Shown here: in pieces, positions 1 through 64,000 of the stretch | Layout of the letters: each line of letters opens with the position of its first letter | Position numbering within the stretch: position 1 is the stretch's first letter | Source: Basidiobolus meristosporus CBS 931.73 | Taxonomy: Eukaryota > Fungi > Basidiobolomycota | Reading direction: 5' to 3' | Length of the DNA: 64,000 nt | Assembly: GCA_002104905.1 (NCBI GenBank) | Contig: MCFE01000319.1 | Location: forward strand, 1 to 64,000 | Translations under genes and position numbers: made by a program | The notes under the pieces: generated by a model | The model's database searches: none | What the model saw: the letters and a program-made list of their open reading frames with translations, nothing else | Told to the model about the DNA's origin: nothing

Positions 1-669
1 TAAATTTATGGATTGTATCCACTAATCACATCATCAATCATCTGATGGATTGGGATTGATATATCAGTAGTTATAAGGGGAAATTCATTAAGTAGCCTGT
101 ATTTTAGTTACAGGTCAGCAGATACCAGTACAACTACAAAAGGGCACGAAATTGCAATCCATATTTGGTGATGTCAGATAAACCACCAAAAGTACTCATT
201 TGTTTCTTCACAATGCAAAGTATGCATAATGTTGAGCTTCACCTATTCTTTTTGAACAATACTAAAGGCAGCCAACACTCCCCATTAAGGCCAAAAAAGC
301 CTTCATAAACGTTTTATACTGCACAGCTACTAATTCTTGAGGACCGAAGAGTGGCATAGATACCGGTTTTGAATCTAGCATAATAGTCGATGCCAGGGTT
401 TGTGGCGGCACGCGGAATTTTCAATCTCACTATATCGAGGTAGTGGTCAAGTAGATACGCTTTCCAGCTAGTGCATTGATAGGTTGGCATCTCATAACCT
501 CAGGAGTAATGCTGGGTGTACGCCTGATGTTCCTACTATTTTTGAAGCCCTGTATTTCCTTCGTTCCATCGATTTTAGCAGCACAGATGCAAGGAGACGC
601 GTTAATCACTGCTGCATTCCTATTTCGCTTCTCAATCCCATCTAGTCCGGATGAGTGTTATATTTGTGT

Positions 670-1010
670 CAAGGAAACTCCTAGAATTGGCTATTGTGTG
701 CCCTCTGCATCGAATTCCTTCCATCACATCTGTATTGGAGATCAATCCATTGGATTCAAAGTATTTTTAATCTATTTCGCCAAATTTATTCATTGGGCAG
801 GAATGTGTTGATCGACGTACTTATCCGGACACTTGAGAAGCAATCACTGGATGTGAATGGTACCATGCCTCTTTATTTACAATATAATTAATGACCAGAT
901 ATCTCGGGCATACCTAACCTGATGTGTTCCACTTTGAGCACACTTGTCCCAATTTGGCCAGAATATGGCTTGTTTTCGCAGTGGAGATGATTATTTTCCG
1001 AATTCTCTAC
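670..1010 (-). mobile_element. Possible degenerate non-LTR (LINE) reverse transcriptase relic
   Basis: Minus-strand translation gives SSPLRKQAIFWPNWDKCAQSGTHQVRYARDI (SPL to YA.D spacing of about 25 aa, as in LINE RT SP.LF...YADD). It is followed by *INLAK and ILGVSL, resembling the GL.IN..K and YLG motifs. Interrupted by stops. Confidence 0.3.
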
Positions 1011-1325
1011 CTCTGTATTGGTACTTCTAAAAGAATTAAGCTTATAGATGGTAACTAGAATGCTTTAGACTCTGCACACTTGCTATTTACCGTCGGGTGA
1101 CTATCCTATCATGAGTCCAAGCAATCTCCAGAGGAAGGATACGTGGGCCAAGGAACTCCCAAAAGAGGCCTGCACAACCAGAGGAGGAAATCACCCGACT
1201 CAACCATCTTGTTAGATCCATTTGTCACTTCTACTTCGACAATGTATCCCAAATATTCTTGTAGCACTCAGCACCAAATGTGTACTTGATTAGTAGACTG
1301 CTCTAAAAAGAACCGTGGGCTTCAA

Positions 1326-1332
1326 TATAAAA
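1326..1332 (+). promoter_or_regulatory. TATA box upstream of CHAP gene 1
   Basis: TATAAAA 67 nt upstream of the ATG at 1393. Confidence 0.45.
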
Positions 1333-1392
1333 GCAGAGAGAGTGCGCTCTAACCACGACATCAGCCTAGAAGCTCAGTCCTCAACGGCAACC

Positions 1393-2106
1393 ATGTTTAA
1401 AGCTCTTCTCTTCCTTTTTGCCTTGGCCTGCTGCCGAATCTCGGTCACGAGTGCGCGAATCAATTGTCCAGATGGCAATGGACTCTACTGTGGTAGTGTC
1501 CTGGGTCTTAAGCAGAACACTCTGTACGATTGCAAGTCGGATAGATGGAGCTGGAGTTATCACCCTGTTGAGCGCTGTGCCAACGGTTGTGTTGTTGCTA
1601 AAGCTGGCACCCCTGATTCCTGTGGTAAGGCGGAACCTCCCAAGGATGATAATGATGTTGGAAACCCTGGTGACAATGGCGATGACAACGGAAACGATAA
1701 TGGCAGCAACAACGATTACACTGACACCACCAATGTCGCCAACTATCCTTTGGAGTTCCGCTTTAGAAATGGCCAATGTACCGACTGGGCAGATGCGCGC
1801 TATGCGCAAATCACGGGCCATCATATCAGCTGGTGGGGTGATGCTCGCTTGTGGTCATCTCGTGCTCGCAGCGCTGGATGGTCAGTTTCGAAGACTCCTC
1901 GTGTTCCTTCGATCATTGTTATCCAGGCTGGCTACCAAGGAACCGGCGGGCCTGGCCATGTGGCCGTTGTGGAGAGAATCAACAACGATGGTAGTGTATA
2001 TACCAGCAACTACAACTATCGCTTCAACGGTAACGGTGGGCCTTACATCAAATCATACGGAACTTTCCGTACTGGCAATGGAGTTGACTTCATCTGGTAC
2101 AAATGA
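1393..2106 (+). CDS. Secreted CHAP-domain peptidoglycan hydrolase 1 (signal peptide + 6-Cys module + D/N-rich linker + CHAP), intronless, 237 aa
   Basis: The likely start is the ATG at 1393 (MFKALLFLFALACCRISVTSA signal peptide). CHAP motifs are present: NGQCTDWA (catalytic Cys, codon 1777-1779), WGDARLW, GW.VS.TP.V.SI.V and GHVAVVE.IN.DGS (catalytic His, codon 1957-1959). Confidence 0.9.
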   Translation: MFKALLFLFALACCRISVTSARINCPDGNGLYCGSVLGLKQNTLYDCKSDRWSWSYHPVERCANGCVVAKAGTPDSCGKAEPPKDDNDVGNPGDNGDDNGNDNGSNNDYTDTTNVANYPLEFRFRNGQCTDWADARYAQITGHHISWWGDARLWSSRARSAGWSVSKTPRVPSIIVIQAGYQGTGGPGHVAVVERINNDGSVYTSNYNYRFNGNGGPYIKSYGTFRTGNGVDFIWYK

Positions 2107-3177
2107 ATCTGATGTGAAATAATCAATGTGTATCATTTTCCGTATACTTTTGCAGCAATAGCTAGCTATGCTCCTGCTTCGTGTCCTAGATTGGATCCTA
2201 TAAAATGAATACTTTTGAAAAGTAACGTTATAGCTTTGTCAAACTTGGAAGCGATACAAGGATCGTTCAATTCAATTATGATTGCTGGGAGAAACCTTCA
2301 GTCTCCAATTGATCCCCACGAATCACTTCGACTGGACTGTTTCAGTAACTTGCCGCATTCTTCGAGTTGTCAAGGCGTATTGCCATATAAGGAACATACT
2401 CTTCCGGATTTATCGAATAGTGGGAATTTGTCACTTTACTTACCAGTCGTTTCCCATTGTCAGTCTCGTGAAGTAGCCTCGAGCAATCAGAGCTTAACGA
2501 TGCAACAAACCTCCGGTAGGTGAGGCCATGTGGCTTCATAAGGCTAGCAAATAATGGTTGTGTAGCGTATTCTTTATTTCCATGTAATCAGTGATCCACA
2601 TACAATAGTGGACTTTGTGAGTGTTGATGGCCCATTGGCTCACTGGGATGGCAATTAATGGTTGATTCAGAATTGCAGCATCGATCTAGCATCTAATTCA
2701 TCTTCTCAAGATGCTCCAACAGAAATTTCAAGGAGGTGATTGGCTCGCATTTATGTCGCCAAGCACGATGCAATGGATTCAAAATCGGCAACTCTAGGAT
2801 CGAGATCCCCCAGGGATTTCGGAGAATCGAATTCAGCATTGGCATCGTTAGCGTATCTGGACAACTTGAGTATATATGGATAATTCAAAGATGGGTGTGC
2901 ATCGAGAGTGTAATTGGATGACATTAAATGCCATTTCGCTGCGTGTTTTTCGTTTGGTCTAATCTTCTAGGCAATATCAGCAGTTAATGAAATTACCAGG
3001 ATTCCAACTCCATTTGACCAAGGGCTCTCTCCGGTGCTAAAGGGTTGACAATAGTTCGAAAACGTTGCTTAGGTTTGATTGCTAGAGTCCAGTGTACTAT
3101 TATCTTCTCTACAACCCGTAAACTATTGGTTTTGTTCGATATGCTCATTACAACACCGTCCTGCGTTATGTATGATC

Positions 3178-3185
3178 TATATAAA
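3178..3185 (+). promoter_or_regulatory. TATA box upstream of CHAP gene 2
   Basis: TATATAAA 60 nt upstream of the ATG at 3238, at a similar position to that of gene 1. Confidence 0.45.
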
Positions 3186-3237
3186 GACACGGTGAATATG
3201 CTAGCTCTCAGAAAACTCTCAGAAGCTCAGATTCGAA

Positions 3238-4004
3238 ATGGTGAACCTTCTTATCGTTTGCACAATGCTGGCACTTTTCGTCGGCGTGAATTCTCGAACA
3301 AATTGTCCTCACGGGAATGGGCTTTACTGTGGTTACGCAATTGGTAACTATAATTGTGCAATTTGTATGTGATGTAAATACCTAACTGATGCCTCTGACA
3401 TCTAGGCCAGGAGAAGGATATACTCTATAGGTGCTCTAGAAAAAAACCACTCAAGATGGTCAAGAGGTGCGAATATGGTTGCATTCAAAACAAACCGGGG
3501 TCACCTGATTACTGTAATAAGTCGGGAGATCAGGCAATTGGAGGGGATAATCAACGTAATCCCAAATGTTCTGGTGGAACTGATCCTAATACCAACGGTA
3601 CAGACACCTACACTTCCACCATAGGTGTAGCCAACTTTCCTTTGACATTCAGATTTCGCAATGGCCAATGCACTGACTGGGCCGATGCCCGTTATGCACA
3701 AATAACCGGTCACCATATATCATGGTACGGAGATGCCAGATTGTGGACTGCTCGTGCCCTGGCAAGTGGGCAATGGACTGTATCCAAGTCGCCCAAAGTT
3801 CCCTCAATCATCGTGCTGCAGCCTGGTGCTCAAGGTGCCGGAGGACCTGGCCACGTAGCTGTGGTTGAGACGATCAACGAAGATAAAAGCGTATATACAA
3901 GTAATTATAACTTTCGCTTTGGTGGAAAGGGTGGAGTTGGTATTTTATCCTATGGGGATTTCAGGCCAGGAGATGGCGTGGATTTTATCTGGCGCGACAA
4001 ATAA
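3238..4004 (+). CDS. Secreted CHAP-domain peptidoglycan hydrolase 2; join(3238..3343,3406..4004)
   Basis: Exon 1 encodes MVNLLIVCTMLALFVGVNS-RTNCPHGNGLYCGYAI. A 62-nt GT..CTAAC..TAG intron (3344-3405) joins it in frame to GQEKDILYRC...MVKRCEYGC and ORF 3456..4004. The CHAP domain is about three-quarters identical to gene 1, including an identical 26-aa stretch FRFRNGQCTDWADARYAQITGHHISW. Confidence 0.9.
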
Positions 4005-4138
4005 ATGGTACGAATAGCAAACTTTGGATTGTCCTCCGGTTACCCGTTGTTATGGCTGGTGGGCGCCTTGGGAGCTAAATTTTATAGAAGTGTGTGTTTA
4101 TTAAATATCGATTGACCATTGACTGGGACAGCACAATT

Positions 4139-4483
4139 TCATTGAACAACGAAGCGGCGTTCTCTTAACAAGCCCCGGAGTTGATCAATTGCCTCTCTCG
4201 TAATCTTCCTTTCTATCTCAATCTGTCCGCGATGTTTATACGCTTCGATTCTGTGACGCATCAGGAGCATTCTTTCCGACTGGATATATTCACTCAGCGA
4301 GCGATTAAAATTTTCCTGAACTCCAATAGTAGAGTATGCGCTCAGATACGCTTTTTGCTTGAGCATCTCTTCAAAAGGCTCAAGAAGTTGGGAGCGTAAG
4401 CGCAGTAGCTCTTCGATGATTCCAGGTAATCCAAGAATCCCTGGCAGATGGAATGACAATATTAACAGAAATTTGAGTTTCAT
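4139..4483 (-). CDS. Small secreted helical protein, 114 aa, unknown function
   Basis: N-terminal signal peptide MKLKFLLILSFHLPGILG, then an E/K/R/L-rich amphipathic helical body. Aligns without gaps to the 5549..5986 protein. Confidence 0.65.
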   Translation of the reverse strand: MKLKFLLILSFHLPGILGLPGIIEELLRLRSQLLEPFEEMLKQKAYLSAYSTIGVQENFNRSLSEYIQSERMLLMRHRIEAYKHRGQIEIERKITREAIDQLRGLLRERRFVVQ

Positions 4484-5548
4484 GAAGAGAAGGATAGGTG
4501 AAAACCTCTGGTCAATCGTGGAGTAGTTAAGGAAGGTGAAGGACTAGCGTTAAACCTTGAGAGAAAGGCAATCGCTGGAAATAACAATACAGTTATATAG
4601 TCGCTTTTGAACGAGGTCGGCGTACTAACGTGCCAAGCTAATCCCATTCTTTCTGCATATGATGCACGTTCGGCTGCTTGCACGAGATATGACACCCTTG
4701 AAATTGTACAGCAATACAATTAAACATGTGAGTTGGATCGCCACTCAAAACTAGTATCTAGCACGCTGGCCCCGAATCATGTACATGCTTTTGAAAAATA
4801 TGATGTGGATGATGATGGCTTCATGCTCAGGGTGTAATGGACCATCTTTGGCCGTCAGAGCAATTTATTTTCAGCATTTATTGTAACCGTAATAGTGACC
4901 GAACGCAGAGCCCTGTGCTCTGGAAACGGTGCTGGCTTGACGAGCGATAATCGGTGCATTAGTGATTTATTGCGAGCTGGCCAACCTTTATATTCCGCCT
5001 CGTCGTAGATATTCACCGGGTTCAGTATAGTTGCATTTATGTGGATTTTATTAACAGGTCGAAGGTAACGAAACGTATAAATTGATGTTGATAATCTGGC
5101 TTTGCCCTCTACCAAAAACGTGCATCACCCACTGCACCTCTATGTGAAAAATGGTCATAGGTACATGATTCTTAAATGGCAATGGCGTTTACATTGGTCA
5201 AGATAAGGACTAGATTGAGGTTTTGGCAGGAATATTTGGGATGGCATATTTACTCTCAAGAACACCAGAACTCGGCATTAGGTGGTTCCAATCTCGTTAC
5301 AGAGTTGACGATCCTAAACACATATCTGGACCCATCTCGATAAGTGTGTAGTGGCCAGGCAGGCTGTCGTCAGATGGTAGCAGACAAAATTCAAAACTTG
5401 GACTTTATTGAACATATGATACAAGAGACATTAGGTGACCACAGGAAATCGAGACTCACGAAGGTTTGGAGAAGGCGGAAAAGTCAACTTTCGGCATATT
5501 AGCAAATAAGACCGAAGCTCAATCTAATGGGAAGCTATTGACAGTGGA

Positions 5549-5986
5549 TTACAACTCTTTTATGGTTTCATTCTTTCTCCGTACCAACGTGAAGTACGGT
5601 TCCTCGGCTTTCGGAAGTGCAGCCTTTTTCAGGAGATTCGTAACCACTAGTATCTCCGAAGTAACAATCTTGTTGACCTGGTGCAACTGTGTCTTTCTGT
5701 ACCGTGCCTGGCTCGAGTACTTCTCAATTAAAGACTCTCCTTCGTTCTGATACTCTTCTTTCATGCGTTTTAGTTTTCGAAGCGCTTCCATTGCGTCAAA
5801 CTCAGGTCGCAGGATCTCTTTGGTTACCTCTTTTATCACTGGTAAAACCTTTTCATTGTGAAGCTTCCTCATTTCCTGTACTATATCTGGCTCATTATCC
5901 CTGAAATTGGAAAGATCAGGGATTGCGGCGAACGAAACAGAAATAGAGACCAGTAGCAAAGGAAGTAGGAGCTCACTAAAACGCAT
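5549..5986 (-). CDS. Small secreted helical protein, 145 aa, unknown function
   Basis: The likely start is the internal ATG at 5986 (MRFSELLLPLLLVSISVSFAA signal peptide), with TATAAA about 115 nt upstream. Charged helical body, paralogous to 4139..4483. Confidence 0.7.
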   Translation of the reverse strand: MRFSELLLPLLLVSISVSFAAIPDLSNFRDNEPDIVQEMRKLHNEKVLPVIKEVTKEILRPEFDAMEALRKLKRMKEEYQNEGESLIEKYSSQARYRKTQLHQVNKIVTSEILVVTNLLKKAALPKAEEPYFTLVRRKNETIKEL

Positions 5987-7054
5987 TGGAGAGTATGTGC
6001 GGCGGAAAACTAAGGAAGTCAACCAAGGCGGAAATGGACTATTTGTGAACCCGAAGTAATGACGTTTAGTGGTTGTTTTGGTAGGGACACGGCGCCCGTT
6101 TATAACGAATTCCAAAGGCACCTGAGTCAAAATCAAATTGGTTTCATCCAAGTATAATACATCTACTCATACGTGTGACGGTGCTTTAGGTGATTTGAGA
6201 AACAATGTCTCCATTTGAAGATAATTTCAAGCAATAATTAGGACTTAAGCATGGGTGATTATTCGTTTCATCAATCTTCCAGTATTTATTCTCCGACTCA
6301 TTTGGAATGCACGTCCCACCATAAGTGAAAGAATACCGGCGTATTGAGCCGCATCTAGTCCTATTGATGGAAAGCCAGACACGTAGATTCATGACAACCC
6401 AGAAAATATGAAGTGATCTATTGATCATTACTCCTAGATTTTTTTTCTTAGTGCATGAGTAGAGCATTCTTGAATTTAGCCCAAGTAAATCCAGTATGAG
6501 TAAAATGGCCTTACCTGTCTCACTACCAGCCTCAACAGCTATATACCGGAATCTGACGATTCAAACGATTCTTGATGGTCGCGGATAGGAGAAGAGGCAA
6601 CAAAAGCAACTCGTGGAGAGCTGCACATGATGGCTCTCCGACAGTTACGGGTTCCAGAGAAAACACGTATTATGGCTTTAACCTTGCCTAGCAAGTAATA
6701 CTGCACGGAAAAGACATCCTGCTGCTCTCCAGATGCATCAGTTTCATGCTGACATAGGCCCATCCCCATTTCCAAATATGGGTTGGGTGAACTTGGAAGT
6801 TGAGTTCGGTGTTGTAGAAACAGTGTACAGCCAGGACTATTTGTACCAACACTTAGTGGATCTATACGATGTCACCGCTACCTTGTTGTGCTATCCGCTA
6901 CGAGATCACAACAGGGTCAATTATAAACTGGAATCTGGCTCTTCATAGTACCAAGCACAAAGAAATTGGAGCTTGTTTTGATGACTCTAGATTTATTTGA
7001 GTAAAATCAAGAATTTTGGATGAGCAGGGGACAACCCAACTATACGAGATAAAG

Positions 7055-9091
7055 CTAGTATTTAGAGATGCTACCATAAGAATCTGATGAACCACCGTCA
7101 CCTCCGGCACCACCTGCACCGCCGTCACCACCACCAGCACCGGAGCCTCCAGCGCCAGTACCGCTTCCATACCCGCCAGCGCCACCGTCACCACCACCAG
7201 AGCCACCTGCGCCACCGTCACCATTACCAGCACCAGAGCCACCTGCGCCAGCACCGCTTCCATATCCACCAGCACCAGCACCGGAGCCACCTGCGCCAGC
7301 GCCACCGTCACCACTACCAGCACCAGAGCCACCTGCACCAGCACCGGAGCCACCTGCGCCAGCACCGCTTCCATATCCACCAGCACCAGCACCGGAGCCA
7401 CCTGCGCCAGCGCCACCGTCACCACTACCAGCACCAGAGCCTCCAGCGCCAGCACCGCCACCATACCCACCACTACCTGCGCCAGCACCTCCATCACCTC
7501 CACCAGCGCCGGAGCCTCCAGTGCCAGCACCGCCACCATATCCACCACTACCTGCGCCAGCACCACCGGAGCCTCCAGTGCCAGCACCACCGCCATATCC
7601 ACCACCACCTGCGCCAGCACCACCGTCACCTCCACTAGCACCAGAGCCACCACCACCACCGGAGCCTCCAGTGCCAGCACCGCCACCATATCCACCACTA
7701 CCTGCGCCAGCACCACCGGAGCCTCCAGTGCCAGCACCGCCGCCATATCCACCACCACCTGCGCCAGCACTACCGTCACCACCACCACCGGAGCCTCCAG
7801 TGCCAGCACCGCCGCCATATCCACCACCACCTGCGCCAGCACCACCGTCACCTCCACTAGCGCCAGAGCCACCAGTACCACCGGAGCCTCCAGTGCCAGC
7901 ACCGCCACCATATCCACCACCACCTGCGCCAGCACCACCGTCACCTCCACCAGCGCCAGAGCCACCACCGGAGCCTCCAGTACCAGCACCGCCGCCATAT
8001 CCACCACTACCTGCGCCAGCACCACCGTCACCTCCACCAGCGCCAGAGCCACCACCGGAGCCTCCAGTACCAGCACCGCCGCCATATCCACCACTACCTG
8101 CGCCAGCACCACCGTCACCTCCACTAGCGCCAGAGCCACCAGCACCAGCACCACCGTAGCCTCCAGTGCCAGCACCGCCACCATATCCACCACTACCTGC
8201 GCCAGCACCACCGGAGCCTCCACCAGCGCCAGAGCCACCACCACCACCGGAGCCTCCAGTGCCAGCACCGCCACCATATCCACCACTACCTGCGCCACCA
8301 CCACCGTCACCACCATCACCACCATTGTTGTAAATGGAAATTCCAGGTCCAACAGCATTGTAACCTTCTTGTCTCGAGGTAATTCCTGGCCCGACTGCCT
8401 TGTAACCCTGAAGTCTTGAGGTGATTCCTGGCCCAACTGCCTTGTAACCCTGAAGTCTTGAGGTGATTCCTGGCCCGACTGCCTTATAGCCCTGGAGTCT
8501 TGAGGTAATACCTGGCCCGACTGCCTTGTAACCATTAAGTATCGAGGTAATTCCGGGGCCGACAGCCCTATAGCTGCCTCCTCCATGACCTCCCTTTCCG
8601 TGCTGAATCCATCCGAAAGATCCTAGTCCTCCCTTTCCTCCTTTACTGTGGTGGCCTTTACTTCCCTTCCCGTGGTGTCTGCCTCCTCTACCTCCTTTTC
8701 CGCGGTGTCCGCCTTTTCTACCTCCTTTTCCGTGGTGTCCGCCTTTTCTACCTCCTTTTCCGTGGTGTCCAACGCCTCCCTTACCACCTTTACCATGGTG
8801 TCCAGAACCACTACTTCCATGATGGCTTAGTCCCCCCTTACCATGGTGACCCGAACCTCCACCTCTTCTACCATGACTGCCTGAGCCTCTATGACCATAG
8901 CCTCCTGGACCCTTGGAATGATGTATAGGACGGATGCCACCTCCCCCATAACCCTTCCCTCCTCTAGAGCCTCCTCTGCTGGAAGAGTGGGACCTAGACA
9001 CACGAGATCTGCCTTTGCTACCATGCGGGATTGCTTCAGTGACTGTCGCCGCAAAAGTAATGGCAAGCAAAGCAAGAGCGGAAAGTCTCAT
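7055..9091 (-). CDS. Secreted glycine-rich repetitive structural/adhesive-like protein, 678 aa
   Basis: Signal peptide MRLSALALLAITFAATVTEA. Then a basic Gly/His/Lys/Arg block (GHHGKGGRKG repeats), six 14-aa GYKAVGPGITSRLQ-type units, and an approximately 420-aa Gly/Ala/Ser block with about 15 GGYG motifs. Single long ORF. Confidence 0.85.
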   Translation of the reverse strand: MRLSALALLAITFAATVTEAIPHGSKGRSRVSRSHSSSRGGSRGGKGYGGGGIRPIHHSKGPGGYGHRGSGSHGRRGGGSGHHGKGGLSHHGSSGSGHHGKGGKGGVGHHGKGGRKGGHHGKGGRKGGHRGKGGRGGRHHGKGSKGHHSKGGKGGLGSFGWIQHGKGGHGGGSYRAVGPGITSILNGYKAVGPGITSRLQGYKAVGPGITSRLQGYKAVGPGITSRLQGYKAVGPGITSRQEGYNAVGPGISIYNNGGDGGDGGGGAGSGGYGGGAGTGGSGGGGGSGAGGGSGGAGAGSGGYGGGAGTGGYGGAGAGGSGASGGDGGAGAGSGGYGGGAGTGGSGGGSGAGGGDGGAGAGSGGYGGGAGTGGSGGGSGAGGGDGGAGAGGGGYGGGAGTGGSGGTGGSGASGGDGGAGAGGGGYGGGAGTGGSGGGGDGSAGAGGGGYGGGAGTGGSGGAGAGSGGYGGGAGTGGSGGGGGSGASGGDGGAGAGGGGYGGGAGTGGSGGAGAGSGGYGGGAGTGGSGAGGGDGGAGAGSGGYGGGAGAGGSGAGSGDGGAGAGGSGAGAGGYGSGAGAGGSGAGAGGSGAGSGDGGAGAGGSGAGAGGYGSGAGAGGSGAGNGDGGAGGSGGGDGGAGGYGSGTGAGGSGAGGGDGGAGGAGGDGGSSDSYGSISKY
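7087..8323 (-). repeat. Coding low-complexity Gly/Ala/Ser/Tyr repeat array (GAGSGGYGGGAGTGGS-type units)
   Basis: CCA/GCA/GCC-rich quasi-periodic array on the + strand, encoding the C-terminal block of ORF 7055..9091. Confidence 0.9.
8324..8575 (-). repeat. Coding tandem repeat, 6 x 42 bp (GYKAVGPGITSRLQ consensus)
   Basis: Read directly: SYRAVGPGITSILN, 3x GYKAVGPGITSRLQ, GYKAVGPGITSRQE, GYNAVGPGISIYNN. Confidence 0.9.
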
Positions 9092-10133
9092 TGTGTAATA
9101 TGGGAGAGAAGGGTGGGATGCTTTTGGTGGGTAGCGTGGATTGAATTTATGGAATACGGTGCTCCTACTTGAAACACTAGACAGGTGGTTTTGTTAGAGA
9201 ATCGAGCAATTTCATGAGGATCATACTACATATTCTGGCTGCATGGATTAATACACCAAAAGTAAGGATTATCAAACCCAAGTGTAATTCAGAATGAGTG
9301 GGCTTGAAGATCCATGGAGATAATCTGATATCTACTTGATACAAATGCGTATATTATAGCTGATATACCTGTGTAGACTGTGTCGTTTGTTATGGCTGTT
9401 TGACTCATGAAATACTTGTGAGCCCTGATTTGAGATACTTCCAAACAAATGGACTTACGCTGTTTCACAAGGGCATTTGCAGTTGAAATCTAGGTATGCG
9501 AGAGCTGCATACTGGTACATTGGCTAGGGTGGATGTTTGTGGAAGATCTTGCTACTGCAAGAAGCTGCCTCAAAGCCGTGTGGTATATCGGATACTACCT
9601 AATGTTGATTGGTCCCCCAAACCTATACAGGCCCCTCGATAGAACTGAAAAGGAGCTGTGAGCGACTCGAGATCCCCTTACTACATAGACGCTTCAAAGG
9701 TATCCCTATTGCATCAGCTTCAAGCAATACTGGTACTTGGGGGTCTTGAAGATTCAGTTTTGTGTGGCCAATGAAACAAGCATACGTTTTTGAGGTGACA
9801 AAATTTACAGAGCGATTTCTCTTGCCAAAAACTAGCATGTCAGGTCCCACATGTTTCAACGTTGCAATACGATCTTTGTGTCAGCGCCTTTGCTATCTAG
9901 CTACAAATTGCCTTGTAGGCTACTCCACCAAGACCCTATCATTGGCGGATCAGCTGATTTGGAGCCAAGCACGGTAATCTTGAATCATTTTGTTTATACT
10001 TAATACGATATATTCGTTGGTCAAATTGTCGGTGAAAATTGCAAAATAAACAAACAAACTGGAGCTTTTGATGAAGTGAGGAGGTTTTTGGTTTGTCTAG
10101 CAAGAAATAGAGCGGAAGATACTTGTATAGACC

Positions 10134-12484
10134 ATGAAAGCTAAACTAATACAGATCCACTGGCATGAGACAAAACCCATCTATTCTATTGATTTTGAAA
10201 CAGGCCCCAAGAGCCGCCTTGCTACGGCTGGAGGTGATACTAACGTTCGGGTAAACGATTGAGTTTTAACACAAACAGCTCCTGCCTTTGATTGTTCATA
10301 TACCAAACTCTCTTCTCTGTACCAACACAGATATGGAAACTTGTAGCTGAAAGTGGTAAACCTCCCGAAGTGGAATTCCTATCAAGTCTTAGTCGCCATA
10401 GTGCAGCAGTGAATGTGGTTAGATTTTGTCCAACAGGTGAACCAATAAAACGCTTCCCCTTGTCAGCCTAGCAGTGACTTATTCGGGATTACTTTTAGAG
10501 GAGATTTTGGCCTCAGCTGGAGATGGTATTGTCTCCTTTTCCTGGTTCTCTGCTACTTATCCGAGGCTCACCTTTATTCATTTAAATAGACGGCAGCGTC
10601 ATTTTGTGGAAACCTACAGAAGACAAACCCTGCGCAGGAAACGCTTTTGTTGATAACGAGGACGGGGCGTATGAAAAGGAGAAATGGAAGGTCTTCTCTA
10701 TTCTTCGGTAAGCCGTGCTCTGTCCACTTGTTATTTTGAAGGATTGCCTAGGCTGATGACACAGTGTCGACTGATTTAGCGGCTCTTTGTCCGATATATA
10801 TGATCTTGCCTGGTCCCCAGACGGGAAAAAAATCATTACGGGCTCTATCGATAACACAGCGCGGATTTGGGATGTAAAAGAAGGTATACAACCAAGTAGT
10901 CAAGCATCGAAGCTCACTCGCTAAACTAGCAGCTCCCTCATCTCAGGAAAGTGCCTTCATGTATTCGCCGACCACAATCACTACGTTCAAGGAGTGGCTT
11001 GGGACCCTTTAGGACAATACATTGTGACACAAAGCAGCGACCGGTCAGTTCAACCATTCATGAGCTTAATTGCGAGGACCTGCTGTCGAGTCTAACGCAC
11101 AATCCATCGATTTAGCTCAGTCCATATACATTCCTACAGAACTAAAGGGAATGGGCAATTGGTCACCACATCCATCAACAAAAATCTAAAACTCCGAGAG
11201 CCAAAAACCCTAGACGACCCCTCTGAGTCTGCTCCAAGCCCGTACCCACCCAGTGCCAAGCCTCCAAAATCAAGTTATATATATCATAGCGAGATGCTCA
11301 AGACCTTCTTTAGAAGGCTAAGCTTCACGCCCGATGGAACCCTACTTTTAACCCCAGCTGGTATCTACCACAAACTCAATGGAAACTCCTCAGAAACTGA
11401 GACCGAAGTGCTAAATACCACATATGTGTTTACTAGAGCAGGCCTTAGTCGGTAAGTTTCAGCTGCGACCCTGCTCCTTCTATGTAGAATTAACCTTGCT
11501 TCAAGGCCTCCAGTTTTGCACCTTCCGGGTCACAAAAGAGCCACTCTTGCCATTAGGTGCAGCCCAGTAGTGTATCAGTTGGTAGAAAACGAGTCACAAA
11601 CCTCGCCAGTCGTGGATCTGCCATATAGGATTGTATATGCCGTTGCCTCTCAAGATTCAGTTTTAGTTTATGACACTCAGCATCAGTACCCTATTGCCAT
11701 GGTGTCAAATCTGCATTATGCCACCCTAACTGACATCGCCTGGTTAGTAAAGCGTTACAGAATTTTCACATTTTCCAAACTGGGCATTGATCACATTGTC
11801 TAGGTCGTCTGATGGAAATACATTGATGATGGCATCGGAGGATGGCTTTTGCTCGATGATCAATTTTGAACCTCATGAATTAGGAGAGCCATATCAAGGA
11901 GAGTCGCTGCAGCAAATCATCGAGGTTTGTTTATACTCCACAATATTTCCAGCTGCCCCTCCATTGACAATCCTACTATTGCACCCAAGCAAAATAAGCT
12001 AAGATTCATCGAAGGAACCGTTCCAATCAAGAAACCATTGAAGCCTTCTGGTAAGCCATTGAAATATATCAGATAAGCATGCAACAACAAACTTTATTCA
12101 CCGCAAGTCCCTTTAGATGAAAAACCCCTCCCACCTGTCACAATCGCTACACCAGCGCCACAACAGACAACATATGGCTTGGATTCTGCGGAACCCAAGA
12201 GAAAGAAAGCCCGCATTGAATTCGCTTCGGAAACTCTCCCTGCCGAGCTGCCCACCAACCCCAAGGCGACTATGGTGCCAACTGTCGACTCTCCAACAAC
12301 CAACCACACAATGAAGAGAAAACGGATCTCACCCACTTTGGTGGCTCCTCTTGACCATAATGTTGTACCAGAATTTACAACAGCTACTACACAAGATGAA
12401 CCGGTAAATACTCAGGCTACTACGAACTCCGCAAAGCCCAGAAAACGCATAGCTCCTACTCTCGTGTCGTCAAGCATTGATTGA
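10134..12484 (+). CDS. CAC2: Chromatin assembly factor 1 subunit B (WD40), multi-exon
   Basis: Spliced translation gives [21 protein letters not shown]...[72 protein letters not shown] and [20 protein letters not shown]. The C-terminus has KRI.PTLV motifs. Confidence 0.92.
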
Positions 12485-12844
12485 TCTCCACCGGGACTGA
12501 GACCTTCGCTCAATTTACGTAGGAAGTCGACTCAATTCCGCAAGGACATGGTTCGCCTTGGAGAGGAAGCTGATGAATTGCTATACCAGATGGACATGGG
12601 TTTTTATTCATTGTGCTTGTGTCATTAGGCAGTGAATCGACAAATTGCATGAATAAACAAAATGTTGAATTGGCATTCATGATCCAAGGAGAACAATGGC
12701 ACGAAGAATGTAAACATCAATGGTTAACGCTGTGGGACTCGCATGACTGTCTATAAATAATGCCATCAAAAAGTACGTGACGAGCAGCTTTTCTTCGGAA
12801 ACAACCGGCATCAACATCACTGCCAACAACCCTTAGCGAAGGCC

Positions 12845-14336
12845 TTAATAATCCGCTGCCCAGCCATTTCTGGACAATCGCAGTCTACATGTTAGCAACA
12901 TTATCATATCTTAATATTGGCCAGTATGCTGGATCCTTACTTCTGTAGGAATTCCTCGGCCGCCTCTCGTAGTGCCAGATTTGGGACAAGGTCTTTCTCA
13001 GTTACCGCGACCCTTGATAACGGATCGAAGTGGCCGACACGGTTCAGATGCTCCATCAACTCTCTGGCGGTGGGCATTAATAATCGGCTTTGTATACTGC
13101 ACACTCCATCTACTTACGTTCGCTCATATCTATACAGAGACATTTAACATACGCAGATGTGCAATAGTGATCAAGGAGGCTTACGTAATTCCCGATGGCG
13201 TGATCACCGGATCTTGGAAAATATTAAAGCTAATCTAGAACAATTCTTTCTGGTCAGTTTGACTGCAGGAATACTTCAATGCCAGTGGTCTAATCACCTT
13301 GTCCACCAAATAATCGGGAACTTCACGCTTTTTGAGATTCTCGTCCGATTGCGCGAACAGTTGCTCTAATCGAGAAATCTTCTCGTCCTGAAACAAAAGA
13401 GGGTGCGGCTGATAAGGTTGAGCAGGTGATGCGGAAGAGACACTTGGTTCTTACAAACTCGTATTCAATAACAGACCGCATCTCTTCGTCTAATGTCCCT
13501 TCAATGTCACAGCGATTTTTTTCCCTTGAATTGATGCCATTCTGTTCAATGACCTGGCTGGTACTAAGAGTAATCAAACATTTCGAACCTGTCCCTATCA
13601 TTGTAAATAAGGTCTTTTAAGTAGCTCAACAGGTCGTTCTCCTGACGTTTACGCCGGTTTTCTGTGTATTCCCATCGTTTCTTACGAGCAACTAGCAGAT
13701 TTCTGGCTATGTCTTGAGCACTCTTGGTGCGTTGTTCGATTGAGAGCTCATATGCTTCAGGATAACATGGTTAGAAGGAAGAATCATCATATCCATTCGC
13801 TCCATATCTATTCTCACCTTTCTTAAGTAAGGATATGGCCTCGTTATGTCTTTGATCTTTTTCGATCAGTGCCTGTCCATACTACCCCCAACATAGATAT
13901 ATCAGTTCATGATACACAGCTATAGATCGACATGGTTTAGTCTTACGAAATAATATCCCTTTACTGTTGAAATGAAAGGGATAAATACATCATTCAAGGT
14001 GTCCGACATCCCACGTGTCTCCATGCAGAAGTAATAAAGCTAAATACCTGAATATGGATCCAACTCGATGGCTTTCTCACAATCTCCGATCACTGAATCC
14101 CATTTCTTCAACTTCATGTAAGTCAGCGCTCGATTAGTGTAATAGATCGCCGTGCCAGGGGATTTGATCTACAGTTTTACCCGGACGAAGTAAGAGTCAG
14201 CAAGTATTCAGCGGCCTGTGGAACTAGGGAGCCAAGAAGAATACTTTACTATGGCTTTGGTGTACTCTTGGATGGCTTCCTCGTATTTCTCTTGGGTGTA
14301 CAAGGCATTTCCGCGAACTTTGTGAAGCTCAGCCAT
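12845..14336 (-). CDS. STUB1: CHIP/STUB1 TPR + U-box E3 ubiquitin ligase, multi-exon
   Basis: N-terminus MAELHKVRGNALYTQEKYEEAIQEYTKAI, then TPR IYYTNRALTYMKLKKWDSVIGDCEKAIELDP. U-box EVPDYLVDK/ISFNIFQDPVITPSGIT/YER...HFDPLSR...LVPNLALREAAEEFL. Ends NGWAADY*. Confidence 0.92.
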
Positions 14337-15509
14337 CTGTCAAAACGAGGAAAAGGACTCTAGGATAGGATGAAATGTAGAAAGGTGATGGTACTGGTCC
14401 TAGGGGAAATTATGTCTTATATGTAATGGTTGGATACTGCTTATTTCAGCTAATGCTGCGAGATATGACTAACTACTGAAACTTCCACCGGAATTAATTT
14501 TACGATCAATCTTAGTTAAGATGTTCTGGATTACCTCGGTTTATTTAGGGATGAGCCAACAGTTGTGCTTGCTCATCTTCGATAGCAAGAGTGCGAATAG
14601 ATTGGATCTATCACGTCAAAAGGCACATATTTATGCATCATAGCGATGGTACTATAACACCTCATGGCAGCAACAAAGGCCAGATCTCTATCCAGCTTGA
14701 TTTATTTCTTGAATATTGGAAACTATCATCTGATTGAGTGTGAATTGGGAGTGGAGAATTGGAGCCATGAAAAATTGAACAAAGTGAAATAGACACAGAC
14801 TCACTTTGGGTTTCCCAGGCCATAACACACTACAGCTAAAGCTTGTATAGGTGCCATCAGGATTTTACACTCTAATTGGCCACCAGGGCCAAGGGTGAAC
14901 TGTAGGATAACACAGAGAGGTCATGTGTGAGGCATCGATATCGGCTGCTTGAAAATGATGTGGATGCAGTGTGTAATAGTGTATACAGAGCATGTAGAGC
15001 TAGGCAAACAACAGTTGGGTGGCGAAATCATCCGTCATAATCCATTTGCAGTAAGCATGGTGAGGAAAAGATTGATGAAAACGAGAAGTGGACTAAATCA
15101 CTTGGTAATTTCAGAAAGAAGCTCCATCAAGCTTGGATTTCGAAGGAATCAAGTACATCGTTTCGAACACGATATATTTCATGAATGAGGCTATGGTAGC
15201 AGATCAAGATACAATGGATACCGATAGAAGCGCACTTGATGAAATGAGGCCTCTATATACACAAGCAGCCAACTTCAAAGCGGGAAACGGAACAGGACAA
15301 GGTGAACATGAGCAACCATCAACTGACCAATAAATAACTAACAGCAACAATAGCAACAACAACAATGGCGTAACTGACCGTAGAGAAAAATAATAAACAA
15401 ATCTATATCGACATGGAATATTAGAAGTGGAAGGGGAGTAGTGCTAAGGGGGATGGTTTTAGCATTAAGCTATATGGACAACTACCTGCGTGAGCGGAGA
15501 GTGACAAGA

Positions 15510-17886
15510 TCAGAGGATACTATCCAAAAATGTACCCTCAACGTCTTGCTTATTGATGTCATAATCAATGTCTTCTATGAATGCATTAATATTACTAACA
15601 TCAGCCAAACTTAAATCTTCAATATTCTCCTCGACTCTATAATCTTCGGATTGGCTGCGGTTTGGTTTGCTCTTGGCGGAGCGGCGAGGATTCGCCGAAT
15701 CGTCCAATGCAGTGTGACTCTTGAGCTGCTTTGACTGAAGTCCTAGTATCTGGTTGAGTTGATGGCCAACACCAGAAAAAAAGCTTTTGCTGGTAGGATG
15801 TAGGCAACGAGGGGCAATCCCAATATTTGCAACATAGTTGTCACGGGGCTTCAGGCTGGCGGCTCTGGTGCGGATAAACTTATGCAGCCTTGTAGAGACC
15901 TGATCAGGATTGAAGACTGCAATGTGTGGTGGTAATTGTGCGGGAAAGTAGCTTGGCAAATCATAATCCAGAAAAGGGCCCAGTTTCTGCTGCAAAGAGC
16001 AAGTAGCAGCCAGAGCACGTGCTCTTTGAAGAGGAATCCAGGTTCCAAAGAGTGGACTCTCTTGGCGACGGATGCGCATTCTTCGTATCTCCAAGCTCAA
16101 CACTATCGCCTGTTCTTTCTCACTCTCCATCCCACCGGCAGTCAGCAAAGTGGTTGCATTCACATAACCAGAGTCATAGCGACGAAGTAATCGATAGGTG
16201 TTGCTGAAACCCTCAGCAGGGCCGACAGTAATTACATAAAAAGGGAGCGATTCCACCATGGTAATGAAGATCTGAGGAGAGAGGTGGAACATAGATGGGA
16301 TGAGCGTGTTCGGGTTGTATTCGCTGCTGTGAGCAGCTCGACCTTTGCTCTTTGGCACTCGAGCACCGGCCTTCGGGGGATTGATGGTGGCCTGTGGCTG
16401 AAAAAGTTTCTCCGCAGTCAACCTCGCTAGACTCTCCTTCCGTTCGTCCAAGGTAAGATTGGAGTAGACCTTTTCATCCTCCTCGTCAAGGTACAAGAAA
16501 GATGATACTTGATCTTCAATACATGGAACCACATTTCCGTCGGTCTCTTCACTTGAAACTCTCTCCTGCAGCTTCACTTTAGAAAACGTGGAGTTGCATT
16601 TGGCTACATCCGAGGTGGTATTATCTCGGGGCTTCTTGACGCATTGGGTAACCGTTGTGTCCGATTTGGAAATATCATCCACACAAATTCCCACAAGTTT
16701 ATCCAATTCAGGGATCACTATGTCATCGGAGAGAAGGGTACTTGGCTTGGATTCCCCACGATCAGGGTGGGAGGCTGTCATACTGTGTGAGCTCAGAGTG
16801 TCCCAAGGATCTGCAAAGCTGTCTTCATACGTGGATGATTGACTGGTAAAAATACTTTCAAGCATGCTAGAATCTCTTCTAGGCGACGACTCCGGAGTGA
16901 GCAAAGGGGAGGTGGTGCTAGTTCCACTCTCGGTACTGCTATGCGACGAATCCGAGTGGAAATCGTGGTCACATAGTGGAACATACAGCTCATTGCCATG
17001 CTTGTACGCTGACGGTGAGGTCGCCTCGATATCCAATCGCACCATGTCCTCCGCGACAAACAGCTTGTCTATCCCGCCCTCACTATCAATAGACTCGACC
17101 AAGGACTCGAATTCCAAATCAGAGTGGTCATCGTTTGATGCATCACTATCGTACATCTCGCTGGAGCCTTTGGAAGCTTTATCGCGTGAAGAGGCTTCGT
17201 ATGAAATGGGAACAATGGTGTCAAACCCAAAGGTGTCAGGACACTCATCAAAGCCCTCCATTGTAAACGACTGTGCATCATCGGAAAGCAAATCGTCAAG
17301 CGGTAGGGAAGAGATCCTCTCCTCCCGCGAACAGGCCTTTAGCTTCTTGCGCGGGGCATCTGCAACCAGAGACGATCTCTTGGTAGACAGCGGAGGGTGA
17401 GATGCACGGCGCAGAGAATATCTAGAACCGTCTGGCGTCTCGTGGACCTGAATCTTCAACAAAGGCATGGTGACCGAATAGCATTCTTGATCCCCGTTGA
17501 AGTATTTGCTCAAGCATCCAGAAACGGCAATGCATATGCTGGTTTCACTAGATTCATGATTGAATGTTAGCACGAATCATCGTAAAAATACTTAATGGAT
17601 ATCAACCAAAAACCAAACGATCGCTCAAACCAGAAGCCATGTTTACAACAAGTGTACAATGAAGTGCTTACCAGAGCGTAGCAAGCTTGTATTTTACAAT
17701 ACAATCCGCTATTTCCCGGGAACAACTTGGCCGATTCTTTAATAGGACCAGTGCTTTCAAAATAGCAGTGAAGAGGGCATCTTCATGGCCGAAGTTTCCA
17801 CGGAATCCTGAGGGGGATTTGTTGATATGAGGGAGCTGGCCTAGCTCGGAGGAATGGGCCAAACCTTGAAGTGCTAGCTCAGGCAT
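15510..17886 (-). CDS. Putative transcription regulator: N-terminal winged-helix (GDS1/HARE-HTH-like) + acidic Ser-rich region + KilA-N/APSES-like domain
   Basis: An upstream exon encodes EDALFTAILKALVLLKNRPSCSREIADCIVKYKLATL and splices (GT..GCTAAC..TAG) into ORF 15510..17573. That ORF contains LLRRYDSGYVNATTLLTAGG...GTWIPLQRARALA (KilA-N/APSES pattern). The start codon (MPELALQG at 17886) is uncertain. Confidence 0.75.
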
Positions 17887-20800
17887 GAACGAGGAAAGGT
17901 AGCATGCAATATGTGGAGATACGGACGAATGAACTAGTGTGCAATCCTGTTGCACAGATTCTGAAGTAGCGGAGTGAAGGGAGAATGTGTATGGATGCTA
18001 TTAAGCAGATGCCCAACCAAAGTGTCAGTTGAAAAGCAAGAAACAGAAGATAAGCAAACAGGCCATCGCGCCAACCCGCCATTATTTATTCAATGTCCCT
18101 TTGTTGGGAAATTTTGGTTTTACCAATAAAAGTTAAGTAATCTTAATTGGAAGTTAGAGTACAGGTGGCCGAGGACCAAAAGGATCTTATTTGATCCAAG
18201 TATAGAGATGTTCATTGGCTTTCACGAGCGATCATATCATTGGAGTATCTGGTGCATTTTCCGACCCTCACTTGGAAAAGGATCCAAATGGAAATGCGAT
18301 GGCGGTTTATGGGGGGATTGTAAGAACAGGTATGATTAATATGACCTCAATCTTCGATAATTTCCATCACTTCCAGATTACAATCGTTTACCACATTTGC
18401 ACCGGTTTCACTCCATTGAATAATTAAAAAGTCCATCAGTGGAAACGGGGAAATGATATCCAAATACCTACACAACCTTTCCAGCACTGAGTTTCGATTG
18501 CAATTTCGGAAAGATTTGGCCGAAACCACCCTATTAGAACGTCAAAATCCACTTGAGGTTGAGAAAATGCACGAGGACCCATCTGCGGCACTGTACTCCG
18601 AAAACCCGCTGTGCTTTTCCTTTACCGTCCATGCACACAAAAAGAACAATCATATCTTGCGCATCTCCTGATCCCTGTAAGATTTATCTCATTGCTTGAT
18701 CCATCGGTAGTTGACCAATGCTGCCCCACACCAGGTGATACCAGCTAGTCTTTTTTTCAGATTACCCCCATGCCATTGGCCAGCCGTAGTAATATAGAGT
18801 TGCGGCTATAGCAATATATTTTCCCCAGATCGCAGATCGAGGGAATCTTAGCTAGACTGTTATTTAACTCAATCTACATGAAACTTGCGGAGATCATCGT
18901 AAGGTAGGTATGGGAGGTGGGATACCCTCCATGAGCACCATTGGTAGTGTTTAGGAGGTAGAGTCCAATCAGTAGCCTGAATGATGCCGCGGCTCAATTG
19001 TTTGAGGAAAATGGACAAGTAGCATGGAAGGTGGGCTCCGAGCCAACAGATCATCTATGTGACATAGCACCGAGCAGAGGTTGATTTCCAAAATTTGCTC
19101 AGCTTGAGTAACGTTTTACTTGCCAAAACACTCGAGATGGCTCTCGGACAAGCAAACCATCGTTGGCGGTGTATTTGGTTTTCACCATCTGGTTGTACGA
19201 GAGTGGGATTATTGGGACCACATTGCCCCGAGAACACACGCACACTTAGAACACCCACCTTCGACTCCGATACGATCAATTCGTGCCCAACATAATAGGC
19301 ACAGGCAACCAACGCACCTCTTGTTTTGATTGATCCGAACCCACCCATCTTATTGACGGAGCCAATTTTGTCAAAGCACCATTCGGCTATCATAAATAGT
19401 AAGTATAAATCACCCCACCAACGAGGTGTTGGGTACCCAAGCCAGCCAATCAAAGGCCAACCATTATCGGAACCACTACTTCGTTCTCAGGAAAAATAAG
19501 TCCATCAGTTATTCGTGTTCCAAAGAGCTCTCCTGGAGAGGAGGGCCAGGCTGCTACGACAGGTACTCATGCAGTACCTTTCAAGTCAGCAGTACAGTCA
19601 CCACACTGTACCTTCATATCCATACCTGTAGTGAAGGGATGTGTGTTCAGCCGGTATTTAGGCATGATTGCAAAGCATAGCGCACTCTGCAACAAATCGG
19701 ATGAATAAGGGATGACAAGCAACCAAGGGATCATTGATAAAACAATTATGTGGAGGATGTTCCGCTTTCTGGTTAACAAAACATCTGGTCTTGCATTATC
19801 CTTGACAATTCTGAAGGCAAGCCTAAGCACCAAAATTGTCCATTAGTGAATGTGCAGTAGCACACAGTAAAGGGCACTTCTAGGCACGAATCGATGCTAC
19901 ATGATAAATGAGTATTCTGTTACATTCTACAGCTCAAGTCAAGTGTTAAACCGGTTTTCCCATCACTGATTTTTGGTTAAAGTGAACTTGTAAACAAATA
20001 TACTCAAACCAGTTAGTGTGTTACTATGCATACCATCCAAAAGGGCGGTTTCGTGTCTACATCCATAATGGTCTGTTTTTTTCATTGCGCATGTACCCAA
20101 AATGGCACCTCTAATTCCATTTGACCTGCTGGTAATACGGAGAATTATATGTGGTAAAATAGGATTCTTAACCTGGAGTGAAGCCGCAGCAACGAGAAAT
20201 GAATGGGATGAATGCACATACCGCAGTCAGTGAAACTCTAGAAAAGGAAATTGACAATTAATATTTGAAATGAGCTCTCCACTCTTATGCTTGTTTGAGG
20301 CTGCTTCTCAATCGCTATTCGGTGGAATACCTTCCCCGCTAAAACTAAAAACGCATAGGAATATATTGATGGTAATGTGAGCACACGATGATTGGGTGCT
20401 GATGAGTTATTTATTGAGCTCGCTCTTCTAGGAAAATCGCCATTCCCAATTAATATCTGAGCATAGTGATGAGGACTCGACGTCTTACTACGTCATTACG
20501 GTTAATGGGCCATGGATATATGTCTTATTTGTTGCGGTTAGATCTCGGTAGTTTCCGTGGAACTCGGTCCAAATTTGCACCAGCCCAGTTTATATATATG
20601 TCCACTAACATACGCAACATTTCAAGAATGAGGCTATTCAGGATTATTTTATGACTGAGGGCAGGTAATCTATTGGTGATATGGCTTTTCTGATTTTCCG
20701 TCATTGGCTTCTTGTCTGTTACAGTTTAAGATATTGGACGTATCAGGGTACATGGGATACCAGAATCTTCGGCGGGCGACTCACGTAATCACATTTCAAA

Positions 20801-21669
20801 TCAAGCTCAGATGGCTGTCATGGTTTTCGAAATAGCATTAGATATAGCAACGCCAGACTAAAAAGTGATGTATCACTGTCACTCAACAAAGCGAGCTTCA
20901 CGAGGGCTGGTGGCCAGGTGGCTATTTGCAAGTTACCAGATTGAAAACAAAGCATGTTGTGATGATCAAGAAAGTTTCACAGATGCAAGGCACTTGTATC
21001 CAGGTCTTGTATTGTGCTCATAAGATCATTTGCTACTCAATCACGCTGGCTACCTGTACACAACATTCTTCTGTCTGGATCATGTTTCACCTCAAGCCAG
21101 TTTCCAAATGATTGTGAGTGTGAGACTGAATGTGGGATAGCCATGATAATAGGCACAACCGAGAAGGATATTAGAGCCACTCCCCACAATTATTTAAAAG
21201 CCGGCTGTAGGGTTATCAACGTATTACTATCTCAGGCCAATCCTGAGTTGTGTGTTCTATTGAAGCAAATCACAAGTGGTAGTAGATTAACGCAGCTGAA
21301 AGTACATATTCACTTAGTAAGGTATTGTAATGAATGTTGGAACATGGCTATCTCGGTCATTTGCTAAGGATGCCAAGTGAGATTCGTTAGCTAATCCGGG
21401 TTTTGTAGGATTTGCAAGGTGGTTGATTGAAACTCACCGTTTACAAAGCAGTCTGTCATACTGAAGTTATTAGATCTAAACTAAACTTGATAATGATTTA
21501 TTTTACCAAGCTCAAATAGACTTGGAAATCACTATACATTGCCTCGCGTTATACGTGGTTGGCGATTTAATAACGCAGTAAAGAAATGTATATGACATGC
21601 ACTGGGAGGTTTTGATGAAGCGAGGATACATATATACAGTGAATATCTGTGGCAATCATAAATGGTTGC

Positions 21670-22483
21670 TTATTTCTCCTCAGAGGGTTGTTGATACAGG
21701 TTTTTCATTGCTTCCATAACCATGGCGTTACATAGTTTCGCATATGGGTTTTCCCTGACAGCTGCATCACGAGCGATAGTATTTCCATAATGTGCGCCTT
21801 TTTCGAAATCAAGTCTAGCTCCTTCTTGGTCACCTTTCGCTTTCTTGATGATAGCACGTTGGGTGTATGCCTATTTTAAGCACCTTTAGCTATATATTCT
21901 ACAAAGGAATGTTGCTATACCTACTTGTTTCAGTACAGATGAATCTCCGTTTGCTGTTTCGATGGCTTTCTCCAGATCTTCTAAGGCACCAGAGGTGTCC
22001 TGAGTCAATCGTCTCGCTTGTGCTCTATGAAATTTACAACGGTCAGTCACTGCTAACGTTTAAAATGAGATCGTAGGCTTACCTATTGTTATACGCAGAA
22101 GAATACTGTGGGTTTTCGTCGAGAATCTCACTCAGCTTCTTGATAGCTTCATCTAAATTTCCATTTTCAGCAAACTTAACTGCTTCGACTTCCATTTGCT
22201 TCAGCTTAGAGAGAAGCTCAGCGGGAATGTTGTCTATGGTATATTAGAATCGGCGACCAGTAAAAAAAACAATACGAACTTACCAGTGTATGAACCCTCT
22301 TTGGCAGTGGCAGCTGCTTCGGGGTTGAATGGGACACCCTCTACATACATTGTTGCTGTGGTTGGTATATTTCTCTAAATTCTCAAGGAAAATTGCTATA
22401 CCTGGATTGAAGACTCGGTCGAGAACTTGTCTATCGTGCTCGGAGATTTGGTCGATATCGTTCAAAGTAGGCTTTTTGATCAT
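21670..22483 (-). CDS. TTC36: Tetratricopeptide repeat protein 36 homolog, 5 exons
   Basis: Spliced translation: MIKKPTLNDIDQISEHDRQVLDRVFNP...EVEAVKFAENGNLDEAIKKLSEILDENPQYSSAYNNR/AQARRL...ALEDLEKAI.../AYTQRAII...ARLDFEKGAHYGN...NPYAKLCNAMV. The VL..IFNP and NPYA.LCN.M signatures are characteristic of TTC36. Confidence 0.85.
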
Positions 22484-22779
22484 TGTATGGTCAGATGCAG
22501 GAAGATGACTATGCGTTGGTCATGAAGGAAACGTATAGCCAGTTTTATACTCACACAGATATGCCTCTTATTGGATATGTGTCTGTACAAATCGTCACTC
22601 CTGATATGTTTTACCCACGGTATGGTGTACAGTCAGTCACAAGATCTATGGATTTCTAGGGTTGTTCCCCAAATAAGATTCTTTTTCACATATGCTAAAA
22701 AGTATGGGTTAGGCAACTGCCAAAGTTTTAAACGATAATTCATGCTTACTGTTGTCAAGAGCATATAAAATTGACCTAG

Positions 22780-24030
22780 TTTGGTCATGCAGTGTACTGA
22801 CCTTCTGGTAACTACAAGAATGGAATGCCATTCAAGTTAGGAGGTAACTGCTTGATGTTGTGTTTTTGATGCAGATAAATATATGCAAACTCAGGTATCT
22901 ATTGAAGCTAAAGTCAACATGAGATATATTCTTGTTTGACAATATTTATCTTCATATCTAGGCAAAATCCCCTGGTGTTATACCAAACAGTATCACCTAC
23001 AAGAGACATCCAGATATATCTAAATATGCATTAGAGATGTAGTTAGCAAATTGGAGTCCAGACAACTGGTAGTATTGCTCATACTGGCTAGATTGATCTG
23101 AATGGATACCTCGATGAGTGTAGATTGAAGATATGAAATACTATAGCTAAAAGACTTCAAGCAATGCTAAATTGTAGTGGATTATAAACATCAAATAAAC
23201 TTCTTAATAAAAGAGTGTTCCAAGCAAAATATTTTAGAAACTCTCAATATGAAAATTTGGTTGTGTCGAGATGGAGAAGCATGATATAATATTCATATTT
23301 ACATTCATGGTGCTTACTCTTTAGTCTAGAGCAGTGGCTTATCTAGATGAAACACCTAGTAGTCATTACTGAATCGAGCTTGTCGGATCTAAGAAGTATT
23401 TGAACTAGAGAGTGAGATTGGAATATTTCTCCAATACTCAATTGATCCGTAGCTAGTCAAGGGGCCATAATTTACCCAGAGGCTTTTATTCCATGTCGAT
23501 CTTGGCAGACTCTTTGGATCCTCCTTCACACGACGAGATGAATATGCAAGTGATTTAGCCATCCGTATCAAGTCGCTATACCAAAAAAGCACATTAAGCC
23601 CATGCTAGTCATATGACTCATCAAGCATTTCTTTTTAGCCTCAGATGAGCAATGTTATTTTCGCACACCAAACAATCGAACAACGTGGTGATCTATTCAG
23701 ATCTAGTGGCTGATATATGATGCCCACTCAGCAAAATGTACCATTGCATCAAACAGTCACTAATCAGTATCAAATACTTGAGAGAGACTTTTAACATATA
23801 AAAGCTCCTCTGAAATATATCACTCAAGCGAGTGATAGATATCTATTTGATGGTTTTTGACAGATCCGGGAGGTTTTTAGTGTCGAAATTGTGCAGAGCG
23901 GATCGGAAGAGGTAATCCCTTTCTGTGTACCATCAATGTACCGACACCAGCAAATGAAGTGGGATACTTCTGCTAAAATTATCAATTTCCCGGCGATTCC
24001 ATCTAATCCGGGCCCTTTGTGAGCCATTAC
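22780..24030 (-). mobile_element. Degenerate non-LTR retrotransposon (LINE) RT relic
   Basis: Minus strand has KGPGLDGI...QKPSNRYLSLA (cf. KAPGPDGI...NYRPISL), then HIFNL, LL*.DTV (cf. LLYADDT) and MKINIVKQ (cf. L.IN..K) in the expected order. Many stops and frameshifts. Only 3 CpG in 22621-23340. Confidence 0.5.
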
Positions 24031-24408
24031 AAGGAGTACAGTCACCTCAAACCTAGGGAACGAAGTATATCTTCGGATATATACTTATCCACTTCGGGGT
24101 GAAAACCAGATTTTGAGTTCGTGTTTATTACCGTTGGATACAACTGTGCTGCTACTGCTGTTCTATATACTAGTCAAATATGCTAAAAATCATAATAGTC
24201 TGGTGTGCTATCGATTATGGTTTTTCCAAATGAGGAATACATCCAGCACTAACCTAACCTGCTCTTATTGTCCCTCGCATTGGCTATTTCTCTCACGATA
24301 ACCGATAACCAAATATTCAACAACCCATACCCAACTCCATGCTAACATCCGACAGTGACAAAAAATAAATTCAACAGCGGCAATAACGATGACTTGGCTC
24401 TCGATAGC

Positions 24409-25888
24409 ATTGTCTTCATCAATACCATCAGTATCCGGATCAACCTCGTCCCTACCTTGCTGCCATCATCACCATCATCGTCATCACTGCCATCACCTAC
24501 TGCATTGCCTGAATTCCCCTTCTTGGCAAGTGCACCAGGTTCACACCTCATTCGTGGACTAGTGATACCATATCCGTGGGTCATACAAGATAATGTATGA
24601 GCCATGAATCACCCATTTTGGTAACAAGGGGTCTATATCCTTGATCACACTCATGCTACCAAACTCACCCTCACCCTTACCCTCACTATTGCCATTGCCA
24701 TTGCCATTGCCATTGCCATTGCCACTACCCTACCCACATCCACCCGTAATCATACGCCTATCCATGCTCCATGCCCCCGTATCCTTCTTCCACACCCACA
24801 CCCACTCACACAAGCATAAATATGAACCCGTACATCAGCCCAATCTGCCCACTAAACGGCCCGCAATTGGACCCAGCTTGGGGAGGAGGGGGGTGGGAGA
24901 GGTGTAGTCTCACAGGGAATGCAGTGCAATGGGATGGGATGCGAGTGCGAGTGCGAGTGCAGATGCGGAAGCGAGTATGAATGCGAGAGTAAATCCATAC
25001 CCATATCGGCCCAATATATCCGGGACCGACTAGCTCAGGGATCCATATGGATCGAAGGCTGGGATACCACATTGCCAATCCAGAAGTGGTAAGATTGATG
25101 GGTAAGATCATCGAGAGCCATCAAAGACCATCGAGACCATCGAGACCTCGACCTCGACCTCGTGAATCTGCCAACTCTAAACCAGTCTAGCCATATATTA
25201 TGGTCCAAGGGTGAGGGGAGGGGAGGGGAGGGTGATTGAGGGCGAGGATTTGTTGGCCAGAACATTCCACGCCACCACTCCCCAGCTTCATCGCCATCAC
25301 CATCGTCAATGCCAACGCGACATCACGATCATCATCGGCACAACGTGCATTCTTGCTGACACAAGGCCAGTCATCGGTCCTTCTATTCCGCCTTCCGTTC
25401 CCCATGCCAACCATCACTGGTGCATCTGCATTTGTGCACAGTATGGAAGCCAGGCTGATGGGGAGGAGGGGGGAGAATGAACTGCGGCAAAAAGCGCACA
25501 CAATGAACGAGGCTGATGGTGGTCATAGTGGGAATACGTGATCCATTGAAATCCCCGGCTATTCTCTATAGCTGATTAGCTGGCTAGTGACCCTGGCCAG
25601 TGACTGGTGAGTGATGAGTGATGGGATGCGGGAGACAGGACAAGGAAGGAGAGTGGATGAGTTGGGTGGACGGGCAGCAGGCAGTAGGCAGCGGTCAGAG
25701 TGGGAGGCCAATCGAGGCCAAGTGTAGATTTGTCCGACTGGATGCCGATCAAAATTAAATGCCGGTTGCTCAAAATTAGATTTGACTCGATCAATACATA
25801 AACCATGCTGGCCTCTTTCCCTCAACAAACCAAGATTTTCTCAATGCCACAGACACGCGCAACCGTCAAACAATCATGTCTACATTGG
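24409..25888 (+). repeat. Left arm of about 1.47-kb inverted repeat (IR-L, 1480 bp)
   Basis: Reverse complement of 32628..34087. Differences I could spot: about 6 transitions, a 1-nt indel, a 9-nt CGAGACCAT unit indel and a 12-nt length difference in the TTGCCA array. Confidence 0.95.
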
Positions 25889-27402
25889 AACCCGATGCTA
25901 CACTGGAAATTGGCACCCCGAGCGTGGTACTGGGACTTGGAGATTTAGCTTGAGGCTCCAATCAGTATATTATCAAAAGAATACACCAACGGCTGATTAA
26001 TACTTATCACATGCTAAGGATGGAATGAATCAATTACCAATCTCTAGCATATGTACTGAGAATAATTCTTCACCTTTTTTACTTTTTAATTTCAAAATGG
26101 CCGAAATGCAATTCATCTAAGCGTAATTTGAGCTGAATACTGGCTGCCATAATAATCCATCAGAATGAATTGGATATAGCCGTGAGAAGCGAGACAAAGG
26201 AGGTTAGTCTCAGGCAAGTTGACTAAGCATTCAATACAATCCAGACTATTGTATAGCCGTTAATAGCATTAATGAATTTGGCAGCCTGCCAACTTATAAA
26301 AGCGCCAGGCCACTGATTTTGGGGTAGGGGAACTGATTAATAGAGGCATACGTATTTCTGACTTCTATAACAAATATATAACTCTACAGAATAATGGTGA
26401 ATTCCAAACATACGATGAGAATTGTAGCCATGACTCGCTCATAGTACATGCGTATATCTATATTCATGGGTATGCTGACTGGTACGTGTCACGAAACCGA
26501 AGCCAAATGGTTGATTCTGATCAATATCGAATGAGGTACATTTTTTTCATATGCTCTTAGACTGGCACATCCAAGAGTGATAAGCTCAAGTATTATTCAA
26601 GGATTGTCGATAAACAAGGTAACGCCAGTGGTCGACATTTAACAAGAATGTTCTTGATCAATGTGTGCTAATTCAGTGAGATATCATTTGCATCTACAAG
26701 CCAAAAGAATAGCTGGTTGAATATTCAGCTATAGTGCGCTCTAAAAGCCACCACATTCACTCGTGAAACATTTGTGCAACTTGTGAGAATTCTATCGATC
26801 CTATTGCTAGACATTATCGTTGTTTTTGGATTTGTTGGATCCCTTTGAGCACTGATCGTACCCAGAATATATCGATCTTAATATGTTTTTTCTGAGACAC
26901 ACAGTATTCGGCCCTTTCCCACTTTAGAATTATTACCTGAATGCCTAATGTGGAATGTCCACCAGAGTTAACCGCTTTTTCACTCTAGTAAGACTGGTTA
27001 TTATTTAGATAGTATACCAGTGAGTAATCGTTGGTGGATAATCTATACCTACTCCTCATCATTTCTACCATTTCTAATTTGGAGTTGTTGGGAATCTAAA
27101 CCTCCCCATATCTGCCTTAGGTATATGTTGTTTTTAAAGTCCGACAATCTTACAATCTTTTATAACATCTTTCTACATTATTTTCGCCCAACACATCTCT
27201 CTTACTCTTCTCAGCATATTTTTTCTTTCCCAGTCTCTTGTGCAAAATCAGTTTCATAGAATTTACCCAATACAGGTGCACTACCCCAAGTTAGCGAACA
27301 AAACCTTTGCAATACTTCTAAAGTCCCTTGACTTACCTGAAGTATATGTTAAAAATATCACCCCCACCCAATTCTTCCGAAGAGCATAGCTTTTCAAGCA
27401 TC

Positions 27403-30400
27403 ATGACATATCTGAAGTTCAATACAAACGAAGTAGAAAGTTATGTGCCTGAATTAAAACCCCCAGGGATAACCATTTCGGAGCTTGTCAAGCGTAAAGA
27501 TTGGTCCCAAACTTCATTGGGTCCAAGAGAAAGTTGGCCTGAGTATTTGAAATGGACCTTGAATCTTGTCCTTCATTCTTCTTTTCCTATGGCCATATAT
27601 TATGGGGAAGATGACATTCTCCTATACAACCAAGGTTGGTCCACCATTCTCGGCACCAAACACCCCGAAGGTAAGGACACCCTGTTTGTGATATGTTTCA
27701 GTAAACTGTTTTGTAACCATTTTATGACAGCTTTTGGCGAGCCTGGTCACAAGGTCTGGTCTGAAATATGGCACATCATGAAGCCATTTATAGACCAAGC
27801 CCGCGATACAGGAGAGGGGGTTTTCATTGAGAACCACCTCTTCCTATTGCAACGTGCTGGCTATGAAGAGGAGACGTGGTTTAGATTTTCTATATCGCCT
27901 CTTTTCGATCCAGACGGCAAGATCGTTGGAGTTTTAAACACAACCTTAGAGCAAACCCAAGAGTATATCGGACAAAGACGACTCAAAACCTTGACTGAGG
28001 TAGGTAAACTAACTCGTGGCGCGCAAAGCCATCAGGAGGCATGTTATTCGGTGATTTCGGCGTTAAAAGAAAATAACGCCGATGCTCCTTGGTCGATGAT
28101 ATACTACCCTTACCAGTCTAATGGGACAACAACATTGGAGTTGGTGGCTAGTAGCTTTGGCGAGGTTGATGGTGACAGCCGAGTGAATCCATGCGTACCG
28201 GCATATTTAGAAACAATTCATCATGATGATGTCTGTCCAGATTTTTGGCCGGTCTCTAAAGTTGCCACTCAAGGTGAAGCTGAGCTGATCAGACTGCCGG
28301 ATGGCACCAGGGCAGTATTTCTGCCATTGTTTATTTCTAGAGCGTCAGAAAAACGCTTATCGGCAGTCATGGTTTGTGGACTGCACCATTTACGACTTCT
28401 GGACTGCGCATATAAGGATTTCTTTTCTCATCTCGCTGCGTATGTTACAGCAGCAATCAGAACTGGCATTACGTGCGAGGAGGAGAAGAAGCAAATAGAA
28501 GATTTAGCGGAGTTGAATCATTCCAAAACTGCATTCTTCCAAAACGTCTCTCATGAACTTCGGACTCCTTTGACTTTGATCCTAAGCCCATTGGAGCAAT
28601 CCTTGCTTGACCCGACAATACCTGCCAAAGTGCGAAAGAACATGCTAATGGTTCAAAGAAATGCCAGACGTCTGTTGAAACTGGTCAATACGCTTCTAGA
28701 ATTCAGCAAGATAGAGGCCGGAAAAAATACTGCTGCTTTTCAAATAACAGATATCTCCAAATTTACCCGAGAATTACTTGCTTCATTCGAATCAACTGCA
28801 GTTACTCTGGGTATTGAATTTGTGATCGATATTCAAGAATTGCACACCGAGTTTCCTGTGTATATCGACCAAGATATGTGGGAGAAAATTCTTCTGAACC
28901 TAGTTTCTAACGCTTTCAAATTCACCAAAAACGGTACCGTGTCGGTTAGCCTACGACCCAGCAATATGGAACTACCTGACAGGCAAACAGTCGAAGCTGT
29001 GCATCTATCAGTAAAAGATACTGGCATAGGTATTTCTCCAGAAGATATGAAGCATCTATTCAATCGCTTTTATTGCGTAAGAAGCGTTGAGGCTCGTTCC
29101 TATGAGGGTACCGGTATTGGACTTGCACTTGTCCAGGAGCTAGTCCATTTTCATTCGGGAATCATTAACGTTGAGTCAAAGGAGCTGGTTGGCACTACGT
29201 TTAATGTCATAATTCCAACCGGGAAGGCACACATCCCTCCGGAGTTCATTATGAGTAACATAACTAAATTGCCAGAGTCCAGAATCAAGAGAACCGCCGA
29301 GCTTTTTATAGACGAAATGCAGCAATGGTGTTGCGTACCCGCAGAAGCACAACTACAAGCAGACCACGGCAGAAAGCCGCTTACCTCTCCCTCTGGCAGT
29401 AGTAAATCTCTAGCTGTTACGCCTGATTCCAGCTATCAGAAACCGTGCATACTTCTAGCAGATGACAACACCGACATGCGAAACTACATATATACTCTAC
29501 TTGAAGACGAATTCGAAGTTCTATTAGCGACAAATGGGCTGGAGGCTTTGGAGATAATCAACTTCCGTATACCGGATTTGGTCCTTTCAGGTACGAGTAG
29601 CTGAAGCTTGCCGTCTGATTGCTGATGTACTAACAGGTTGTGTAGATGTCATGATGCCACATCTGGATGGATTAGGGTTATTGAAGGCCTTTAGAGAAAA
29701 CCCCAAAACTGCAACTATTCCCATCATCTTCTTGTCAGCACGAGCAGGGCCTGAGGCCTCTGCTGAGGGCGTAGAGGCTGGGGCTGATGACTATCTGGTT
29801 AAGCCATTCTCAGCTCAGGAATTACTGGCGCGCGTTCGCACCAACATCAAATTAAGCCGTCTGAGGCATGAGCTTTTGGTACAACAGAAGATGCAAACTG
29901 AATGCAAGCAGATGGTGCTCAACATTTCTGGGAAGATTCGGGCTAGATTTGGCCTGGAATGGATTTTGAATGAAACAGCCGATGAGGTTAGAAAGGCGCT
30001 GGATGCCGACGGCTTGCTGATTTGTCATAATCTGGCAAATCAGAGTGAGTTCATAGTCAAAGCTGAGGCACTTCACAAGGATTCCATATTCCAGTCTTTT
30101 CTAAATCACTCTTTCCACTATAACCCCGAGATGTTGACGGATATATTTCGACACTTCAACGAGGTTGGTAGTGGTGGGATCGATGTGGCCAGCTTGTTTC
30201 CACAATCATTTAGCCAGGGATGCGACTTCACCGGAATTCCGATCGTTTTGGAGGATGAAATCTGGGGTTGGATCTTAGCACGCCAAAGGCCTGAATTAGA
30301 ATGGAATGAGTTCCAATGTACTTTACTTGAGCAAATCGCGACCCAAGTTGGATTAGCCATATCCCACGATAAGTTAGTTAGCGAGAAGATTAACCAGGAA

Positions 30401-32246
30401 ATTCAGATCGAAGCGGTGAATGCCGCAAACAGAGCGAAAAGTATTATCCTTGCAAATACTTCACATGGTAACGTGGGTTTTTAGTACGCTGTCTATATTA
30501 GGATCAATAGTGGTTTACACAAGGCTCATTTTTACAGAAATCCGCACGCCCCTGAACGCTATCATAGGTTTGGTTAGTGCATTTGAAGACACGCAGCTAA
30601 CGTTGGAGCAGAGAGAAATGCTGAAGATCATGCTTACCGCCAGTGATGTTCTCCTGCGAGTGGTGAATGATATCCTTGATATGGCGAAGTTGGAAGCCGG
30701 GAAGATTAAGCTCAAGCCCATGGACTTCAGTCTTCCAGACCTGCTGAAATCCACGATGGATGTATTCTCCAAGTATCAGCAGGAGAAGGACATCAAGTTA
30801 TCATGCATCTGCGAGCCGAATGTACCGAAGGCAGTAATTGGGGATTCTGCTCGCGTTCAGCAAGTATTGATGAACCTGCTGAGCAACTCATTCAAATTCA
30901 CAGACCAAGGACAAATCTCAATTCACGTAGAGGTCGTGGAGCCCCAAACCGACACCGACGTCACGGACACCAGCAAGATCACTCTTCGTTTTAGAGTATC
31001 TGACACTGGCATTGGTATCGCGAAAGAAGCCATTAATAAGCACCTATTCCGCTCTTTCCATCAAATTGACGGCTCGATGACCCGAAAATACGAGGGAGTG
31101 GGATTGGGGTTGGCCATTTGCAAAGAGTTAGTTGAAATCGGCAACGGCCAGATTGGCGTGGAGTCTACTCTGGGCGAGGGGTCCACTTTCTGGTTTACCT
31201 GGCATTTCTGTAACTCCGATCCTAATTGTGTCATTGAGAGCAAATATCTGGATATGATACACACGCAAAAATGCTTGACGATATGTGACGGTGATGCTGA
31301 AGACAGCTCCATCACCATGCTTATCCAAGATCTGGTCCGCTCTCATCTTCAGGCCAAAACGTTTAGTCAGGGCCTTGAGTACTTAAAGCAGACCCAGTCA
31401 ACATCTGATCCTATACAGTGCGTGTTTTTGACGGCAACTGAGAGTGAATCTGCGAACTCCCTGTCAGACAGAGTGGCCAAGCTAAAGGCGTTTGATTCCA
31501 AGCTACATATCCTGCTGATATTTCCTTTGTCATCGCTCCATCTAGCACAGGCAGTTGTTAGCCAATTCGATGACACCGTGGTGGGGATATCGATGCCAGT
31601 GACCAAATTCAAGTTGACCTTCGCACTGCTCAACTTCTACCAGGAGAAGTTGGAGAAAACCATCAAAATCAAGGAGTCTGAGAAGCCTCAAACTCCGGGA
31701 GATTCACCTACTTCGCTAACTTCACCCGATCCCAACACGCTAGCTTTCTTCCCGCCCACCACCAACAAAGATGCACGCAAAGCGCAGAAGAGTGCCAAAA
31801 GACTGTCCAAATCCGGAAGAAAAGAGGCCAGCGCAAGCGAGGGCACAGATCATTTGAACGATAAGTATATGATCCTGGTCGTTGAGGATAATCCGGTCAA
31901 TATGGAAGTGGTACATAGACAGTTAAAGCGCCTAGGATACCGCTCAACGGGAGCCAAAAATGGCGCCGAGGCTGTTGATATTTTGAAGCAAGCCCCAATG
32001 GATCGCTTTTCACTAGTACTCATGGATTGTGCGATGCCTATAAAAGATGGATTTGAAGCAACGCGAGACGTTCGACAACTGCCCGATACAGCGATCCGTG
32101 ACATTCCGATTGTTGCGTTAAGTGCCAGCTGTATTGAAAGTACGCAGAAAGAGTGTATATCCTCTGGTATGAACGATTTCTTGGCGAAGCCCGTGAAACT
32201 TGGAGAACTGAATCAAATGCTTCAGAAATGGCTCACCAAACACTAA
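27403..32246 (+). CDS. Dual hybrid histidine kinase: PAS-like - GAF - HisKA - HATPase - REC - GAF - HisKA - HATPase - pseudo-REC - REC; introns 27671-27730, 29591-29645, 30468-30537
   Basis: H-box 1 FFQNVSHELRTPL; N/G boxes ILLNLVSNAFKFT, VKDTGIGIS, GTGIGLALV; REC1 ILLADDN...LVLSDVMMP...DDYLVKPF. H-box 2 ANTSHEIRTPLN; QVLMNLLSNSFKFT, VSDTGIGI, GVGLGLAIC; REC2 LVVEDNPVN...LVLMDCAMP...DFLAKPV. The start ATG (27403) is approximate. Confidence 0.93.
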
Positions 32247-32627
32247 CTTGCATACTAGCCCATCCATTCTTTCCCATACACTAATTTAATCCGAATTCTA
32301 TGTGTATACATCAAATACATATCCTTCGTGCCAAACCCCATCCTCGTTGCCTTCATGTAATCATCCCACCGCGTTCGCAAGCATTGTTCCACTCCGCCCA
32401 ACCTTCCATCGTTCCCATTTTGAGCATTTGTGTTTTTTTTTGGATTGTAGATTCACCGCAAGTAAATATCACACATTCAAAGCTGTTCTTGACCTAGGCT
32501 GTTTCCTAAATAAACCGACCATTCGATCACACAGCTCCCGCAGGGCTTAGTTGCCTCCGTCCCGAGGCACGTGGAGTCGAACATCATATCCGAGGTGGCA
32601 TCAAATCTCCACCCTACGCTCAGGGTG

Positions 32628-34087
32628 CCAATGTAGGCATGATTGTTTGACGGTTGCGCGTGTCTGTGGCATTGAGAAAATCTTGGTTTGTTGAGGGAAA
32701 GAGGCCAGCATGGTTTATGTATTGATCGAGTCAAATCTAATTTTGAGCAACCGGCATTTAATTTTGATCGGCATCCAGTCGGACAAATCTACACTTGGCC
32801 TCGATTGGCCTCCCACTCTGACCGCTGCCTACTGCCTGCTGCCCGTCCACCCAACTCATCCACTCTCCTTCCTTGTCCTGTCTCCCGCATCCCATCACTC
32901 ATCACTCACCAGTCACTGGCCAGGGTCACTAGCCAGCTAATCAGCTATAGAGAATAGCCGGGGATTTCAATGGATCACGTATTCCCACTATGACCACCAT
33001 CAGCCTCGTTCATTGTGTGCGCTTTTTGCCGCAGTTCATTCTCCCCCCTCCTCCCCATCAGCCTGGCTTCCATACTGTGCACAAATGCAGATGCACCAGT
33101 GATGGTTGGCATGGGGAACGGAAGGCGGAATAGAAGGACCGATGACTGGCCTTGTGTCAGCAAGAATGCACGTTGTGCCGATGATGATCGTGATGTCGCG
33201 TTGGCATTGACGATGGTGATGGCGATGAAGCTGGGGAGTGGTGGCGTGGAATGTTCTGGCCAACAAATCCTCGCCCTCAATCACCCTCCCCTCCCCTCCC
33301 CTCACCCTTGGACCATAATATATGGCTAGACTGGTTTAGAGTTGGCAGATTCACGAGGTCGAGGTCGAGGTCTCGATGGTCTTTGATGGCTCTCGATGAT
33401 CTTACCCATTAATCTTACCACTTCTGGATTGGCAATGTGGTATCCCAGCCTTCGATCCATATGGATCCCTGAGCTAGTCGGTCCCGGATATATTGGGCCG
33501 ATATGGGTATGGATTTACTCTCGCATTCATACTCGCTTCCGCATCTGCACTCGCACTCGCACTCGCATCCCATCCCATTGCACTGCATTCCCTGTGAGAC
33601 TACACCTCTCCCACCCCCCTCCTCCCCAAGCTGGGCCCAATTGCGGGCCGTTTAGTGGGCAGATTGGGCTGATGTACGGGTTCATATTTATGCTTGTGTG
33701 AGTGGGTGTGGGTGTGGAAGAAGGATACGGGGGCATGGAGCATGGATAGGCGTATGATTACGGGTGGATGTGGGTAGGGTAATGGTAATGGTAATGGCAA
33801 TGGCAATAGTGAGGGTAAGGGTGAGGGTGAGTTTGGTAGCATGAGTGTGATCAAGGATATAGACCCCTTGTTACCAAAATGAGTGATTCATGGCTCATAG
33901 CATTATCTTGTATGACCCACAGATATGGTATCACTAGTCCACGAATGAGGTGTGAACCTGGTGCACTTGCCAAGAAGGGGAATTCAGGCAATGCAGTAGG
34001 TGATGGCAGTGATGACGATGATGGTGATGATGGCAGCAAGGTAGGGACGAGGTTGATCCGGATACTGATGGTATTGATGAAGACAAT
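32628..34087 (-). repeat. Right arm of about 1.47-kb inverted repeat (IR-R, 1460 bp)
   Basis: Near-identical reverse complement of 24409..25888. The ORF track shows the same small ORFs mirrored on opposite strands in both arms. Confidence 0.95.
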
Positions 34088-34810
34088 AGTAACCTCCATG
34101 ATTAGGCACTCGGTAGCATTGAGCGCCAGTACCAAGTGGAGTTTTGGAAGGTCATACTCCATTTGAAGCGGTTAATGGACACCATGTACCACTCGCTCTA
34201 GGATACCCCCGCAGTAGAGACATCAATGAATCTACGATCCTTGCCGAGATATGATCTGAAACGTGGAGCTTATTGCATGTCCCAAATATGCTAAACAACG
34301 GTAAGATTGTTTAAATTGTCTGACCAACTTGGTCAAGCATTTTGAATGATTAGCATATACTGTTCCACATTTGATTCATCGGGCTCACGTCTAGTACAGA
34401 CCATCCCATGTGAATGTCCGCCCTGATCTATAAAACATGGTGACCACATCCTGTGTAATATCCTACCCCTGGATAATCATCAGGCGTAGCGGGGCAGCAA
34501 TGCTGGAGCATTTGCCAGTGGGCAACCGCCAAACTTCGGCATATCCTAATTAAGGACCATCGTTGGTTTTGGAATTACTTTATTGACTAGAAAAAAAGGA
34601 ATATCAAATCTATACAACTTTCCCTTACGCAGGAATTATCCCGGTCAGGTTCCAAGGGTATGATCTCAGCCCATTTGCAACATCCCACTGACCCTTACCT
34701 CAGTATGAGATGTCGCAGAGCACCCCTAGTTGTTCATGTATGTCTGATACAACCTCAAAAAACAATGATCATATAATGAAATAAGCAAACCATCCCCCTC
34801 TATGCTTGAA

Positions 34811-36348
34811 CTACACGCGCATCTGTTTGTTCAACACTGGGACATCGGTCGTTCGACTGAAGACATCTTCACCTGGTCCGCGGATGAATTTGGCCGGAAC
34901 GCCATAAAGGAATACCCCAACAACCGAAAATACAATCGCCAACAGGAACGGGGGCCAATCATATTCCCCGAAAAACGTGAAGTGTAGACCGTCACCAACA
35001 TTTCCTTCATGGATTGCACCATACACCATCACGGAGAGGAAGGATATAATCCATCCAGAAATGACAGATCCAGTGGTTACGTAGGGTTGCAGACGTCTCG
35101 AGAGGCCTAATAGGATTGGACAGGTGCAGCAGGAAGCTATCATATTGGACAGCAAAAACAGATTCATCACTGGATAGCCTTGGAGAGAGACCACTACCAA
35201 AGGAATGTTCACGACCACCACGACCAGACGCGACCACCATACGGATTTCCCCTTCAACAAGACAGAAGAAATACTGTCCACAAGAGCATTTTGAAGACTG
35301 TCAACGGCAGATTGGTTCATTGTAGCAGCCAAAACGGTAACCATAACAGTTATCCATATTGGTGCCTCGCCCCCTGCTCCAAGCAGGGTAAAAAGTACTG
35401 TGTTTGGGTTGGTAACTTCCAATCCGGCCCAGGCAGCTAAGAATCCGCAGAATCCCAAGAAAAAGATAACGACGGTGACCATTCCCATGGCAAATAGGGC
35501 GCCAGTTTTCAAGGCTTTGTCGTCAGCCGATGCCCAGACACGTTGCCAGAAGCCCTCATTATAGATGGACGCACACGTTAAAGAGATGGGCATAACGGCA
35601 ATTGCGGAATAACCGTAATAATTGGGGGCGATGTTTGGTGGAAGCTCCGATGATAGCGGCTGTCGGAACGTTACTGCGATATACACTGCCATGATGCCAA
35701 CAAACAAAAGACTGAATAGTGCTTGGGCCTGATCAGTAATAATCGATACGGAAAGGCCACCAGATGCAGTGTAGAGCATGGTCGACACACCAATAACCAA
35801 GACAATTGGGATGCGGTTGCTGCCGATTACCGTCTCAAAGAGGTCCCCGATGGATGTATATTCTGCTGTGAGTCCAATACTCATATTGAATAACATAATG
35901 ATGGTCACCAGAGCCTGAAGTGTTGGGCTAAAGCGCCAACGAACAAAGTCAGCCATAGACTGAACTTGTGGAAAACGTTCCTGGATTTTACCACCAAAAA
36001 ACGCAACTACGAAAATAGGGATTCCACATGCTATAGCATAAAAGGTAATTCCGATTATTCCAGCATACAACGCGTAGCTTGGAGGGCCAAATAGAGTCCT
36101 ACAGGAAATAGAGTTCTAGCATCAAAGTCAAAGCGAGTCTCATCGATACCCATTTACCAAGCACCAACTGCAGCAGCATAGAAGCTCCAAGCGATCCTTG
36201 CAGTAGGTTGAGAGTTTCGTGCGGTCAAGAAAAAATCGGGGTTATCGTTCTTCTCCTTCATTTTTCGACTCCATATCAATGCGAATATTGCGAATCCAAC
36301 ACACACTACAACACTAGTGGTATACGCGGCAACGGGTAATGAAGCCAT
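34811..36348 (-). CDS. Solute:sodium symporter (SSS) family transporter; join(36158..36348,34811..36098)
   Basis: DFFLTARNSQP...AWSFYAAAVGAW/TLFGPP, GGLSVSIITDQAQA, FWQRVWAS, SAVDSLQNA. About 13 hydrophobic segments. Substrate not determinable. Confidence 0.88.
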
Positions 36349-38216
36349 TTTCTATTTCTGGACTGGACGAAGAATAAAGTTAATGATAAAAGTCTATGTT
36401 ACTTTACCAGTGACAACTAAGCTTCAAATTGATTGAACCGAAAAGCCACAACCCTGAAGAATCTCCGAAGCAGCCTTTATATAAGATAAGCAGTTGTCCA
36501 GATCATCTCGAATGATATGCAGACCGATCTATTATCGCTTCATGCAGATGTTGATAATACTGAAATCAATCCTGAAACCACTTCTGGTATGACTCACCTG
36601 CTGTGTTAGTCCCACCAAATCAGGAACTGCATGTTCTTACTGGCCTTGTTGACTGAACAGTCAATTAGCGTTAATAAAATCAGCCAATATTTGAGCAGAC
36701 GGCTTGGGCCGATCTAATTTGGAACAGAAATTACAAAACCTCTGATACTCAAGTATCGAAGCATCTTTTTCAAGGTTATGGCTCACTTGGACTAGAATGC
36801 CTTATTGTAATGATCAATATAAAGATTGTGAGCATTGCATTCTCTAAATACGTCATATCCTTAAATAATACTATTCTATCAACCAAAGCATGATAATCTT
36901 GTTAGCAACATTCTAGAACTGCATAGAGAAGCGAGCCACATCCGCATCCTGCCCCAACACAACCCCGAAATCCTTGACAAGACTCCGCCCAGAAAAAGTT
37001 ACCCGCATTGCCCACACCGATGACAGGCTGGAGAGAACATGGAGAAAACTTAAATTTCATGTGGCAATCCCTCAAACTTTATTTGCATGAAACTGGTTAA
37101 AGTTTGATGGTGCGATCATGATTCATTAGCTGTTCGTTCCATAGCAGTGCTCGAGATTTGTACATTGCATCGTTCCTTTTTTCGGATAACGAATCATGGT
37201 TGGTTGAGGGGCTGCGCTACAACAGTAGGTTTCGAGATACAGCAACTGAGCTTGCTTGGATCTGTAAGTGTACGACCATCAAGCTTTAGTTTCGATTGTT
37301 CCAGGTAGTTCTTATTCAGCACATCGATGACCGCCAAAAATTTACACATCCGTAGGCTTTGATGGGGATTAGATTTTATCCGAGTATATACGAGGTGCCA
37401 GTTGCCATCAATCATTCCAATTAAATGTAGATGGTGAGTAAACCCCCATGAGTCAATGGCATTTGTCCCCAAACTTGGCCTCGTCTGGTGGTCTTCAATC
37501 GCCATGTGGCCAATTGGTCAATCTATAACCAGAATTTGAGATCATTCTCCCCAAGAGTCTCCAGGCCTTGTCGATATGGCCAATCAATGGTGACGAAACA
37601 AGGAATATGGAACTTGATGATATTTCGGAACTCTCCTATGTGACACCATTCCGAAGGGACCAATGTCAATGAAGCTCAATTCTCAAATCATAAGCATTTC
37701 GGCTAGTGCTTCAGACAAATATCCGATAACCCGACCAGATTGGCTGGTGGTTGCTGGGCATGCACCCTTGGTAAAATAAAGCACAAATTGAGATTTATGA
37801 AAACAGTACACTTCGCATTTGTACTAAAAGAACGAAATGTTCTATTCTATTGGTGATACATACTGTGATCAAGATGGGACCAAAACTTCCTCATCTGGCC
37901 AGCACGTGGCTTTTGAATTCATATAGCGTGGGGAATCATGTTATTCGTTCATAAAGGTTACTCGAGTGATTGGGTGGTCTTTGAGTGATACCGATCACTC
38001 ATTTTCTAAATGCGGCTAATATTAGATTTCAATCGGTATTATTCCGTTCGGTCTTCTACGGTTATAACTTATAAATGCGAGTGTGCTTGAATAAGCATCT
38101 TTTGGTTCCGCCAACAATTCCGAAATCCCCACATATGTTACTTCCCTTCACACTATAGAGAACGTCCAAAGATTTCAATCCCCTAAATCATTCTAACTTG
38201 AATCGCTCGAAGTGTT

Positions 38217-39425
38217 ATGACTCCTGGCACAATCGGTATAGTCATTGCCGTGGCATTATATGACCTCTTCATCTTTGTAACAGTTGGTCTTCTGATCCAT
38301 TTTCGGAAGGACCCATATTTCGCCCACCGTAACGTTGTGATAACCTCAATAATAGGCATTACGTCTGCGATATTGCTACCTGTAGTCTCTTTCTTGAATT
38401 TAATCCCAACCTGGCTATTTCTCTACTTGATCAATATCTGTTTCCCACTTGTCTTCATCTGCGTCACTGGGAAGGTTCTTCAGCTCACGTTCTTGTATTA
38501 TTCGAGTCAAGCCAAACTAAATCATGGTGAGGACTACGCCTCAAGTCACAACTCGCAAACTAGTTTGTCCAGACCCGAGACGAATGTTTTCTATAGATAC
38601 CATCGTTACTTCAATAATCGTGTTTGGTTTGTCTGGTGCGGCGTGGAGCTTACTATTTACATCATCTTGACCTCGATCATCCTTTTCTGCACACTCCCCC
38701 TCCCTTCCAACTTTGCGTCCATCCCCAGTCTTGCCTTGATGCCCATATTCATTAGTTACTCTCTGCACCTTTTGATACAATGGCCAATCTTTATGTGGTA
38801 TTTACGATCCGTCAACGATGCATTCCACATACGTTTTGGGCTCTCCGTTGTGGAAATAGTGGAGGTCATTAGTCTAATTGGTCTGATCCTCCGCTCTACA
38901 CTCAGCTACATCAAGGTTCATTGGGAAGCTTATGCGATTTATTGCGTTGTGCGAGTTGTTCTGATCCACATTGCAGTTGTGGTATTTCCCCTGTGGCGTC
39001 GCCCTCGATCTCCTCAAGCTACCGAAAAGTTCCTCCCTGTCTACGATCTTACCTCGTTGCTGTCAATTATGGAAGATCCGATACAATACGAAGACTTCAA
39101 AAGGTTTTCGCTTCGAATCTTTGCCGTCGAGAACACGTTGTTTTATCGCAGATGCATGGATCTCAAAGCCAATTCTCAAATGCCGGTGATTGTCAACAAA
39201 AAGGAGGTTGTCAGGATATATGATATGTTCATCCGACCCAACAGCGATATGGAGGTTAATATCACAGAGGACGTTCAAGCTGAGGTGACTCTTGCACTTC
39301 AAAGGCCGCTCAGCGAAGGATATCCTATCGATATGTTTGACAGGGCAATGGAGCAAGTCCTCGATATCATGTATCATGATATCTTTCCCAGATATCTTGC
39401 CCACAAAAATCATTTAAACGTTTAG
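38217..39425 (+). CDS. 7-transmembrane + RGS domain protein (GprK/AtRGS1-like architecture), intronless 402 aa
   Basis: Seven hydrophobic segments in the first 260 or so residues. C-terminal RGS pattern FKRFSLRIFAVENTLFY...IYDMFIRPNSDMEVNIT...MFDRAMEQVLDIMYHDIFPRYL. Confidence 0.88.
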   Translation: MTPGTIGIVIAVALYDLFIFVTVGLLIHFRKDPYFAHRNVVITSIIGITSAILLPVVSFLNLIPTWLFLYLINICFPLVFICVTGKVLQLTFLYYSSQAKLNHGEDYASSHNSQTSLSRPETNVFYRYHRYFNNRVWFVWCGVELTIYIILTSIILFCTLPLPSNFASIPSLALMPIFISYSLHLLIQWPIFMWYLRSVNDAFHIRFGLSVVEIVEVISLIGLILRSTLSYIKVHWEAYAIYCVVRVVLIHIAVVVFPLWRRPRSPQATEKFLPVYDLTSLLSIMEDPIQYEDFKRFSLRIFAVENTLFYRRCMDLKANSQMPVIVNKKEVVRIYDMFIRPNSDMEVNITEDVQAEVTLALQRPLSEGYPIDMFDRAMEQVLDIMYHDIFPRYLAHKNHLNV

Positions 39426-39831
39426 AAAGTCATCTCAAGGCAGCCATAGAGTGGGTACAACTTCCATACCCTATAGTATTTACCTCCGCACCATAACATC
39501 TTTCACTTTGTTTAGCATCAAAATTTATGTATTTCAATCATTCATGTCCTTGGGCTTTACGCTCTTTAGAGTAATCATCTAACCCCTCTATTCTCATTTA
39601 TTTATCTAAATGTACATAATCGACAAACATGTAAATACACTCTCTAAAGTGATCTTATTTTGTCTCGATGTATACCCCGGGGACTATGTTTTGCTTTCAT
39701 TTGCACATGCACAGATGTTCAATTTAGTACCTCCAAATCTGAATTCTCATAAATATTAATACGTAATTTAATAATTCCCCATTGCTAATCTGGATTAACC
39801 TTGATATTTATAGGGGGATGATAAAATAACA

Positions 39832-40904
39832 TTAGTCCTCCAATAAATGATCAATAAAAATAGAATCATCGAGATCGTCAAAATCGAGAACACTCGAAGC
39901 ATCACTGTCCATTTCACTCTGTCCACAGCAGGAATAGGAATTTCGACTTTGATGGTATTGCTCCAAATACTCTTCTTGGCTAGAAATCATATGATAACTG
40001 GGGCTGGATTCTAGAATCTCGGAGGTAGTCATACCGGAGTTTGATATTATTTCATCCGAAAAGCTAATGTGTGGTTCAAACTTGTTCTCGGAAATTAGGC
40101 TTTCGTAGTCGGAATCAAATGAGTGAAGAGCAGAATGAGAGTCGTTAGATTGCGGTGTATTCAGCTGATTTGCCAGTTCCAAAATGACCGCCTCACTAGA
40201 CTTGTACTCTAATTGCTATTCAAGGAGGATGTGTAAATTTTAGTGTAGTTGAAGCTTTGAAAAGATTTTTACTTTGACGACTGGATCTTTCTCTCTCATC
40301 GAGTTACGAGCTATGGTCCATAGATTTTGTGAGATAGCATCAGCCGTAGCATCAATGTTTTTCCCCTAAGAATAATCAAGCTGGATGAGACCATACTATC
40401 GATGTAATCCAATTTTCTTGAATACATCAATACCATCGGATAATCTATGGTTGCGCTCCGATGAGCCATTCTGGCAATTGAAGTGCTTATAGATGGTAGC
40501 CATCTTGTGATTGCAGCCAATTTCTACGAAGATCTGTTTGTGAATAATATATATATACCTACAGTATATCAAAATTCTCTTACCTTGTTGTAGCCATATC
40601 GAAATATCCTTGGACACAGAGGAATCAAGGATTCACCAACCACTTTTTTGAGTATCTTCAACCAAAATTTATATGTAGTCTCTGGAGGTAGTGTTGGCAG
40701 ATTACCGATCGTGGTGTTGTTCTTCCCCGATACTATTCTTAAAATAAATATTGAGTAAAGACGTCTCGTCATTTTGTCAACATTGGTCCTACATCGAATG
40801 AATCGCACTGTTATTTGAATTTCTCTTAAAAAAGCAACTGGTTCATTGATATGACTTGTGAATGCGTATTCATCTGGAATCAAAACAAGCTCCTTACATG
40901 CCAT
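39832..40904 (-). CDS. Putative multi-exon orphan gene with Ser/Asp-rich C-terminus
   Basis: ORFs 40569..40904, 40396..40617 and 39832..40182 can be joined in frame through three GT-AG introns (…GYNK/IFVEIGC…DGID/GKNIDATAD…DPVVK/QLEYKSSEAV…). No family recognised. Confidence 0.45.
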
Positions 40905-41229
40905 TAAATCAAGTTGCTATTATATATAATGATACATTAGCACCTACATCGGATGGTTTATCTTGGGCCTGGCAAGAGCAACTTGTGGGATTCCATAGCT
41001 AATATATACCAGAGAATAATCATTGGTTAAGTATATGGCCTATTTGATCTATTGAGCTACCATAAAACAGAAACTATACCTGAGTGCTACTAAGAGCCTT
41101 TTTAAATACACAGGTTTCTGCAAGTTCGAAACCGGTGCTCTCATCGAAATCAACCTAATAGTATCGGTAGTTAAGGATCATAAAATATATCTCTTGTTGA
41201 ATGGAGTCCACTCTTTAAAGCATTGACTG

Positions 41230-41535
41230 TCAGGCAAAAGATACTTGTATAGGGATTAGGCCATCACTTTGTATCTCCCACTGCTTGAGTTCCTCAATAT
41301 CTAGTTCGTGTATGTCCCAATTGTTGCATACGTGATATTCTACTCTTGGACTGCATTCCAATTGGATTGAGAACCTCAACTCTCTACTTCGAAATTTAGC
41401 ACCTAAAAGTCGGCGCATTTCCAATATATTGAGGTCAAAAGGAAATTTGTATTCCACCCAATGGCCATTAGAAGTTTGAGTGCTGCAAGAAACGGTTTTG
41501 GGCGACCGTGACATAAGGGCAGAAGGTTCCTCCAT
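41230..41535 (-). CDS. Small hypothetical protein (about 101 aa), possibly PB1/ubiquitin-like fold
   Basis: ATG at 41535. The KFPFDLNILEMRRLLGAKF..ELRFSI pattern loosely resembles PB1 domains. Weak support. Confidence 0.3.
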   Translation of the reverse strand: MEEPSALMSRSPKTVSCSTQTSNGHWVEYKFPFDLNILEMRRLLGAKFRSRELRFSIQLECSPRVEYHVCNNWDIHELDIEELKQWEIQSDGLIPIQVSFA

Positions 41536-42539
41536 TGAAGTAATGATTATGGCAATCAAAAAAAGCAAGAAGTGTTTCCGCCACTCGTGTCGGTTATGGG
41601 TCAAATAAATTGAAGCATATATAGTGAGACATTTTAGCATACATACAACTTGTACCAAGTATTGTTATACAACCACTAATACATATCAAAATAAAAACTA
41701 TAGCATGGCATATAATGTTCCTTTTCTGTAAAGGTCTTCGAAAACGTTCCAATTCACCTATGAAGAATGAATACAAGAGCACTTCGCTTGAGACTTGACA
41801 AATGCCGATATATTTGTAATACTCGCATCAAATATGATCAGTGATATATGATATTAGAAATTGGCCTTGATGGTTTTTTCAACTTTATTAGGCTACTATG
41901 GTATATCCATTTCTATGCATATACATTGTCGTATGGATTTTGGCCTCGCAAGTTAAAACTTCGAGTTTCAGAAACTAATTTAATGGGGCACCCGTTGGTA
42001 TAGGGTTCGTAATATACCGGGTTACTTGAAGTACTGTTGCCGAAGTTTCGTAGACCCTTTGATCACACTAAGCCGAAGTAGATTCTAATTGCTACATAGC
42101 TATATATCTTAACCAATGGCTCGGTCAATTCGAAAAGACACAACGCTAGAATCAGATTAGCATGTATGATCTTTCATATAGCATGCTAAAATCGTTAGTG
42201 CAAGAGGGCTGCTTTAACAGACAATATACAGTAGAAGAAACAATTGTGTATTTTGCATAATCTGTGTCTCTATCGACTGTTTTCAACCGTGCTTATGAAC
42301 AATAGAGTATTGGTGGCAACAGTTATTGTGTTAACATATATATTCATAATTACTTAAAAGTAGTGGTTCCAAAATGCATTTATTGACCTTATATCCATTG
42401 TAATTCCAGAAATATATGATTCCAACGGCCTCAAAGGACTCATAGTCAACAGGTTTTTGCTCCAGAATCTCACAATAAAAGAATGGCATAAGGCTCATGT
42501 TTGTCGTATTACATACTTGAGTTCCGCAACACGATCAAC

Positions 42540-43214
42540 ATCCCTACTTTCAAGCTTGCTCTTGGTGAGTGGTAGTCTGAATCCTTTTTAAAAATTCTAT
42601 TCAACTAACTCTTGGGTAGTTGGTGACGATGGTACTGGGAAACTACTTTTGAGAGGCGTCATTAGACTGGTGAATTGGAGAAGTAATATATTGCCACTCT
42701 TGGCGTTGAGATCCATCCTTTGACCTTCCACCCTAAATATGGACCTATATGTTTGAACACTTGGGATGCCGCTGGACACAAGAAATCTGGCGGCTTACGT
42801 GATGAATACTATGCCAAGGACAGTGTGTTATCATTATATTTGACCTCACTTCTCGTATTTCCTATGGAAAAGTACCAAACTGGCAACGTGAGTTGGTGAG
42901 TTTGTGGGAATATTCCTATTGACCTATGTGGTAATAAGGTTGATATCAGAGAGAGAAAAGTCAAAGCAGATGCCATCAGTTTCCATCGTCAGAAGAGCTT
43001 TGGATATTACGATGTTTCTGCTAAAGCAAACCATAACTTCAAGAAGCCATTCCGTTGGGTGGCCCATAAGTTGGTTGGCAATCAAACGTTGAAATTTGCT
43101 AAATCTCCAGCCCTTTCTCCTGATGAAGCTGCAGTAGACTCGAACCTCATGATACAATACTATGAGGAACTCGGAGCTGCTGCTAGTCTTCCTCTTCCCG
43201 TAAATGAAGAGTAA
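42540..43214 (+). pseudogene. GSP1: Ran/Gsp1 GTPase pseudogene retaining an intron (42565-42619)
   Basis: IPTFKLAL/VGDDGTG…[22 protein letters not shown]…[14 protein letters not shown]…LCGNKVDIRERKVKA…YYDVSAKANHNFKKPF…SPALSP…AAASLPLP. Clear Ran homology with in-frame stops and frameshifts. Confidence 0.9.
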
Positions 43215-43420
43215 GCTCTGAAGTTAGTTGACAATCCAGGTCCTTTCTCAACATGGAACAAATTTGATATCAGAAAATCGCATGTTATCAAATAAAATGT
43301 TTCACCTATAGTGCTGATACAAATTTTAGCCACCTGATTGGCTTTATCAAACGTGAATTATGTTCATACTTACATGGGCGATTTTCTTCTATACCCTTAC
43401 TAGGTGAGTATAGGGTACCT

Positions 43421-44386
43421 ATGGCACGAAATAGCGAAAAACAACTGTCAGGACTGAATCGGTTTTTACGAGCACAAGAGGATGAGTGTCAGTAAACTGG
43501 ATAATGTTCCCTGCGCTGTATTTAAATTACTAATCGGGATCCAGTTTTAAAAGAGAAGATCCAGAAACGGCCACCACTGGTAGAACAGCGAATTGGTTAT
43601 GTTATGCCCGCAAACGTCTGGTTTAACCCTTGAGTTTAGAAAACGTTGAATACGGCGGCTGAAGTTAGAAGTTGGATACCATCAATTAAGAAAGATATAA
43701 GCTATTGCTTGCATCATCTATCGGGGGTGCGAAATTATGTAAGTCAGAGAAAGTAGGAAAAGTCCGATCACAAGGTTTATTCTTTTTTTAGTCAGAGAAA
43801 AAGATAGCAGAGTTTAGAGAACGACTACAGTTCCTCGAAAGAGAATATGAAAGGTAATATTTGGAAAATCAGCAACAAAGCGTAACTGTCCACTTACGAT
43901 CACAGGTTTGTTAAGAAAGTCAGAGAGTTAGATCCTGATGCAATAGGTACGCCTGGGGAGGCACACAAATATTATTCGAAACGGAAGGTATGATGTTGTA
44001 CTATGCTTTGATGAGTATACCCTCTACTCATGCGTACCTGAAGTTGAAATCACAAGTAGAACCTGAGGCGGAACCAACCCAAACTAATGCGGTTGAGGGC
44101 CCTGTGATTCAGCTTAAAGTGTTGGAACAAGACGAAAACAAATTGCTGACGCCAAGACCTGTCGTAAAACCCCTCAGCGAGGAGCAACAGAATCAACCCT
44201 TGGAGTTTAGGAAAAAACCCAGACTAAACGATGCTGAAATTCGTACACAGTCCTCGGTAAGTTGATGTAATAGTCATGCCTGATGAAATAGGTGTTGAAG
44301 CTGAATGTTGATCCCACATTTAGAGTGGTGAAGGGGCTCTGCACCTAGTGTCTTCATATGGATCTGATACGGATGAGTCGGATTAA
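43421..44386 (+). CDS. Isy1-like (divergent) splicing-factor-family protein, multi-exon
   Basis: MARNSEKQLSGLNRF N-terminus (Isy1-type MARN.EK start), then KRPPL/KTLNTAAEVRSWIPSIKKDI…GVRNY/SEKKIAEFRERL…FVKKVRELDP. Ends LVSSYGSDTDESD*. Canonical splice sites. Confidence 0.75.
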
Positions 44387-44978
44387 TCCCAGTCGAAAAC
44401 TTTTTGACCAAGATTCGGGATCATACGTACTGACTGGAAATTTACCAGATTTAAGATTAAATGCTTAGGAAATCACATGATCCCAGTAACACTTGTAAGG
44501 AGGAAGGATGGAGCCATTTTAATAAACAATATGAGCAGATGATTCATAAAGGTAATACGATCTGTGAATAAGGCATAGTTGATAGGTAGCATGACCAGGC
44601 GAGTAACGTGCAATGAATACAGGTACCAGTCGTATTGCTTACATCTCATCATGACCATTGGCGGGTATGGACCCTGGAGGTTTAGAAAGATCCGTGCTTG
44701 CACCAGTATGTTAATGCATCGTGTGGGCATAGTTTGTGGCGTTTCAATATATGTAGGACCTACGAGCTTCGACGGCTTTGCCCATTATGGGAAACCTCAT
44801 ACGTTTTCATTCCAATTGGGCAGTTACTCGATGGGCATGGCATCTCCAACAGTCCACATGGGTAACGCTTGATGTCATAATGAAATCGATGTCAACACAT
44901 GCGCTGTATGAACAACCAGCATCGACTCGGATACAAACAATTGCGATAAACTTTATTTTAGTGTTGGCGGTGAGTGGT

Positions 44979-46341
44979 TCAGGGTGATAATGGCATATCA
45001 TTGGAATCATCCAAGCGGTTGTGGAGTGCGTATATGTTGTGAAGTTTGGGAATGCTCCGTTGGTGGGGAGCCTCATAACGCTTGGTTATCCATTCCTTTT
45101 CGGCTCTAAAGTAGACCCATAGCCAACGTCTCATCACCTCCGCACCCTCCATGACAAATCCACTTGCAATGATCTCCTTCAGGTGCACATGGTCTGATAG
45201 CTTCAATGACCAACTAGTACGGAGGAAGAAATCCAATAGCATGGCCAAATAGTATATACTTGGTTCCTGGAACATCAGGATCGGTCGTAATAGTGGTGGA
45301 TAAGACACTTTGCTTTGCGGAGAGGGCGTATTCCCCAATCCCCAGTCCATAACAACATCCCAATAAAATGAGTAGATTGAATTGAACAGAACACACATGA
45401 GCCTAGATGCCATTAGATTAAGTATTTCGAATGGAAGGGAGAGAGATTCAAGCGACTATACCATAAGGAAAAAAGAACACTGTTTTCGTCCTCATCGTCG
45501 CGGTGCATCAATGCAGATAAAAGCACAACCGGGAAGGCTGAGGCGTATTTGACAGCGTTTGCCAGGTGTCTGGAGCCAGAGTCGTTGGAAGATATATATT
45601 CAGAAATACATTGGCGGAGTCTAAAAACAAATGGTAATCTACGTAACAGCAGGATTCAGTATGAATTGCTATGATAGAACAGAGCCTTTACTAATAGGCA
45701 AGGCCTTGGGTTACTTACACAGTTATCAACGGGGCCATCACATCCAATTTAAAATGGTCGGAGGAGCTCCCGGAAGAAGACAACTCGGCGGAATCGGTGA
45801 GGGAAAGAAAAGTACAGAAAGCTATGTATATGCCCACGCCGACTTTGGCAAAGCTAGTGAATATGTCGGCTAGTATGACATCACCGAAAGGGACATCTGA
45901 GCGAAGTGGAGAAAATACAATGCGCTTAAATGCACTAAACGGATAATATGTCAGCCTGGGTTGGAAGGAAGCTAAAAAAGACGTGAAATACCTTAGAAAA
46001 TTCAACCGAGTTTTCCTATATAATATATTAAACGGAGAGAGAGTCAAGAACGTGACAGACAGGTAGCAAAAGCCCGTAATAACCGAGGCATTCTTCCCAT
46101 TTTCCATAGCTCTCCAAAAAAGCCAGAGGCTAAAAAGGGTTATGGAGGTAAATACGAAAGCTATCCGGTAGATCACTTGGTGTGGCCGTTTTCGAGTCTC
46201 GTCCAAGTTGAACAATAATCGAACATCAATCCCAATATTTTCAAGTATGTGAAGATTGAATCCCCAGCCCCACACCCCAAGGTCTACTAATAATAGAGCG
46301 CGATACTCTAGAGGAACTGCACTTGACAGTAAGTCCCACAT
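44979..46341 (-). CDS. ERD1: EXS-family membrane protein (Erd1-like), multi-exon
   Basis: FGDVILADIFTSFAKV, RLRQCISEY…HLANAVKY, FNSIYSFYWDVVMDWGL, LDFFLRTSWSLKL, EVMRRWLWVYFRAEKE. Confidence 0.88.
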
Positions 46342-47409
46342 GTCCCAGAAGCGGCTTTAGATTTTACAATAGAATAATGACAAAAATATGGACAAAAATG
46401 TTCGAAATCAAAAACAAGAGCTCCTTGATTTTTAGACGAGCGGAGGAAGTCTGCCAAAAATGAATTAAAGATGCGTTAAGGGTTCCAAGGAGAAAGTCCA
46501 GACAAACAAGATGTCAATAGGTCTGTGGATATACAGGCGGATGGTTATACAAACCGGAATACAAATCAAAGATCTCAAGGGCCAAGAATAGTATTTGCAA
46601 AACTAGATCAAGTTGGGGAAGATCAGAATTAAACTTATTTAATTGGCACCTCGTAGTGTCTCCAAGAATAATCCTCTCCTCGGCGTCAATAGATATGGCT
46701 ACCAATATGGTGTTATTAATTACAGTTCATCATTAAGATATATTTAGAAGAATCTTATCTCACAAAGGATCTGGCGGCTTAACTGAGATAGGTGCTGTCA
46801 TTGTTTCTATAAATCTACTGATTGATTCTCATATAAAATAGAGAGCAGCCATTGGTCAGGTGGCCAAGACATGGGAAAAGTGCTGGATTCAACAACGATT
46901 TCTATTGAGACTGGTAATTTAATGAATCTGTATCAACCAAAGGAGAAGAATAATAATGAAGTGTACGGCTCATTACTGGGCTCAACTTCGCGGGCGCCAT
47001 AATTGAGCAATCAAATGATCAGAAGATGACGAAAATAGAATACATAGTAGAGAGAAGGACTCGGGAAATCAAAAAATGCGGCACCACGGTTTCTATACAG
47101 TAACAAAGCAATAATGCAAAATACCAAAAATTCCATAGATGAATTATACATGCACATTTAGTAAATCGGCATCAAATGCTCACCGAGCAACCATGATATA
47201 CCTGAGTTGAAGCTCACAAAAGCATAATATTAGTTACTCGATATGGAGGCCCCGTGGCATAAATTTATCATCGTCGTCTTCAAAAACAGAAACTTGTCCT
47301 AAATTTAGACAAGCGGAGAAAGCGTCAAATCTCTGGGCGAAGGTAGTGTTCAATAGTGTGCGTGGATAGTCCAATGGTGTTGTCTTTTTAGTTGCCCCCC
47401 CTGATGAAT

Positions 47410-49467
<2,058 letters not shown>

Positions 49468-51005
49468 TTCTAAAAAAGTGTGGAAATAAAGTTGAGAGAG
49501 CCGCCTCAGACGTCTTTTTGAAGCGATTATGTTTATGAGCCCCTAAGTCACTTAATGATGCAATGTTATAAGGGGTGGAGTCCAAAAGTATTTCAGGGGA
49601 TCTTTTTGAGCAAGTTTCTACGATTGGGTTGTGAAGTGACCTCACTATCTGTGCTTGGTAGTGATCGTTATTTTAAGAAGTAGTACAAATGCAAAGAAAA
49701 AGATCAAAGCCCCACGATGTGATGCTCTGCGGAATGGAGTTGAAACGTTATTGATCTTGGATTGCATTAGAGCATGGGGACTGCATTTTGAGGTCTGGAC
49801 ACAATATATACTTGATGCCAACCTTTTCAATTCGGCTGCATATTGGCAGGTATTGCTAGTAGGGGTGTCACGTAGTTGCACGCATCTTCAACGTTGGAAC
49901 TATTCCATCTATTACCACGGTATCCGGTTTTGGGCTGATTACATTAATATACGAGCCAGGCTATCTTCATGTTCATATTGCTCACTGTGCAAATGTAGCA
50001 AGGTATACAGGATTACTAATGATTCCGCGTGTTGGTACATACTGGTCCGCTTCGCTGTGTTTCGTGCAACCTCTCATTTCATTGTCAAGGTGCAGATAGC
50101 TGGCACATTGTTTATATGTGGGGCTTCAGGGGCTTAAGCGAGATATTAGCCAGAGCAGGTAGTAATGCATGTCGGATCTCACGAATCCTGATACTGTGGC
50201 TCTAGACTGTTCTTTTGACACTAGTAGTTGCTACGTTGTAAAGGCGAAGCACGCTTCATACGGTATGAATTGTTTGTTGACTGAATTCTAGTTCAGACAG
50301 CACATTGAGTGAGTGCGATCTATCTATATGTAAATCAATCGAAGAGAATTCTGATTCAGTTTCACCAGCGACTACATTTCATTAGGTTCGGCGCAAAGTT
50401 GATTATGCGCTAATTACATATTGGGAAAGCATCACTTGAACCCTCGAGTCTTGTGTTTTGGCCAAGAATTGCTGCAAGATAATGACAGTTGTTTCCATTT
50501 CAAGCTAAAAAAGCAGTCCATTCGGTTCTGTCTAATATTTTTCCGGATTTAGTTTGATTGGGAGTGAGATCGAATCCCCTTGTGTTAGGGAGATAAGGAC
50601 CGAAAGCGGAGAAAACCGCAGGTTTCACCAGATAGCTGAGCAAAGAGAGCAGTGCTTTGCCATCCAGGCATTGTAGGCGCGGAGAATGGCATGAGCCTCC
50701 AACGGACTCGAAGTGAATCCACTGTTGATATATCCGCGTCATAATGGCTGGAATGGAATCCACTAGCGTTATGGCGGATCTACCTGAATGATGTCGGGAG
50801 GGGCGCTGTTTGTTTGTAGGGATAGTACGCTTTTGCCCCTCTAATTCATTGAATCATAATATTGATGAATGAATGCTTTGCTGACATCTGTCGATTATCC
50901 AATAAAAATCCGTGTACAAAATTTGGTTATTCGAGATAATACAATGTTGCTCGAATTTGTGTTCAAGCAATTCTCGAATTCCACTCTGCTATCCAGCATA
51001 CTAGT

Positions 51006-52333
51006 ATGGACTCGTTCTCTGCCTTCAGTCAAAAGCTCAATCCACTTGCTAAGAGGCTCACGCAAAGTTTTGGACAAGCAAGACAAGTACGAAACAACAC
51101 TTGATAATCTTCTACTCGCCTTTTTTAAAACTTTTGTACAGCTTGCCCAAGAGAAATTTGGCGGTGCAGGTGAAATTACGCCACTACCTCAAGAGTATAC
51201 CGACCTGGAGAAGGTTTTTCGTTATTCGTATCTTTAGTATGTATTTCTATCCTCTAACTCACCACTGCTTCCGCCCATCAATTCCTTAGAAAGTTGAAGC
51301 CATACGCAGCATTCACGTTAATCTATTAAAAGTTACACGTGTGTTTATGTCCGAAAGCTATGACTATCCTTTGCACCTCCAAGATTCGCTTGCTGATGTT
51401 TCCCGCACACTTGTCAAAGAATTCAAACAGATTGCTTTGGGTGAGCCTGGACAAGATGAGCTTGAATCTGAAGAAGCCCCCAAAACACTAAGCCATGCAT
51501 TATCCCGTGCCTCCTCTAAGGGCGCTGAAGAAGTAGGTCTTGAAGAGCCGCTTGGTAATGAATCTTCATGTGGACTATCGCTACACAATACTAACCGAAG
51601 ATACCTTCAGGCGCTGCCTTAGGTAAATTCTCTGCCGCACAAGAGAAGATCGGCGACGAAAGGATGACAATGGTATTGTTGGATTTCTATTAGTTTGTTT
51701 GCGAACAAATGTGAATCCGTTGATTTTGGCAGCTTACCCACATGCTTTGCAGGACAACGATATCATGAAAAAATTCATTCATCCTTTCGATAACACATTG
51801 AGTACAAGTATTCAAGCCGCTTTGGTAGGGTTACTTGTATTCTTGCCATCCTTTGATTTGTATATTTATTCTGTCACGAAAAGAGAGATCAAAAGAAAGT
51901 GAACACCGCTCGACTAAACTTGGATGCCGCCAAGAACAACTTGAGTAATGCCACACCAGACAAGGCGGAGGCGGTAATGATTACTAGTGACAATTCTTCC
52001 CGAGGCAATATCGAGAACTCATCTTTTAGATAAAGTTAGAGATTGAGCAGGCCGAGATAAAGCTTCTCTCTGCGATCGAGGAAGCGAAGATTTCCATGAG
52101 AGCCGTTGTGGAGAATGTACGTACTTCATCAACTTGTCAGAGAATATCTACCTCTAGCATTAACTCCATTTGTTTGCACTCTCAAGCCCGAACCACTTCG
52201 TAACTTGGCTGATCTCGTTATGGCACAGCTTGCTTATTACAAGTTGGGCTTCGAGGTGCTTAGTGAAATTGCGCCTGAAATCGATGAGATGCAGGTGACA
52301 CAGGAGGCCCTGTACAGAAAAAGTAGAGAATGA
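51006..52333 (+). CDS. BAR-domain protein (Gvp36-like), multi-exon
   Basis: MDSFSAFSQKLNPLAKRLTQSFGQARQ/LAQEKFGG..EITPLPQEYTDLEK, ESYDYP, PKTLSHALSRAS, RAKLDAAK, LRNLADLVMAQLAYYK. Confidence 0.85.
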
Positions 52334-52569
52334 TCGGTTCACAAACGTGCTCCATTTATTGATAAAGCGTAGAACTGCGGCGAGTTGATCAATTAATCTG
52401 CAAAGAAATCTGAGCAAATTGCTGAACATGAAATAAATTTTTATCTATGGCATGTGAATTAAATTCGCCAAGAAGCTCCATGTTGGAAAGAAGCGTAGCA
52501 AGTGCATGGCTTGTAAACGCGACAGCATCAGTACGGAACTAAATGGCTGGCTGAAATACTGGTATCAAT

Positions 52570-53605
52570 CTATTCGCGCTTTTGTAAAATCTTGTCAATC
52601 AGTCCAAATGCCAGCGCTTCCTCAGCAGTCATGAAATTGTCACGTTCCATCGCTTTCTCTATATGATGGTTTGCGTTAGTGGATGAGCAGAAAATGGGAA
52701 CAAGCAACGCCCTACCGATCACTTGAAGGTCTTGCCCAGTGTGCTTGTTATAGATCTTGTTAAGGCGTTCTCTCGTTCGAAGGATCTCTCGCGCATGAAT
52801 TGCTATATCACTAGCTTGCCCTGATGCACCACCACTGGGCTGGTGAACCATTATGCTAGAATGGGGAAGCGCGAAACGCTTTCCGGGTGCACCTACACAA
52901 GCACTCATTTAGTCTGGATTGGCATACCGAGCAGAGATAGCCACAAGTTACCCGCTGCCAACAGCAAGGATCCCATTGAACATGCCTGTCCATTACAAAG
53001 AGTTGAAACGGGAGACTTGATGTATTGCATGGTATCGTAAATGGCCAGTCCGGCGGTTACACTACCACCTGGACTGTTGATATACAAGCTGATGGGCTTT
53101 TCTGGGTTTTCAGCCTCCAGGAATAATAATTGGGCAACAATCAAAGAAGCGGTTCCATCGTGTACCTACAGTGGCAGTTGATATTGAAGAAGAATTGTCA
53201 ATTAATGGCTGGAGTAGGGAGTCGGTTTGCTTGACGTACCTGGCCATTCAGACAAATGATGCGCTCTTTCAGGAGTCTCGAGAAAATATCGTAAGAGCGC
53301 TCGCCTCTGGCCTGATTTATGGTTATTTGCGCGCTTATAGTGAAGGAAAAACTGAATGATTCTCACCGATTGTTCCACAACAATTGGTACCAAATCGGAT
53401 GTAATGGGAGTACCGTTGTAGGTTGGTGTTTTCGTTTCCGGAGAAAAGCCGAATTGAGCGCCAGACCAACCATAGTAAGACCTCGTGAATTGCTACCAGA
53501 AATAAGTCAGTTCCTCAAGTAACAAATCAACAACAATAAGGAAGGTTATGTCTTTGTTACCTTCAAGGCGGAGGAGCGAGTATAAGTGGAGATGGAGCGT
53601 AGCAT
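52570..53605 (-). CDS. clpP: Mitochondrial ATP-dependent Clp protease proteolytic subunit, multi-exon
   Basis: Presequence-like [73 protein letters not shown] (Ser), IMVHQP (His), MERDNFM (Asp). Confidence 0.95.
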
Positions 53606-55569
53606 GTTCAATAGGGCTCAAGTGAGAGAGGTGGTGTGCTTTTATTGAAAGGTGGTTCTTGTGTTGGAGGGGATCATGAGTGATTCTGCAGCCTATGAAT
53701 AACGTAACAACCCATGAGGTTCATGAGAATTTTAGATTCCGTTAATTTCCAAACCATCCCGATCCAAAATCAAATTTATCTTCAACAATATGTTGGCATT
53801 GTTGAAAGTCCGACCTGAGAAAATTTCACTGTTTGGTTGTATGATCATCACATACATACGTCTATTTCACACAGAGCAATGACGTTTTCATCGTGCGAAG
53901 CTGTGAGTGGCATGACGCTGAGAGAAGTGAGGGGCAGGAGCCATGTGCCATCTAGTGCCGTTGTAATGCCCAAGTGATCTGTTCGATATTCATCAATTTA
54001 TGTGAGCACGGTGGATTTCCTTGCGTCCCACTGTATACATAACGTTCATTGATAACATGGCATAATTCTTGCCCTATTGAACATTAACCCGGTTAATAGG
54101 CAATGTTATGAGATAGATGACTATATTCTTTTCATCAGTGAACAGTGGGTCCTACCTAATACGAACAGCCCAAACATAACGGACACTGTTGATTTCCAAT
54201 TCATAAATCGCGCCGTTTCTTTAATGAATCCAAAGATGCCAATTGCTAGCCATGACCGTAATATATACTCGTATACAGAATACACATGGTGCCTGCTTCA
54301 GTAGCCACCATACCCGATCTCTCTTCTGGGTGCTGTCAAAGGGCACCTCAAGCATGTAGGGCACGCAAAATACTCGCCACTCTAGTAGCAACAGGAAAAA
54401 TATACAATCACACTAAACCACAGTGAAGCTTCCTGCTAGTTTGCAAGTGGCTAAACCTCTCCTTATTTACTCACCAAGATGATTCTGGTATTCCCGAATG
54501 ATTGAGCTTGTATGCCACTCATGTCTTGTTTGCTATCCGTTTGATCGTCGCACTCACTCGGTGAACTACACATAGCATGGATTACGTAACTAGCCTCTCT
54601 TTGGGACAATAATTGCCTACTGATGGAGCGTGGCTACACGAGGTATTCGCCCACAAATCCAATCCTTGTTTGGTGTGAAACACCAGTTAGTTAGGCAGTC
54701 TTGCCACTGGCCATTGTGGGAGACTATCACGCCATTATCGATTCGTTCAGCTAAATTCCATAGGGAATCATGCTACAAACACACGTTTCTATTCTTCTTT
54801 ATATTGCCCTACTGCCAGTGCTTACCATAAGAAACCAAGGGGGTTGTACTGTTAAACCTGGCTTGTTGACAAGAGACCTCTGCAACTGGTACTAGACAGT
54901 GCAGCACATGATCGATAGATCCGTAGTGTGAGTACTAGCATGCCACAAATTCATACTTGGCCATTTTTGCAAATTATTCGGTTAATTCGTCAGAAGGGCG
55001 GAAACACTAACACGATTGGTAATTTCCAAGACCACATTACAGTGACCCTCCAATGAGGACCCCTACACTTAATTCTTTTGTCTCTATTAACATTACCGAA
55101 TCCCCATCTTTTGACATTGTATTTCCTCCGTTTATGAGTGTTAGTGGTAACTTGAAACCTTTGGAAGTGGAGAGGAAATACTGGTTTAGTTTAGTCCTAA
55201 CCGAAGAGTGTATTGTCCTATCAGAAAATTCAGTACTGGATTTTTTGCCGGTATTCATACCTTTTCAATACGGTCTCATGATGGTTTTCCACCCCCCCCA
55301 TATACTGCCATAAACTTGTATTGCTCATAACTTCTCAGTAAGATAGTGGCTGGGTTTCATACTTTGCTATGGAATAGCACATAGACCTACATATTGTATG
55401 TAGCACTGTGTCTATAGAAGTTAATGAGATGTTTAGGTGCAAATACAAAATATACAACATAAACCATATTTTCTCAATGTCCAGAATACTGAATTTCTCT
55501 ACGCTTTGCAAGCCTGGATCCTCTTTGTACATGTTCTCTATGGCATTGTCAAAGTATTACCTCATACTT

Positions 55570-56760
55570 TCCATTCAGTCAATCATTAAGTAAGAAAAAT
55601 TTTATCTGCCAACCCTTCCAATCCCTTCCAGCCTCTTGAAAGCACTCACAGCATGCAATGAGCCCAAAGCTATAGCTTTCTGAAATGTCTGCTATGTTAT
55701 GGATTTTATATTTACACCCAAATATCGCATCAGCTTAGTCATTTAGATAGTAGGTTATAGATGTTGTAATTATTTGATTACACCCAAACCACTCATTAAA
55801 TGTAAGATTCTACTTGGCTTATTGCTAACTTATAAATTATCGATATTAGCTAATTCTTAGATTTAGTGAACCCTATGAGAAATCTCAATGTTGGAGTTCA
55901 TTGGACTTTTAGCTGGTATTCTGATGGTATATTGCTGGTATTCAGCTGGTGCTTCTGCTTCAGATTTTCAGGTGCACTTTTTGGTGGAAGCAATGTGCAG
56001 CTGATTACTAAATTTGGCATGAATGCTAGTTGGCCTTGTCTCCTCTGGGAAAGGATGTCTGCTTATCTGCTGTGAGGCTAGTATCTGAGATATTGAGAAT
56101 TGTCACTTTTGGAAAAGTTGAAATCAGCTGATATTATGATGGTATTTTGCTGGCCTTTTGTGAATATTTTTCTTAGCGGAGGGTCTAGAAGTTAAAATGT
56201 TTTCAAACTCGTCCAATAGCCCCCAAACTTTGCATACAGCTTCCTGTAGCTCTTCTTGAAGCATTCTCAGCTTTGGTCTTACAAATTTCCCTTAAATGTG
56301 GATATCATGCAATTCTTCTGGTTCTCCAAATCACCTCCAATACTCCCTAAAATCTTGCAACAAATACTTTGGTAGTGGGAGAACTCAAAGGCTTCAAGTC
56401 TTTTATCAGACTTTATTTTGTAAATAGGTCATGGTTGAGCAATATAAAGCAAGAGAATAAATATATTATACAAGGTCATAGCAATATGTGTCCATAGGTC
56501 CAGGTCTATGCAAGATGGATAACTCAATTCATATGCAAATTTGAAGTAAGTGTACCATATTGAAATTCATTCCCAAAATAATGTAAAGGCAAAAAAATCA
56601 TTATGTGCAAATAGTGCGGTGCTGTTTATTTACAATATACTAATCAGGGAAATCACACTTCCTGGTAATTAATACTGAGCCATTTCCGAGCCCCAGTTTG
56701 AAAACTCTGTACGATGACACCCCCACCAACAAGGCTACATCTCAAACTAGGGAATAAATA
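55570..56760. mobile_element. CpG-depleted degenerate repeat/transposon-like relic (unclassified)
   Basis: Only 7 CG dinucleotides counted in 55561-56760, and TG/CA-rich. The minus strand has broken coding-like stretches, but no family could be assigned. Confidence 0.3.
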
Positions 56761-59700
56761 CAAAACTTAATTTTTGCCAAGGCAAGATTGTTCTCGCGTA
56801 TGGTGTGCCAAACCCATCCAGTGGCAAGATGTCAACATTTCTACATGGGGAAATGTAGATTTTTGCCAACGTATGAGTACGAGTAAGTTCTGAAAATGGC
56901 TGGAATACCCGCAAAAGAAGTGGAGAATCCTGGCTTTCCTGCAGGAGTTTTGATTTCCATAAGCAGAATCAAAGGAAAGCTTGCGCAAGGAACATGCCAG
57001 TGACTTGTCACATTCTACAGAGTAAATCGCTTTCTATTGAGCTGATATTGAGTGAATTCTGCAATCTATAACCATGGCTGCGGGTTGTAAGAGTTTAGAG
57101 CAGCCGTTAAGCTAGGGGATCAGACTCGTTTTTGCAGTAGTATATTCAAAGACCCTCGGCACGTTAGAAGCTAAGGCATAAACCAACACCAAGCAGAAAT
57201 CAGCTATTAATGTCCCTTTTCGAGAGGCATAACATGGAACTACATGTTAGGCCTCAGGTAGAAACAGCAGCAGGGTGCATTGCTAGAAAAATGGCACGAG
57301 TAATCTGGTGATTTCAGCGTAGGGTCGGCGTAGTTTGTATTCGATAAGTATTTTTAAGAAAATGTCTACACGCTCTATACTGGCCATCGTGCAGGGCCTG
57401 GTATTCCTGTATTCATATTTCAATAATACATGTAAACATAAATATAAGGACTATGGAGCAGCTATGTACACAATGTGTTACGGTCACCACAGCACAATAA
57501 ATTTTGAAATTTTAATGGTTAGTTGGTGATTAGCATGCCTTAGGATCTGTCCAACACTAAAGTTATTATGTATACTTTCATGATAAACAGGCTATTTCCG
57601 ATACATTCCACGTCATTTGCACCAATTGCATTCAAGTAGTTGTATTCACTTATGGAGGGTACCTAATACTATAGCTACTATTTTGGCGCGAGAGAATATG
57701 AGCGCATATATTGAATCCATCGACAATTATAAGCGCCGATCAGAAGAAGAGGGATGCCCATCCATTAATCAAAAGTGCCCAACGTCTCGTGCTGACTTTT
57801 GAAATGCTGACGAGGAGCTTGTGCTTTCAAAACCCCATTAACAATATTTTGATTTTGATGTCTGTGCACTATGGGCATGATGCGAGGATATTCGTGAGTC
57901 ATATATATCAAGTGTAAGGGGACCAATGTTGCATCATTCCTGATGATAGTAAGAAAACACATGAGGTATGTAGCTTAGTGGCATGTATTCCTGAGCAAAA
58001 ATACGGTATATATATATATTTAAATTTATATATAATCCAGAAATTCTGAATGCAAAAAACAATTGCGACAAATTTTAAGATCACTATCATGCAACTTTGG
58101 ATTTACATATGCATCACCAACTTGACAAATTCCATACACCCTTATGGTTGCGACACGTAATAGCTAGTTGGCAACATTAGGAGTACCTCCTAAGTAGGAT
58201 AGAACTGGCGTTGAGATACACAAAAGTATCACCTATTGTGTTACATTCCAAGGCCATAGACTGCGAGCAGGAGCTGTCGCTTGAATGGCCATGGTACTTA
58301 TTGGTATAGATTTACATATGAACTTTATAATATCTGTACTATTAGTGTCACACATATACTTACGTTTACAAATCCATAAATTTCTATAAATCCCTCACAT
58401 ATTTTTTATTAGTCCTGGACCAGCTCATTACTCAACGTTATCTTGAAAGTTACAATGAAAACTGTATAACACAACTGGCTGTGCAATAAGCCAGGGAAGG
58501 TTCTGGACCTGAAACACTGTCATCAGATGGCTGATGGTCTCACTGATTAGATATTTACGGAAAGCCGTACCTTGAGGACACGGAGTTAGAATTGCTAATG
58601 ACGGCACATTATACTAACTGACCGCTAGGTAAAGTAGCAAACTCAAGGTACAGACTGATCTTTACAAGACTTTAGAATACTCCTAGTCATTAGGCCTGAC
58701 CAACCAAGTCGGAGATGAATTTGCACCTCCACCATAGTAATTCATTAGGTGGTTGAACGAACTTTATAATGTATAGGTGATGTATTTGCAAACCTTCAAT
58801 GCGGGGAATCCTCATGTTGCATACTCACATCTACTAAAAATAGAAGTGTGTCCTGATCGTAACTTAATATTTCATTTGATAGTGACTTCTTACCCGTATA
58901 TCTCTAACCAATGAATAGTGGCGGAGCTTAAAACTTGGTACCTCCTGAAGGTATGTTGATAAGAAATCCGGCATAGTACACTTTAGGAATAAATTACGAT
59001 CATTTTCAAAATATTACATGATGCACAAAACTCAATTGACGTTGGTAATTCGATCAACCTAGCCGCTGAGGAACAGAATAGTCTTCCTTATTATCCATCT
59101 GCACCAGTGATATATGGCAACCTGAGGAATGCATGAATTATACCCCCTTCTAAACCGAGCTGATTGGCGCAAGAGGTGGGCTATATGCCTTTCGAGTAGC
59201 TTCACTATTGATCATCTGGTTGTTCTTTTAAAGGAAACTCAATTCAGCGATTTTATGGAGTTCACACGACAGTACAATTCTAAACCAGCCTCTTTGAAAT
59301 CACACTGAGACTGATTCGGTAGTGCGCATCAATCAAATGCTCTTCATCATCTTGAGCCTCATTGGCTCCAAAGGGAGCTGCCAGGCCTAGACCGCTACCG
59401 GCTAGATTTGGCTTCGATAGAGTAGCACTTTCTATTGGCCCAGTGGAGTTTGTGGCTGAGTTGCTATAGTAGACGACTAATTAGAGCGAAATGAATTCTC
59501 AACATCAAGTTTCCCATTGTTGTTTTCATGCGATCATCAGGGTTATTCTCTAACCAACAAAAGCCTATTCCCACAGTACGGCCTGTAAGCTTTTGAGTGA
59601 CCCTTCGCAAGATCATCAACAGAATTAGTAGTAAATTGCGTTCCCCGTGACTAAATATACGTCATATTTCGAGACGTATTTTATAATTGGCGTTCTAGTA

Positions 59701-60786
59701 CCCTGTTACTCAAATCCTAATATCACGACACCTCAACTGGCGAGTATTACACTGATCGAGGGTGTAACTTTACGGATATACAGTGGTAGCAAGAGTTGAA
59801 GTTTCGTTGTGTGTGTGTTGAACCAAATGCCATAGGGCCAAAGGGTGAGTTTTCTGAAGAGTAGCTATAATCGAACATACATGTCGTGGGTACGGCACCA
59901 AAGTGGCTTTGGCAAACGTTTAGCCATGATGTCCAAATATCGTATTCGAGGGGCTCACCATTCCAAGTTTCTTCCATTTTAAGACTAGGGCACAGATAAC
60001 CAAATAGGGCCGATCAAGACTCTACCCACTAGTATCAGGATCACCCATATTTTAGGAAATCTTGTTTGTCGTATGGTTCTAGCGCTATTCGAACCGACAG
60101 CCTAGTTAGCTGAGAACTTGGGAGTTGACCATTGATCTGGCTTCTTCAACAAGCACCGCTAGAGTTGAACGACTTTGCTTTCGTTATCTACCTAGCTGTT
60201 CCCGTGTTTCTTCCGTATAGGCCCTACACTTCGCTATGGATTTCAAGAGATGGAATGGCTTCGAGTCGGAGACGCAGCCAAATATGATGTGCTACATTGA
60301 TGCAGTGGATGGCTCTGCTTACAAGTTGCCAACAGGCTTTATTTAGCTTGATCGGCTCGACTGCTATTCAACCGAGACATGACATAATGGTGCATTAGAT
60401 TAACTCACTAACCAATTCATTAGGATCAGTGGACAGAATCCTTATAGTCACCATGTATGGATTAGACTGGGACAGATCAATTCGTCGTAAAGTTGTAAAG
60501 GCACTGGTTTAGCCACAATTGTGGAGTTTGTAAACGTATCATTTTTCGGTAAATGGTATGTCTGTAAATACGCGAGCTCAGTATGATCAGGTGTAGCAAA
60601 GGACCTGTTACCAATAGCACGCAAGCTATTAATTGCAAGACATGCTATTGATCATTAATTACATCAACCTTTGTATAATTGACACTGATGTTTATTTATA
60701 TACATAAGAATTAACAAGATCTACGGCTTTCTGCTCAGAAAACTCAGGCATAATATTATCTACAATGAGGATCGATCATAATGGAT

Positions 60787-61479
60787 TCAAGGGTTCAGGA
60801 GAGACTCGACTGAGAAGATCGAGTTTGTCCTTGAGGTGCCTTGAGGTTTCCGATCAAGCATGATAGAGGTTTGCCATTTGTATGCTGGAGTGAACAAGGG
60901 CTCGCAAGATTGGGTAAATGGATAATGACCAACAACCAACATGGAATGCCCCTCGATATCAGTTGGTGTAATGGGGCTTGTCGGCTCAGAAGATGTCCAT
61001 CTGTCGTTGTAAAGCCCGGCGGGTTTTGGGAGGGAGTACACATCATCTTGGTATGGGAGGAATGGTGCAGGTCGAGATTTCTTACTCTTTGCGGAGCACA
61101 GGCTTACTTCCTCGGGCTTCCGCTTCGAAGCAGGGCTGGTGCCTCTTGAGGGATCTATCTGGGTATTTGCTGGCTCATTGGTACATGGCTTCTTTTCGTG
61201 AATACGCTTGTGTCTGAGCAGCTCGTCAGACCGCGCAAAGCTCTTTAAGCAACCATAAAAATCACAGTGATAAGGCTTTTCGCCTGTGTGAGTTCGAAGA
61301 TGCCTAGTGCGATGTTCCAAGCGGTTGAAGGACTTATCACAGAGATTGCAAGCATATGGGCGGGGCGCCTTCATTGCATTGGTTGCAATAGAGAAAGTAT
61401 GGAAGTATGGGTTTGGCTTGGGGGACTTCTTATCCCTATTGAGCAAGTTTGTGATGTTCAATGGTCCACTAGTGTTCAT
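60787..61479 (-). CDS. C2H2 zinc-finger transcription factor, CreA/Mig1-like, intronless 230 aa
   Basis: [55 protein letters not shown] matches the Mig1/CreA finger pair (RLEH.TRH, RSDEL.RH). TATAAA about 50 nt upstream. Confidence 0.88.
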
Positions 61480-64000
61480 TTTGAATGCGATAACAAAGAT
61501 GTGAAGACACAGGAGACCCCTAGCCTATTTATAAGCCATTAATGGACTTCAAAAATGGGGAGAACATATTTGGAATTTTGAGGGAATTACAATAACTAGG
61601 AAACAAAGACCTAGAACGAGCCTATGTGAAATTTGTATCAGCAGATAATATTAAAGCTGATTGTCCAATCGCCTGGCAACTCTCCATTTCACCATTACTG
61701 GACATACCTCTAATGTAAAGACTGTGCGGATTGGGTGATAGGATTCTATAGAAGCACAGGGTGGAGAAAGCCAGTAGCCTTTTTGAATGAAATATTGACT
61801 TATTATTGAATGAATCTCACTTTATTCTTTTCTTCCCAAGTCTTTCCTGACTCCGATCAACACATTATCGGGAATGCAGTAAATTCGTCAATGTGGAAAA
61901 TATCGCGGGAATTTTTGTAGCCAGGCAGGGAATGTTCACTAGATCTCATTTATTTCTGTGGTAAATATAGTGTTCGAACCTTTCAAACCATCTGTGCACT
62001 TAATATATCTTACATCTCGTGAGCATCTAGAATGAAGTCTGTCCATTTCAAACTCACGGAAGGCCGTATTAGTCGACCAGTCCTCTCCCCAAAGCTTATG
62101 AAATGGTGTATGGTACGCAATACAAATATTGCTGATTATACAATGTGTGAATTTAATGGGTTAATCCAATGGGAGAGTAGTAGTTGTGACAGCACATATT
62201 TTGGCTGCAGTCGTGCCTCAATAGCACATACGCAAGACTAGGTTCTTATCCATGATTCTCGATATGTCAGCCAATGAGAACCACCGTGTGGTTGGGATGC
62301 CATTGCTGTTAGCTGAGGAATGGTTGAATAGACTGTGCCAGCATTTCCTTAATCCGACAAACTCAATTTCTTTTGGCCATTTTCAAGCTTTACTGCCAGA
62401 CATTTAGTATCGGCAGGGAATTTAAGGCAATGTTTATAACAGGAAATCCCCTAGTAACATTGGGTGCAGACCCTTCTCAATTCGAGTCCAATATGGTGAT
62501 ATCATGGATAAAGCCTGTGATGATACCTGGGTACCTTATCGTCATTTATTCAATTTCACCTAAATGAGCTAGCTAAACTATACAAATCACTACAGCTATG
62601 CCATTGCCTTTCTGGACGTCCTTCACCAACCACTCCACGTAGCCTATAGGTATCACTCTGATTTAATCCACCTTCGTTCATCCAACCACATGGTGGGTAG
62701 TAAGCCACACCACATGGCCAGGTTAGACACTCTGTCGCCCAAGGACTCAGTTTCCCAAAACTAGAAGGCCAAACATGGACTTCCAAGGCAACAGAAAGCA
62801 TGACATCCTTTGAGGTGATGATTGCGTCGGGGCTACTGAAAGGCTTCTGCTTGTGTGCCCCTTGCTACTGGACGTCCGAGGTTGAATGCGCACTGGCAGA
62901 TTAATTTCGTGAAACTGGCTCTTGATCACTAGCTCCGTATTAAACATATCCAAGTTTTAGGGTTACACACGTTGCCACCTAGAGATTGGTGTGATCGCTA
63001 CAAAATCATATGACCAGTGATCGGTTGAATCACGAGTGACGGAAGGATTTGCCACTGGATCTACTTGCCATGTAGACATATCCTTGAGGCAACAGCAGAT
63101 CATTTAGGCTCTCACATCCACGAATGGGATACTCGACAGTTGCAAAAAAACTGGATACTTCTGGACCCATATAAAGAATCAGGGAAAATGGATTTATCTA
63201 GGGCAGAAAACCATTTTTCCTAGGAAGGGTTGTGCATCCTGGGTTGCGTATATAGTATATCCTCATGCCCTTTGGCTCCTCACCAATTTCGGCTGCAGAA
63301 TTGATGAACGATGATAATCAGCTGCCCTACCTCATTGTCTGTTGCATGAGGTTGGGGTTTTTTATTTGTTGACTAATCTTGCACATCTCTGCCACAAGCC
63401 ATCCTCCAAAGATGGAAATACTATAATAATCACAGCCCTAACCTTGAAAACACCGGAATTTTCCACCCCATATAACCAATTGGTACGTAAATGGGAGTCC
63501 AAATTCCAAGAATCCCATCCAGGTCCACACACATCAAGGCTGAAGTGCTTCTGCTCTCGGAAGATTTTGAATGCTCCAGCCTTTACAGGGAAATTCCTAA
63601 TACGGAGGTCCACCTACGCACCTGTGGGCAATTCTGCTTATAGTCGCGCTAAGAAATCCATTTCTCCAAGTATCTGATACGAAGAGGTGTGTCCTGGTAG
63701 AGGAGGTGTGTGGTCCGTTACCAAATCTTCCGTGATTGCTTGGCAAGGAATCACGGGTAGGACAGTGGTGAGTGATCGAAGTTCATGAACAAGAACCACC
63801 GGAGGCATGTTGCATCGATCCTGTGGTACAATGAGTCAATGCCTGTCACACGCTGATCATCAGTACAGTCACCCCAATAGAATTTGCCCCGCTATAACAT
63901 CGAGTTTCGAGTTTCCTGATATTTTACAGGGGAAAAACATAGAATTGAGCTAGAGGTGCGGGGGAACTGATAAGGACTGAGCCAATGGAGTGTGCACCTT

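Follow-up and report, generated by a model that had tools for sequence, protein, structure and literature searches.

Tandem CHAP-domain genes of Basidiobolus meristosporus: a candidate family of secreted antibacterial enzymes with a probable Ktedonobacteria-like donor

Two paralogous genes on one fungal contig

The window analyzed here, 64,000 nucleotides of contig MCFE01000319.1 of Basidiobolus meristosporus CBS 931.73 (assembly GCA_002104905.1), carries two genes on the forward strand that encode CHAP-domain proteins and are referred to below as genes A and B. Gene A begins with an ATG at 1393 and ends with a stop codon at 2104-2106, and its exact protein product is already on record (P0001). 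Gene B, composed of two exons (3238-3343 and 3406-4004) and one intron of 62 nucleotides, encodes a paralogous product of 234 amino acids that is 59% identical to that of gene A over 198 amino acids (E 2e-71). An initial annotation had given these positions, with the correct end of gene B at 4004, but did not mention the intron of gene B. The features of the locus are as follows:

1326-1332, + strand: TATAAAA box, about 60 nt 5' of the gene A ATG (sequence inspection)
1393-2106, + strand: gene A coding sequence, 237 aa, an uninterrupted, intronless open reading frame
1393-1455, + strand: gene A predicted signal peptide, aa 1-21 (inspection only)
1456-1632, + strand: gene A six-cysteine module, aa 22-80 (homology to bacterial tandem repeats)
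1633-1734, + strand: gene A Asn/Asp/Gly-rich disordered linker, aa 81-114 (pLDDT <50 over aa 90-109)
1735-2103, + strand: gene A CHAP domain, aa 115-237 (Pfam, alignment, model)
1777-1779, 1957-1959, 2008-2010 and 2014-2016, + strand: gene A CHAP residues Cys129, His189, Asn206 and Asn208, respectively
3178-3186, + strand: TATATAAAG box, about 55 nt 5' of the gene B ATG (sequence inspection)
3238-3343, + strand: gene B exon 1, predicted signal peptide (aa 1-19) and first portion of the module
3344-3405, + strand: gene B intron, 62 nt, phase 1, GTAACT...CTAAC...TAG, within the module
3406-4004, + strand: gene B exon 2, remainder of the module (to about 3530), linker and CHAP domain (3627-4001)
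3669-3671 and 3852-3854, + strand: gene B CHAP residues Cys124 and His185, respectively

The product of gene A thus reads, from N- to C-terminus, as a putative signal peptide, a cysteine-rich module, a linker and a CHAP domain. Its N-terminus, MFKALLFLFALACCRISVTSA followed by Arg22, contains Lys3, a hydrophobic core and the residues T-S-A preceding Arg22, and this stretch is modeled with a pLDDT of about 50; the N-terminus of gene B, MVNLLIVCTMLALFVGVNS followed by Arg, likewise resembles a signal peptide by inspection, in agreement with the signal peptides originally ascribed to both proteins. The linker differs in both length and sequence among the paralogs. The promoter and splicing features recur in the sister species Basidiobolus ranarum, in which the ortholog of gene A has a TATAAAA box at a comparable upstream distance, the spliced product of gene B aligns over its length with protein P0004, and an intron of the same position and phase is found in the orthologs of both gene B (67 nt) and gene A (73 nt).

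The CHAP domain

The CHAP domain constitutes MEROPS peptidase family C51, and both proteins belong to it by profile: against the Pfam CHAP model (PF05257; gathering threshold 26 bits), gene A scores 61.4 bits (E 1.2e-16) and gene B 54.2 bits, and solved CHAP domains match at E 5e-13 to 2e-10. In the AF2 model the CHAP domain has a pLDDT above 90 and adopts a papain-like alpha+beta fold. All 12 PDB fold matches with E <1e-3 are CHAP domains, the best being the Staphylococcus aureus amidase 5t1q, the phage phi812 CHAP 9eum, PcsB and the CHAPK domain of LysK; comparison with the Atlas gives TM scores of 0.82-0.88 to CHAP clusters, with the best structural cluster (TM 0.88) belonging to Chloroflexota.

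The catalytic Cys (within GQCT) and His (within GHVAV), reported as intact when the genes were first described, are indeed present in both proteins and occupy, together with the Asn, alignment columns that do not vary among the fungal and bacterial members. Specifically, Cys129 and His189 of A, and Cys124 and His185 of B, align with the corresponding residues of 2k3a and 5t1q, and in the model of A a helix begins at residue 129 and a strand covers residues 189-196. The third polar residue, located at His+17, is Asn206 in A and Asn202 in B; this position is Asn or Asp throughout the family, and Asn208, the next residue but one, is invariant. Staphylococcal and phage CHAPs (SAOUHSC_02979, 5t1q; 9eum; 2k3a; LysK CHAPK, 4csh; PcsB, 4cgk) have the fold and the catalytic Cys and His in common with A and B, but their identity to them is just 18-35% in Foldseek alignments and at most 42% by tblastn, and their partner domains are unlike those of A and B. 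At the third catalytic position the characterized staphylococcal enzymes have Glu; in S. saprophyticus 2k3a it stands at His+17 and aligns with Asn206 and Asn202, and LysK CHAPK also has Glu there. From sequence, we infer that A and B would hydrolyze peptidoglycan as amidases or endopeptidases.

Nearest relatives and the probable donor

Searches for this type of CHAP domain point to a single bacterial class. Among source-named matches, the only eukaryotic bearers are Basidiobolus proteins: a word search returning 117 matches yielded no other eukaryote, and in an exhaustive HMMER search the minority of the best 150 matches that carried a source name were all Basidiobolus or bacterial. The narrow fungal distribution expected of a transferred gene is thus observed among the source-named matches. 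The next matches after Basidiobolus are from Ktedonobacteraceae or Thermogemmatispora (57-61% identity), and every source-named close relative is a member of the Ktedonobacteria (Chloroflexota; 55-62% identity), a result with which the exhaustive HMMER search concurs. Similarly, all 61 loci confirmed among 185,579 species genomes, using search patterns that were biased, are from Ktedonobacteria, while Firmicute, phage and plasmid CHAPs reach no more than 42% identity. The earlier suspicion of a Chloroflexi-like donor is supported because the nearest relatives are all Ktedonobacteria, and the TSNYNW-type motif on which it was based is carried by these relatives too.

The Ktedonobacteria proteins in question, annotated as "CHAP domain-containing protein" or "surface antigen" and about 310-360 amino acids in length (e.g., in Thermogemmatispora), share with the Basidiobolus CHAPs the motifs GQCT.WA..RY, VPSIIVLQPG.QG, GHVAVVERIN.DGSVYTSNYN and GVSF(I/V)W, and the same positions of Cys, His, Asn and Asn. 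Outside the CHAP domain the two groups diverge: where A and B have a predicted cleavable signal peptide, the bacterial proteins carry a long N-terminal region rich in Pro and Gln as well as one transmembrane helix; they also lack the cysteine-rich module, and their genes are without introns and of higher GC content.

Phylogenetic analysis, rooted with four Firmicute, phage and plasmid CHAPs as outgroup, places the Basidiobolus CHAPs, which form more than 30 sequence clusters over two named Basidiobolus genomes, in a single clade (100/97). In the free maximum-likelihood tree this clade lies eight levels deep within Ktedonobacteria, as sister to P0109 (100/92), a Ktedonobacteraceae protein of typical cellular architecture. 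Nesting within a bacterial clade is therefore recovered in the free tree, but an AU test leaves room for a placement of Basidiobolus as sister to all Ktedonobacteria (p 0.55, from 121 columns and with a long outgroup branch), and the constrained tree, with Basidiobolus and the outgroup on one side, is 6 lnL units better than the free tree. This admitted grouping is what would be expected had the donor been bacterial but not a Ktedonobacterium, such as a phage of these bacteria or an unsampled sister lineage. A phage source also finds some support in the basal clade of N-terminal CHAP proteins, which sits on phage-like contigs, one of which (L066) has small genes in a common orientation and encodes a protein-primed DNA polymerase of type B along with a beta-helix protein resembling Pel9A. 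We nevertheless consider such a donor unlikely, given the free-tree sister relationship to a cellular protein and the higher identity to cellular Ktedonobacteria proteins (55-62%) than to the phage-like group (44-49%).

The six-cysteine module

The module that precedes the CHAP domain is a repeat of about 55 amino acids with six invariant cysteines, exemplified in gene A by the motif CPxGNGLYCG..LYxC..CxNGC..GxxDxC, and is modeled as an independent fold (pLDDT about 90) with three predicted disulfides around a core formed by a beta-hairpin. It has no model in Pfam or NCBIfam and no entry in the PDB, where a fold search gave nothing significant (best E about 2) beyond weak likeness to small beta modules of the CBM14 and CBM48 types. 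A word search with the gene A module alone matched only itself; a search with the module profile returned eight small proteins, which did not confirm the Ascomycota look-alikes suggested by structure.

The nearest relatives of the module differ from those of the CHAP domain. In bacteria the repeat occurs in arrays of 3-15 copies, usually C-terminal, whereas the fungal genes contain a single N-terminal copy, and in the bacterial proteins examined it stands only beside catalytic domains of peptidoglycan hydrolases (Peptidase_M23, Amidase_2, SpoIID, GH25, SLT and CHAP). One module-bearing protein derives from a Myxococcales MAG, and the Atlas structure matches are M23 peptidases of Myxococcota (TM 0.74). 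Lytic enzymes of this Myxococcota type include P0119 (the Myxococcales MAG; Peptidase_M23), P0123 (Amidase_2 and SpoIID), P0145 (M23 and GH25) and P0193 (CHAP). Their repeats match the module of gene A at 40-51% identity and have the six invariant cysteines in common with it; they differ from the type-A module, which has a four-residue insertion (WSWS), and the CHAP domain of P0193 is itself distant from the fungal CHAPs (about 40%).

Scanning the 61 Ktedonobacteria loci, with flanks of up to 4 kb per side, with a module HMM revealed no copy. Within Basidiobolus the module is confined to a derived CHAP subclade, from which it follows that it was probably fused on after the CHAP transfer. The endolysin-like layout of binding module plus catalytic domain, as first proposed for these proteins, is supported by association, the bacterial repeat lying beside peptidoglycan-hydrolase domains, but the module is probably a later addition to it. 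Since the module lacks a solved or characterized relative, its putative role in cell-wall binding is proposed from this domain association. Taken further, the same data lead us to suggest, tentatively, that A and B are chimeras built in the fungus from a Ktedonobacteria-type CHAP domain and a Myxococcota-type repeat belonging to an undescribed, disulfide-rich family of cell-wall-binding modules of about 55 amino acids. If so, Basidiobolus would have re-created, by shuffling foreign domains, an endolysin-like architecture that is also seen in bacterial proteins in which the module and a Peptidase C51 domain occur together.

Antibacterial function or another substrate

A and B probably function in killing or digesting bacteria. 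Secreted CHAP amidases could also have been re-purposed toward a non-peptidoglycan substrate (a glycoprotein of the fungal wall, a peptide metabolite or a host molecule) or toward non-lytic binding or immune modulation. The CHAP superfamily does include amidases with other substrates, such as glutathionylspermidine, and GSP amidase and trypanothione synthetase-amidase are among the weak fold matches; moreover, the large family expansion with divergent, low-complexity N-termini could reflect diversified targets, and folds resembling the module are known from small secreted proteins of fungi and from a protein with a KP4 killer-toxin domain. However, the close relatives by sequence and fold are all cell-wall hydrolases, the catalytic residues do not vary, and in the bacterial proteins examined the module is partnered solely by peptidoglycan-hydrolase domains. 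Re-purposing is thus considered unlikely.

Integration and maintenance in the fungal genome

Several lines of evidence establish A and B as real fungal genes that are physically integrated: their eukaryotic neighbors, flat read depth, synteny with B. ranarum, a common intron position and purifying selection. Consistent with the eukaryotic context first described, open reading frames in the same window encode RGS, DEAD-box helicase, EXS and C2H2 zinc-finger proteins, marking the contig as eukaryotic. A single contig spans both genes at a flat genomic depth of about 107, depth being flat in runs X1 and X2, and the order of gene A, gene B, a 114-aa gene and the next gene is kept in B. ranarum. 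That both genes are under purifying selection is supported by pN of 0.17-0.28 against pS of 0.67-0.77, at which synonymous change is saturated, and by a dN/dS of about 0.11 where computable. The runs listed for the region were all of unrecorded kind, none being marked as RNA. The sole hint of transcription comes from the small run X3, with isolated contigs over gene A (1382-2083, 702 nt) and the 3' portion of gene B; as contigs of this run also cover intergenic DNA, they do not prove that the genes are transcribed, and the intron of gene B lies outside their coverage.

Together, the exclusively bacterial nearest non-fungal relatives, the restriction of eukaryotic matches to Basidiobolus in these searches, and the integration, intron and purifying selection support a bacterial origin by horizontal transfer followed by duplication, as had been claimed. 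The duplication that produced A and B is, rather than the making of a lone pair, an old event that preceded the split from B. ranarum and one step in the expansion to more than 30 clusters. Horizontal transfer is unusually frequent in the genus (PMC7466969). Among the papers searched, none joined Basidiobolus with either the CHAP domain or Ktedonobacteria, and two large surveys of fungal horizontal transfer mention neither CHAP nor peptidoglycan (PMC11291939, PMC11708051).

The GC content of the genes (0.47-0.51, versus a Ktedonobacteria average of 0.55), a fully fungal codon composition and the presence of introns mean that no feature of the DNA itself appears foreign, as would also be the case for an ancient, vertically inherited eukaryotic gene lost nearly everywhere else. 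Vertical descent is rejected as very improbable on the strength of 55-62% identity to one bacterial class and the lack of any other eukaryote among the 117 word-search matches or the source-named rows of the best 150, and it would need very many independent losses. Bacterial contamination or mis-assembly, for which nothing speaks except the bacterial affinity of the domains, is refuted with near certainty by the spliceosomal intron of conserved position, the TATA boxes, the eukaryotic flanks, a depth on the single contig equal to that of the flanks, and synteny in the independently assembled B. ranarum.

Proposed explanation

The explanation that we favor, and regard as likely, is that A and B are old tandem paralogs within a Basidiobolus-specific family of putatively secreted CHAP cysteine amidases or peptidases, derived from a Ktedonobacteria-like donor, later fused to the module and serving an antibacterial role. 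Accordingly worded as a series of events, the CHAP domain would have entered the Basidiobolus ancestor once, from a donor in or near Ktedonobacteria; the bacterial membrane anchor would have given way to a cleavable signal peptide; and fungal promoter elements and an intron would have been gained before expansion of the family. In the subclade of A and B, one disulfide-rich module would then have been inserted between signal peptide and CHAP domain. Once secreted, the protein would dock through this module on peptidoglycan or the envelope of bacteria, and its Cys129-His189-Asn206 center would cut an amide bond in the stem peptide or cross-bridge, such that neighboring bacteria would be lysed or weakened, in competition or for feeding, in soil, dung or the amphibian or reptile gut. 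The analysis demonstrates sequence, domain content, fold, catalytic residues, genomic integration, conservation, distribution and closest relatives; for both proteins, we infer secretion, module binding, substrate and biological role.

Comparable systems and significance

The transfer of bacterial cell-wall hydrolases to eukaryotes is a recognized route to new antibacterial tools, with GH25 lysozymes and Tae/Dae amidases as examples. The best functional analogue of A and B is CwhA of Aspergillus fumigatus, because its activity on peptidoglycan has been demonstrated experimentally: a protein with a signal peptide, an SH3b module and an NlpC/P60 domain, it is secreted, cleaves the peptidoglycan stem peptide and lyses Gram-positive bacteria (PMC12332128). 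Like A and B, whose secretion is predicted, CwhA is a fungal protein that combines a module with a bacterial-type papain-like Cys/His peptidase, but the families differ (NlpC/P60, PF00877, with SH3b in CwhA; CHAP, PF05257, with the six-cysteine module in A and B); the report describes one protein and does not use the word "horizontal" (PMC12332128). Another comparable case is Saprolegnia parasitica, an osmotrophic eukaryote with a CHAP family of seven genes, predicted to be secreted, for which bacterial acquisition and then repeated duplication have been proposed (PMC3681718). Saprolegnia is an oomycete and no donor was identified (PMC3681718), whereas Basidiobolus is a fungus for which a probable donor lineage can be named; no Saprolegnia protein was present among our source-named matches, most matches of the exhaustive search being without a source name.

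The present case contributes a fungal CHAP family for which a probable donor lineage, the filamentous Ktedonobacteria of soil, can be identified, and a very large expansion of that family in a genus living among the dense bacteria of soil, dung, and amphibian and reptile guts. In Myxococcota-like bacteria the unannotated disulfide-rich repeat is a hallmark of lytic enzymes, and it may represent a new cell-wall-targeting module. Finally, as small, single-chain, putatively secreted CHAP enzymes that are naturally encoded by a eukaryote, A and B are practical candidates for enzybiotic studies.

Structure of the two CHAP genes and their products

Genes A and B of Basidiobolus meristosporus CBS 931.73 are arranged as follows.

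Gene A: 1393 (ATG) to 2104-2106 (stop), plus strand, single unbroken ORF of 237 aa
Gene B, exon 1: 3238 (ATG) to 3343, plus strand
Gene B, intron: 3344-3405, plus strand, 62 nt, phase 1, GTAACT ... CTAAC ... TAG
Gene B, exon 2: 3406 to stop at 4002-4004, plus strand, completing a spliced protein of 234 aa

The spliced product can be aligned over its full length with a B. ranarum protein (P0004). Inspection places a TATA box 55-60 nt 5' of the ATG in both genes, and their GC contents (0.51 for A, 0.47 for B) are usual for B. meristosporus coding DNA; the mean for Ktedonobacteria CHAP segments is 0.55. The two proteins are 59% identical, and each matches Pfam CHAP (PF05257; 61.4 bits for A and 54.2 bits for B, cut-off 26). 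A six-frame HMM scan detected no further copy of the CHAP domain or of the N-terminal module within the 64-kb window.

Both proteins display the same order of parts: an N-terminus of ~20 aa that is signal-peptide-like by inspection, a module of ~57 aa with six cysteines (motif CPxGNGLYCG..LYxC..CxNGC..GxxDxC), a linker rich in Asn, Asp and Gly, and the CHAP domain. In the AlphaFold (AF2) model, mean pLDDT is 81.5 and both folded parts reach ~90 or above, while the linker is disordered (pLDDT <50 at aa 90-109). Every PDB match to the model with E <1e-3 (Foldseek) is a CHAP domain, including the S. aureus amidase 5t1q, the phage phi812 CHAP 9eum and the phage Andhra tail tip 8ej5, as well as 2lrj, 2k3a, PcsB and PlyPy; the LysK CHAPK domain ranks next (E 2.8e-3). 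The catalytic Cys lies at residue 129 in A and 124 in B, and the catalytic His at 189 and 185, respectively. The polar residue at His+17 (Asn206 in A, Asn202 in B) aligns with a Glu of the S. saprophyticus CHAP and is followed two residues later by a second Asn. Consistent with the initial annotation, which had described two CHAP paralogs with intact catalytic residues, the Cys and His, together with the second Asn, are invariant among the aligned fungal and bacterial members.

Genes A and B are old fungal genes

Several lines of evidence demonstrate that A and B are real fungal genes. Firstly, two genomic sequencing runs each yield a single contig spanning both genes and their flanks, with an even depth of ~107 and no differences, and the window also contains RGS, DEAD-box helicase, EXS and C2H2 zinc-finger ORFs. 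Secondly, gene order is conserved in B. ranarum, whose genome was assembled independently (GCA_040143965.1): A, B, an opposite-strand gene of 114 aa and the next gene follow one another, split across two contigs. Thirdly, an intron occupies the identical codon and phase in gene B and in the B. ranarum orthologs of both B (67 nt) and A (73 nt), at the first base of a Gly codon between the ...LG and ...LYxC motifs; the intron is therefore older than the A/B duplication. Gene A of the window has no intron at this point (1504-1506), while its B. ranarum ortholog does (phase 1, positions 2572-2644 of the retrieved piece L068), so the intron was lost precisely from gene A in the present lineage. Additionally, synonymous sites are saturated (pS 0.67-0.77; pN 0.17-0.28), and dN/dS is ~0.11 for the sole pair with computable dS. 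Both genes are old, and selection on them is purifying.

The neighborhood holds further features. Directly downstream of gene B lies an ORF of 114 aa (4139-4483, minus strand). Its N-terminus is signal-peptide-like, and its B. ranarum counterpart (L067, 2599-2943) keeps its position and ~70% of its DNA sequence; no Pfam match is recorded for the B. ranarum gene. A small sequencing run of unrecorded kind from the same study as the genome runs yields isolated contigs between A and B (2555-2749 and 2868-3084, depth ~20), over an interval that contains short minus-strand ORFs only and has no B. ranarum match by blastn; these contigs may represent an unannotated transcript or be meaningless. Elsewhere in the window, an ORF of 678 aa (7058-9091, minus strand) opens with a signal-peptide-like sequence and encodes HHGKGG repeats, five copies of YKAVGPGITSRLQG and then a glycine-rich tract of ~400 aa with repeats of the GGYGGGAGTGGSGG type, its DNA having 61-68% GC and a GC skew as low as -0.49. 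It has no Pfam match, and its product resembles a secreted structural protein rich in glycine.

Origin of the CHAP domain

A search of 5.8 billion clustered proteins returned 117 matches, among which every named eukaryotic one belongs to B. meristosporus CBS 931.73 or B. ranarum. The Basidiobolus matches form more than 30 clusters at 90% identity, spread over many contigs. Next come CHAP proteins of Ktedonobacteraceae and Thermogemmatispora (310-360 aa, 57-61% identity over the domain), which have long motifs in common with the fungal proteins, e.g., VPSIIVLQPG.QG..GHVAVVERIN.DGSVYTSNYN. Scanning 1.84 billion representatives exhaustively with HMMER revealed the same distribution. Likewise, when bacteria and archaea were scanned at one genome per species, all 61 confirmed loci came from Ktedonobacteria (Ktedonobacter, Thermogemmatispora, Dictyobacter, Tengunoibacter, Ktedonosporobacter and MAGs), a count that is not independent, as the search patterns were made from an alignment already including Ktedonobacteria sequences. 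An Atlas structure search, which is independent, placed a Chloroflexota cluster first (TM 0.88), and CHAPs of Firmicutes phages and plasmids reach at most 42% identity. Together these data support the Chloroflexi-like donor suspected in the initial annotation from a TSNYNW-type motif. In the Ktedonobacteria homologs, by inspection, the CHAP domain is C-terminal and is preceded by an extended Pro/Gln-rich N-terminal stretch and a single transmembrane helix, whereas the Basidiobolus proteins have a signal peptide with low-complexity linkers, or with the module, in place of this anchor.

In trees computed on 121 columns, the 39 Basidiobolus domains form a single clade, with SH-aLRT 100 in the quick version (239 rows) and 100/97 in the careful one (139 rows), which fits one acquisition followed by expansion. 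When four CHAPs of Firmicute, phage and plasmid origin are used as outgroups, the free ML tree nests this clade within Ktedonobacteria, where its sister (P0109; 100/92) is a protein from a Ktedonobacteraceae MAG with the usual bacterial architecture. However, the AU test also retains a tree in which Basidiobolus lies with the outgroup, as sister to all of the Ktedonobacteria (p 0.55), and the likelihood of this constrained tree exceeds that of the free-search tree by 6 lnL units. With 121 columns and two long branches, nested and sister placement are both compatible with the data. Under both topologies Basidiobolus groups with Ktedonobacteria-type CHAPs, separate from the four outgroups. The direction of transfer, from bacterium to fungus, follows from how broad the family is in bacteria vs. 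a single fungal genus.

A basal subclade of the tree, with N-terminal CHAP domains, is located on phage-like contigs, and a phage vector is therefore conceivable. One such contig, L066 (Logan contig ERR7626357_26779, ~17 kb), carries its CHAP gene at 8001-8873 along with small, co-oriented genes, a DNA_pol_B_2 (a protein-primed type-B polymerase) and a Pel9A-like beta-helix protein, and possibly derives from a phage of Ktedonobacteria.

A cysteine-rich module with a probably separate history

In an exhaustive search, residues ~22-80 of gene A matched tandem repeats in large proteins, with up to 15 copies (P0118); an alignment of 55 copies shows invariance at six Cys, three Gly and one Asp. The module has no model in Pfam-A or NCBIfam and no significant PDB match by Foldseek. 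Among 20 scanned bacterial proteins bearing it, the partner domains were Peptidase_M23 (five proteins), Amidase_2 (four), SpoIID (two), and GH25 lysozyme, SLT and CHAP (one each). A putative cell-wall-targeting role is most likely, because the catalytic domains that the module accompanies are of at least six peptidoglycan-hydrolase kinds. A Myxococcales MAG is the source of one carrier, and the Atlas structure matches are Myxococcota M23 peptidases (TM 0.74). AlphaFold-DB cluster matches include two 'Peptidase C51 domain-containing' proteins that bear the module (A9GVR1, A0A150R4J6) and also small fungal secreted proteins (35-36% identity). In the bacterial proteins P0118 and P0177, with 5-15 module copies, the C-terminal ~130 aa bear a Cys...GH(I/V)V(I)...G motif and match nothing in Pfam or NCBIfam; by eye, this segment resembles a catalytic domain of NlpC/P60 or CHAP type.

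Within Basidiobolus, the module occurs only in a five-member subclade (A, B, P0002, P0003 and P0004; 100/98) and in a truncated gene model (P0129). Since this subclade is derived rather than basal in the CHAP tree, and the 61 Ktedonobacteria loci with their flanks contain no module copy, the most parsimonious interpretation has the module joining a CHAP gene already resident in the fungus once diversification of the family had begun. The module may have come from a second bacterial transfer or from a fungal gene.

Function and significance

The A and B proteins are probably secreted peptidoglycan amidases or endopeptidases acting on the walls of other organisms, for competition or feeding. This reading draws upon catalytic residues that are intact and under purifying selection, relatives that are solely cell-wall hydrolases, the signal peptide seen by inspection, a module that travels with lytic enzymes, the strong expansion of the family and the bacteria-rich habitats of Basidiobolus. 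The main competing explanation is that the substrate of these proteins has shifted. For action on peptidoglycan, an experimentally proven fungal analogue exists in A. fumigatus CwhA, which combines a signal peptide, SH3b and NlpC/P60 (PMC12332128).

For the oomycete Saprolegnia parasitica, secreted CHAP genes have been described that presumably came from bacteria and were then duplicated (PMC3681718). Extensive bacterial transfer, amounting to ~5% of genes, has been described for Basidiobolus (PMC7466969); the main text of that paper does not name CHAP. A literature search found no paper joining Basidiobolus with CHAP or with Ktedonobacteria, and proteins of the A/B family are already in public databases under the title 'Peptidase C51 domain-containing protein'. 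What the Basidiobolus CHAP family adds is an identifiable donor lineage, the size of its expansion and an unannotated module.

Follow-up and report, generated by a model that had tools for sequence, protein, structure and literature searches.

An expressed histidine kinase gene of Basidiobolus meristosporus is enclosed by two near-identical, non-coding sequences in inverted orientation, and its orthologue in Basidiobolus ranarum also lies within an inverted repeat, which is described here for the first time. The locus as a whole looks like a small palindrome kept alike by conversion; it does not look like a transposon, and it is not a proven genetic switch. We favor, at a probability of about 0.55, the reading that the arms form an old, small chromosomal palindrome around a resident kinase and are homogenized by arm-to-arm gene conversion. 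The palindrome most likely originated before B. meristosporus and B. ranarum split. Our search of the literature found no paper on inverted repeats in Basidiobolus genomes.

Geometry and content of the arms

The inverted repeat was verified in the whole stretch of DNA that was analyzed (64 kb, hereafter the window), in which the arm occurs in two copies only. Its parts, and the differences between the arms, are as follows.

24409..25893, no strand: left arm (IR-L), 1485 nt, non-coding, 51.5% G+C
24688-24724: (ATTGCC)n microsatellite in IR-L
25105-25151: 9-nt repeat in IR-L
32623..34087, no strand: right arm (IR-R), 1465 nt, reverse complement of IR-L
25134..25878, partner 32638-33382: perfectly identical 745-nt block, read as a recent gene-conversion tract
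24575, 24613, 24703, 24709, 24871, 25097, 25879, 25889: substitutions between IR-L and IR-R
24595/33900: arm indel 1, 1 nt
24714-24725: arm indel 2, 12 nt, in the ATTGCC microsatellite
25125-25133: arm indel 3, 9 nt, in the AGACCATCG repeat

A sequence-only reading of this DNA had placed the inner arm ends at 25888 and 32628. The repeat it described is real, with those ends lying within 5 nt of ours (25893 and 32623), and its figure of about 99% identity outside microsatellites is matched by the 99.4% that we find at aligned sites (98% overall). The arms differ by a total of eight substitutions and three indels. The perfect 745-nt block adjoins a half that carries six of these substitutions and all three indels; by our own arithmetic, the chance of nine differences all missing the 745-nt half is ~0.002 (range, p ~0.002 to 0.01). 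The block fits one recent conversion tract, short of proof. Homology breaks off sharply at both arm ends, with a slightly fuzzy inner edge (two mismatches in the last 15 nt), and a decayed extension of homology past the arm ends was looked for and found to be absent.

The arms contain no open reading frame longer than 104 aa. Neither Pfam (for the open reading frames) nor Rfam nor a tRNA search gave a match, and no RNA contig lies over IR-R, where depth stays at zero between 32700 and 34500. On these results, we rejected a gene or RNA hidden within the arms. The arms do stand out in composition, with 51.5% G+C versus 38 to 39% in the left flank and the 5' region of the spacer and 45 to 46% in other adjacent non-coding DNA. 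The same is seen in B. ranarum, with 42 to 43% G+C in the arms versus 32 to 38% in adjacent non-coding DNA. An excess in both species is what GC-biased conversion would be expected to produce; alternatively, the high G+C content could stem from the sequence from which the arms arose.

Copy number and assembly

The genome of the source strain, B. meristosporus CBS 931.73, was assembled from PacBio reads, and arm depth was measured in Illumina contigs from two runs of that strain. Depth was 184 to 203 for the arm versus 97 to 112 for unique DNA, a ratio of ~1.7 to 2.0, contig depth not being a strict copy number. Because depth is about twice that of unique DNA, the arm is a two-copy sequence and not a dispersed repeat. 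The ratio of about 2 refutes, for near-identical copies, two insertions of a dispersed repeat, which that reading had kept as an option; old, diverged copies of the arm may exist. The finding of only two copies in the window, together with the depth, excludes a dispersed repeat. One X1 contig continues into other sequence at 34007 and could mark a third, partial copy of the arm. In runs X4 to X6, which bear the same species label, nothing at least 90% like the locus was found except a riboswitch.

All four arm junctions are covered by independent Illumina contigs, and both alleles of the arm microsatellite are present in them at depths of 78 and 94, about single copy each. The earlier argument against a collapsed assembly is strengthened by these junctions, alleles, and doubled depth. 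It is true that PacBio assemblies can hold inverted artefacts, whether from collapsed or chimeric assembly or from a palindrome left by a missed adapter, and this genome is a PacBio assembly. The Illumina contigs effectively refute such an origin. Moreover, a missed adapter would not yield a unique 6.7-kb spacer, and the same layout is found in an independent assembly of another species.

The enclosed kinase and its ancestral position

The spacer and the genes around the repeat are listed below.

25894..32622, plus strand: unique spacer, 6,729 nt, with the kinase gene, its 1.45-kb upstream region (38% G+C), and its 3' untranslated region
27346..32246, plus strand: coding sequence of the dual hybrid histidine kinase, ~1591 aa
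29589-29643 and 30467-30536: kinase introns (GT..AG), the splicing of both seen in RNA contigs
15510..17955, minus strand: GDS1-type winged-helix gene, left syntenic anchor common with the paralogous block L003
34811..36351, minus strand: SSF/DUR3-like transporter K493DRAFT_286769, convergent with the kinase; right neighbor, likewise in B. ranarum
38217..39425, plus strand: RGS-domain gene, right syntenic anchor common with the paralogous block L003

As had been proposed from the sequence, the 6.7-kb spacer holds the kinase gene and its upstream region, and we found nothing else in its 6,729 nt. Pfam matches in the three exon open reading frames give the domain order HisKA-HATPase-REC-GAF-HisKA-HATPase-REC, that is, two HisKA-HATPase-REC modules on one polypeptide, the arrangement of a dual hybrid histidine kinase. 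After splicing, the frame stays open over 1597 codons; we set the start codon by aligning the gene with its B. ranarum model. The gene is intact, spliced, and expressed; its RNA contig ends at 32520, placing the 3' end of the mRNA inside the spacer. The kinase and transporter genes converge, and IR-R takes up most of the gap between their 3' ends. An active gene is found on the right flank, and the left flank is a 6.5-kb stretch that is poor in open reading frames. This stretch had been taken for a decayed LINE, a description that we did not reproduce: 14 open reading frames (60 to 132 aa, 17.6 to 24.1 kb) gave no match to a reverse transcriptase or endonuclease.

An older duplicated block of the genome, GDS1-HK-RGS (L003), carries a paralogous kinase at the same place and in the same orientation without the repeat. 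The order and strands of the three genes (GDS1 minus, kinase plus, RGS plus) are identical in the two blocks, and no such arms flank the paralogous kinase. The orientation of the kinase in the assembly is therefore the ancestral one, collinear with both anchors. That the kinase keeps this place and orientation argues against both mobile cargo and the scar of a single inversion.

The orthologous locus of B. ranarum

In B. ranarum, transporter and kinase genes form the same convergent pair at the orthologous locus (L001), and there too an inverted repeat encloses the kinase.

4525-4720 / 11850-12043: B. ranarum inverted repeat, spacer 7,147 nt

The B. ranarum arms are 92% identical over a visible length of 186 to 196 nt, one arm ending at a contig end. 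Their placement resembles that in B. meristosporus: the repeat begins 454 nt past the kinase stop codon in B. ranarum versus 377 nt in B. meristosporus, and it lies upstream of the kinase start by 1.7 kb and 1.45 kb, respectively. A search for the remainder of the B. ranarum arm by way of the neighboring GDS1 gene gave a sole B. ranarum hit (L005), which belongs to the other paralogous block. A search of the protein collection, restricted by length, gave no further Basidiobolus orthologues of the kinase, and the other Basidiobolus DNA that we looked at, ~110 kb in all, held no other comparable inverted repeat.

The two species are far apart. Four-fold sites are 35 to 37% identical, for a Jukes-Cantor distance of ~1.4 to 1.5, and by this estimate neutral sites between them are saturated. 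Arms that are 92 to 99% alike within each genome cannot be aligned between the species: sensitive blastn, tblastn, and Smith-Waterman comparisons were all no better than controls, the best tblastn E value among 40 arm open reading frames being 0.002 before correction for the 40 queries. Because homology of the arms between species is not demonstrable, the case for shared ancestry is built on the matching positions and on how rarely such repeats occur. It is the shared architecture of the B. ranarum orthologue that leads us to an old, conversion-maintained palindrome as the best reading. It is also important to point out two observations that weigh against this reading: the visible part of the B. 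ranarum repeat is short and comes from one fragmented assembly, and non-genic arms would have to outlast ~0.7 substitutions per neutral site per lineage, which is a long time.

Alternative explanations

The repeats of the two species might instead be separate and fairly recent events, at 99% and 92% identity, in a genus that recurrently brackets gene-sized units with inverted duplications, with no long-term concerted evolution. Such duplications could arise, for example, by template switching during replication or by a staggered-break inversion followed by re-inversion. Staggered breaks are known to leave inverted duplications at the ends of inversions (Ranz 2007, PMC1885836), the arms of the two species have no detectable sequence in common, and persistence of a neutral repeat across so deep a split is demanding; with intergenic regions this short, similar boundaries could also recur by themselves. 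We nevertheless think this explanation unlikely, if a serious contender, as the same orthologous gene would have to be struck twice and the other Basidiobolus DNA examined (~110 kb) holds no such cassette. The staggered-break version needs two events, because the kinase has the orientation that it has in the paralogous block lacking the repeat, and the excess of G+C, seen in the arms of both species, is not what newly copied, ordinary intergenic DNA should show. A transposon has far less in its favor. Either the 9.7-kb unit would be a non-autonomous DNA transposon of the foldback or Pack type with a captured kinase, or each arm would be an inserted mobile repeat; long inverted termini with internal microsatellites do resemble foldback elements, the boundaries of homology are sharp, and the contig that leaves the arm at 34007 might represent a further copy. 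Yet depth fits two copies only, and target-site duplications are absent both at the outer ends and around either arm (the left flank ends ...CTCGATAGC and the right flank begins AGTAACCTCC..., with no direct repeat). Transposase, recombinase, and reverse-transcriptase domains are likewise absent from the arms, the spacer, and the left-flank open reading frames tested. Domain searches and flank comparison agree with the sequence-only reading that no transposase, recombinase, or outer target-site duplication is present, and they stand, with the two-copy arms and the collinear kinase, against its suggestion of a composite or mobile element carrying the kinase. Because the gene is collinear with GDS1 and RGS in the paralogous block, which has no such arms, and with the transporter in B. 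ranarum, the kinase is a resident and not cargo. We regard a mobile origin as highly improbable.

The geometry, kilobase-scale inverted repeats around a single regulatory gene, is also right for a regulated or stochastic switch of the MAT flip/flop type, in which flips at an appreciable rate would alter kinase expression through the neighborhood of the gene. An architecture kept in two species despite complete turnover of arm sequence would suit such a switch, as would the contrast between the 6.5-kb left flank and the active gene on the right. In structure, the locus offers recombination between inverted arms a textbook substrate; we see no sign of a programmed switch. Both the 1.45-kb upstream region and the 3' end of the mRNA are part of the spacer and travel with the gene, in keeping with the earlier caveat that the promoter probably inverts with it. 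In the window, no silencing region of a centromere or telomere was identified nearby, and there is no recombinase and no conserved site at the arm edges. The PacBio assembly gives a single orientation, which equals the ancestral one, the short-read Illumina contigs break at the 1.5-kb arms, and the analogous Saccharomyces repeats are stable on laboratory timescales. We therefore consider a switch very unlikely. A bolder reading is that the palindromic architecture is itself under selection, having been kept across a saturating split despite full turnover of the arms, and that Basidiobolus has a class of such cassettes around signaling or regulatory genes, flipping stochastically or acting as paired chromatin boundaries. 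This we hold to be a long shot, slightly less improbable than the switch. If it were true, the selected cassettes would be a eukaryotic, recombinase-free counterpart of the phase-variable invertons of bacteria.

How a conversion-maintained palindrome would work

Under the preferred reading, an old palindrome homogenized by conversion, the only two copies of a 1.5-kb non-coding sequence would form a palindrome with a spacer around an expressed kinase, and non-allelic homologous recombination between the arms would keep them alike within each genome. Non-crossover outcomes (gene conversion) would homogenize the arms; the perfect 745-nt block may be the most recent tract of conversion, and GC-biased conversion acting over a long time may have left the arms enriched in G+C. 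Where the outcome is a crossover, the 6.7-kb cassette with the kinase would be flipped. Since the spacer contains both the promoter region and the 3' end of the mRNA, a flip is expected to have little or no effect on expression, and because of this any polymorphism in orientation is expected to be a neutral by-product and not a programmed switch. What we show is the repeat, its two copies, the absence of coding or RNA features from the arms, the ancestral place and orientation of the kinase, and the matching layout in B. ranarum; we infer gene conversion, the common ancestry of the repeats in the two species, and the capacity for inversion.

If shared ancestry holds, this early-diverging fungus carries a palindrome, compact and non-genic, that has persisted while its own sequence turned over completely. 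The locus would then offer a clean natural case for rates of gene conversion, GC-biased conversion, and inversion, and would extend the measurement of such rates beyond sex chromosomes and yeasts. If, on the other hand, the repeats are independent, the locus points to a process, recurrent and so far unrecognized, by which genes come to be bracketed by inverted duplications. Either way, the transposon and dispersed-repeat readings are removed.

Comparison with known systems

One close likeness in layout is to the flip/flop repeats of Saccharomyces chromosome XIV, which are homogenized within species and whose conservation dates back at least 17 million years (Salzberg et al. 2022, PMC9731477). 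There, as here, a fungal inverted repeat flanks a unique segment; the B. meristosporus repeat has two long, high-identity inverted arms (1485 and 1465 nt, 99.4%) around its 6,729-nt spacer. The Saccharomyces arms are alike within a genome and diverged between species (PMC9731477), a pattern that the Basidiobolus arms, 99% and 92% identical within their genomes and unalignable between the two species compared, may share. The arms in Saccharomyces, 4 kb long, include a tRNA gene and sporulation genes that are expressed; 15 genes lie in the 24-kb spacer, which has been documented in both orientations (PMC9731477). Inversion by recombination between those arms is a by-product, and the architecture is conserved across species (PMC9731477). 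In contrast, the Basidiobolus arms are 1.5 kb, non-genic, and untranscribed, the spacer has one gene, and conservation is seen from two species.

In the MAT flip/flop system of Ogataea polymorpha (PMC5720833), a segment is similarly bounded by inverted repeats, and recombination inverts it. There, inversion is induced and brings one MAT locus of the two into centromeric repression (PMC5720833), so that the output of orientation is defined in Ogataea, whereas the Basidiobolus segment contains a single gene together with its promoter, and its promoter region and mRNA 3' end are both within the spacer instead of one end meeting silencing chromatin. Staggered-break inversions (Ranz et al. 2007, PMC1885836) also leave inverted duplications at segment ends without a transposon. 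That model predicts an inverted segment (PMC1885836), but the Basidiobolus kinase keeps the orientation of the repeat-free block. With foldback and Pack-type transposons the locus has in common long inverted termini, simple repeats inside them, and enclosed host-gene sequence; it differs in having two arm copies and a complete gene at its ancestral site, with the gene order of L003 and the kinase/SSF pair of B. ranarum, and in having neither target-site duplication nor transposase.

Finally, the locus resembles the palindromes of primate X and Y chromosomes (PMC3723533, PMC8981503). These have arm identities of ~99% or more through arm-to-arm conversion (the process that we infer in Basidiobolus), arms enriched in G+C by biased conversion, conservation across species, and a spacer between the arms. 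In primates, the arms range from 10 kb to 1 Mb on animal sex chromosomes and usually carry testis-expressed genes, whereas the Basidiobolus palindrome is fungal and kilobase scale, with non-genic arms and its gene in the spacer.

Inverted repeat and enclosed kinase gene

Comparison of the window sequence recovered the inverted repeat where a sequence-only reading had placed it, as two arms, the only copies in the 64-kb window, separated by a unique spacer of 6,729 nt.

Features of the window and of the B. ranarum orthologous locus (L001)
24409-25893: left arm, IR-L
32623-34087: right arm, IR-R
29589-29643 and 30467-30536: kinase introns, GT..AG
34603-34737, minus strand: TPP riboswitch RF00059, full-length, 60.1 bits (gathering score, 54.3)
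L001 3187-3321, plus strand: TPP riboswitch, 59.5 bits
7055-9091, minus strand: 678-aa ORF, 58-65% G+C, strong strand skew, degenerate tandem repeats

The exact difference list comprises six substitutions in the outer half of the arm (24575, 24613, 24703, 24709, 24871, and 25097), two more in its final 15 nt (25879 and 25889), and three indels. One of the indels is a single nucleotide (24595/33900); the other two, of 12 and 9 nt, fall in an ATTGCC microsatellite and a AGACCATCG repeat, respectively. The 745 nt from 25134 to 25878 are free of any difference. Similarity breaks off sharply at both arm ends with no decayed homology beyond, and we saw no target-site duplication at the outer ends or around either single arm.

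The arms contain no ORF longer than 104 aa, a Pfam search with six of the arm ORFs yielded nothing even at E = 1, neither an Rfam family nor a tRNA was matched, and RNA contig depth over 32700-34500 was zero. Their G+C content, 51.5%, is the highest in the window if the G+C-rich tandem-repeat ORF at 7-9 kb is set aside; adjoining noncoding DNA has 38-39% (left flank and 5' side of the spacer) or 45-46% (elsewhere).

The spacer holds three ORFs with the domain order HisKA-HATPase-REC, REC-GAF, and HisKA-HATPase-REC, and splicing at the two introns joins these into a single frame that is open for 1597 codons and, read from the ATG at 27346, encodes ~1591 aa. Because this frame is open and both introns are spliced in contigs from the RNA run X7, the kinase is intact and expressed. 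Its RNA contigs terminate at 32520, ~100 nt short of IR-R, and both its 3' end and its 1.45-kb upstream region lie within the spacer.

Outside Basidiobolus, the top matches to the N-terminal half of the kinase (sensor-HisKA-HATPase-REC; 27328-29604, plus strand) were hybrid kinases of cyanobacteria, myxobacteria, and Gemmatimonadota, with 35-40% identity, 92-96% query cover, and E values around 1e-145 to 1e-162. This module could be of bacterial origin, in a genus with known horizontal transfer (PMC7466969). Alternatively, the bacterial matches could arise because full-length fungal dual kinases were removed by a length filter. In the second HisKA region, a 38-nt contig (30600-30637) had a DNA depth of 362, ~3.4x unique, and also formed a separate RNA contig; it is probably an exact word common to several dual-kinase paralogues.

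Copy number of the arms

The source assembly was built from PacBio reads (PMC7466969, citing Mondo 2017). In Illumina contigs from two DNA runs of the source sample (X1 and X2), depth was 105-112 on the spacer, 97-100 on the right flank, and 184-203 on the arms (~1.7-2.0x unique). The microsatellite alleles appeared as two separate short contigs (depths of 78 and 94), and all four arm junctions were found. These independent data bear out the earlier view that the arms are not a collapsed assembly and leave an artefact a negligible prospect. As the arm depth is ~1.7-2.0x unique, the genome therefore has two near-identical arm copies, diverged copies aside and contig depth not being a strict copy number. 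The same depth rules out a dispersed family of near-identical repeats, and with it the suggestion of two insertions of such a repeat.

One X1 contig, absent from X2, matches the arm over its outer 80 nt and at 34007 passes into unrelated sequence, and depth at 33700-34099 is a little higher than over the remaining arm. This contig may come from a partial third copy of the arm tip, or it may be chimeric.

Ancestral position of the kinase

A paralogous block of the same genome (L003, MCFE01000386.1) carries GDS1 (minus), a dual kinase, RGS, and a small GTPase (all plus), collinear and on the same strands with the window genes at 15.5-18.0, 27.3-32.2, 38.2-39.4, and 42.6-43.2 kb, and has no inverted repeat. 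Because of this collinearity, the kinase is a resident gene that has kept its ancestral position and orientation, which counts against a cargo-carrying element. The proposal of a mobile or composite element carrying the kinase is rejected, and a transposon is very improbable. Inversion by staggered breaks is a source of inverted duplications at inversion ends (Ranz 2007, PMC1885836), but a single such scar would leave the kinase flipped, and its orientation is unchanged relative to L003.

The window differs from L003 in having gained the transporter, IR-R, and a long stretch poor in ORFs that includes IR-L. The GDS1-HK-RGS-GTPase block (window 15.5-43.2 kb) is an old segmental duplication that predates the B. 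meristosporus/B. ranarum split, since the L003 copy has its orthologue in B. ranarum, on contig L005; transporter, riboswitch, and inverted repeat were gained solely by the window copy.

A corresponding repeat in B. ranarum

What is new here is that the inverted-repeat architecture is conserved in a second species. In L001 (JASJQH010007446.1), orthologues of the transporter (88% aa identity) and kinase (77-82%) are convergent, as in the window, and the kinase is again flanked by an inverted repeat (4525-4720 and ~11850-12043, arms 92% identical, the second cut by the contig end). The repeat begins 454 nt after the kinase stop, versus 377 nt in B. meristosporus, and lies 1.7 kb upstream of the kinase start, versus 1.45 kb. 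The B. ranarum arms have 42-43% G+C, versus 32-38% for their surroundings. Elsewhere in the window there is no comparable repeat, nor is there one in L003 or at the loci of the transporter paralogues, L002 and L004 (~110 kb in total).

Following GDS1 toward the contig adjoining L001 led only to the other paralogous block. Three runs with the same species label (X4-X6) were too diverged to align with the locus. Among their contigs is one that ends ~473 nt past the riboswitch, near the expected outer end of the arm, which is only a hint.

Origin of the repeat

The simplest account is an old palindrome with spacer, shared by ancestry, whose arms are kept in concert by gene conversion, and we give this a probability of roughly 0.55. 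Arm-to-arm conversion would make the arms evolve together: identity between arms is 92-99% inside each genome, while four-fold degenerate sites, at just 35-37% identity across the two species, are saturated. The 745-nt perfect block beside a half with nine differences may be one recent conversion tract (p ~0.002-0.01), and long-term GC-biased conversion could account for the G+C excess. The main rival, an independent and more recent origin in each species by a recurrent process that makes inverted repeats, is unlikely but deserves weight, as the split is very deep and orthology of the arms cannot be shown; no alignment between the arms of the two species was obtainable, as expected for neutral DNA. 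Against it, two separate events would be needed at one gene, the kinase orientation is unchanged, and the arms are G+C outliers.

If the arm recombination ended in a crossover, the kinase cassette would be inverted. The sequence-only reading held that the promoter probably inverts with the gene, and the 1.45-kb upstream region indeed lies inside the spacer. Because the control regions travel with the gene, we expect flipping to have no regulatory consequence; invertibility is plausible, though unproven, solely as a side effect of recombination, and a true switch is improbable. The closest precedent for the kinase palindrome is the flip/flop region of Saccharomyces chromosome XIV. Its inverted repeats, 4 kb long, have persisted for at least 17 million years under continual homogenisation within species, and they cause recurrent re-inversion, which is stable on laboratory timescales (PMC9731477). 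Primate sex-chromosome palindromes behave similarly, with GC-biased conversion (PMC3723533, PMC8981503).

Other features of the window

The 6.5 kb left of IR-L (17956-24408) contain no ORF longer than 132 aa, and 14 of the ORFs in it lacked Pfam matches, so that the label of a decayed LINE given to this stretch was not confirmed. The 678-aa ORF, also without a Pfam match, has ~39 overlapping repeat copies and a 42-nt period at 8298-8572.

The TPP riboswitch lies 3' of the SSF/DUR3-like transporter's stop codon, at a distance of 75-210 nt, within the abundant mRNA of this gene; the RNA contig of the transcript ends at 34575. The usual site of fungal riboswitches is in 5' introns, and placement in the 3' UTR is plant- or alga-like. 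In yeasts, DUR31-type transporters are controlled by TPP riboswitches (PMC5997356). The element is absent from L002 and L004 and is kept in B. ranarum, with 88% identity over 162 nt versus ~75% for coding DNA.
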